Source of the DNA: a plasmid
Length of the DNA: 64,000 nucleotides
Sequence record: NZ_CP022047.2
Strand: one strand, 5' to 3'
Made by a program: the position numbers and the translations under genes. A model generated the notes under the pieces. It did no database searches and was not told the origin of the DNA. It was given only the letters and a program-made list of their open reading frames with translations. Below, one piece after another: positions 1-64,000 of the stretch. Position 1 is the stretch's first letter; every line of letters begins with the position of its first letter.

Positions 1-2121
1 GACACCTTGTTGAACAGATGCTTTTTGTACACTATCATCTTTACTATCTTTATGTGCTGTGGTATCTTCCGCTGTTGTCGGTATATTCTCTATTTCATCA
101 TGTGTAACAACACCATTATCGTCTTTTGATTTTACATTAGACGTATCAAGTGTTGTCGCATTTCTGTCATGGTCATTATGTGCTACTTTTTGTTCATGTT
201 CATTTTGTTGAACATGTTGTATACCCTCTTGATCCGTTTGTTCATTGTCTAATTGTTGATGTGTGCCATCCTGATTTGAATGTACAACACCTTCATCATG
301 ACTCGTATCATTTGAGCTTTCTGGTACATCTACATGTTCTGGTGTGTCATCTGATGTTGAAACTGTTTCATTAGAAACACCTTCTTGTGAGTCCTCAACT
401 TCATCAGTCGTCGTTGTTGTATCAACATCAACGGATTGACTGCCTTGACCACCTTTTGTGTGTTGTTGTGAACTCACATTATCTGATTCGCCTACGACCA
501 CCTGTTGCGCATTCGTTTCTTGATTAACATGAGCTTGTGCTTCTGTTTCTGCACCATAGGAAGTATCAACTGATCCCTCTTGGTCATCTAAAGTTGGCGC
601 TGTATAAGTTTCATGTGGTTTCATATTTAAATCTTTCTCCATTTGACTAATCGTGCCTGTACCTAAATCATTTGCGACACCTTTCGCACGACTTTGTTCA
701 AAACTATCTTTTGCGTAGCCACCTAATGTACCAACACCACCTTTTGCTTGATGTCCAATATTGCTCGCTAAATTCTTACCGCCTTGTGCGACTGCACTTG
801 TTGCTTTCGTTGCACCAGTCATATGTGCCATTTTAGAACCTGCTTTCATCGCAACAGCACCACCTGCAATACCTGCCATCAATGATTTCTGTCCATCTTT
901 AACACCTGTATCGATACCTAATATTTTCTTCGCTTCATTAGGACCATCTACAACCGCAATCGCAAGTCCTATATAACAAATGACTTTTGCCAAGAATGAA
1001 AGATCTGATTGGAATATCGCACCTGTTAAAATCATAAACATTTTAAAAATAATCAATACCAAACCAATAACCGCATAGTTTGTAACGATATTTGAAAGCA
1101 GTTGTTTCACACGTTGAAGGGTGTTTAAATCCGCCGCAGCTACCCACGGTGCGATCACTTTTTGAAAGGCAATTTCAAACGATAATCGAACGACTTTAAA
1201 TGATGTAAAGACTTGTACCGCGATTAACGTCCCTAATAATAACCATGTGAAAAAGAAGCTCGTCTGATAACGTTGATAGTAATTACTAAAAGGTGCGGAA
1301 GATTGTTTAAAGAAACCTTTCCCAAAGCCGTCACTGATTTTAGATAACTCATTCGATTTACCATCACTGCTCGTGACAAGGTTATTGTTAAATACATAAT
1401 ACTTATATTTTTCTGAATTACTATCACTTGCTTTTTTTAATTTTGCGATATTTTCATAATATCGATATCCCTCTTCTTTTGCTTTTTTATCATCAACATT
1501 AGGATTTATCTTTTCTCCAAATTGACGACGTCCACTCGTAAATGAGCCATCCGTTAAATCATTGTTGATGCCATTTTTAGCCTTTTTAAAATCATTTTGG
1601 GCAAGCCAATATAAATCGGTTGTATTCATGGCGACGATTTGTGTCGATAAATACTTCATGTCTTTACCCTCAATGAGGTTGCCATCGCCACCATTAATTG
1701 ATTTCCCGACTTCTGTTACACCTTGTGAAAATTTATAAGCACTTGAGAAAATAGTCGGTAATGCGATGATGAAACAAATCGCAAGCACTGAATTTACCGC
1801 AATTTGGGCGAGTTTTGTTTGTTGTTTCCCAAACATCATCGATAAACCAATGATTAAAATGGTTAATCCAAAAACTGCCCATACAATTGGCATCATCGTT
1901 TCACTTAAATTCGTAATGGCTTTATTGTTTAATAAACCACCGAAAGTCACAATTTCATTGAGTAATTTTTCCATCGAAACGCTGATTTTATATAAACCCT
2001 TCGTAAAGTACCAACCCATGGACTTACAAATATGCACAAGCCAATCAATACCATCATATGATTTAAAAATTTCTTGATTATCTTTAAGGATTTCAATCGC
2101 CTTTTTTTTTGATTCACTCAC
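1..2121 (-). CDS. VirB6-like polytopic membrane protein of a Gram-positive conjugation/T4SS module (partial; GTG start at 2121, 3' end runs off left edge, >700 aa)
   Basis: Reverse-complement reading from GTG (2121-2119), immediately after the TAA of the upstream gene, gives VSESKKKAIEILKDNQEIF... and stays open to position 1. Several hydrophobic helices are followed by a Gly/Ala-rich segment and an acidic, His-rich C-terminal tail. A preceding AAAGGAG ribosome-binding site is shared with the upstream stop region. Confidence 0.6.
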   Translation of the reverse strand, partial: MSESKKKAIEILKDNQEIFKSYDGIDWLVHICKSMGWYFTKGLYKISVSMEKLLNEIVTFGGLLNNKAITNLSETMMPIVWAVFGLTILIIGLSMMFGKQQTKLAQIAVNSVLAICFIIALPTIFSSAYKFSQGVTEVGKSINGGDGNLIEGKDMKYLSTQIVAMNTTDLYWLAQNDFKKAKNGINNDLTDGSFTSGRRQFGEKINPNVDDKKAKEEGYRYYENIAKLKKASDSNSEKYKYYVFNNNLVTSSDGKSNELSKISDGFGKGFFKQSSAPFSNYYQRYQTSFFFTWLLLGTLIAVQVFTSFKVVRLSFEIAFQKVIAPWVAAADLNTLQRVKQLLSNIVTNYAVIGLVLIIFKMFMILTGAIFQSDLSFLAKVICYIGLAIAVVDGPNEAKKILGIDTGVKDGQKSLMAGIAGGAVAMKAGSKMAHMTGATKATSAVAQGGKNLASNIGHQAKGGVGTLGGYAKDSFEQSRAKGVANDLGTGTISQMEKDLNMKPHETYTAPTLDDQEGSVDTSYGAETEAQAHVNQETNAQQVVVGESDNVSSQQHTKGGQGSQSVDVDTTTTTDEVEDSQEGVSNETVSTSDDTPEHVDVPESSNDTSHDEGVVHSNQDGTHQQLDNEQTDQEGIQHVQQNEHEQKVAHNDHDRNATTLDTSNVKSKDDNGVVTHDEIENIPTTAEDTTAHKDSKDDSVQKASVQQGV

Positions 2122-4641
2122 TTATATATTCACTCCTTTATTAAGATTTGCGATAATATTTTTATCTAGCTTATTTTGTAGTAGCTCTAAATCAACTTCT
2201 AAAGCCGAATCATCACTAAACGTTTCAATATATAGTGCTAATTCTGTCTGTAACGCTTCAACACTTTGTACACTCTTACAAGTTGTACGTAATGAAAATT
2301 CATAATCCACATCATATACATCATGAAACGCCTCAGAAAATAACCGACAAATCAATGTGATATACATATCTTCTATGTGAAATGAGGTTAATTCGCCTTT
2401 ATCTGTTTCTGATATATGTTTAGGTTCTTCTGTCATTAAGTCATCTAACGTTTCCGTGAGTCGTTGTTGCTTCTGTTTTTCTTCTTTATCAAACACAAAT
2501 GTTATATCTTTTAAGTCATAGTATTTATGGTCTGATAAATCTTCGATTTCTGCATATCTACTCGGATCAATAGAACGATCAAGAAATTCCCATCTAAACG
2601 GCATACCTGTTTCGCCTTGATTGAAAATAGGATAAGCTCTAATACGCTCTCTTTTTAAGTTTTGACGCTTTGTCGAACGTATCACCACTGTATGTGTTTC
2701 ATGAATCATGAGTAAATCTTGCGGTAAAATCAATTCTTGCTTTTCAGATGAATACGTATGACTAACTTTTGTTGAATCATCAGATATATTTTTCTGTTTC
2801 TTTGTTTTTGTAAAATAACCACACTTTTTACTAAATTCATCAGCTGTATCAGGATCTGTTGATAAAATATATACATGATTTTGGAAATTTGATTTAATGG
2901 TTGTGCCATCATCTTGTCCATACTTCCCAAATATTTGTGAATAAGCTTGAACGTAAGCCTCAAATAAAATTCTTCGACCTGCACATACAGTCAATATTTG
3001 ATTAAAATCCACTATTGCTGGTAAATTCCCAAATTCATCGAGTCGGAATTTCACAAAGTTATGACATTTACCGTCAGGTACAACGTTACGATTCGATGTC
3101 ATTTCCGCAAGCAATGTATAAGTTTGAGAAATAAATAATGTCGCAAGTACATTTCTTGAACTATCATAATCCGGTACAACAAGAAAAAGTGCGATGGGTT
3201 TATTTGAATATGATCCCTGAATAAAAAGAGGCTCAACATCATGACTTGATTGATCTCTCAAGTAATGAAATTGAACCATTTCGTCTTGTGTATTCACTTG
3301 TTTATCTTCTTCTGGCAATATCATTTGATAGACCATATGTTGTTTGACATTATCGGAATCTTCTATTTCAAAATGAATTTTAACATCGTCTCCTAAAACA
3401 TCTTCATAAACAATCTCAGTATAACTAAAGGCATTCAGTTCGAATTTTTGAGATTTTGTTTTTATACTTTCACCTTGTTCATTTGTATGTTCAAAATAGT
3501 AATAACCTTTCTGAAATCGAAATATCGGTTTAAATCGTACATCAATAATTTTCTTAAATCCAAATCGCCTTGTATCTAACGTGTTTTGAGATGTCATTTT
3601 TGCGACATCTTGTTCCATGAATATTTGTAGTTTGCCGGAGGCAACCGTAAATATACTACTTCTAGTATTGCCTGTCGCAAAGTTAGACTGTGCGTAAGCA
3701 TTTTTCGCAATATGATCATCTGGTAATTTTTTGAAATATTGATCTAACTTATTCACTTCTACACCATCAACTATAGTTGTTTCTCCTCCAAGCTTAGACA
3801 ACATTAAAGCGACGTTATACATGGTGAACTTCTCGAATTCTTGGTCTCTATGTGTTTTCTCTAAAAGCGCCAAAATAATCGCTTTAATTAAGTTTGCCGC
3901 TGAACTATTCCAAAAGGGGTCTTTCGCACCCGGATCATAATATATCTGATTGGTTAATGTCCCCGCGTACTTTTCAGCTTTACTCTCGTTTCCTAATAAA
4001 TACATACGTTTAATGAGCTCTAAAGGATTGACCGCAATAGACTTTTCAGGATTCATGATATTAAAAGGTAAAACACGATAACCTCTATCAACCAATGTTT
4101 CATATGACCCATTTAATAATTCTTCTTTCGGGTCTCCAATGACGAGACTTGCCCTCTCTTCAGCGCGTGAATCAATATCAATAGCGACTGTTACAGCACT
4201 CTCACCTTTACCTGATCGACTCGTTCCAATAATACATGTATTATGTGTTTCCGTATCAATAAAGTACTGGTCTTTGTAATGTGATATTGGGAACCCCGCA
4301 ATACCTTCATATGTGTCATCACTATGTGGTATCGCTTTATATTGAGATTTAATTTCATCTAATGTTGCCCATCTTGAATCACCTTGTTCACCATAATCCA
4401 TTGGGCGATTCTTCCGATACAATTTATATATTTTGTAAAAAGAAAAAGGAACAATCACGGGTAATGTTAACAGAGAAAAGCCAATATATGAGAAGTCCAA
4501 CCAATTAGGTATGTGTAACATTTCTTCGACCGTTATATCAAACAGACTCATAATCCCATCATTTCTCGCGGGATTTTCATATCCCTCTTTAATATGCATA
4601 ATGACAGATATAATACCATTTAAAAATAAAAATAGAGACAA
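2122..4641 (-). CDS. Type IV secretion coupling protein (VirD4/TraG family ATPase) with long C-terminal extension
   Basis: Two N-terminal transmembrane helices, a Walker A motif GTSRSGKGE, and the VIGDPKEEL motif typical of VirD4/TraG coupling proteins. Length is 839 aa with a TTG start as called. Confidence 0.8.
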   Translation of the reverse strand: MSLFLFLNGIISVIMHIKEGYENPARNDGIMSLFDITVEEMLHIPNWLDFSYIGFSLLTLPVIVPFSFYKIYKLYRKNRPMDYGEQGDSRWATLDEIKSQYKAIPHSDDTYEGIAGFPISHYKDQYFIDTETHNTCIIGTSRSGKGESAVTVAIDIDSRAEERASLVIGDPKEELLNGSYETLVDRGYRVLPFNIMNPEKSIAVNPLELIKRMYLLGNESKAEKYAGTLTNQIYYDPGAKDPFWNSSAANLIKAIILALLEKTHRDQEFEKFTMYNVALMLSKLGGETTIVDGVEVNKLDQYFKKLPDDHIAKNAYAQSNFATGNTRSSIFTVASGKLQIFMEQDVAKMTSQNTLDTRRFGFKKIIDVRFKPIFRFQKGYYYFEHTNEQGESIKTKSQKFELNAFSYTEIVYEDVLGDDVKIHFEIEDSDNVKQHMVYQMILPEEDKQVNTQDEMVQFHYLRDQSSHDVEPLFIQGSYSNKPIALFLVVPDYDSSRNVLATLFISQTYTLLAEMTSNRNVVPDGKCHNFVKFRLDEFGNLPAIVDFNQILTVCAGRRILFEAYVQAYSQIFGKYGQDDGTTIKSNFQNHVYILSTDPDTADEFSKKCGYFTKTKKQKNISDDSTKVSHTYSSEKQELILPQDLLMIHETHTVVIRSTKRQNLKRERIRAYPIFNQGETGMPFRWEFLDRSIDPSRYAEIEDLSDHKYYDLKDITFVFDKEEKQKQQRLTETLDDLMTEEPKHISETDKGELTSFHIEDMYITLICRLFSEAFHDVYDVDYEFSLRTTCKSVQSVEALQTELALYIETFSDDSALEVDLELLQNKLDKNIIANLNKGVNI

Positions 4642-4814
4642 ACAAAGGACTGTAGCCAGTATACTCGTATAACGGCTATTACCTAGTATGTCTCCAAATT
4701 CGAATGGTTTCTTCTTTTTATCTAAATACGTATGTGTGATTTTGTTTTTTGATGGTTTTATAACGCATCCCTCCTAATAAATATCGGCATACAATATATA
4801 ATATGCATTATGCT

Positions 4815-5780
4815 TTATATATTCCCTGACACTTGTTCAATATAGCGTTCAAATATCATCCCATCATATTGTTTTACATCTTCTACATATTCCTCGAAGA
4901 TAAATGACGCATTAGAAAAACCTTCTTCATTTAAAATCGTGTGAACGTCATCAATGAGTTCAGTAATATTGTCTAATGAAGTTGTTTTGAGATAGGCTTG
5001 TTTCAATGAAACGGGTTCATCTCTTTCATTCATTAATCGACCATAATCAAAAGCGACATGTAAAATATTTTTTACTTTATCATCAAATGACTGAATGCCG
5101 GCTTGGTTGATGATTTCATCAAATTCGATTTCCGCTGTAATGTCTTCAATATAGTTAGTATATGCTTCATTTATTGTCGATACATCATATGGGTTCTCTT
5201 CAATCATAGTCTCCATATCTTCATTTACCGTCCCATCAGAATCATATTCAAAGTGTTTGGGTTCTTCAGATGTGTCAGCTTTAATTTCTTCTACATTGTC
5301 GAGTTCATTCTTTTGTTCATCAATTGTTGTATTGGCTTCGTTTAAATCATTTTGACTATGTGGCTCATCTTCATTTATTTTATCCACTTTATCTAGTACA
5401 CTCTGATTGTCAGGTACTTCTTTGTTTACTAATGTGGTATCTTGTTGAACCGTCACAAATGAAGATTTTGTTCGAAATTTTTCAAATGCATCTTCATTAC
5501 TATTTGCTTCATTTGGAATAGGCAGTATTTGGCGATAAACCAACAACTCATTTAACGTTAAAGTTTCCGTTAATTGTGGATTCAAATAAGTGAAAACTTT
5601 TGTATGCTTTTCTTTAATATTAGAAATGAAGTTCTGTGCTTCTGTTAATTGAGCTTCCACTAAGAAAGTATTTGCCTTTTCTCTTGTCATTGTTTCTTCT
5701 TCGAATCTTAATTGTACGCGATCTGACGAATCTAAAAGTGATTGTGTAGCTTCTGTTAATTTTATACTTGTTAAATGCAT
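4815..5780 (-). CDS. hypothetical acidic protein (conjugation-module associated)
   Basis: 321-aa ORF rich in D/E, co-directional and tightly spaced with the neighbouring transfer genes. Confidence 0.5.
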   Translation of the reverse strand: MHLTSIKLTEATQSLLDSSDRVQLRFEEETMTREKANTFLVEAQLTEAQNFISNIKEKHTKVFTYLNPQLTETLTLNELLVYRQILPIPNEANSNEDAFEKFRTKSSFVTVQQDTTLVNKEVPDNQSVLDKVDKINEDEPHSQNDLNEANTTIDEQKNELDNVEEIKADTSEEPKHFEYDSDGTVNEDMETMIEENPYDVSTINEAYTNYIEDITAEIEFDEIINQAGIQSFDDKVKNILHVAFDYGRLMNERDEPVSLKQAYLKTTSLDNITELIDDVHTILNEEGFSNASFIFEEYVEDVKQYDGMIFERYIEQVSGNI

Positions 5781-5801
5781 TGTATATATCTCCCTTTATG
5801 A

Positions 5802-8015
5802 TTATTTTTGGGCACCATTTATTATTTCTTTCTGTGCCTCTGCTTCTTTTTGCGCTTTTTGATAAGTATTGAATGCTTCTCTCTCTTTGATTTTATTATC
5901 AAGCGATTCTGACTCAAGGTCAATATTTAATTGTTTGGCTTCTTTAACTTTATTTTCATCAATCATATATTCGCCAATCGTTGCTAAATCACGATTTTTT
6001 AAATTTAATTGACCTTTATATTTTTCATACGTTTTAATAATGTTGTCGGCATCATGAGTAAGTAATGCCTGATACATATATGTTTTTGGATCATCGAATG
6101 TTTCTATAACAACATCTAAGCCATCAGAATCTTGATTTTTATAAGCCGTATCTGATATAGATTTATACTTATTTGGATATTCATTCATCGCTGTTTGATA
6201 TTGTCTATTTTTTAACAATTCATTAAATGTTGGTTTTTCTGGTTCTTCTTCAGCCACCATTTTGCCTGTCATGTTTACTGTAAAAATAATTATCGCAACC
6301 ATGATGCTCAGTAATAGCCCACCTAATATTAATGATGTCCAAATAGACTTCGATGAAGTTGGTTTAGTATTAATATATTGTGGTGATTGTAATAATTGCT
6401 CTGTTTTCATTAATTCTTTTTGAACGGAAATCTCTTCTTCTTTTAAACTATTGAGCTTTTTCTTTTCTTCAAGCTTTTGAAGTTCGATTTCTTGTGCCTT
6501 TTTCTTTGTTTCAAGTTCAAGTTGGGATTTCTTCTCTTTTTCAATCTCCAATTGATCAGCCTTTTCTTTGGCTTTTGCTTCTTGACGTCTTGTTTCTTCT
6601 ATATGATGTTGTTCTTGTTTTAATTGTTGTTCATATTTTAATTTTTCAGCTTCAGCATGCAATTTATCTCGATAGGCTTGTTCCTCACGCAACACTTCCT
6701 GTTTAAAACCTTCTATTTTAGCTTTTAAGAGTTGGAACGTTTCTTTATCGTAATCATACATTTTTGTTTTAAGATGTTCTTCTTGTGTTCGAATTAAATT
6801 TTGTAAATTTGTTTTTATTTCGCTGTCTAATCTTTTTTGTTCATTAGTAATATCATCAGATATGATTAATTCATGATTATCTATCATATTAGACAAATGG
6901 TCACTCACCTCTTGTTCATAAGCTTGATCTAAATCCTTAAGTTTATGTTCAAGTTCTTGATTTAACATACTGACTTTTTCTTGATACTTTAAATCCAACT
7001 CTTCTTTATAACGTCTCAAGATTTCTAAATTTTTAGCTTCTTCATTTTCAATAAACGCTTGTCTACGTTCTTCAATTTCAACACGTTTTTCTTCTTCAGA
7101 TTCATTTAAAGCTTCATCTGACATCATTAATGAAGATTGGAACTGGCTTAATTTTAATTCACTATCCTCTTTTAACTCGAGATACTTCAACATTAACTGT
7201 TGTTCTAAATCAAAGTAATATGTTTCTTTGAGCTGTTCTTTTTCTAATTGTCGATCATGTATGAAATCATATTTCTTTTGTAAGATAGGATCTTTCGAAT
7301 GTCGCTTTTTAACTTCATGATGTGTATATTTTGGAATTAAAACAGGTATAATATCTTTAACATGGCGTTTTGAAATGTCTAATTCTTTAGAATTAGATAC
7401 GTTACTTTCTGAAGATTCCTCTAAAGGTTTCGTATTTTCTAAGATTTCAACAATTCGATTGAGTTTTTCTTGTCCTTCCTGATTAATTTCAAATGATTGT
7501 GATTCTATTGCTTTAGGTTCTTCTGTTAGTTCTTCCTTTGGTTCTTCTAATGTCTTATTAAGAACTTCTTCTTTTTTCTTTAATAAATGTTTCTTCGACT
7601 TAACCTCCGGTTCATATTGATAAGCTTCCTCGTAATCTTGTTTAAAGTCTTCTATATTGTCTTTTGTCACATCCGGATCCTGTGATATATCTCTCGTGAC
7701 AATCGCAAACAATAAACTGTTTTCTACTTTGGCTAATTCATCAAATTCATCTGTTTGAACATGCTTTGATTCTTGATGATTCAGTTTAACATCATCACTT
7801 TCCCACCTTGATACAAATGTTTCATCATCCAAAATACTCATTTCTAAAATAAAATCTATGGTTTCTTGTTTCTTATCATAATAATCTCTACTCTCCTCAA
7901 CTAACATATTTAATAGTCGGTCAATTTCTTTTAATGGATATGCTTTTCTTAATTTATATCCAAGCTTTTTGACCAATTTAGGATCATTACTTTTTTTGAT
8001 TTGTCCTTTTAACAA
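5802..8015 (-). CDS. large coiled-coil protein with single transmembrane anchor (N-terminal ~570 aa cytoplasmic coiled coil, C-terminal ~140 aa extracytoplasmic)
   Basis: 737-aa ORF. Long stretches have heptad-like E/K/L/Q periodicity. One hydrophobic segment (SIWTSLILGGLLLSIMVAIIIFTV) is present, and the ORF spacing suggests an operon. Confidence 0.55.
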   Translation of the reverse strand: MLKGQIKKSNDPKLVKKLGYKLRKAYPLKEIDRLLNMLVEESRDYYDKKQETIDFILEMSILDDETFVSRWESDDVKLNHQESKHVQTDEFDELAKVENSLLFAIVTRDISQDPDVTKDNIEDFKQDYEEAYQYEPEVKSKKHLLKKKEEVLNKTLEEPKEELTEEPKAIESQSFEINQEGQEKLNRIVEILENTKPLEESSESNVSNSKELDISKRHVKDIIPVLIPKYTHHEVKKRHSKDPILQKKYDFIHDRQLEKEQLKETYYFDLEQQLMLKYLELKEDSELKLSQFQSSLMMSDEALNESEEEKRVEIEERRQAFIENEEAKNLEILRRYKEELDLKYQEKVSMLNQELEHKLKDLDQAYEQEVSDHLSNMIDNHELIISDDITNEQKRLDSEIKTNLQNLIRTQEEHLKTKMYDYDKETFQLLKAKIEGFKQEVLREEQAYRDKLHAEAEKLKYEQQLKQEQHHIEETRRQEAKAKEKADQLEIEKEKKSQLELETKKKAQEIELQKLEEKKKLNSLKEEEISVQKELMKTEQLLQSPQYINTKPTSSKSIWTSLILGGLLLSIMVAIIIFTVNMTGKMVAEEEPEKPTFNELLKNRQYQTAMNEYPNKYKSISDTAYKNQDSDGLDVVIETFDDPKTYMYQALLTHDADNIIKTYEKYKGQLNLKNRDLATIGEYMIDENKVKEAKQLNIDLESESLDNKIKEREAFNTYQKAQKEAEAQKEIINGAQK

Positions 8016-8150
8016 CGCCTTGACACCCTTTCCTTTTTTATTTAGAATTAAATTCTAGTATCTATATATATGAAATAGCTTTTTTCATCGTTAATTTTAA
8101 GAAAACCCCGGAATAACTTTTTTAAGTTATATCGGGGTTTTCTATTTATA

Positions 8151-8441
8151 TTAAAATTTTCCGTTTGCTTGGAACCAACCTACAATTGTTGTTGCGGACA
8201 ATACAACACATAAGCCGACGGCGCCACCAATCCACCATTGTTTAGCTGTACGTTTTCCATCATCGCCACCGAAAATCCAAAATAAGCCACCAATGATGAA
8301 TGCCAGTCCAGCTCCAGCAACACCGATTTTGTTTAAACCACGGCTAAAGTCTTTAATAACCTTTGCCCCTTTATCGAACGCGTCATTGTATTGTAAGAAA
8401 TCAAAAATGACATCTAAATGTAGTAATGTAATTAAATCCAT
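8151..8441 (-). CDS. small two-transmembrane-helix membrane protein (possible T4SS VirB2/VirB3-like component)
   Basis: 96 aa with two hydrophobic helices rich in Gly/Ala (GVAGAGLAFIIGGLFWIFGG; WWIGGAVGLCVVLSATTIVGW). Assignment rests on position next to the transfer genes. Confidence 0.4.
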   Translation of the reverse strand: MDLITLLHLDVIFDFLQYNDAFDKGAKVIKDFSRGLNKIGVAGAGLAFIIGGLFWIFGGDDGKRTAKQWWIGGAVGLCVVLSATTIVGWFQANGKF

Positions 8442-8467
8442 TCGTTTACCTTCTTCCTGTTAAAATT

Positions 8468-8497
8468 AGTAATTAAAAAAGCCCTTCGAAAAGGGCT
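8468..8497 (-). terminator. rho-independent terminator (minus strand)
   Basis: Hairpin AGCCCTT-cgaa-AAGGGCT, preceded by an A-run on the plus strand, which is a U-run on the minus strand. It lies downstream of the 8621-8902 gene. Confidence 0.5.
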
Positions 8498-8620
8498 GTG
8501 AGATGTTTAAAATTGATATAAGTGCTTTTTGGAGTATTGTACGTCTTCCGTTAGTGTTGGATTGCGTATAGGGTTCATATATAGCCTATCCTCCATGCAT
8601 CAAGTTGCATAGTCTTTGGT

Positions 8621-8902
8621 TTAAGCTTGTTGATGCTTATTTTTTTGTATTTGTTCTGACTGGGCTACATTCTGCCCTGTTTTGTTGTTCGTACCTTTTA
8701 CATTTTGTAGTACTAGTGATAAGACGGCTTCCTTCAAAACATTTTCTCTCCAAGCGTTAAAATATGTTTTATCTTTATCAATGATTTGAAGACGTTTTTC
8801 ATTCACTACTTGTTCAGCCCAAGTTTGATAATCAATACCATGTGACTGTACAATTTCTTTCATATCTTTTTCTTTCAATGTTAGATTTATCATATCCATC
8901 AT
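8621..8902 (-). CDS. hypothetical protein
   Basis: 93-aa ORF overlapping the stop of the LPXTG gene by 4 nt, suggesting translational coupling. Confidence 0.45.
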   Translation of the reverse strand: MMDMINLTLKEKDMKEIVQSHGIDYQTWAEQVVNEKRLQIIDKDKTYFNAWRENVLKEAVLSLVLQNVKGTNNKTGQNVAQSEQIQKNKHQQA

Positions 8903-11754
8903 CCTTCAGAATTTTTCTTGCGTAATTTTAGGAGTGTTAAGCCACCAGCAATTAACACACCACCCATCACAATAAGCCATGTCATCGTCTCAGTACCTGT
9001 CTTTGGTAAAACTGATTGAATCATATTAGGCTTTTCTTGTGGTGTTTCTTTCACTTGTTGTGGAGCTGATTGCGGTTGTTCAGTTGGTGGTGCAACTTTT
9101 TCAGGTTGTTCTTGTGGTGCTTCAGGTTCAGGATTCTCAGGTGTTGGTTCTTGAGGATCTTTTGGTTCTTCAGGTTTTTCAGGTACTGGTGTTACTTCTT
9201 TCTCTTCCTTCGGAACTTTAGTTGTCACTTGATTAGTTTCCTTCTTCTCCTCATTGACAGTTGAAATTGCGACATTATCTATAATAGATTTTCCATCTTC
9301 TTGTTTTAGTTTTGATAAATCAACATCTTTTGGAATTGTCACATCTATATCTGTCTCTAAATGACCACCACGATACTTTGTATCAGGCTTTTCATTTTCC
9401 CATTTAACAGATGATTTTTCTTCGTCAATCGTTGATTTCCCTTCTTTTGTCACATCTTCTCTCTTATCCGTATTAGAACCATCCTCATTCACATTTTCTG
9501 TGTTTGTGGAAGAATCTAAGTCCGTTACATCTTTATTTGATTCATTTTCTTCAGTATTTGTAGAACCTTCATCTTGATCTGTCGTTTCATTATTTACGTT
9601 CTTTTCTGTTTTAACTGTTTCTTCTGTATTTAATGATTCTTCATTTTTACCTACATCTTCATTATTTGATGAAGCATCATTCTTGTTTTCTTCATTTTTT
9701 GATGACTGATTATCATTATCTTCTGTATTGGATGATTCTTCCTGATTTTTTTCAGAAGTTATCTTTTTACCACCTAAATAAACTTTCATCCCATCTATTT
9801 GTAATACGTCGTTCATGTCATCTTCAATTTTGATGGCATCTACCTTCTCAGCATTTGGAATATCAGTTTTAATACGGTAAGTGTAGGATTCGCCTGCTTT
9901 AACTTCATTTTCTTTTACTTCTTTACCTGTATCATCTACAATGACTTTTTCTGTTTTAAAATCAACTTTTTCTAATACTGTCTCTACTTCATTTGAAGGT
10001 GTTTCTTTATCCCCTTCCACAATTTTGATTGTATTAGGTAAAACAAATTGACCGTCTTTCTCATATTCCTTAAGACTAACGTCATCTCTCACCGTCACAT
10101 CAGCGAGTACCTTAATTTTTTTACCTGCTAATTTTTTGGGACCTTTAGCAAACCATGAATAAGTATTGGTTTTTTCATCAATTTTTAAATCGCCATCTTT
10201 TGTGATTTCTTGATCCTTTTCATCCATGACTTTAATGTCATTAATTTTTAAAGGCTTAGTTACTTCATCAATTACACCACGTTTAACATCAGCTTCTTTA
10301 TTGCCAAATTGTGCAATTTTTTCATACTTAAAAGTATCACCAATTTTAACGTCATTCATATCAACTTTATTACCATTTTGATCAATGATTTTTTTAGTAA
10401 CAGAAGGTTTAATTGGTTTTGGCGGTGTTGTCACAACTTCATTCGTATCTTTATCTTTTCCATCTTTATACACTTTAGCTTTATTCAAAATTTGAATTTC
10501 ACCTTTATCATTTGTAATTTTGGATAAGTCAGCATCTTTCTTCAGTTTTACGTCTACTTTAAATTTATAGTCATTCTCATAAAACTCTTTTTTCTTTAAA
10601 ATGCTTGATTTTGCCTGATAATGAAGTTTATTTCCTTCAGATTTATTATCAAAGTACTCAGTTGTCACATCTTTGCCTTCTGAATTCGTAATCGTAACTT
10701 TTTTAACTTCTAATTCACTATTGATATCGTCTTTAAAACCGTAATCTTTATAGTAGAATTGTTCTTCTTCCGCAGGTACAGTATGTGTAATATCATAATG
10801 ATAACCTTCATACAATGTATCTAACTTGTTTTTCTCTACATCTTTTTCATCTTGGTCAGATACTAATTTAAATGGCTCTAACGTTTCAGTTTTCGCTGGT
10901 TTTTCACCATCGTATCCAAAATACTGTGCATATTGTCCTTCATCCCATTTAATGACTTTATCTTTATTATAATCTGTCCAATCTTTACCCCAACGCATAG
11001 ATAAGTCATGACTATCACTTAAAATTGTAAATTTCGCAAAAGCATCCTTTGGATCTGATAACTCTCCATCAAGTTCTTGGAATCTATGAAAACCGTCTTT
11101 ATGTTCATAATCAATCCAAGAATCTTTTGAATGATAGACTTTTGAAATCTTACTCATTTGTTTGTCAGGGAATCCAGCATATTGTTTAGCATCAATATCA
11201 TTGATGCCCATATATGTTCCAGTGATGTCTGTAGCTGGTTTACCTGTATCGTGATAAATTGGTTCCCAGTGGATATCAATCCACTCATACCCAGCTTGTG
11301 TAAAGCCAATACCATTCACTTTACTTCCTGCGAATCGCATATATTGACCACCTTCGAAACCTGCCTCTTTCCAATCAACAACTGTTGCTTTATAGTCAAT
11401 TTGTTTCCCGTGGTATGTTCCAACATTTGTGTAATAAGCCGTCAACTTCCCTTTTTCATCCTTTTTAGGTTCAACCCAAATAGCATTACCAGTTGGTGTT
11501 GTCTTTAAAGAGGCTGTTTTAGATAATTCTAATTTTGATTTTCCAGTGATCCATTTGGCGATAAAACTATACTTATTACTGATTTCAGAATCTTTACTTG
11601 GCACTTCTGCATTTGGTGCTTTTGAAATTGGTTCAGCTTTCACAATACCTCCGGTACTCATTAGAGATGTACCTAAAATAACACCTGCTGTTGCGGTTTG
11701 AAGTTGCCTCATACGCTTTTTATTTCTATTGTCCTTTAATTGTGTTGTCACCAT
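8899..11754 (-). CDS. LPXTG-anchored cell-wall surface protein (putative conjugation/aggregation adhesin)
   Basis: N-terminal signal peptide and a C-terminal LPKTG motif followed by a hydrophobic helix and RKKNSEG tail. A proline/glutamate-rich stalk (PEKPEEPKDPQEPTPENPEPEAPQEQPEK) precedes the anchor. The likely ATG start is at 11754 after a GAAGGGTGG ribosome-binding site; the ORF caller used TTG at 11760. Confidence 0.8.
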   Translation of the reverse strand: MVTTQLKDNRNKKRMRQLQTATAGVILGTSLMSTGGIVKAEPISKAPNAEVPSKDSEISNKYSFIAKWITGKSKLELSKTASLKTTPTGNAIWVEPKKDEKGKLTAYYTNVGTYHGKQIDYKATVVDWKEAGFEGGQYMRFAGSKVNGIGFTQAGYEWIDIHWEPIYHDTGKPATDITGTYMGINDIDAKQYAGFPDKQMSKISKVYHSKDSWIDYEHKDGFHRFQELDGELSDPKDAFAKFTILSDSHDLSMRWGKDWTDYNKDKVIKWDEGQYAQYFGYDGEKPAKTETLEPFKLVSDQDEKDVEKNKLDTLYEGYHYDITHTVPAEEEQFYYKDYGFKDDINSELEVKKVTITNSEGKDVTTEYFDNKSEGNKLHYQAKSSILKKKEFYENDYKFKVDVKLKKDADLSKITNDKGEIQILNKAKVYKDGKDKDTNEVVTTPPKPIKPSVTKKIIDQNGNKVDMNDVKIGDTFKYEKIAQFGNKEADVKRGVIDEVTKPLKINDIKVMDEKDQEITKDGDLKIDEKTNTYSWFAKGPKKLAGKKIKVLADVTVRDDVSLKEYEKDGQFVLPNTIKIVEGDKETPSNEVETVLEKVDFKTEKVIVDDTGKEVKENEVKAGESYTYRIKTDIPNAEKVDAIKIEDDMNDVLQIDGMKVYLGGKKITSEKNQEESSNTEDNDNQSSKNEENKNDASSNNEDVGKNEESLNTEETVKTEKNVNNETTDQDEGSTNTEENESNKDVTDLDSSTNTENVNEDGSNTDKREDVTKEGKSTIDEEKSSVKWENEKPDTKYRGGHLETDIDVTIPKDVDLSKLKQEDGKSIIDNVAISTVNEEKKETNQVTTKVPKEEKEVTPVPEKPEEPKDPQEPTPENPEPEAPQEQPEKVAPPTEQPQSAPQQVKETPQEKPNMIQSVLPKTGTETMTWLIVMGGVLIAGGLTLLKLRKKNSEG

Positions 11755-11988
11755 GTACAACCACCCTTCTTAATTTTTAATTACTTTTAACATACGTCCA
11801 CCAAAATATATGTAGGTGAACGCGCGTTATATTGTTTTTCCATAACCTCATCCCTTCCAATAAAAAAAGCCATTATTACAATTTGTAATAATGGCTTTTT
11901 TAACCTATTCTATTTGATCTATTTGTCTCTAAAAACATTTTCATATCTTTAGTACTTGTTTTGAGATGGCTTCAAATCAATATTCAAG

Positions 11989-12354
11989 TTAGATTATGCT
12001 TACAATCGTATCCACCAACAACAAAATAGCTATTAGTGAAATCATCACATCGAAAATTTCAAAGTGTTTCACGTTCATTGACTTAAGATATTCTTTCAAC
12101 CTATATTGATATAGCTTTTTACAGACCATCATGAAAATAATTAACAATCCAACGACAATCGATACAATTTGAATAACCCATTCTGTGCTGGACTCAGCAC
12201 CAAGTAGCAATTTCAAAAATATCGTTATCAGCACCACATAATTTGAAAAAATAAGATTTCTTCGACACATCTGATAATTTACTACTGTTTTTTTCAATGT
12301 CTCAGGTACTATATCCATTAATTCATTTAGTTTCGCATCAATATTATTATTCAT
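11989..12354 (-). CDS. small membrane protein
   Basis: 121 aa with three or four hydrophobic helices. Confidence 0.45.
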   Translation of the reverse strand: MNNNIDAKLNELMDIVPETLKKTVVNYQMCRRNLIFSNYVVLITIFLKLLLGAESSTEWVIQIVSIVVGLLIIFMMVCKKLYQYRLKEYLKSMNVKHFEIFDVMISLIAILLLVDTIVSII

Positions 12355-12432
12355 ATCTTCTCCTAACTATCCAATATTAGAAAATCTATATTTTTGTAGG
12401 TATAAACATACTTCCACTAATCAGATTTTCAT

Positions 12433-12546
12433 TCAAAATAAAAATACTTTCATCAACATCATTAAAATGAGAATTGCACTACCTATAATACCTGCTCCGC
12501 ACAAAGTCGCCTTAACTAATTTCGCGTTAACTAATTCTTTACTCAT
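12433..12546 (-). CDS. 37-aa hydrophobic peptide (MSKELVNAKLVKATLCGAGIIGSAILILMMLMKVFLF), first gene of the operon leading into the LPXTG cluster
   Basis: ATG preceded by GAAGGGTG 6 nt upstream. A single transmembrane helix. It is below the ORF-track size cut-off. Confidence 0.4.
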   Translation of the reverse strand: MSKELVNAKLVKATLCGAGIIGSAILILMMLMKVFLF

Positions 12547-12977
12547 CTTTATCACCCTTCCATTAATTTATTGAACCTAAATACAGACTGTTCTGTACGA
12601 TATTTTTCCTGTAGATATACTAAAGCTGAACGATGAGTCCAGTCTAATATTGCAACACGCTCAGACGCTTCATTTAGGCATGTGAACTGGTAGTTCACAC
12701 CTTTTAGTGCTATTCCGTCCATTAGTCGAAAACAACTCAATACACAGCCCCTCTTCGCTTAATAGAACTAGTTTAATGTCTTTACTGAACTTCTTGTTGA
12801 TCTCTACATCAATCAACAGAGATTCATACGCAAATGTCATCATTTCGGCTTCTACCTTAGTTTTAATCATTTTTTTGGTACTCCTTTACTGCGTACGACA
12901 TGGGTTCATGCGTCTATCCAATTTCTTCAAAAATAATAAAAAGTATTTATTGAAAAAATAATCCATTGCTTCACTTC

Positions 12978-13220
12978 CTACCTAAATTTCTTTTGTTCAC
13001 AACTCAACAAATAACCAAAATAATTACGTGGTACATCATTTTTCAATTTTTCTGCTACTTTATTTTGTCGTACAGTTTCAACAAGATCTTTAGTACGTCG
13101 ATAACGTGATGCTACAAAACAAAAATCTAGCATACTATTTTTGTGATAATGAACGCTTACTAATATCTTGTCTCTCTTAATTAAGTCTGTTTTCAACTTA
13201 ATGAATTCTAATTCTGTCAT
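12978..13220 (-). CDS. hypothetical protein (80 aa from ATG 13220; ORF track extends to 13277)
   Basis: A GGGAAGGA ribosome-binding site lies 7 nt upstream of ATG 13220 (MTELEFIKLK...). The longer called start would place the left inverted repeat inside the coding sequence. Confidence 0.35.
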   Translation of the reverse strand: MTELEFIKLKTDLIKRDKILVSVHYHKNSMLDFCFVASRYRRTKDLVETVRQNKVAEKLKNDVPRNYFGYLLSCEQKKFR

Positions 13221-13238
13221 GTACAGTTCCTTCCCAGG

Positions 13239-13742
13239 TGTTGGCACATCACCTGTACAAATAACAATATGAATCACTCTATTAGCTCACAAGTTATATA
13301 AACTAAAAGTATAAGCAAAAATACAAAAACACCATATCCTAAAAACATCAAATGATATAGTTCTTGAATCATCCTATCACTCTTTTCATCTTTTCTATGG
13401 TCTGGTTTTTCTTGTTTTGTGGCTTTGAAACAAGAACCTTATGTATATCTATTCGCTCTTACTCTTTCAGAGTCATCATTGCTGAATACTAGGCTCGCTA
13501 CCATACTCAATTGTCATCGCAAGCTATATACAACGTACTTAGGATAGTTTCGGATAACTAACAACCGTACACCTGTGTGTACATTTAGACCGTTCGCTAT
13601 TTCTTTACACGTATGTCTTATGCGCTATGTACTTAAACATAGTAAGTTTCAAGTTACGAATTCTTAATCCCCGCAAGTAACTATATTCAATTATCAATGT
13701 GCATTGTACAAATTCTTTATTTGTACAGGTGATGTGCCAACA
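13239..13742. repeat. 504-bp element bounded by perfect 25-bp inverted repeats (tGTTGGCACATCACCTGTACAAATA ... TATTTGTACAGGTGATGTGCCAACa); candidate invertible DNA switch or MITE-like non-autonomous element
   Basis: The left arm (13239-13263) is the exact reverse complement of the right arm (13718-13742). The interior has no ORF, is relatively GC-rich, and sits immediately upstream of the 12978-13220 gene. Confidence 0.6.
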
Positions 13743-13757
13743 TCTATTTTTTACATT

Positions 13758-14108
13758 CTATAATGTTTCAAATTTTCTCTTCTTTAATTTTTGTTTATAT
13801 GTTTTTTTAGGGACAAACGTTAAACTATTCAGTTGCCCGGAATGTTTATTTTTCTTATAAATCAATTGTCCATGTATATCATAAACTGCTCTTACAAGAT
13901 CCTTAATCTCACATAATGATACAAACTCTTTTACATACGTCAAATTATGATTTTTCAAAGGTCTTCTAATAACAAAACCATCTTGAATATTGATATAAGT
14001 TGTCCCATCATTTAATACAAATCGATAACCATTTTTGATGAGATCATTTAGCGACACCTTATTATTATTAAATATAATTGTGTAATCCTTTTTATTCACA
14101 TTTTTCAC
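13758..14108 (-). CDS. hypothetical protein
   Basis: 116-aa ORF with a lysine-rich C-terminus. Confidence 0.4.
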   Translation of the reverse strand: MKNVNKKDYTIIFNNNKVSLNDLIKNGYRFVLNDGTTYINIQDGFVIRRPLKNHNLTYVKEFVSLCEIKDLVRAVYDIHGQLIYKKNKHSGQLNSLTFVPKKTYKQKLKKRKFETL

Positions 14109-14638
14109 TCCTTTTTTGTATTTGGGGAAATTTTTTTATATTTTATTTTTCAATGTTCTATGATCAATAAAAAAGACAAATAAAAGAAGGCAACTTTCAC
14201 TCTGTTATAGTGAAAGTTGCCCTCGAAAAGTCCGTAACAACAATATTGTACACGAAACTACTACCCTCTCATTCTATTAGGATAGCTTGTTAATTAATTC
14301 CAATTCAAACAGTTATTCCTACTCAAATTATATGATTTCTCCCTGAAATTCACATTAGTAAGATTGAATTAATTATTTATGTGTACTATATTTAGATATG
14401 TGCTTGTATTAAGGTTGTTAGCGCAACCTCATACAAGTCACATATGTTACGGGGAAAGTCAATTCACTAGTAGTGTAGTGGTATTGATGAAATAGAAAGA
14501 GTGTGTTGACGCACGCTCTTTTTATTCCCCTTTTTTATTGATCACAGAGCATTGTACACTCTGAAACCTTATAAATTAATTAAATATGAAAACTGGACAT
14601 TAGTCAACTAATAATGAAAAGAAAATAATTAATATTAA

Positions 14639-15106
14639 TTATTTTCTTTTCATTTCTATAATTGAACTAGTAAGTCTAATCTTAGATACATCGAATTCTG
14701 ATAAACTTTCCGAATACTGATAAAATTCATCATATTCAAAAGAAATCAATTTATTATCCCCTAAAGCCCAAATAAAAGCATCATTTTCCTCATTAGTTTT
14801 TTCTAAACTGTCCCTAAAGTAATCACCAGCATTATCAGGTACAGACTTAAATAATAAATAATCTTTATCACCTTTAGACACTACTTCATATTTACCTACA
14901 CCTTCACCACCAAATGAATCTTTATCTTTCACACGATACTCACCATTATCTTCAAACGTTATATCACCTAATACATCGCCTGATTCTTCAACTAACTCAA
15001 ATGATTCACCTTTTAATTGTCCCTCAGCGCCTTTACCACAAGCAGTTAACATCACTAATACAAACAAAGACATTACAACTACACAAACTCTTTTTAACTT
15101 ATACAT
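14639..15106 (-). CDS. lipoprotein (signal peptide with LTAC lipobox)
   Basis: N-terminus MYKLKRVCVVVMSLFVLVMLTAC-GKG. Confidence 0.6.
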   Translation of the reverse strand: MYKLKRVCVVVMSLFVLVMLTACGKGAEGQLKGESFELVEESGDVLGDITFEDNGEYRVKDKDSFGGEGVGKYEVVSKGDKDYLLFKSVPDNAGDYFRDSLEKTNEENDAFIWALGDNKLISFEYDEFYQYSESLSEFDVSKIRLTSSIIEMKRK

Positions 15107-15400
15107 ACGATCTCCTCCCTAACCCTTTGCCCATTAAGCTTAAGGCAAAAATTATTATAACATTATTCATCGACTTGTAGTCAACGACTTCCTAAATGAA
15201 TAAATATAATGCCTAAGTGTTTAAAAATATAAAAAATTTTACAATACTCACGAACAGATATAGCAATAGCATAATAAATACAAGATAATAAAGTATTAAA
15301 TTATAATAAGACACAACTCAATAATCACATAATACATTCATCAAAACAATCCGTAAGAGCAAACATATAAATAATGTAAGGCAGAGTGTCCAATTAAAAA

Positions 15401-16915
15401 TCAACTCGAATCAACCTCTATCCTCTTCCGGTAAAATGCCTCTAATTGTAAGTCTTCTGTGATAATCTGAATGGTTGTATCAATGAATGTACTAGTTTTT
15501 GATGATACGCGATGTTTTTTAAACACACGATTCAATTTCATTTTCAAATGTGCCGTTGATCTAATACGTTTACCTCTTACTTTTTTCATTGCTTCTTGAA
15601 TCATTGTTTTTCGTGTTGCTAAATACATCACCGCATTTTTCCCTTTAGTTGTATGGCTGTAGAACGTTTGGACGTCTTTTAATAAGGCTTTAAGTGTCGA
15701 TTTTGACATTCCTAGAGCCTTACATAATTCTGTTCTTGTTGTTTTCACAATGCCATTACGCGCATTTTTTTGTATGTATTGATATAAATCTTGTTTCCAT
15801 TCTGAATAATGAACACGTTGTCTTTGTTCTCTTGATTTACGATGTTTTCTAAAGAATAATGAATCAACTTTGATACTATGCTTTTCGCACCATGTATATA
15901 AAAGCGTCATAATATGCTTTTTTGAAGCCCCTTTATAACGTCCTGAATAAGCACTATTAACCTTTTCTTCAACCTGTTTGTCATCTAAAGGTCGTTTTAG
16001 TTTTTGATTCCATTGATTCATAACAGCCAAAGCTTCTGACTTATCCATGTTACTCGCATACATATGAAGTGCCATTGTAAAAACAGCATTATCTCTCGCA
16101 ATAATTCCGTTTCCTTCACCTGCAATGTCTGTAGCATTGTATAAGTGATGGAACCATGGCTCATGAATGGATTTTAATTGTTTAAATTGTACTGTTTTAG
16201 GTTCATTATACTTATCCTTAAGGGTTGTTAGTTCAAAGTTCATTGAAAAATCAATCATTGTTTGAAAGTCATAGATATGTTCGTCATTGAAATAGACAAC
16301 GTTATCATGCCTAGGTACACGGAAGAAACCGAAATGATTACAATTGATATCAATGCCTTCAATCACTTCGGCATAGTATGTTCTTAAGTTCATTGAAACA
16401 CGTTTTGCGCGATCTAACCCTAAATTAAACGCTTTTTTACCTATATTTTTCATAAAAATAGGCGATTTTAAGTAGAACATAACATGGTAGCCATTTGGGG
16501 TATCCATAATGAGCGTTGGTTTAATACCTATGTCGTGTCCTCTCGCAATAATATCTTCTATTGTCACGGTCGCTTTATCTACACCATCTATATCAATCGC
16601 AAATACATTTATTTGTTTTAAATTTGTTTCCAAATGCCCAGCAAACTTACCTTCTTTTGTGTAGTACGCTGAACGAAACACATTTGGTGTCATGTGCGTA
16701 ATATCATGTCTCATTTCATGAAATGTTTCAAACGAATCGATAATCTTACCTTCAGTTTTACTTAAATCTTCTTTTGTCTTTGTCACAATAACCTTACCAT
16801 TTTTAAAAGTACATTTTTTTAAATTTTTATTATGCATATTATCATTTCTTGATAAACCATTATGTAACATACCATCAAAAATTGCTTGATCACGTGACTT
16901 TTTATTTTTAACCAT
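15401..16915 (-). CDS. plasmid/ICE replication initiation protein of the archaeo-eukaryotic primase-polymerase (Prim-Pol) type with C-terminal HTH region
   Basis: AEP motif I VFAIDIDGVD (hhhDhD) and motif II TPNGYHVMFY (SGxGxH-like). A C-terminal segment TRTELCKALGMSKSTLKALL resembles a helix-turn-helix. Followed by an AT-rich origin-like region. Confidence 0.65.
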   Translation of the reverse strand: MVKNKKSRDQAIFDGMLHNGLSRNDNMHNKNLKKCTFKNGKVIVTKTKEDLSKTEGKIIDSFETFHEMRHDITHMTPNVFRSAYYTKEGKFAGHLETNLKQINVFAIDIDGVDKATVTIEDIIARGHDIGIKPTLIMDTPNGYHVMFYLKSPIFMKNIGKKAFNLGLDRAKRVSMNLRTYYAEVIEGIDINCNHFGFFRVPRHDNVVYFNDEHIYDFQTMIDFSMNFELTTLKDKYNEPKTVQFKQLKSIHEPWFHHLYNATDIAGEGNGIIARDNAVFTMALHMYASNMDKSEALAVMNQWNQKLKRPLDDKQVEEKVNSAYSGRYKGASKKHIMTLLYTWCEKHSIKVDSLFFRKHRKSREQRQRVHYSEWKQDLYQYIQKNARNGIVKTTRTELCKALGMSKSTLKALLKDVQTFYSHTTKGKNAVMYLATRKTMIQEAMKKVRGKRIRSTAHLKMKLNRVFKKHRVSSKTSTFIDTTIQIITEDLQLEAFYRKRIEVDSS

Positions 16916-17183
16916 AAAAAATCACCTACGTATCCAAGTTAGAATTTGAATATGTGTGCGATAAAAAAGGTATTCAAGCTTTCTTATCCATACAATCCAA
17001 TCCTAAAACCCAAACGTAGATGAAAGAAATAATAATAATTTTTTATGAATTTGGTCAAAACTATTGCATTCTTAAGTAAGGTCACATAAAATAAGGTTAT
17101 CGTAAATTAAATCATGTGACTACTTTCTGTTTTTGATTGAGTTTTGGGAATGGATTGTATTTACAAATCAAGCAACTAATCAT

Positions 17184-17220
17184 GGACAACGCTTCCCCAA
17201 GCGTTGTTCTTTTTTATTTG
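17184..17220 (+). terminator. strong intrinsic terminator (GGACAACGCTT-cccc-AAGCGTTGTCC + T6) ending a putative ~115-nt plus-strand small RNA in the origin region
   Basis: Perfect 11-bp stem followed by TTTTTTATTT. A candidate promoter TTGCAT-17-TAAAAT lies at 17064-17092. Confidence 0.45.
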
Positions 17221-17406
17221 CTTATACTTTTTAAAACTTTTAATAAGGTTTCACTTCAGTCTTAAAAAGCGATTTGTAGCACAATTGCGTCCAAAATATT
17301 TAATTGTTGTCTATAATATTAAAGCAATCTAAACTTCGTGTAAATAATCATCACTATAAATTTTAAAATTTATATTTAGATAACTAATAATAATATTTTT
17401 AAAATT

Positions 17407-17643
17407 CTATTCAAAATTTATATTTATACCATTTTGATTTTCTATTAGATAGCTTATAATTTGTATATCTTCGAAATACTCTGCTTGTTCTATGTCTTCT
17501 TGAAATTTCATGTAGGTCGCTAAAGTCATTTCAGATGATTTTAATGACAATTCTGCTTTTACCATATCTTTCATTTTTTCTATTGAAGTACCTAACACCA
17601 CAAAGCCATGTTCACTGATTGCGAAATAAGACACTTTCATCAC
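17407..17643 (-). CDS. hypothetical small protein
   Basis: 78 aa; third gene of a three-gene cluster with overlapping start and stop codons. Confidence 0.4.
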   Translation of the reverse strand: MMKVSYFAISEHGFVVLGTSIEKMKDMVKAELSLKSSEMTLATYMKFQEDIEQAEYFEDIQIISYLIENQNGININFE

Positions 17644-17941
17644 CCCATATTACGTATTCTAATACAATTTCTGCTAAATGTTTAGATTCTAAATACACAT
17701 TATCATCGTACTCTAAACCAAAAATATTGAATGGTTCCACTATCGGAACTCGATTGATGATTGTATTTTGAATATGATTATGTTGTACTTTGTTTGAATT
17801 ATTTATAATAAAGTATTCATCCATCTTTATACCCCAAATATATTTTTCTTCTACTTTAACGACCCTAAAAATACCAATCTTATTTTCACCTATCAACATA
17901 TCTACAATATGTCCTTTTTCTATGGGTAACATCATAGCCAA
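17612..17941 (-). CDS. hypothetical small protein
   Basis: 109 aa; overlaps its neighbours by 10-30 nt. Confidence 0.4.
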   Translation of the reverse strand: MAMMLPIEKGHIVDMLIGENKIGIFRVVKVEEKYIWGIKMDEYFIINNSNKVQHNHIQNTIINRVPIVEPFNIFGLEYDDNVYLESKHLAEIVLEYVIWGDESVLFRNQ

Positions 17942-18117
17942 TCACTCCCCTCTAAGATATCAAAAATTGTGAGCTGTTTTTGTTGAAAATATTCTATCTG
18001 GACAATTTTATAGTTTACATTCATTATGTTTGGTTCATTATTCTGAACCAACCTTTCATCAAACCCTTTTAGATGATATACAGTCCATTCTGTTAACTCT
18101 TCAATTATATTAGACAT
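17932..18117 (-). CDS. hypothetical small protein (starts MSNI...)
   Basis: 61 aa; first gene after the 385-bp repeat. Confidence 0.4.
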   Translation of the reverse strand: MSNIIEELTEWTVYHLKGFDERLVQNNEPNIMNVNYKIVQIEYFQQKQLTIFDILEGSDWL

Positions 18118-18495
18118 CTTTACCGTCTCCTTTTTTAGAAATGATTTTGATTCACTTCTATATTGAATTGTGTTTTGTTAGTGAAAAGTCAGTTGATTTA
18201 TTTCGAAGACAAGGGCGACTTTGTCGCAACGTTTACCCTTGTCTTTGAATGGTCGATCACAACCATTTATGGTTGATGATCCGACTTAATTAACTACATT
18301 TGAACGTCCAAAACACCAATATAGATGTGAAAATGATTTTTAGAGGCGGTTTCCATATGCGTCTGCTTATGCAGACAAAAATACCGGTCAAAAGGGCTAC
18401 CCTTTTGACCGGTATCAAGAGATTTGTTATAATATAGTTGTAAAAAAAGAGAACATGCGCGAACATGTTCTCTCCGTAGACCCGTTAAAAAGACG
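18111..18495. repeat. 385-bp direct repeat, copy 1 (copy 2 at 19321-19704, ~98% identical)
   Basis: The two copies are near-identical by eye and carry hairpins GTCTGC-ttat-GCAGAC and ACCGGTCAAAAGGG-ctac-CCTTTTGACCGGT. They also share a plus-strand promoter and the 5' stem-loop of a small RNA. Confidence 0.85.
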
Positions 18496-18562
18496 GTGAC
18501 TTAAGTTAAAAAGATAAAAATAACCTTTTCGAACCTGTCAAAGTTGGAAGGTTATTTTTTTT
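18433..18562 (+). ncRNA. SprF-like antitoxin small RNA (type I TA), ~125 nt
   Basis: Promoter TTGACC (18405-18410), 17-nt spacer, TATAAT (18428-18433). The transcript has a 5' stem-loop AGAGAACATG-cgcgaa-CATGTTCTCT and an intrinsic terminator AACCTTTTC...GGAAGGTT + U8 (18519-18563). It overlaps the 3' end of the convergent toxin ORF. Confidence 0.45.
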
Positions 18563-18632
18563 GGTCGTTGTTACTAATTATTACTAAGCCAATGATTGTT
18601 AATACAATCATGAGCATTTCATAATCAGACAT
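18552..18632 (-). CDS. type I toxin peptide, SprG-like (MSDYEMLMIVLTIIGLVIISNNDQKK, 26 aa)
   Basis: AAAGGA ribosome-binding site 5 nt upstream of ATG. A single hydrophobic helix with a KK tail, and a C-terminal LIGLVI..KK pattern like SprG1 peptides. Convergent 3'-overlap with the small RNA above. Confidence 0.55.
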   Translation of the reverse strand: MSDYEMLMIVLTIIGLVIISNNDQKK

Positions 18633-27846: not shown

Positions 27847-28179
27847 ATGAAAGTAGAAGAGTTTATAGAATATGAGTTGCACAGAAAAATTTTCCTTACT
27901 CCTATAAAAGATAATTATCAACTAACAAGAGATGAGTTACTTTTACTTGGTATTTTTCAGAAATTTGATTACATTAATGAAGTTTACCTAACCGATTTTA
28001 TTTATTTAGCAAACAAGTATCAACTTCATTACACAAAACCATTAAAATCATTAGCTAGTAAAAATTTTTTTAAGAAAAAGAGACTTATTGAAGATGAACG
28101 CACAGTCATTCTATATGATATAAATTATAGGAAGATAAATGATATATTTAATCATATTAATTCAGAAATTTTCAATTAG
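27847..28179 (+). CDS. SarA-family winged-helix regulator (paralog 1)
   Basis: 110 aa with the KxRxxxDER signature (KKRLIEDER). Similar in length and pattern to the 30627 and 34936 ORFs. Confidence 0.6.
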   Translation: MKVEEFIEYELHRKIFLTPIKDNYQLTRDELLLLGIFQKFDYINEVYLTDFIYLANKYQLHYTKPLKSLASKNFFKKKRLIEDERTVILYDINYRKINDIFNHINSEIFN

Positions 28180-28290
28180 AAACATTTCAAGGGGGAGCAT
28201 AAGCAAAAAAATGCCTACAAAGTCTTAGACTATGTAGGCTCTAAAACATGTGATTATATATTCACATGTTTTATTAAATACAGTAGTTTA

Positions 28291-28671
28291 CTATCCTAGA
28301 TAATAAAAAGTGATGGTCATGATCATAATACATACAATTTTATAGCTTTCATTAATTAAAATGAGCTTTATGGATTTCATTTCAAATAAATAATTCTTTA
28401 AACTAGATGCAACAGCAATAAAAGCGATTACAACGCCCCCGAATATTACATTTAAATTTATATGGTGAAGTAAATAAAAAATTAAGAAAGCCACTAATAT
28501 TTCTGTGATTAATGAAATTAACATTTCCTTCTTCCCACCATCACTAGATTCAATTGTTTCTTTATTTACCCCAACTTCACGCATCCATACCTTACCAAAT
28601 ATAATTGAATACCAAAGTGCTCCTACCATAAATGCTAAAATTCCAGATAATACTATGGCCACAATATTCAT
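28291..28671 (-). CDS. DUF1761-like membrane protein
   Basis: 126 aa with four hydrophobic helices; placed by pattern only. Confidence 0.4.
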   Translation of the reverse strand: MNIVAIVLSGILAFMVGALWYSIIFGKVWMREVGVNKETIESSDGGKKEMLISLITEILVAFLIFYLLHHINLNVIFGGVVIAFIAVASSLKNYLFEMKSIKLILINESYKIVCIMIMTITFYYLG

Positions 28672-28703
28672 TTATGTTCTTCCTCCATAGATTCTTTATA
28701 GAC

Positions 28704-29120
28704 TCAATCAATAAATTGGACTATTACTTTATCATTTTGTTTTTTAGGCATTAATATCAACATAATTTTACCTATAAAATTAAGACCTTTGTTTTGGCCA
28801 CTATAAGTAAACTTAGTTTCATTTTCATTTATCTTTTCTAATATATAGTCAGCCTCGATATCAAACATTTTACCTAACTGAAACCCAGAACGGTTATGTT
28901 TATAATTCGAAGTGTTTGTATATTCTAAATCCGTAACAACATATTTCATAATTCTTTTTCCTTCTTTATATGTCTGTTCATATGTGGATCCAACTACATT
29001 TTCTGTCTTATTTATTACTTTCATATCGACTATTTGAGGCATTATACGTTTTATATTTTCTAAATCAAATAAACTCCATACATTTTCTATATTAGTTGGT
29101 ATAATAATTGTTTTTACCAT
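28704..29120 (-). CDS. SRPBCC (START/Bet v1-like) ligand-binding family protein
   Basis: 138 aa; typical size and placement immediately downstream of a TetR regulator. Confidence 0.4.
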   Translation of the reverse strand: MVKTIIIPTNIENVWSLFDLENIKRIMPQIVDMKVINKTENVVGSTYEQTYKEGKRIMKYVVTDLEYTNTSNYKHNRSGFQLGKMFDIEADYILEKINENETKFTYSGQNKGLNFIGKIMLILMPKKQNDKVIVQFID

Positions 29121-29146
29121 TTAAGCATAAAAAGCCCCCCCTTTAC

Positions 29147-29695
29147 TTAAGCACAACGAATAATATCAGTTAACATTTCTCCAACAAGCTTTTTTCTTTT
29201 CTCGACGTCTACACTATTTTCTTTAATAAAAATATATGATTGTTCTGCGGCGTGCTCAATTGTTCCTACAATAATTTGTGCTTTTAAATTAGTAGAGGTA
29301 TCTTTTTTACTAAATAGTAATTCTTCTACACGATCATAAAACTTAGAATAGATACTTTCCCACTCATTTAAATTTCCACTTCCAATAAATGAATGATATA
29401 ACGATTCAATAATATCTTTATTTTTTTTATTATAGTTAAATATCACTTCTATAATGTTATTAATAGTTTTTGACTTATCCTTATTATAGGGGATTTCATT
29501 TAGTTCATTAACCATCTCGTCTAAAATGACGCTTGCAAAGTATGAAACTAAATCTAATTTTGAATCAAAATAGGTATAAAATGTTCCTTTACCAAATCCA
29601 GCATCATCAACGATGTCAGATACATTCATTTTATGAAAACCTTTAGTTATTAATAAATGTTGTGCGGATTTAACTAGCTTATCTTTTGTGTACAA
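29147..29695 (-). CDS. TetR-family transcriptional regulator
   Basis: N-terminal helix-turn-helix VSDIVDDAGFGKGTFYTYFDSK; paralog of the 31025-31591 gene. Confidence 0.8.
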   Translation of the reverse strand: MYTKDKLVKSAQHLLITKGFHKMNVSDIVDDAGFGKGTFYTYFDSKLDLVSYFASVILDEMVNELNEIPYNKDKSKTINNIIEVIFNYNKKNKDIIESLYHSFIGSGNLNEWESIYSKFYDRVEELLFSKKDTSTNLKAQIIVGTIEHAAEQSYIFIKENSVDVEKRKKLVGEMLTDIIRCA

Positions 29696-29942
29696 TATAA
29701 AACCTCCAATTTTTTCTAAGTTAATTATAATAAATCTTTACTAAAATTTATATATACTAATAGACCTTTAATTATTTATTGCTAATCTTGCTTTAATAAT
29801 TATATAAAATAAGTGACTACTAGTCAAAATTAACGAGAAATTTTTTATTAATTTTACACTATTCTCTTGCATTTTATAAATAATTATTATATATTAATAT
29901 ACATCAACCGACGGTCAGTCGGAAAAAATAAAGGAGATTTAT

Positions 29943-30281
29943 ATGAAAAATCCATGGTTTTATGTTTTTCTTACATGTGTACTAGAAGTTGTATGGGTTT
30001 TTGGTTTTAATGTTGCTAACACTTGGTGGCATTGGATTCCCATTGTTTTAGTTATTGTAGTTGATTTTTATTTATTATCTAAGGCTTGTGAAAGTTTACC
30101 AACGGGTACAGTGTATGCTGTGTTTGCAGGTGCTGGAACGGTTGGAACTGTCTTAATGGATACATTTATTTTCAATAGTACGATGACATTTTCTAAGTTA
30201 TTTTTTATTTCTTTAGTAGTATTAGGTGTTATTTTTCTAAAGCTTTTAGATAATTCTAATGAATCGGAGGTAGTAAAGTAA
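29943..30281 (+). CDS. small multidrug resistance (SMR) family transporter subunit (paired SMR, subunit 1)
   Basis: 112 aa with four transmembrane helices. Confidence 0.7.
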   Translation: MKNPWFYVFLTCVLEVVWVFGFNVANTWWHWIPIVLVIVVDFYLLSKACESLPTGTVYAVFAGAGTVGTVLMDTFIFNSTMTFSKLFFISLVVLGVIFLKLLDNSNESEVVK

Positions 30282-30596
30282 ATGGGATGGATATTGGTTA
30301 TACTAGCTGCACTATTTGAAGTAGTAGGAATAATTGGTTTGAAAAAATTTAGTAGTGAAAAAAACTTAAATAATGGAATTCTTCTGTTTGTAGGTTTTAT
30401 TGGCTCTTTAACACTATTGTATTCTGCTTTTAATTATATACAAATGAGTATTGCTTATTCTGTATGGGTAGGTATTGGAACAGCATCAGCTGTAGTTTTA
30501 AATATGGTTTTCTTTAATGAACCTAAAAATATGGGAAGAATTTTAAGCCTTATATTAATAATTATAGGAGTCGTAGGACTAAAAGCTGTTTCTTAA
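30282..30596 (+). CDS. SMR family transporter subunit (paired SMR, subunit 2)
   Basis: 104 aa with four transmembrane helices and a conserved membrane-embedded Glu (ALFEVVG). Start overlaps the stop of subunit 1. Confidence 0.7.
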   Translation: MGWILVILAALFEVVGIIGLKKFSSEKNLNNGILLFVGFIGSLTLLYSAFNYIQMSIAYSVWVGIGTASAVVLNMVFFNEPKNMGRILSLILIIIGVVGLKAVS

Positions 30597-30626
30597 AATT
30601 CTAAGTAAAATAAAGGGGAATAAAGT

Positions 30627-30977
30627 GTGGAAGACTTCATAAAGTATGAATTAAATAGAAAACTATATATCAATAAAATAGAAAATAGTTTTGATATCAA
30701 TAGAGAAGAGCTATTGATACTGTCGATTATTAAAGAAATAAATAGTGATAAGATATATTTAAGTGAATTGTTATATCATATAAATAAGTACAATTTATAC
30801 TATACTAAACATTTAAAATCACTTAGAAAAAAGAATTACTTTACCAAAAAAAGATTACCTGAAGATGAAAGATCTGTTATTATACAAGATATTAACTATG
30901 AAAAAATTGAAGATTTATTTGACGATATTTATTCAATAGTATTTGATACAAATGAAAAAAATGACAAAAGGACGTAA
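30627..30977 (+). CDS. SarA-family winged-helix regulator (paralog 2)
   Basis: GTG start after AAAGGGGA. KKRLPEDER signature; about 45% identical by eye to the 27847 ORF. Confidence 0.6.
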   Translation: MEDFIKYELNRKLYINKIENSFDINREELLILSIIKEINSDKIYLSELLYHINKYNLYYTKHLKSLRKKNYFTKKRLPEDERSVIIQDINYEKIEDLFDDIYSIVFDTNEKNDKRT

Positions 30978-31024
30978 GACTGTGTTCTTTTGTCATTTTT
31001 ATTTTTATGCCAATTATCTGAAAA

Positions 31025-31591
31025 TTAAAGTTGGATATTTTTAGATAATTCGTAAACAACGGCTTTCCTTTTTTTTATATGTTCATCACTTTCATTTAAA
31101 AATATATAGCCTTGTTCAGCAGAATATTCTATCATTCCAACTACTGTTTGAGTTTTTATCAATGTCTCTTTACTATATTCTTCGAATAATAATTTTTCTA
31201 TACAAGAATAAAACTTTCTATACATATTTTCCCATTCATTTAAATTACTAGTTCCCATATAAGAATGAAATAAGGCTTTAATAATTTCACTGTTTTTTCT
31301 ATTATTTTCAAAGATTATTTCAATAATCTGAAATAGAGTTTCTGATTGGTTGCTATTATAATTTAATTTTTCAAGTTCTGTGATCATGTCATCCAAGATA
31401 CTATTTGCAAAATATCCAATTAATTCATTCTTAGATTTAAAGTATGTGTAGAAAGTTCCTTTACCAAAACCAGCTTCATGGGATATATCAGAAACATTCA
31501 TGTTGTGGAAACCATTCGTTATTAGCAAGTTTTTTGCTGATTCAACTATCTTTTCTTTTGTACTCAATATATACACCTCCAATTTAATCAA
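31025..31591 (-). CDS. TetR-family transcriptional regulator (paralog of 29147-29695)
   Basis: VSDISHEAGFGKGTFYTYFKSK helix-turn-helix with shared downstream blocks (NLNEWE..YRKFY). Confidence 0.8.
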   Translation of the reverse strand: MIKLEVYILSTKEKIVESAKNLLITNGFHNMNVSDISHEAGFGKGTFYTYFKSKNELIGYFANSILDDMITELEKLNYNSNQSETLFQIIEIIFENNRKNSEIIKALFHSYMGTSNLNEWENMYRKFYSCIEKLLFEEYSKETLIKTQTVVGMIEYSAEQGYIFLNESDEHIKKRKAVVYELSKNIQL

Positions 31592-31700
31592 TAACTTTAA
31601 TTATAATAAATTGACAGAAAAAAACAAATACTTATTAAAAAAAATGTTTTTTAGTAGAAAGAACTTCTAATTATATATATATTATTTAATTCTTAATTAT

Positions 31701-31754
31701 TATAACAGAAACATGTGACATGTTACTTGTAACATGTCACATGTTTCTGTTATA
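31701..31754. promoter_or_regulatory. 54-bp near-perfect palindrome TATAACAGAAACATGTGACATGTTAC-tt-GTAACATGTCACATGTTTCTGTTATA overlapping the parA-2 promoter; candidate operator/centromere
   Basis: 26-bp arms are exact reverse complements. It ends 33 bp before the parA-2 start. Confidence 0.7.
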
Positions 31755-31786
31755 ATTACTTTATCATAGGAATAGAGGTGTGCTTC

Positions 31787-32578
31787 GTGTCTGTTATTAC
31801 AATTGGAAACTTTAAAGGTGGAGTAGGTAAAACAACTGTTTCAACATTACTATCTTATATAGCATCAGAAAGATATGATAAAAAAGTTTTACTGATTGAT
31901 TTTGATCCTCAAGGAAATGCTACTCAAATTATGAAAAGAACATATCCGGAAGCCTTAGAAGAAACAAAAAGTTTTATTGAGACTCTAAAGTCAGGTGAAT
32001 TAAGTGAAAGCATGATAAATTTATCAAATAATCTTTCTCTGCTACCTGCTGATTCTTCATTAGCTAATTTATCGGATATAATTGCAAAAACTGACATTGT
32101 AAAAAAAAGATATATACTTAAAACAGTTATTGATCAAATTAAAATAGACTATAATTTTGATTACATTTTCATCGATGTTCCACCAACTATAAATTCAGAT
32201 TTTACTAATAATGCTGTATATGCAAGTGACTATATTGCAATGGTATTTCAAACACAACAATCAGCATATGAAAGTAGTTTGTCTTTTGTAAACTTTTTAC
32301 GGGATAGAAAAAAAGAGTCCAATCTACCCTTTGAATTAATTGGTGCTATACCAGTACTAATTAAGAGAAATGGAAAAATTGATGAACAAATTTTAAAAAT
32401 ATCTAAAGAAACCTTTTCAAATGCTCTTTTCAAAAACCAGATATTTCAAAGAGAAAGAATCAAGAAATTCGGTGCAGAAGGTATCAGGGACAAAGATACA
32501 CATGATAAGAGAGTACTACATATGCTTGAAGAAATTTATATAGAGCTTATTGAAAGAATAGAACTCATTGAAGGATAG
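31787..32578 (+). CDS. parA: ParA-family partition ATPase (second copy)
   Basis: GTG start after AGAGGTG. GNFKGGVGKTTVST deviant Walker A and IDFDPQGN. Confidence 0.8.
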   Translation: MSVITIGNFKGGVGKTTVSTLLSYIASERYDKKVLLIDFDPQGNATQIMKRTYPEALEETKSFIETLKSGELSESMINLSNNLSLLPADSSLANLSDIIAKTDIVKKRYILKTVIDQIKIDYNFDYIFIDVPPTINSDFTNNAVYASDYIAMVFQTQQSAYESSLSFVNFLRDRKKESNLPFELIGAIPVLIKRNGKIDEQILKISKETFSNALFKNQIFQRERIKKFGAEGIRDKDTHDKRVLHMLEEIYIELIERIELIEG

Positions 32579-32830
32579 GTGATTAATATGGCAGGGTTTT
32601 TAGACGAGATAAAAGTAGAAAATAATAAGAAGAAAAGTTTTTTAGATGATATAGATACATCTGCTGTAAAATATACGGAAAATTACAAGCCCGTGGCGAA
32701 AAGTACAACAATGAGAGTAGATACTCTCATTAAAAAAAGGTTAAATCAAATGGCATTAGATAAAGATACTTCAATAAAAGCAATATCAGATCAAGTACTA
32801 AATGAATTTTTGGAGAAAAATAATTATTAA
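32579..32830 (+). CDS. ribbon-helix-helix partition/repressor protein (ParG/omega-like)
   Basis: 83 aa. TTMRVDTLIKKRLNQMALDKDTSIKAISDQVLNEFLEK fits a beta-alpha-alpha RHH pattern. Likely ATG at 32588. Confidence 0.55.
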   Translation: MINMAGFLDEIKVENNKKKSFLDDIDTSAVKYTENYKPVAKSTTMRVDTLIKKRLNQMALDKDTSIKAISDQVLNEFLEKNNY

Positions 32831-32891
32831 AAGAGACCATCGTGTATTAACACGATGGTCTTTTATTCATCATTGCTTTAAAAATATTTAT

Positions 32892-33350
32892 TTAGCTAGT
32901 TACTTTTAAGTAATTTAATTTTTGCAACGTTATATATTTAATGATTAGAATAGATGATCCAAAATGGAGAAGTGCAAATGCTATAGGAGCTGTATAGTCT
33001 ATATGAAAGTTATGAACAAATGTATATTTCAATATTATATTCGATATAAAATTACATAATAATAATATTATAGATACATAACTACCTTTCATCATCCATC
33101 TATTATTTATATTACAGAAATAAATATCAAAACTTAATCCTTTTAAATAACCAAATAATAGACCAAATGTGATTGTTAATAGCGAAAAATATATTAATGG
33201 CAAATTGAAGGAGTTATTAACTGTATTTTTTAATAGAATAACTAACCCAGCAAAAATGACTATACAACTAAACAAATAGGAGGTATTCAACTTCCTATTC
33301 ATCAGTATTCTTAAACTAAATGTAAAAAAAATTATGATATATATATACAT
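32892..33350 (-). CDS. hypothetical membrane protein
   Basis: 152 aa with four hydrophobic helices. Confidence 0.35.
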   Translation of the reverse strand: MYIYIIIFFTFSLRILMNRKLNTSYLFSCIVIFAGLVILLKNTVNNSFNLPLIYFSLLTITFGLLFGYLKGLSFDIYFCNINNRWMMKGSYVSIILLLCNFISNIILKYTFVHNFHIDYTAPIAFALLHFGSSILIIKYITLQKLNYLKVTS

Positions 33351-33440
33351 TCATTACTCCTTTTGCGTTCATTGAATTGTATTATAAACTATGTTAATCT
33401 TCTGTAATAGACTCATAGTCAAATTAAGGGAGAATTTTAT

Positions 33441-33956
33441 ATGAAAAATTTCAAATGGTTTAGCTTAGTATCTGGTAGTATTTTTATATTAATTGGTATT
33501 TTATGTTTCCTTTTTCCATTAGAGAGTATAAAGAACATGTTTATATTAATAGGCATATTTTTAATTTTTAATGGAATTTTAGAAATATTTGTATTTCAAA
33601 AGTTAAAAGAAATAATTAACTTTTCTAGGTTTTGGTCTATTTTATTAGGTGTATTACACATACTAACTGGCTTATTTATAATTATGAATTTAGAAGCTAG
33701 TTTTGTTGTTTTATCTTATATCCTATCTATTTGGTTCATATTATCATCGATATCAAATATTTATAAAGCAACTCCTTTAGAAAAATCAAATAAGCTCTAT
33801 CATAGCTTAAGTATATTATTAAATATTTTAGGTATAGCTATTGGTATAATATTATTATTTAATCCCTTCATAGTTATAGTATTAATTTCATTTTTAATAA
33901 GCTGTTACTTTATAATTTTTGGGTTAAGTCATATCATTTATGCATTAGCCAAATAA
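33441..33956 (+). CDS. HdeD/DUF308-like membrane protein
   Basis: 171 aa with six short hydrophobic helices containing small residues. Confidence 0.45.
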   Translation: MKNFKWFSLVSGSIFILIGILCFLFPLESIKNMFILIGIFLIFNGILEIFVFQKLKEIINFSRFWSILLGVLHILTGLFIIMNLEASFVVLSYILSIWFILSSISNIYKATPLEKSNKLYHSLSILLNILGIAIGIILLFNPFIVIVLISFLISCYFIIFGLSHIIYALAK

Positions 33957-34067
33957 ATATTACTCAAAATATATGGAAATACATTTTATACTTACTAAGA
34001 AGTAGTCTAAATTTTAAAAATTATATAAGTAATTTCATATCTATCTGTACTTAGCAGATAGATATTT

Positions 34068-34122
34068 TTATACAAATCACATGTAACAAGTTACTTGTTA
34101 CATGTGATTTGTATAAAAAGCA
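34068..34122. promoter_or_regulatory. 55-bp near-perfect palindrome TTTTTATACAAATCACATGTAACAAGT-t-ACTTGTTACATGTGATTTGTATAAAAA upstream of the aquaporin gene
   Basis: 27-bp arms are exact reverse complements. Shares ATCACATGT(A/T)AC half-sites with the 26170 palindrome. Confidence 0.7.
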
Positions 34123-34202
34123 ACTATAATATATAAAAAAGCAATTGATAATAATTGACTTCCACTATATAATTATTTTCTAAATTAAGTAGGAGGTTAT
34201 TT

Positions 34203-34889
34203 ATGAACAAGTTTTTTGCTGAGTTATTTGGTACGTTTATTTTGGTATTTTTTGGTACGGGAACAGCTGTGATGACTGTTTTAAATCCAGAAAATAATGT
34301 TGGACATCTAGGCATAGCAATAGCGTTTGGTTTAACGATCGTTGCTGCTTGCTATAGTATTGGCCATATTTCAGGAGGGCACTTAAACCCTGCTATTTCT
34401 TTGGCAATGTATATGGACAAAAGAATTAATTTAAAAACATTGATAGGTTACATGATTTTTCAAATAATTGGAGCAATTATAGCTACAACAATCATTTGGA
34501 TAATTTTACATACAACAAATATAAATGTCTCTAATTATACTTATGGACAAAATACGTTAGGATCTTTAAATGTATTAGGGGCTTTGTTGACTGAATTTAT
34601 ATTAAGTACAGTATTCATATTCGTTGTTTTAAGTGTGACAAAAGAAAGTTTTACTTCTTCAAATATTGCAGTCTTAATCATTGGTTTAACATTAACTTTA
34701 GTACATTTAATAGGAATTCCGTTAACTGGTACATCTGTTAACCCAGCAAGAAGTATAGGGCCTGCTATTTTTGCTCAAGATAATGCTTTAAAAGAGTTGT
34801 GGATTTTTATATTAGCACCATTATTAGGAGCAATATGTGCGACATTCTTACATAAGTCATTTGAAAATAAAGGTTATAAAAACAAGTAA
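34203..34889 (+). CDS. MIP-family channel (aquaporin / glycerol facilitator-like)
   Basis: Two NPA boxes (GGHLNPAISLA and VNPARSIGPA) and six transmembrane helices. Confidence 0.85.
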   Translation: MNKFFAELFGTFILVFFGTGTAVMTVLNPENNVGHLGIAIAFGLTIVAACYSIGHISGGHLNPAISLAMYMDKRINLKTLIGYMIFQIIGAIIATTIIWIILHTTNINVSNYTYGQNTLGSLNVLGALLTEFILSTVFIFVVLSVTKESFTSSNIAVLIIGLTLTLVHLIGIPLTGTSVNPARSIGPAIFAQDNALKELWIFILAPLLGAICATFLHKSFENKGYKNK

Positions 34890-34935
34890 CGGAATCGTTA
34901 CTTGTTTTTACAACATAAGGGAGGGTTTTATTAAT

Positions 34936-35259
34936 ATGAATCTTAAACAAATTAAAAATTATCTTGATTATATGGAAAAAATTGAAAAGGAAATATTGAA
35001 AGAGTTTGGCATCGATTTAAATGATTTAAAGATTATATTAATCATTTCAAATAATAACAATACTATTTCTAAAGTTGAAGCATATAAACACAGTAATTTA
35101 AAGGTAAGTGCATTTAATATTCATGTAAAAAAACTTTATAAGTTAGGTTATATTCATAAAGAGCGAGATGTGGTTGATGAAAGAACTTTAATATTATCCA
35201 CAAATCAAAAACTAGTTAACAAAATAGAAGAAAGATTTAATCTAATAAAGCGTCTTTAA
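34936..35259 (+). CDS. SarA-family winged-helix regulator (paralog 3)
   Basis: KERDVVDER signature. The ORF-track start at 34837 overlaps the aquaporin gene; ATG 34936 is more plausible. Confidence 0.55.
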   Translation: MNLKQIKNYLDYMEKIEKEILKEFGIDLNDLKIILIISNNNNTISKVEAYKHSNLKVSAFNIHVKKLYKLGYIHKERDVVDERTLILSTNQKLVNKIEERFNLIKRL

Positions 35260-36758
35260 CTATTATTTAATTTATATAGTATATCTTTCCACTTATTTAA
35301 TATATTTTTATAGGAAAATTGATTGGACTCATGAACGCTATTATCTCTTAACTTTTGTTGTAGTGTACTATCCTCTAAAAAGAACTTAACTTTTTCGTAT
35401 AATTCTTCTTCATTATTTTTGTCAATCAAAAATCCATTAATATTATTTTTGATCATTTCTCTAGGGCCATATGCAATGTCATAACTTATAACAGGTACAC
35501 CATTAGATAAGGACTCTAATATTGCTAATGAGAATCCCTCCATATTACTAGTAATTAGGCTCAAATGAGAGGATTTCATTTCTTCTGTTAAATCTGATAT
35601 AAACCCCCTAAATTTAACATATTCTTTTAAATCCATTGCTTCTACAAGGTCTTTTAGCTTATTTTGTTCACTTCCATAACCAAATAAGTGGAGTTCTATT
35701 TCTTTAAAATCATTTTTTAATTTTGAAATCAAACGTATTTGATGATCTAGTTGTTTTTCAGGTGAATATCGTGCTATTGAAATCATTTTAAATGGTTTGT
35801 CTGGAACAGGAGCTATCTCAATTGCATGCTCTTCCTTATATCCAACTGGAATATTGTATACAGGAATTGAAGATGCAATTCTTTTATTTAAATCTATTTT
35901 TTGTTGTTCAGTAGAAACAATTATTGCAGAAAATCGATCGAGATTTTCAAAAACGGATTTATATATATTTTTAGTATTTGAATACTCAATATTATCATTA
36001 TCTTTAACATGTGTACTATGTAATACAGCAACTACAGGTATCTCCTTATTTATCATTAAAAATGGTGGAGAAGTATCAGCAGTTTTATCACTAAAATATA
36101 TATCACCTTTTTCATACAATTCCTCATAGAAAAATGAAACAAATTCATCATGAGTATTAAAATAGTAAGTCCTATTTTTAAATTCATTTAAAATAATCAT
36201 CGTTAAATCATTTTTATCTGATCCAGTATCATAATATTTTTCTATTTTAACGTCTCCATTAGTATTAAAAAATTCTTCGTGAAGTACTCTTTGGTTTTCA
36301 GTAAGATATTTCGTACAACTAATAAAGCCTCTTATATCATACAAATCTCTCTTGATTTTTCTGCCCTTAAGATCAAAATGGTTAATATAGTTGATAAATT
36401 TGTAATTGTCATCATAAAAGTTAACGTACATAATTTTTCTTCCATTAGAGAATATCCTTATATCATTAGTATCTGCTATATATTTAATTTCAAATCTATC
36501 TTCATAAATCCATTTAGATATCCAATTAGGTATTGTATTTAGTTCAATATGTATTGTTTCTTGAAAGTAATCATAGATGGAAAATATGTCTTTATTAACA
36601 CCAAATACTCCAGCATTGCCTGTTAATCGAGGATTCCAAGTTAAAGTTATGATTTTAGAATGAAGTAGTTCTTGATCAAAAAGTTTAAACCTATTAATTA
36701 CAGCTTTTTCTATTCCAGTTAATTTTTCGCCTATATTATTAATTACAAAATAATACAT
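35256..36758 (-). CDS. GT4 glycosyltransferase, GtfA/SdgB-like (serine-rich/SD-repeat protein glycosyltransferase)
   Basis: 500 aa. N-terminus MYYFVINNIGEKLTGIEKAV parallels the GtfA N-terminus MTIYNINYGIGWASSGVEYA. C-terminal GT4 motifs MEGFSLAILESLSNGVPVIS. Confidence 0.7.
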   Translation of the reverse strand: MYYFVINNIGEKLTGIEKAVINRFKLFDQELLHSKIITLTWNPRLTGNAGVFGVNKDIFSIYDYFQETIHIELNTIPNWISKWIYEDRFEIKYIADTNDIRIFSNGRKIMYVNFYDDNYKFINYINHFDLKGRKIKRDLYDIRGFISCTKYLTENQRVLHEEFFNTNGDVKIEKYYDTGSDKNDLTMIILNEFKNRTYYFNTHDEFVSFFYEELYEKGDIYFSDKTADTSPPFLMINKEIPVVAVLHSTHVKDNDNIEYSNTKNIYKSVFENLDRFSAIIVSTEQQKIDLNKRIASSIPVYNIPVGYKEEHAIEIAPVPDKPFKMISIARYSPEKQLDHQIRLISKLKNDFKEIELHLFGYGSEQNKLKDLVEAMDLKEYVKFRGFISDLTEEMKSSHLSLITSNMEGFSLAILESLSNGVPVISYDIAYGPREMIKNNINGFLIDKNNEEELYEKVKFFLEDSTLQQKLRDNSVHESNQFSYKNILNKWKDILYKLNNS

Positions 36759-37054
36759 GTTATATCCTCCTGATTGTAAAACTTGGAAATCAGTTAATTA
36801 TTGCTGAATGCCTTCTTTCCACTATTTATACCATAAGTTTAAGCTATTTGTGAAATTAGATATCAGAACTACAATGCAGCTATTTTTAATGTAATTAATA
36901 TTTTTTATATTTATTATTTAACTAAATTTAATAATTTAATTAAATAATATGACTGAATATTAGTCAGATTTTCCCGTTTAATTTATATTTATTTCCCACG
37001 ATTACTAGTGTATAATTCTCCTAGATTTATATTAAATAAATAAGAGGTGTTAAA

Positions 37055-40000
37055 GTGGGGAAATTCAAAAAGCAAAGATTTGCGATTAGAAAATTCACTA
37101 TGGGTATAGGTTCCGTTTTACTAGGATTCACTATATTTTCTGTAGCCCATACTAGTGAAGCTAAGGCAAATGAAAGTGAAAAGGATTATATTTTAAAGCA
37201 GTCATCATCTACGGGTGCAGAAGATGAAACTTCTGAGACAAAAGAATTAGAAGTAACGGGAAATAATGATGGTGTAAAATCACAAGAAGCAACTAATGAT
37301 AATAATCAACCTATTGCTGAAGAACAAAATGTTAGTCAAGAAGATAGTCCAACTAATGATTTGAATGACAATATCTCAGAAGAAGTGAATACTGAGGAAT
37401 CTAACTCTGAGATAGAGGTAAATTCAGACAGTGAAACATCTGATTCTGATAAAGAAAAATTAGATTCAGACAGTGAAGCATCTGATTCTGATAAAGAAGA
37501 ATTAGATTCAGACAGTGAAGCATCTGATTCTGATAAAGAAGAATTAGATTCAGATAGTGAAGCATCTGATTCTGATAAAGAAAAATTAGATTCAGATAGT
37601 GAAGCATCTGATTCTGATAAAGAAAAATTAGATTCAGATAGTGAAGCATCTGATTCTGATAAAGAAGAATTAGATTCAGACAGTGAAGCATCTGATTCTG
37701 ATAAAGAAGAATTAGATTCAGACAGTGAAGCATCTGATTCTGATAAAGAAGAATTAGATTCAGATAGTGAAGCATCTGATTCTGATAAAGAAGAATTAAA
37801 TTCAGACAGTGAAGCATCTGATTCTGATAAAGAAATATCAGATTCAGAGTCTGAGGCAATTGATTTAGCAAAACAAAAAGCAAAAGAAAAAGAAAAAAAT
37901 GAATTAAAAGCAAAAGAAAAATCACTTAAAGCTGTAAAAGCAGCTCCAGACCCATATCATGAAGTATCAAAAAAGTATTGGGGTGGTATTCTTGGGTTCT
38001 TCGGTAATAATGGTTTTACTGGAGATATAGCAGCCGAGAAAAATTCATATGTAATTGGTGAAAATGTAAAAGCTAAAGGTGAATTTAAAAAAGCCGGACT
38101 TATTAATACTGATAAAGTTACTTATCAGTGGTATATGTATAAAGATGGCAACTGGGTAATTCTTAGTGGTCAAACGAGTGATACTTTAACATATAAGCCA
38201 ACAACTGAAGGAGAATATTGGTTCCAATTAGTTGCTACAACTAAACCACTTATTGGTAGAGGAACAACATATGGTTCAAATTTAGTGAAAGTAGATGTTG
38301 TATCTGATGCTGTTATAGCAGATGAAGTTACAATTACTAAAAATCCTGGTCATTTAGCAGGAGACACTACTTGGACTTTAGATTATGAAACTAATCCAGA
38401 AGATGCAACAGGGAAAGTAACTTGGTCGATTAATGATAATAGTCTAGCTACGATAGACCAATATGGTAATGTTACAACGAACGCAAATGGAAAAACAGGT
38501 ACTGTAATAGTAACTATAGTTTTGACAAATGATGATGGTACAGTAGTTACTGACTCTATATCTATTGAAGTTGGTAATATTATAACTGATCAAAGTGTAG
38601 AAGTTGGAGACGATGCTGAATTTACGATTGCACCTGGAGTAGTGCCTGAGGATACAGAAGAAACAGTTAGTTATGAATGGTATGATGCAGAAACTGGTGA
38701 ATTAATTTCTACAGACAAAGATTTGGTATTAAATAATGTTACAAAAGATGATGATGGCAGACAATTTTACGTAGTAATTAAAATTGGTAATCAAAAAATG
38801 ACATCTAATACTGCAACATTACATGTTAGTTCTGAAGCCTCTGAATCTATCAGTACATCTTTATCATTAAGTGAATCAGAATCTATTAGTGAATCAGAGT
38901 CATTAAGCATTTCAGAATCATTAAGTACATCTGAGTCAATCAGTGAATCAGAGTCTATCTCAGAATCATTAAGTACATCTGAATCAATCAGTGAATCAGA
39001 ATCTATTTCAGAATCATTAAGTACATCAGAATCTATCAGTGAGTCAGAGTCAATCAGTGAGTCAGAGTCAATCAGTGAGTCAGAGTCTATTTCAGAATCA
39101 TTAAGTACTTCAGAATCTATCAGTGAGTCAGAGTCAATCTCAGAATCATTAAGTACATCAGAATCTATCAGTGAATCTGAATCTATCTCAGAATCATTAA
39201 GTACTTCAGAATCGATCAGTGAATCAGAATCTATTTCAGAATCATTAAGTACATCAGAATCAATTAGTGAATCAGAATCTATCAGTGAGTCAGAATCATT
39301 AAGTACATCTGAGTCAATCAGTGAGTCAGAGTCAATCTCAGAATCATTAAGTACATCTGAGTCAATCAGTGAGTCAGAGTCAATCTCAGAATCATTAAGT
39401 ACATCTGAGTCAATCAGTGAGTCAGAGTCAATCTCAGAATCATTAAGTACATCTGAGTCAATCAGTGAATCAGAGTCTATTTCAGAATCATTAAGTACTT
39501 CAGAGTCAATCTCAGAATCATTAAGTACATCTGAGTCAATCAGTGAGTCAGAGTCTATTTCAGAATCATTAAGTACTTCAGAATCTATCAGTGAGTCAGA
39601 GTCAATCTCAGAATCATTAAGTACATCAGAATCTATCAGTGAATCTGAATCTATCTCAGAATCATTAAGTACTTCAGAATCGATCAGTGAATCAGAATCT
39701 ATTTCAGAATCATTAAGTACATCAGAATCAATTAGTGAATCAGAATCTATCAGTGAGTCAGAATCATTAAGTACATCTGAGTCAATCAGTGAGTCAGAGT
39801 CAATCTCAGAATCATTAAGTACATCTGAGTCAATCAGTGAGTCAGAGTCAATCTCAGAATCATTAAGTACATCTGAGTCAATCAGTGAGTCAGAGTCAAT
39901 CTCAGAATCATTAAGTACATCTGAGTCAATCAGTGAGTCAGAGTCAATCTCAGAATCATTAAGTACATCTGAGTCAATCAGTGAGTCAGAGTCAATCTCA

Positions 40001-43000
40001 GAATCATTAAGTACATCTGAGTCAATCAGTGAGTCAGAGTCTATTTCAGAATCATTAAGTACTTCAGAATCTATCAGTGAGTCAGAGTCAATCTCAGAAT
40101 CATTAAGTACATCAGAATCTATCAGTGAATCTGAATCTATCTCAGAATCATTAAGTACATCAGAATCGATCAGTGAATCAGAATCTATTTCAGAATCATT
40201 AAGTACATCAGAATCAATTAGTGAATCAGAATCTATCAGTGAGTCAGAATCATTAAGTACATCTGAGTCAATCAGTGAGTCAGAGTCAATCTCAGAATCA
40301 TTAAGTACATCTGAGTCAATCAGTGAGTCAGAGTCAATCTCAGAATCATTAAGTACATCTGAGTCAATCAGTGAATCAGAGTCTATTTCAGAATCATTAA
40401 GTACTTCAGAGTCAATCTCAGAATCATTAAGTACATCTGAGTCAATCAGTGAGTCAGAGTCTATTTCAGAATCATTAAGTACTTCAGAATCTATCAGTGA
40501 GTCAGAGTCAATCTCAGAATCATTAAGTACATCAGAATCTATCAGTGAATCTGAATCTATCTCAGAATCATTAAGTACTTCAGAATCGATCAGTGAATCA
40601 GAATCTATTTCAGAATCATTAAGTACATCAGAATCAATTAGTGAATCAGAATCTATCAGTGAGTCAGAATCATTAAGTACATCTGAGTCAATCAGTGAGT
40701 CAGAGTCAATCTCAGAATCATTAAGTACATCTGAGTCAATCAGTGAGTCAGAGTCAATCTCAGAATCATTAAGTACATCTGAGTCAATCAGTGAGTCAGA
40801 GTCAATCTCAGAATCATTAAGTACATCTGAGTCAATCAGTGAATCAGAGTCTATTTCAGAATCATTAAGTACTTCAGAGTCAATCTCAGAATCATTAAGT
40901 ACATCTGAGTCAATCAGTGAGTCAGAGTCTATTTCAGAATCATTAAGTACTTCAGAATCTATCAGTGAGTCAGAGTCAATCTCAGAATCATTAAGTACAT
41001 CAGAATCTATCAGTGAATCTGAATCTATCTCAGAATCATTAAGTACTTCAGAATCGATCAGTGAATCAGAATCTATTTCAGAATCATTAAGTACATCAGA
41101 ATCAATTAGTGAATCAGAATCTATCAGTGAGTCAGAATCATTAAGTACATCTGAGTCAATCAGTGAGTCAGAGTCAATCTCAGAATCATTAAGTACATCT
41201 GAGTCAATCAGTGAGTCAGAGTCAATCTCAGAATCATTAAGTACATCTGAGTCAATCAGTGAGTCAGAGTCAATCTCAGAATCATTAAGTACATCTGAGT
41301 CAATCAGTGAATCAGAGTCTATTTCAGAATCATTAAGTACATCTGAATCATTAAGTACATCTGAATCAATCAGTGAGTCAGAGTCTATTTCAGAATCATT
41401 AAGTACATCTGAATCAATCAGTGAATCAGAATCTATTTCAGAATCATTAAGTACTTCAGAATCTATCAGTGAGTCAGAGTCAATCTCAGAATCATTAAGT
41501 ACTTCAGAATCTATCAGTGAGTCAGAGTCATTAAGTACATCTGAGTCTATCAGTGAGTCAGAATCATTAAGTACATCTGAATCTATCAGTGAATCTGAAT
41601 CTATCTCAGAATCATTAAGTACTTCAGAGTCAATTAGTGAGTCAGAATCATTAAGTACATCAGAATCAATTAGTGAATCAGAATCTATTTCAGAATCATT
41701 AAGTACATCTGAATCAATTAGTGAGTCAGAGTCATTAAGTACATCTGAATCTATCAGTGAGTCAGAGTCATTAAGTACATCTGAGTCAATCAGTGAGTCA
41801 GAGTCATTAAGTACATCTGAGTCAATCAGTGAGTCAGAATCATTAAGTACTTCAGAGTCAATTAGTGAGTCAGAGTCAATCTCAGAATCATTAAGTACAT
41901 CTGAATCAATCAGTGAATCTGAATCTATCTCAGAATCATTAAGTACTTCAGAATCATTAAGTACATCTGAATCAATCAGTGAATCAGAATCTATTTCAGA
42001 ATCATTAAGTACATCAGAGTCAATCAGTGAGTCAGAATCATTAAGTACATCTGAATCTATCAGTGAATCAGAATCTATTTCAGAATCATTAAGTACATCT
42101 GAGTCAATTAGTGAGTCAGAGTCATTAAGTACATCTGAGTCAATTAGTGAGTCAGAGTCATTAAGTACATCTGAATCAATTAGTGAGTCAGAGTCATTAA
42201 GTACATCTGAATCAATTAGTGAGTCAGAGTCATTAAGTACATCTGAATCAATTAGTGAGTCAGAATCATTAAGTACATCTGAATCAATTAGTGAGTCAGA
42301 ATCATTAAGTACATCTGAATCAATTAGTGAGTCAGAGTCATTAAGTACATCTGAATCAATTAGTGAGTCAGAGTCATTAAGTACATCTGAATCTATCAGT
42401 GAATCAGAATCATTAAGTACATCTGAATCAATTAGTGAGTCAGAGTCATTAAGTACATCTGAATCTATCAGTGAATCAGAATCATTAAGTACATCTGAAT
42501 CAATTAGTGAGTCAGAATCATTAAGTACTTCTGAATCTATCAGTGAATCAGAGTCATTAAGTACATCTGAATCTATCAGTGAATCAGAATCATTAAGTAC
42601 ATCTGAATCAATTAGTGAGTCAGAGTCATTAAGTACATCTGAATCAATTAGTGAGTCAGAGTCATTAAGTACATCTGAATCAATTAGTGAGTCAGAGTCA
42701 TTAAGTACATCTGAATCAATTAGTGAGTCAGAGTCATTAAGTACATCAGAATCAATTAGTGAGTCAGAATCATTAAGTACTTCTGAATCAATTAGTGAGT
42801 CAGAGTCATTAAGTACATCTGAATCAATTAGTGAGTCAGAGTCATTAAGTACATCTGAATCAATCAGTGAATCAGAGTCTATTTCAGAATCATTAAGTAC
42901 ATCTGAATCTATCAGTGAATCAGAATCATTAAGTACATCTGAATCTATCAGTGAATCAGAGTCTATTTCAGAATCATTAAGTACATCTGAATCTATCAGT

Positions 43001-44335
43001 GAGTCAGAGTCATTAAGTACATCTGAATCAATTAGTGAGTCAGAGTCATTAAGTACATCTGAATCTATCAGTGAATCAGAATCATTAAGTACATCTGAAT
43101 CTATCAGTGAATCAGAATCATTAAGTACATCTGAATCTATCAGTGAGTCAGAGTCATTAAGTACATCTGAATCAATTAGTGAATCAGAATCATTAAGTAC
43201 ATCTGAATCAATTAGTGAGTCAGAGTCATTAAGTACATCTGAATCAATTAGTGAGTCAGAGTCATTAAGTACATCTGAATCTATCAGTGAATCAGAATCA
43301 TTAAGTACATCTGAATCTATCAGTGAATCAGAATCATTAAGTACATCTGAATCAATTAGTGAGTCAGAGTCATTAAGTACATCAGAGTCAATCAGTGAAT
43401 CAGAATCATTAAGTACATCTGAATCTATCAGTGAATCAGAATCATTAAGTACATCTGAATCTATCAGTGAATCAGAATCATTAAGTACATCTGAATCTAT
43501 CAGTGAATCAGAATCATTAAGTACATCTGAATCTATCAGTGAATCAGAATCATTAAGTACATCTGAATCTATCAGTGAATCAGAATCATTAAGTACATCT
43601 GAATCTATCAGTGAATCAGAATCATTAAGTACATCTGAATCTATCAGTGAATCAGAGTCTATTTCAGAATCATTAAGTACATCTGAATCTATCAGTGAGT
43701 CAGAGTCATTAAGTACATCTGAATCAATTAGTGAGTCAGAGTCATTAAGTACATCTGAATCTATCAGTGAATCAGAATCATTAAGTACTTCTGAATCAAT
43801 CAGTGAGTCAGAGTCATTAAGTACATCAGAGTCAATTAGTGAGTCAGAGTCATTAAGTACTTCAGAATCAATTAGTGAGTCAGAGTCATTAAGTACATCT
43901 GAATCTCTAAACCCTAGCGAATCAGAGTCATTAAGTACATCAGAGTCAATTAGTGAATCAGAATCATTAAGTACATCAGAATCAATGGATCCTAGCGAAT
44001 CAGAGTCATTAAGTACTTCAGAGTCTATCAGTGGCTCAGAATCATTAAGTACATCAGAATCAATGGATCCTAGCGAATCAGAATCACTAAGCACATCAGA
44101 ATCGATGGAGACAGATGGAAATACTACTTCTGAAAATGATTTTAATTTGAATGATAATGAAGTTCTTGAAGATAATGAAGCAAATAATAATGAAGATAAG
44201 CAAGATGAATCATTACCAGATACTGGAGAAGTTAAACAAAATTCTGGTTTAGCTAGTGGAATACTTGCTGGATTAGGAGGTTTACTATTATTAAATAGTA
44301 GACGTAGAAATAAAAATGATGATCAAACATCATAA
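37055..44335 (+). CDS. giant serine-rich-repeat cell-wall surface protein with YSIRK-type signal peptide and LPXTG anchor (2426 aa)
   Basis: GTG start after TAAGAGGTG. Signal [17 protein letters not shown] (YSIRK-G/S type). N-terminal acidic 16-aa repeats [12 protein letters not shown](E/K)LDS x10, then a roughly 300-aa non-repeat domain. That is followed by about 1750 aa of [18 protein letters not shown] (18-aa) and then [14 protein letters not shown] (14-aa) repeats, ending in LPDTGE, a hydrophobic helix and RRRNKND. Confidence 0.85.
37433..37860 (+). repeat. tandem 48-nt repeats encoding acidic SD/SE-rich 16-aa units
   Basis: Near-identical units are visible directly in the sequence. Confidence 0.8.
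38833..44095 (+). repeat. ~5.2-kb array of 54-nt then 42-nt tandem coding repeats (SE-dipeptide serine-rich region)
   Basis: Visible periodicity in the sequence. The unit changes from 18 aa to 14 aa at about 41.3-41.5 kb. Confidence 0.85.
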
Positions 44336-44421
44336 GTAAATGGTCAATATAAAATGAGCTAAGAGTTATTCTCTTAGCTTGTTTTTTGATATATTTCTAA
44401 ATATAAAGTAAATTAAAATTT

Positions 44422-44613
44422 ATGAAAGGATATTTTATGAATCAATATAAAAATACCGAAGAAATTAATAAAGAAATAGAAGAAGAATTACTAAACTATA
44501 AATCAACAGAAGAAAAGAAAAATGAAAAAAAACAGTTCTTATCTTTAAAGTTTTTAGGAACTTTTATGATTGTGTGTTTGATGTTAACTAGCTTAATAAG
44601 AATTTTTATTTAA
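44422..44613 (+). CDS. small protein with C-terminal transmembrane helix
   Basis: 63-aa ORF between the SRR gene and gtfA. Confidence 0.3.
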   Translation: MKGYFMNQYKNTEEINKEIEEELLNYKSTEEKKNEKKQFLSLKFLGTFMIVCLMLTSLIRIFI

Positions 44614-44642
44614 TAATTTGAAAGATAGAGAAGGGGCTTTCT

Positions 44643-46148
44643 ATGACAATCTATAATATAAACTATGGTATTGGTTGGGCTAGTAGTGGAGTTGAATACG
44701 CTCAATTATATCGTGCAAAAATGCTAAGAGAACAAAATGAAAAATTAAAATTCATATTTCTAGATTTTTTCTCTCAGGATAATATACAAACATTAACAAG
44801 TAATTTAGGCTTTTACGATGAAGAGATTATTTGGCTATATCAATACTTTACAGATATTAAAATTGCACCTACCTCATACACATTTGATGCTTTTATGAGT
44901 ACGTTAGATATGGAAGTAACAAAACAAACAAAAGATAAAAACATTGTTAAGTTATTTAATGAAACTAAACAAATATATGTAGTATGTTACCTAAACGAAG
45001 CTAATAACCAATATATTGAAAGAGTAGAATTCGTATCAAGAGGTAAGTTGATTAGGAAAGACTATTATTCTTATACAAAAGTTTTTTCTGAGTATTATGC
45101 ACCATATGAAAATAAAGCTAAGTTATATATGAGACAATTTTATAATGAAGATGGTTCGATTGCTTATAATGAATATTTCAATAACAATGGTGAATTGTAT
45201 ATTTTTAAAGAAAAAATATTGTATTCTAAACAAGAATTTGTTGCTTATTTTATTCAATCTCTAAAACTATCTGAAAAAGATGTTCTAATTGTTGATCGTT
45301 CTAAAGGACTAGCTCAACCTATAATACAAAATAAAGGAGCTGCCAACCTTGGTATTGTGATACATGCTGAACATTATAGTAAAAACTCTACATCAAATGA
45401 AAATATTTTGTGGAATAATCACTATGAGTATGTTTTTGAAAATTCAAATGAAATTGATTTTTATATAACTGCAACCGATAGACAAAAAAATGTCTTAACA
45501 AAGCAATTTGAAAATTATTATAAAGTAAGTCCAAAAATATATACAATTCCTGTAGGTAGCATTAATGAACTAAAAATTCCTAATGATAGAATGGCTCACT
45601 CAATTATTACAGCTTCAAGGTTAGCGACTGAAAAACATATAGATTGGCTTATTAAAGCTGTTTCTATTGCGAAAAAGTCTATTCCTGATTTGAAGTTTGA
45701 TATATATGGAGAAGGTGGACAAAAAAAGCTGTTAGAAAACTTAATTCAGAGTGAGAAAGCAAGCAATTACATTTCATTATTAGGTCATTTGGATTTGAAT
45801 GAAATATATTCAAAATATGAATTGTTTTTATCTGGATCCACAAGTGAAGGTTTTGGTTTGACACTGATGGAAGCAGTGGGTTCAGGGTTAGGAATGATAG
45901 GTTTTGAAGTTGATTATGGTAATAATACTTTCATTGAAAATGAAAGAAATGGTATCTTAATACCTTTAGATTTGAATAAACAATCAGAAGAAAAAATTAT
46001 AAATAATTTGGCAGAATCAATTATAGACTATTTCAGTAATAACCAAGAAAAATATCATAAATATTCATATGAGATAGCTGAAAAATTTAAAACAGAGAAT
46101 GTAAAACAAGAATGGGTTAAATTGTTGAAAGAGGTGCAATATGATTAA
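44643..46148 (+). CDS. gtfA: GtfA-type glycosyltransferase (SRR glycoprotein O-GlcNAc transferase, GT4)
   Basis: N-terminus MTIYNINYGIGWASSGVEYAQLYRA matches, as I recall it, the conserved start of GtfA/Gtf1 proteins. C-terminal EGFGLTLMEA; 501 aa. Confidence 0.7.
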   Translation: MTIYNINYGIGWASSGVEYAQLYRAKMLREQNEKLKFIFLDFFSQDNIQTLTSNLGFYDEEIIWLYQYFTDIKIAPTSYTFDAFMSTLDMEVTKQTKDKNIVKLFNETKQIYVVCYLNEANNQYIERVEFVSRGKLIRKDYYSYTKVFSEYYAPYENKAKLYMRQFYNEDGSIAYNEYFNNNGELYIFKEKILYSKQEFVAYFIQSLKLSEKDVLIVDRSKGLAQPIIQNKGAANLGIVIHAEHYSKNSTSNENILWNNHYEYVFENSNEIDFYITATDRQKNVLTKQFENYYKVSPKIYTIPVGSINELKIPNDRMAHSIITASRLATEKHIDWLIKAVSIAKKSIPDLKFDIYGEGGQKKLLENLIQSEKASNYISLLGHLDLNEIYSKYELFLSGSTSEGFGLTLMEAVGSGLGMIGFEVDYGNNTFIENERNGILIPLDLNKQSEEKIINNLAESIIDYFSNNQEKYHKYSYEIAEKFKTENVKQEWVKLLKEVQYD

Positions 46149-47463
46149 TCTTTTTGAATCATTTGATGCAAAAACAAAAGTACTTTATAAAACTTTTGAA
46201 AATACAGACATAAATAATCAATCTATAGTAATTGAAGAAGATGGCTTTTTACCGTCAGGCATACTAACACCTTATCAATTTTTTGCTGAATATAAAAATG
46301 GATCATCAGGTCCATTATATTTTAATAAAGTACCTATACCAAGATTTTGGGAGATAGAAGGTAATAATAATTCTGCTGAAATTAAAAATATGGGAGAAAC
46401 CAAAGGGAGAATTATATACAAAAAAAATTTTGGTTTTCGTTCAGTAGATAGAATAGAATGGTTGAATAAGCAAGGAAAAACACAAGTCATTGATTACTAT
46501 AATAAAAATGGATTTAAATATGCCCAATTATTACTTAACGATGAACAAAGAAGAGTTATAAAAAGGTGGTTCAATCAAAACAATCAAGAAATAATCACTG
46601 AAAATTTTATTACTAATGATATAATTTTAAATTGGAATGATAAGGAATATATTTTTCATTCAAAAGTTCAATTTATTATATTTTATCTAAAATCAGCTAA
46701 TTTATCATTAGAAAGTTTCTTGATTAATTCTTTATCTTTACCATGTGCTGTCTTATACGACTTAAAAGAAGAAGGTAATGATTATTTGTTTTGGCAAGAA
46801 AAAACCCCTGATAAACTACCTGGTAATATGAATTTATTATTGAGAAAGCGACATAGAAATTGTCATATTATAACTCCTAATACAGTGGAGTATAGTAAAC
46901 TACAAGAATTAGTAAATGAAGAGCAAAGAAAAGAAATTTTGAAATTGGGTTATGTATATAATTTTGTTGGGAAAAATCAACAAACTAATAATGTTTTAAC
47001 ATTAACCAATTCCGACCAAATTCCAAATTTAGAAGAGTTAGCAAAAAATTTACCTGAATATAACTTTCATATTGTAGCTTTGACAGAGATGTCTCCAAAG
47101 TTAACAAAGTTGGGTAGCTATCCTAATGTTCAATTGTTTCCAAATGCTTCAAGAGATAAAATTCGCTCGTTATATAAAGAATGTGATATATATTTAGATA
47201 TCAATAAAGGGAATGAAATTCTTGATGCTGTAAAATCAGCTTTTGATTATCAATTATTAATATTTGGTTATGTTGAAACATTACATAATGAGAATTATGT
47301 ATATAACGATAACCTATATTTATTAGAAGAATATGACAAATTAATTCAAGATTTCAAGTCATTAAATAAACTAACTATGAAAGATAGATTAACAAATCAA
47401 TTAAAATATGCAGGATCAGTTACTAAAAAGAATTTTTTAAATAGTTATAATAAATTACTTTAA
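46141..47463 (+). CDS. gtfB: GtfB-type glycosyltransferase partner/stabilizing protein
   Basis: 440 aa, start overlapping the gtfA stop by 8 nt. Size and context match GtfB/Gtf2. Confidence 0.6.
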   Translation: MINLFESFDAKTKVLYKTFENTDINNQSIVIEEDGFLPSGILTPYQFFAEYKNGSSGPLYFNKVPIPRFWEIEGNNNSAEIKNMGETKGRIIYKKNFGFRSVDRIEWLNKQGKTQVIDYYNKNGFKYAQLLLNDEQRRVIKRWFNQNNQEIITENFITNDIILNWNDKEYIFHSKVQFIIFYLKSANLSLESFLINSLSLPCAVLYDLKEEGNDYLFWQEKTPDKLPGNMNLLLRKRHRNCHIITPNTVEYSKLQELVNEEQRKEILKLGYVYNFVGKNQQTNNVLTLTNSDQIPNLEELAKNLPEYNFHIVALTEMSPKLTKLGSYPNVQLFPNASRDKIRSLYKECDIYLDINKGNEILDAVKSAFDYQLLIFGYVETLHNENYVYNDNLYLLEEYDKLIQDFKSLNKLTMKDRLTNQLKYAGSVTKKNFLNSYNKLL

Positions 47464-47537
47464 TATACTTTTAAATATTTTCTCGGCTACAACTGAAAAA
47501 TAGAAATCAATTCAAAATTATTTTTGTGTTATATTAT

Positions 47538-47580
47538 TAAGAAGAAAGGTTATATTTTAAATTATAACCTTTCTTCTTTT
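47538..47580 (+). terminator. intrinsic terminator after gtfB
   Basis: AGAAGAAAGGTTATA-ttttaaat-TATAACCTTTCTTCT + T5. Confidence 0.5.
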
Positions 47581-47893
47581 TGTATCTTATTTTTCTAAAT
47601 TTGCAATGCACTTTTTTAATAAATATATTTCTTCTTTAAAATCTAAGTTCTTATTATAGTCATGATTATTATTTTTTATTTTCCTAAGAACTTCTTGTGA
47701 AATATAAAGTAAATCATCACTAATATCTTCATAATACCTTAATTTATTTCTATCGATATTACCACTCCTTAGAATATTATATTATGATAATACCATAACT
47801 ACCAACCGGTAGATAGCTTAGAACTGTTACATTTTATTTACATTTGTTATTATGTATATGAGGATGAAATTTATTTAAAAGGAGAGACAATAT

Positions 47894-48451
47894 TTGAAGA
47901 GAGAACTGATAATAGAAGAAGCATTTAAAATGTTTTCTGAGAATGGATATTATGGGACAAGTTTAGCCATATTAGCTAATAAAGTAGGGATTAAAAAGCC
48001 GAGCCTTTATAACTATTTCACAAATAAAGATGAACTTTATGAAATATGTATTAAACGTTGTATGGATAGAGGTATTAATAATTTAGAAAAAATTAATATT
48101 ACCTCATCATCTACCAAAGAAGATATATATGAATTATCTAAAAATTATATATTTGACGATATTAAATATATATCTTTTTATTTTCAATTACAATCATCTC
48201 CAAAAATTCATGAGAATACAGTAATACATTTGAATAAAATTAAACAAAAGATAATAGAAGAAAAATTGGCCTCATACTTTAATGACGATAAATACAAAAA
48301 TGAAAAAATTATACATCTCAGAACTTTTTATAATGGATGGTTAGCAAGAAGGCATTTTAGCAGAAATATAGAAACACTAAAAATTTCTCTAAAAGAATTT
48401 AAAATAGATTTCAATTATTTATATGAAAAAATTCTTTTTGAATCCGAATAA
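47894..48451 (+). CDS. TetR-family regulator, 185 aa (IcaR-like in length and HTH pattern)
   Basis: TTG start after AAAGGAGAG. Helix-turn-helix FSENGYYGTSLAILANKVGIKKPSLYNYFTNKDELY. Confidence 0.75.
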   Translation: MKRELIIEEAFKMFSENGYYGTSLAILANKVGIKKPSLYNYFTNKDELYEICIKRCMDRGINNLEKINITSSSTKEDIYELSKNYIFDDIKYISFYFQLQSSPKIHENTVIHLNKIKQKIIEEKLASYFNDDKYKNEKIIHLRTFYNGWLARRHFSRNIETLKISLKEFKIDFNYLYEKILFESE

Positions 48452-48629
48452 GTTTACATAAGATATATTATAGGAAGTTATACCTGTAGATATTTTTTAT
48501 TAAAAGATAGCTTTTTTACTTTACCTATCAGTAACTCTATAATATTTTATCTTATATTTGCTTTATATTACAATCTTAGACATATAATTAATTCATATTT
48601 AAAGTGTCCACCTTGACGGTAGTGTTAAA

Positions 48630-48925
48630 AAGAGGCAACATGCGTGAACATGTTATCTCTTTAGAGTCCATTTTATAGACGATGGTCATTTAATTGTTAA
48701 ATCAAAGTGAAAATAAACCATCTCCAACTATAGTTGGAGGTGGTTTATTTATTTTGGTTTATATTGCTAATTAATACTATGCCTATGAAAGTTTACGAGA
48801 TAGTTAATTCAAGTAAGAATTTTCCTATAACAAGGCACACTTCAAAAATTTTTATATGGTATAAACAAAAGCCTGAGACAGTTAATTTGCCTCAGACTCT
48901 TTAATAAATAGAAAATATTTTACTT
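48630..48925. repeat. ~295-bp repeat (second copy 54905-55200, ~85% identical); degenerate SprG/SprF-like TA remnant
   Basis: Starts with the same 5' stem-loop motif AAGAGGCAACATGCG(T/C)(G/T)AACATGTT as the small RNA at 18441. It contains a terminator hairpin, and downstream DNA is homologous to the toxin 3' end but has no intact ORF. Confidence 0.6.
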
Positions 48926-49084
48926 TTTTTCAATTTACGATTCCAAAGAGGGCGATTTTAAGAACAGTTATGGATAATAACTTATTAAAAGATTTCTCGG
49001 GGTGCCTGAGGGCGTTTCTCAGAACCTTATTTTATTAATAGTAAAAGAAAAGGACAAAACCTTTTAAAGATTTTGTCCTTTCTG

Positions 49085-64000: not shown

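Follow-up and report, generated by a model that had tools for sequence, protein, structure and literature searches.

Gene content of the locus

We analyzed a stretch of 64,000 nucleotides of plasmid DNA (NZ_CP022047.2), here called the window. Between positions 35256 and 47463 it carries a gene for an SdgB-like GT4 enzyme, a divergently oriented gene for a 2426-aa adhesin with a YSIRK signal and an LPDTG sorting signal, and the genes gtfA and gtfB (Table 1). All four ORFs had been described in an earlier sequence-only reading, and the ORF list places them at these positions. That inventory had, however, overlooked a conserved gene for a 58-aa tail-anchored membrane protein in the gap between the adhesin gene and gtfA (44437-44613). 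The five ORFs are all intact, including the one of 7.3 kb, and the DNA has a G+C content of approximately 28-34%.

Table 1. Positions of genes and other features at the adhesin locus
Feature	Position	Strand	Basis
SarA/Rot-family transcriptional regulator	34936..35259	+	NCBIfam Staph_reg_Sar, 48.7 bits; PF22381
SdgB-like GT4 O-glycosyltransferase, 500 aa, GT-B fold with inserted beta-domain	35256..36758	-	NCBIfam glyco_SdgB (NF047881), full length
Intergenic region, AT-rich, divergent; promoter-like sites for adhesin and SdgB-like genes	36759..37054	.	Sequence read directly
Cell-wall-anchored serine-rich adhesin, 2426 aa	37055..44335	+	Translation; Pfam; repeat arrays; composition by region; orthologues in L004/L005
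Signal peptide with YSIRK-G/S motif	about aa 1-38	+	Pfam YSIRK_signal
N-terminal 14-aa repeats	aa 123-267, nt 37421-37855	+	42-bp x 10.2 tandem array
Non-repeat region, probable tandem Ig-like domains	aa 268-591, nt 37856-38827	+	Pfam
SES(I/L)S(E/T) stalk, SE-type, 1759 aa	aa 592-2350, nt 38828-44104	+	Composition by region
LPDTG sorting signal	aa 2387, nt 44213-44227	+	Translation; Pfam anchor
9-bp stem-loop (AGCTAAGAG/CTCTTAGCT) followed by TGTTTTTTG	44357..44388	+	Sequence read directly; palindrome from terminator scan
58-aa tail-anchored membrane protein	44437..44613 (alternative start 44422)	+	ORF; GAAAGGA ribosome-binding site
GtfA, catalytic O-GlcNAc transferase of serine-rich repeat glycoproteins	44643..46148	+	TIGR02918, 768 bits (cut-off 575)
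GtfB, substrate-binding/stabilising partner of GtfA	46141..47463	+	TIGR02919, 568 bits (cut-off 338)
Strong intrinsic terminator, 16-bp stem and T-run	47539..47588	+	Terminator scan

The SarA/Rot-family gene is convergent with the SdgB-like gene and overlaps its 3' end. It is called as a 107-aa protein with PF22381 on an identical contig (L003), and a Sar-family gene was found at the equivalent place beside the SdgB-like gene of loci L065 and L066. The protein is a possible regulator of the cassette. The promoter-like matches in the divergent intergenic region (36848-36875 and 36961-36989) were identified by similarity to the consensus alone. The stem-loop just 3' of the adhesin stop codon is likely to be a leaky intrinsic terminator between the adhesin and gtf genes, while the strong terminator further downstream is predicted to close the gtf transcription unit. 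The adhesin stop codon and gtfA are separated by 308 bp, and gtfB overlaps gtfA by 8 nt.

Comparison with the closest orthologous locus (L004/L005) delimits a discrete homology unit, 37006-47466, made up of the adhesin gene, the small gene, gtfA and gtfB. Plasmid-type genes are present in the window (a VirD4-like gene, two ParA genes and a PriCT primase gene), as are matches to Mammaliicoccus sciuri plasmids. The source is probably a large mosaic conjugative plasmid of an M. sciuri-like host, with the locus as a cassette carried on this mobile element.

The serine-rich adhesin

The adhesin gene starts with GTG, preceded by a ribosome-binding site (AAGAGGTG). The protein matches Pfam YSIRK_signal (PF04650) at aa 5-28 (E 2e-7), Big_2 at aa 423-487 and Gram_pos_anchor (PF00746), and its body follows the plan of a short SRR1, a binding region, a long SRR2 and an LPXTG anchor. 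The KxYKxGKxW motif and the long signal type of about 90 aa were absent from its N-terminus.

The two repeat regions are chemically distinct. The Ser-rich N-terminal repeats (145 aa) contain 60 SD/DS dipeptides, while the stalk is 50% Ser (877 residues) with 873 SE/ES and 0 SD/DS dipeptides, so that SD dipeptides are confined to the N-terminal repeats. Two Ser-rich regions of different chemistry, SD-type and SE-type, fit the presence of two enzyme types.

The HMM search of the non-repeat region identified Big_2 and sub-threshold matches to Ig_2 and Ig_7 only. Together with a structural model of low confidence (pLDDT 56), these weak matches suggest that the binding region probably consists of three tandem Ig-like domains. 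Only three homologues of this region were found among 5.8 billion proteins. Neither Pfam nor NCBIfam detected an N2N3 (DEv-IgG) ligand-binding A region, a question that the structural model is too poor to decide, and neither identified an SdrG/SdrF-homologous MSCRAMM A region or B repeats. The NCBIfam MSCRAMM models matched the repeats and the anchor only, far under their cut-offs.

Three glycosyltransferases

The HMM searches placed both GtfA and GtfB above the cut-offs of the respective NCBI equivalog models (Table 1). GtfA contains the Pfam domains GtfA_EBD and Glycos_transf_1 and aligned over its full length, with high identity, to GtfA of Streptococcus gordonii (5e9t_A, 564 bits). GtfB matched S. 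gordonii GtfB (5e9u_B, 307 bits) over about residues 1-393 and was 97% identical to one M. sciuri protein.

The sequence-only reading also listed a third, divergent GT4 enzyme of GtfA/SdgB type. The enzyme is present, but its identity is SdgB-like only: it scores 622 bits against the glyco_SdgB model, under the cut-off of 800 bits, is 46-48% identical to named SdgB proteins, and shares 24-25% identity with GtfA of its own locus. It matched the S. aureus SdgB structure (7ec1) over the full length with 499 bits. The GlcNAc-contacting residues H246 and E406-S409 are intact. In the acceptor groove R101, Y124, N126, K134 and R137 are kept and R132 and F108 are changed to G and K, respectively; SdgB holds the acidic SD peptide with six basic or polar residues, of which the present enzyme keeps five. 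The fold is shared with TarM teichoic-acid enzymes. No SdgA partner was found in the cassette.

On an SCC element, an SdgB-like homologue (79% identity) adjoins a homologous adhesin whose binding region is 73-78% identical to the present one, and the divergent pair is thereby kept on two different mobile elements. Since the N-terminal repeats of the SCC homologue are not SD-rich, the pairing of an SdgB-like enzyme with SD repeats is seen at the present locus alone. Locus L004/L005 lacks the SdgB-like gene and has an IS element upstream, and Mammaliicoccus chromosomes carry standalone SdgB-like paralogues (60-62%) that no adhesin gene adjoins.

A small membrane protein encoded upstream of gtfA

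The 58-aa protein has an acidic N-terminal helix, a KK pair and a C-terminal TM helix, with a hydropathy above 1.7 over aa 33-58. An alignment of 12 sequences contained invariant N, I, E, L, KK and F positions and showed that the ORF is kept as a protein across 34-67% identity. An HMM of the protein identified 18 loci, in each case directly upstream of gtfA and in all cases without accessory Sec genes. One additional weak match (E 5.5e-8) was found on the opposite strand in a likewise Sec-less Macrococcus locus, and nothing significant was found in any canonical locus. The protein matched no Pfam or NCBIfam family, and only 15 clusters were found among 1.84 billion representatives. Judged from this distribution, the small protein appears to be a signature gene product and dedicated component of the GtfAB clade that lacks accessory Sec. 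Our guess is that it tethers or organises GtfA and GtfB at the membrane.

Accessory Sec genes and related loci

Models for SecA2, SecY2 and the Asp proteins gave zero matches to the long ORFs of the window. In tblastn searches of all 64 kb with SecY2, Asp1-3 and SecA2 of S. hominis the best match had an E-value of 0.12, and no gene or remnant was found. The hybrid anatomy proposed from the sequence alone was therefore borne out: a YSIRK signal and an LPXTG anchor on an SRR1-binding region-SRR2 body, true GtfA and GtfB, an extra SdgB-like GT4 and no secA2, secY2 or asp genes in the window. The export route proposed in the same reading, general Sec directed by YSIRK for an adhesin glycosylated at multiple sites or by multiple enzymes, is also the best interpretation of the sequence evidence.

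We compared the locus with 53 GtfB loci from a genome scan and with loci fetched by look-up. Approximately 20 loci from Mammaliicoccus and saprophyticus-group staphylococci, located on plasmids, SCC/SCCmec elements and chromosomes, had the same layout of a YSIRK serine-rich adhesin, the small membrane protein, GtfA and GtfB, and no accessory Sec genes. In a neighbor-joining tree of GtfA and GtfB the accessory-Sec-less loci formed one clade, spanning many species and sister to the staphylococcal clade linked to accessory Sec. Accessory Sec genes were found in none of the loci with GtfB at least 49% identical. All of these loci had a recognisable small ORF except two (none in L013, a divergent 97-aa ORF of similar build in L058), and the upstream gene encoded a YSIRK signal wherever its N-terminus was readable. 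Loci with GtfB below 47% in staphylococci and close relatives had SecY2-Asp1-3-SecA2 abutting gtfA. Exceptions below 47% were two Macrococcus and several Streptococcus and Lactobacillus loci, which had no accessory Sec genes within the 8-10 kb examined. In the 25 canonical loci classified, secA2 abuts gtfA without exception, whereas at the present locus gtfA lies 308 bp from the adhesin stop codon.

Staphylococcus sp. ACRSN and S. pragensis carry loci of both kinds, with a separate GtfAB for each, while M. sciuri NCTC 12103 has two GtfB loci that both lack accessory Sec genes. Canonical loci are present in Mammaliicoccus stepanovicii and many staphylococci. S. edaphicus retains the small gene, gtfA and gtfB with no adhesin gene adjoining. 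The adhesin or gtf genes are fragmented in two loci (L020 and L022), and in the sister locus L013, which encodes an SraP-like L-type lectin domain, the adhesin ORF is interrupted and contains N-masked bases.

We define the clade as follows: its GtfAB are monophyletic, a tail-anchored protein of 58-63 aa is encoded immediately before gtfA, a gene for a serine-rich YSIRK/LPXTG protein lies upstream, and accessory Sec genes are lacking. The present locus has all of these features and, by sequence comparison, is not an isolated case but belongs to a whole clade.

Comparison with known adhesin systems

The locus shares with accessory-Sec SRR glycoproteins of the SraP/GspB type the true GtfA/GtfB, the SRR1-like repeats, binding region and SRR2-like stalk, and the LPXTG anchor. 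It differs from them in having a short YSIRK signal, not a long KxYKxGKxW signal with a glycine-rich hydrophobic core, in the lack of secA2, secY2 and asp1-3, in the presence of an SdgB-like enzyme and the small membrane protein, and in belonging to a separate GtfAB clade.

Pls with GtfC/GtfD (and SdgA/SdgB) from SCCmec type I of S. aureus was shown experimentally to be glycosylated in S. carnosus, a host without accessory Sec, and enzymes of both the Sdg and the Gtf type modify it (PMC5230774). Like the present adhesin it is a mobile-element-borne LPXTG protein with Ser-rich acidic repeats, its own adjacent glycosylation gene pair, Sdg-type enzymes and no accessory Sec. However, Pls contains G5 domains and SD repeats, the gtfC/gtfD genes are convergent to pls, and a small membrane protein is not reported in the literature. 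SesJ of S. epidermidis is always found with gtfA/gtfB on ACME/SCC elements, its glycosylation is hypothesised only, and its GtfA is 22-25% identical to SdgA/B (PMC7029136, PMC4850167), the same distance as between the present GtfA and SdgB-like enzyme. Compared by description, SesJ resembles the present adhesin in its N-terminal repeats, C-terminal acidic Ser-containing repeats, LPXTG motif, mobile element and gtfA-gtfB directly downstream. It differs in its classical MSCRAMM A-region and B repeats, and an SdgB-like gene beside sesJ is not reported in the literature. The small ORF is probably absent there, since no more than 88 bp separate sesJ from gtfA.

The SD-repeat MSCRAMMs (ClfA/B and SdrC-E) with SdgA/SdgB (PMC3794999) provide, as does Pls with GtfC/GtfD (PMC5230774), experimental precedent for Sec-exported YSIRK proteins that are GlcNAcylated in the cytoplasm. 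Common to both are YSIRK, LPXTG and an adjacent SdgB-type GT4, together with cytoplasmic GlcNAcylation of an acidic Ser-repeat and general Sec export (PMC3794999, PMC8561734), which are inferred for the present protein. By comparison, the present stalk is SE-type without SD dipeptides, N2N3 was not detected, the SdgB-like enzyme falls under the model cut-off and SdgA is lacking.

S. lentus MF1862, from the same genus group (now Mammaliicoccus), was reported in 2016 to have an SRRP-like LPxTG gene with GtfA/GtfB downstream in a genome without accessory Sec, i.e., the same layout (PMC4893552). UafA of S. saprophyticus is a YSIRK protein with a Ser-Glu-rich 'SESESL-like' R region (PMC4893552); a YSIRK signal with a Ser-Glu-rich stalk is thus an established architecture, although UafA has an MSCRAMM-type A region. 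Both are descriptive mentions, without analysis of GtfAB lineage, small protein, SdgB-like enzyme or glycosylation (PMC4893552). The suggestion that the architecture might be uncharacterised therefore does not hold for the concept, which is preceded by Pls (PMC5230774), SesJ (PMC7029136), S. lentus and UafA (PMC4893552) and is clade-wide. Relatives of the layout are common in related species, known from sequence and previously mentioned in passing.

A proposed route of glycosylation and export

We consider it probable that the locus is a mobile adhesin cassette whose product is O-GlcNAcylated in the cytosol, exported by general Sec through its YSIRK signal and anchored by sortase. In the pathway that we infer, the 2426-aa pre-protein would be made in the cytoplasm, where the GtfA-GtfB complex would O-GlcNAcylate serines (and threonines) of the stalk. 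The SdgB-like enzyme would add GlcNAc to acidic Ser-repeats, most plausibly the SD-rich ones at the N-terminus and possibly also parts of the SE stalk. The YSIRK-G/S signal peptide would route the protein via general SecYEG/SecA, not SecA2/SecY2, and sortase A would join it to peptidoglycan at LPDTG, so that the glycosylated stalk could hold the binding region, with its three putative Ig-like domains, at a distance from the wall. Glycosylation of streptococcal GspB is said to hinder canonical Sec export, and SecYEG export of a stalk heavily modified by GtfAB is for this reason not self-evident. The small protein might recruit GtfA-GtfB to the membrane or SecYEG and couple O-GlcNAcylation to general Sec, replacing SecA2/SecY2/Asp1-3, with the SdgB-like enzyme and GtfAB splitting SD- and SE-type repeats between them. 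Such a distinct pathway is a speculative extension that we regard as rather unlikely.

The adhesin could instead be an ordinary accessory-Sec SRR glycoprotein, served in trans by SecA2, SecY2 and Asp proteins encoded elsewhere in the genome. GtfA and GtfB do pass models named for the accessory Sec system, M. stepanovicii and many staphylococci have canonical loci, and our search covered the 64-kb window alone. We find this improbable given the short YSIRK signal in place of KxYKxGKxW, the missing secA2-gtfA junction, the separate monophyletic GtfAB lineage, the separate GtfAB pair kept for accessory Sec by species with both kinds of locus, and the two Sec-less loci of M. sciuri NCTC 12103. Accessory Sec genes are missing altogether from the S. 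lentus genome that shares the layout (PMC4893552). We give very little credence to the cassette being a decaying, non-functional remnant of an accessory Sec locus. Some relatives are degraded, as described for L020, L022 and L013, yet the five ORFs are intact here, the donor-contacting residues of the SdgB-like enzyme are kept, GtfA is full-length and highly similar to the S. gordonii structure, the small ORF is maintained as protein, the clade spans many species and tblastn of the 64 kb found no pseudogene fragments of accessory Sec genes.

The part assigned to the SdgB-like enzyme is where a different reading has a real, if minor, chance of being right: it may be a general SD-repeat (or teichoic-acid) glycosyltransferase that is merely adjacent, with GtfA and GtfB alone modifying the adhesin. 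This would agree with its absence from L004/L005, the standalone chromosomal paralogues, the SCC adhesin without SD-rich repeats and the fold shared with TarM. Dedication to the adhesin is instead favored by the maintenance of the divergent pair on two mobile elements, the SD/DS dipeptides of the N-terminal repeats, the largely conserved acidic-peptide groove and the modification of Pls by both enzyme types (PMC5230774).

Implications of the GtfAB lineage without accessory Sec

The cassette occurs on plasmids and SCC/SCCmec elements in Mammaliicoccus, a genus viewed as a mobile-element reservoir for staphylococci. On an M. sciuri chromosome the block of adhesin gene, small gene, gtfA and gtfB recurs near mecA, which lies approximately 8 kb from that member. 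These locations make the cassette a candidate for a transferable factor in colonisation or biofilm formation.

The SecA2/SecY2 machine is considered necessary for classical serine-rich repeat adhesins on the grounds that their glycosylation precedes export. The lineage described here retains GtfA/GtfB without the dedicated export machine; its adhesins carry an ordinary YSIRK signal, and a tiny membrane protein is encoded in addition. It offers a natural test case for which features force accessory Sec dependence and for how cytoplasmic glycosylation is coordinated with general Sec export. The NCBI product names beginning 'accessory Sec system' are misleading for GtfA and GtfB of this clade.

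Organization of the adhesin cassette

The ORF coordinates bore out the four gene positions proposed in the sequence-only reading, which had overlooked a small ORF between the adhesin gene and gtfA. A promoter scan gave 68 sites in the real sequence compared to 102 in shuffled sequence, and the listed promoters are therefore given no weight.

Features of the cassette and of the adhesin that it encodes
Feature	Position	Strand	Description
SdgB-like ORF	35256-36758	-	500 aa; NCBIfam glyco_SdgB end to end, 622 bits, below the curated cut-off of 800
Adhesin ORF	37055-44335	+	2426 aa; GTG start preceded by AAGAGGTG
Signal peptide of adhesin	~aa 1-38		
N-terminal repeats of adhesin	aa 123-267		Ten 14-aa units; 60 SD/DS dipeptides
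Non-repeat region of adhesin	aa 268-591		
Stalk of adhesin, SES(I/L)S(E/T)	aa 592-2350		1759 aa; 877 Ser; 873 SE/ES dipeptides
Sorting signal of adhesin	aa 2387		LPDTG
Stem-loop	44357-44388		9-bp, with T-run; after adhesin stop codon
Small ORF	44422/44437-44613	+	58 aa; between adhesin stop codon and gtfA; likely ATG 44437 after GAAAGGA
GtfA	44643-46148		TIGR02918, 768 bits (cut-off 575)
GtfB	46141-47463		TIGR02919, 568 bits (cut-off 338)
Terminator	~47539-47578		Strong; after gtfB

The adhesin is a chain of chemically distinct regions. By Pfam, aa 5-28 match the YSIRK signal and aa 423-487 the Big_2 domain, and an LPXTG anchor is present; the N-terminal repeats were found to be encoded by a DNA array of 42 bp x 10.2. 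When composition was counted by region, the stalk contained no SD dipeptides. The non-repeat, or binding, region had only three homologues among 5.8 billion proteins, the best being a S. xylosus fragment with 50% identity. Besides Big_2, Pfam gave two Ig-like matches below threshold in this region, which is probably folded as three Ig-like beta-sandwich domains, as predicted from these matches and from modeling. The AlphaFold2 model, built from four sequences, had a mean pLDDT of 56 (below 50 for the Big_2 segment), and a Foldseek search of the PDB yielded nothing beyond generic tandem Ig/FnIII proteins, with TM scores of about 0.2. Since the model is weak and its matches are generic, we take it no further than Ig-like domains, and assign neither ligand nor family.

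The glycosyltransferases

GtfA and GtfB both scored above the cut-offs of their families, in agreement with the identities first proposed. The S. gordonii GtfA structure aligned with the window GtfA along its full length, while S. gordonii GtfB was matched by the window GtfB across approximately the first 393 residues. The divergent gene had been read as an SdgB-like GT4 enzyme; the full-length match to glyco_SdgB upholds the likeness, but its score falls short of the family cut-off. The protein aligned over its full length with the S. aureus SdgB crystal structure 7ec1 (499 bits) and shared 46-48% identity with named SdgB proteins. Of the residues described in the SdgB structure paper, H246 and E406-S409 are retained. 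In SdgB six polar residues clamp the acidic SD peptide (PMC8561734); five of these are present in the SdgB-like protein, while R132 is replaced by G.

A 79% identical homologue of the SdgB-like enzyme was found on an SCC-like element (ccrA/B, DUF927, SAUGI), where it divergently adjoins an adhesin with the same signal peptide and a binding region 73-78% identical to that of the window adhesin. Two different mobile elements thus carry the SdgB-like/adhesin pair in conserved form. L004/L005, the closest orthologous locus, lacks the SdgB-like gene and hence the pair, because an IS element has taken the place of the region upstream of the adhesin gene. Chromosomal paralogues of the SdgB-like gene (60-62% identity) are standalone.

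The SD-rich N-terminal repeats are, from their composition, the obvious candidate substrate of the SdgB-like enzyme. A rule that the SdgB-like gene occurs only beside SD-rich N-terminal repeats failed, as the SCC homologue has the enzyme together with TSEAAQEEATDSEET repeats. Since these are not SD-rich, it is from one locus that we infer a division of labour between the SdgB-like enzyme and GtfAB.

Loci without accessory Sec genes form a separate GtfAB lineage

The absence of secA2, secY2 and asp genes from the window, as originally claimed, was confirmed. None of its long ORFs matched SecA2, SecY2 or Asp models, tblastn of S. hominis SecY2, Asp1, Asp2, Asp3 and SecA2 against the full 64 kb gave a best E of 0.12, and no pseudogene remnants of the accessory Sec genes were found in the window.

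We scanned one genome per species with the GtfB alignment and obtained 53 loci, which were classified using the accessory Sec proteins of the canonical S. hominis locus as reference. The staphylococcal loci split cleanly by GtfB identity to the window GtfB (at least 49% vs. at most 47%). None of the loci in the higher group had accessory Sec genes within 8-10 kb upstream. Upstream they carry a gene for a serine-rich LPXTG protein whose repeats are of the SES(L/I)S type, and all but two have a recognizable small ORF; L013 lacks it, and L058 shows no more than a divergent ORF of 97 aa with a similar build. The group comprises M. sciuri, M. fleurettii and other Mammaliicoccus, S. xylosus, S. nepalensis, S. 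cohnii, S. pragensis, S. intermedius and Staphylococcus spp.; in S. edaphicus small ORF, gtfA and gtfB remain together as a triad, with no adhesin gene beside them. In nearly all staphylococcal-type loci of the lower group SecY2-Asp1-Asp2-Asp3-SecA2 abuts gtfA, the exceptions being two from Macrococcus (L039 and L042). Accessory Sec genes were likewise not seen in the stretch covered for a few Streptococcus/Lactobacillus loci.

In an NJ tree of concatenated GtfA and GtfB the loci without accessory Sec genes formed one clade, sister to the canonical staphylococcal clade. In two species both kinds occur, and each locus has a GtfAB pair of its own. Every adhesin with a readable N-terminus had a YSIRK signal by Pfam (window, L004/5, L006, L013, L016 and L020), and the binding regions vary from locus to locus. 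The adhesin-small-gtfA-gtfB segment, window 37006-47466, is a discrete homology unit shared with L004/L005. The locus L013 (M. sciuri NCTC 12103, 4613-8358) encodes a YSIRK adhesin with an L-type lectin domain (201 bits), MucBP repeats, SESLST repeats and LPDTG, together with GtfA/GtfB, and neither the small ORF nor accessory Sec genes were found there. By its domain content it amounts to a SraP-like binding module on a YSIRK chassis.

A small membrane protein marks the lineage

In the protein from the small ORF, an acidic helix at the N-terminus is followed by a KK motif and a hydrophobic helix at the C-terminus; by this layout the protein looks like a tail-anchored membrane protein. Counterparts of 58-63 aa occupy the same position in related loci with 34-67% identity and invariant N, I, E, L, KK and F positions. 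An HMM built from these aligned ORFs gave significant scores in 18 loci, each time directly upstream of gtfA, and no significant match in any canonical accessory Sec locus; a further member is present in an M. sciuri chromosome (CP069389.1, locus L070). Only 15 clusters of relatives were found among 1.84 billion representative proteins. Pfam and NCBIfam assigned no family, with matches at chance level only; likeness to Asp4, Asp5 and SecE was also at chance level in these libraries, from which Asp4/Asp5 models are possibly missing. Our guess is that the protein might tether or organize GtfAB at the membrane.

Proposed route of glycosylation and export

The best-supported reading is that the adhesin is glycosylated in the cytosol, exported by YSIRK and general Sec, and anchored by sortase. 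GtfA/B would O-GlcNAcylate the SE stalk in the cytosol, and the SdgB-like enzyme would put GlcNAc on acidic Ser repeats. The YSIRK-G/S signal would then direct the adhesin to the general Sec pathway, and sortase would anchor it at LPDTG. There are experimental precedents in the SD-repeat proteins, modified by SdgA/B (PMC3794999), and in Pls, modified by GtfC/D plus SdgA/B (PMC5230774). Pls was studied in S. carnosus TM300, a host that has neither accessory Sec nor a Gtf background.

Pfam and composition agree with the YSIRK, LPXTG and SE-repeat anatomy first described, but the architecture cannot be called uncharacterized: a YSIRK/LPXTG adhesin with a Ser-rich stalk, its own glycosyltransferases and no accessory Sec export is, as a concept, not new. 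UafA is an established case of YSIRK with a Ser-Glu-rich stalk (PMC4893552). The exact layout has been mentioned, descriptively only, for S. lentus, where a SRRP-like gene has GtfA/GtfB downstream in a genome noted as without accessory Sec proteins (PMC4893552), and for SesJ, which always has gtfA/gtfB alongside, on mobile elements (PMC7029136). New are the monophyly of the accessory-Sec-less GtfAB lineage in the NJ tree, its signature small membrane protein, the presence of both repeat types (SD and SE) and both kinds of enzyme in this one plasmid-borne member, and the nearly unique binding region of the window adhesin.

The replicon and neighbouring genes

The window GtfB shares 97% identity with a protein of Mammaliicoccus sciuri. 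Exact copies were found on short contigs in two sequencing-run assemblies (SRR5400975 and ERR13910812), and megablast of the cassette locus against the PLSDB plasmids gave no match. The cassette flanks match M. sciuri plasmids at 94-96%. Other genes in the window encode a VirD4-like coupling protein, an LPXTG isopeptide/AgI-II-like protein, a PriCT primase-domain protein, two ParA/PrgP proteins and icaADBC. Taken together with the plasmid-matching flanks, this gene content makes a large mosaic conjugative plasmid the most likely replicon; possibly it is an ICE.

The conjugation-type region (2122-11760, minus strand) contains the coupling protein gene, of the CD1115 family (2122-4641), two large ORFs that matched no family (4815-8015) and the gene for an LPXTG protein of 953 aa (8899-11760). 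This protein contains isopeptide and AgI/II C2-like domains and resembles aggregation/adhesion proteins of Gram-positive conjugative elements. At 58767-59536 lies an IS3-family fragment that shares 88% identity with the element immediately upstream of the L004/L005 adhesin gene, which suggests that IS elements have shuffled the cassette between replicons.

In L070 (M. sciuri CP069389.1, 56-78 kb) a cassette member with genes for an adhesin (at least 2933 aa), the small protein and the GtfA/GtfB pair lies upstream of mecA-mecR1 at a distance of ~8 kb. The site is close to the origin of the chromosome, and therefore in a SCCmec-like region. Pls, on SCCmec I, and SesJ, on SCC, are parallel cases.

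Three SarA/Rot-family regulator genes lie within 8 kb (27847-28179, 30627-30977 and 34936-35259), interleaved with TetR regulators and an SMR (Multi_Drug_Res) efflux gene pair (29943-30596). The Sar gene that neighbours the SdgB-like gene on the SCC element shares 78% identity with the gene at 27765-28173, not with the cassette-adjacent one. At 49085-50422 (minus strand) a 445-aa protein with an N-terminal TIR/SEFIR domain, 96% identical to M. lentus and M. sciuri plasmid regions, may represent an anti-phage defence gene. A Y-family (DinB/UmuC-like) polymerase occupies two adjoining minus-strand ORFs (50891-51745, 284 aa, N-terminal; 50477-50866, 129 aa with IMS_C); the split is also present in another contig (L002), and may be a frameshifted pseudogene or genuine. 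The icaA-icaD-icaB-icaC operon for the biofilm polysaccharide PIA/PNAG (59821-63220, plus strand), on the same replicon, is ~94% identical to M. sciuri plasmids NZ_CP048735.1 and NZ_CP065961.1 and S. aureus plasmid NZ_OM362497.1. In S. edaphicus, too, ica genes lie within a few kb of the small-gtfA-gtfB triad.
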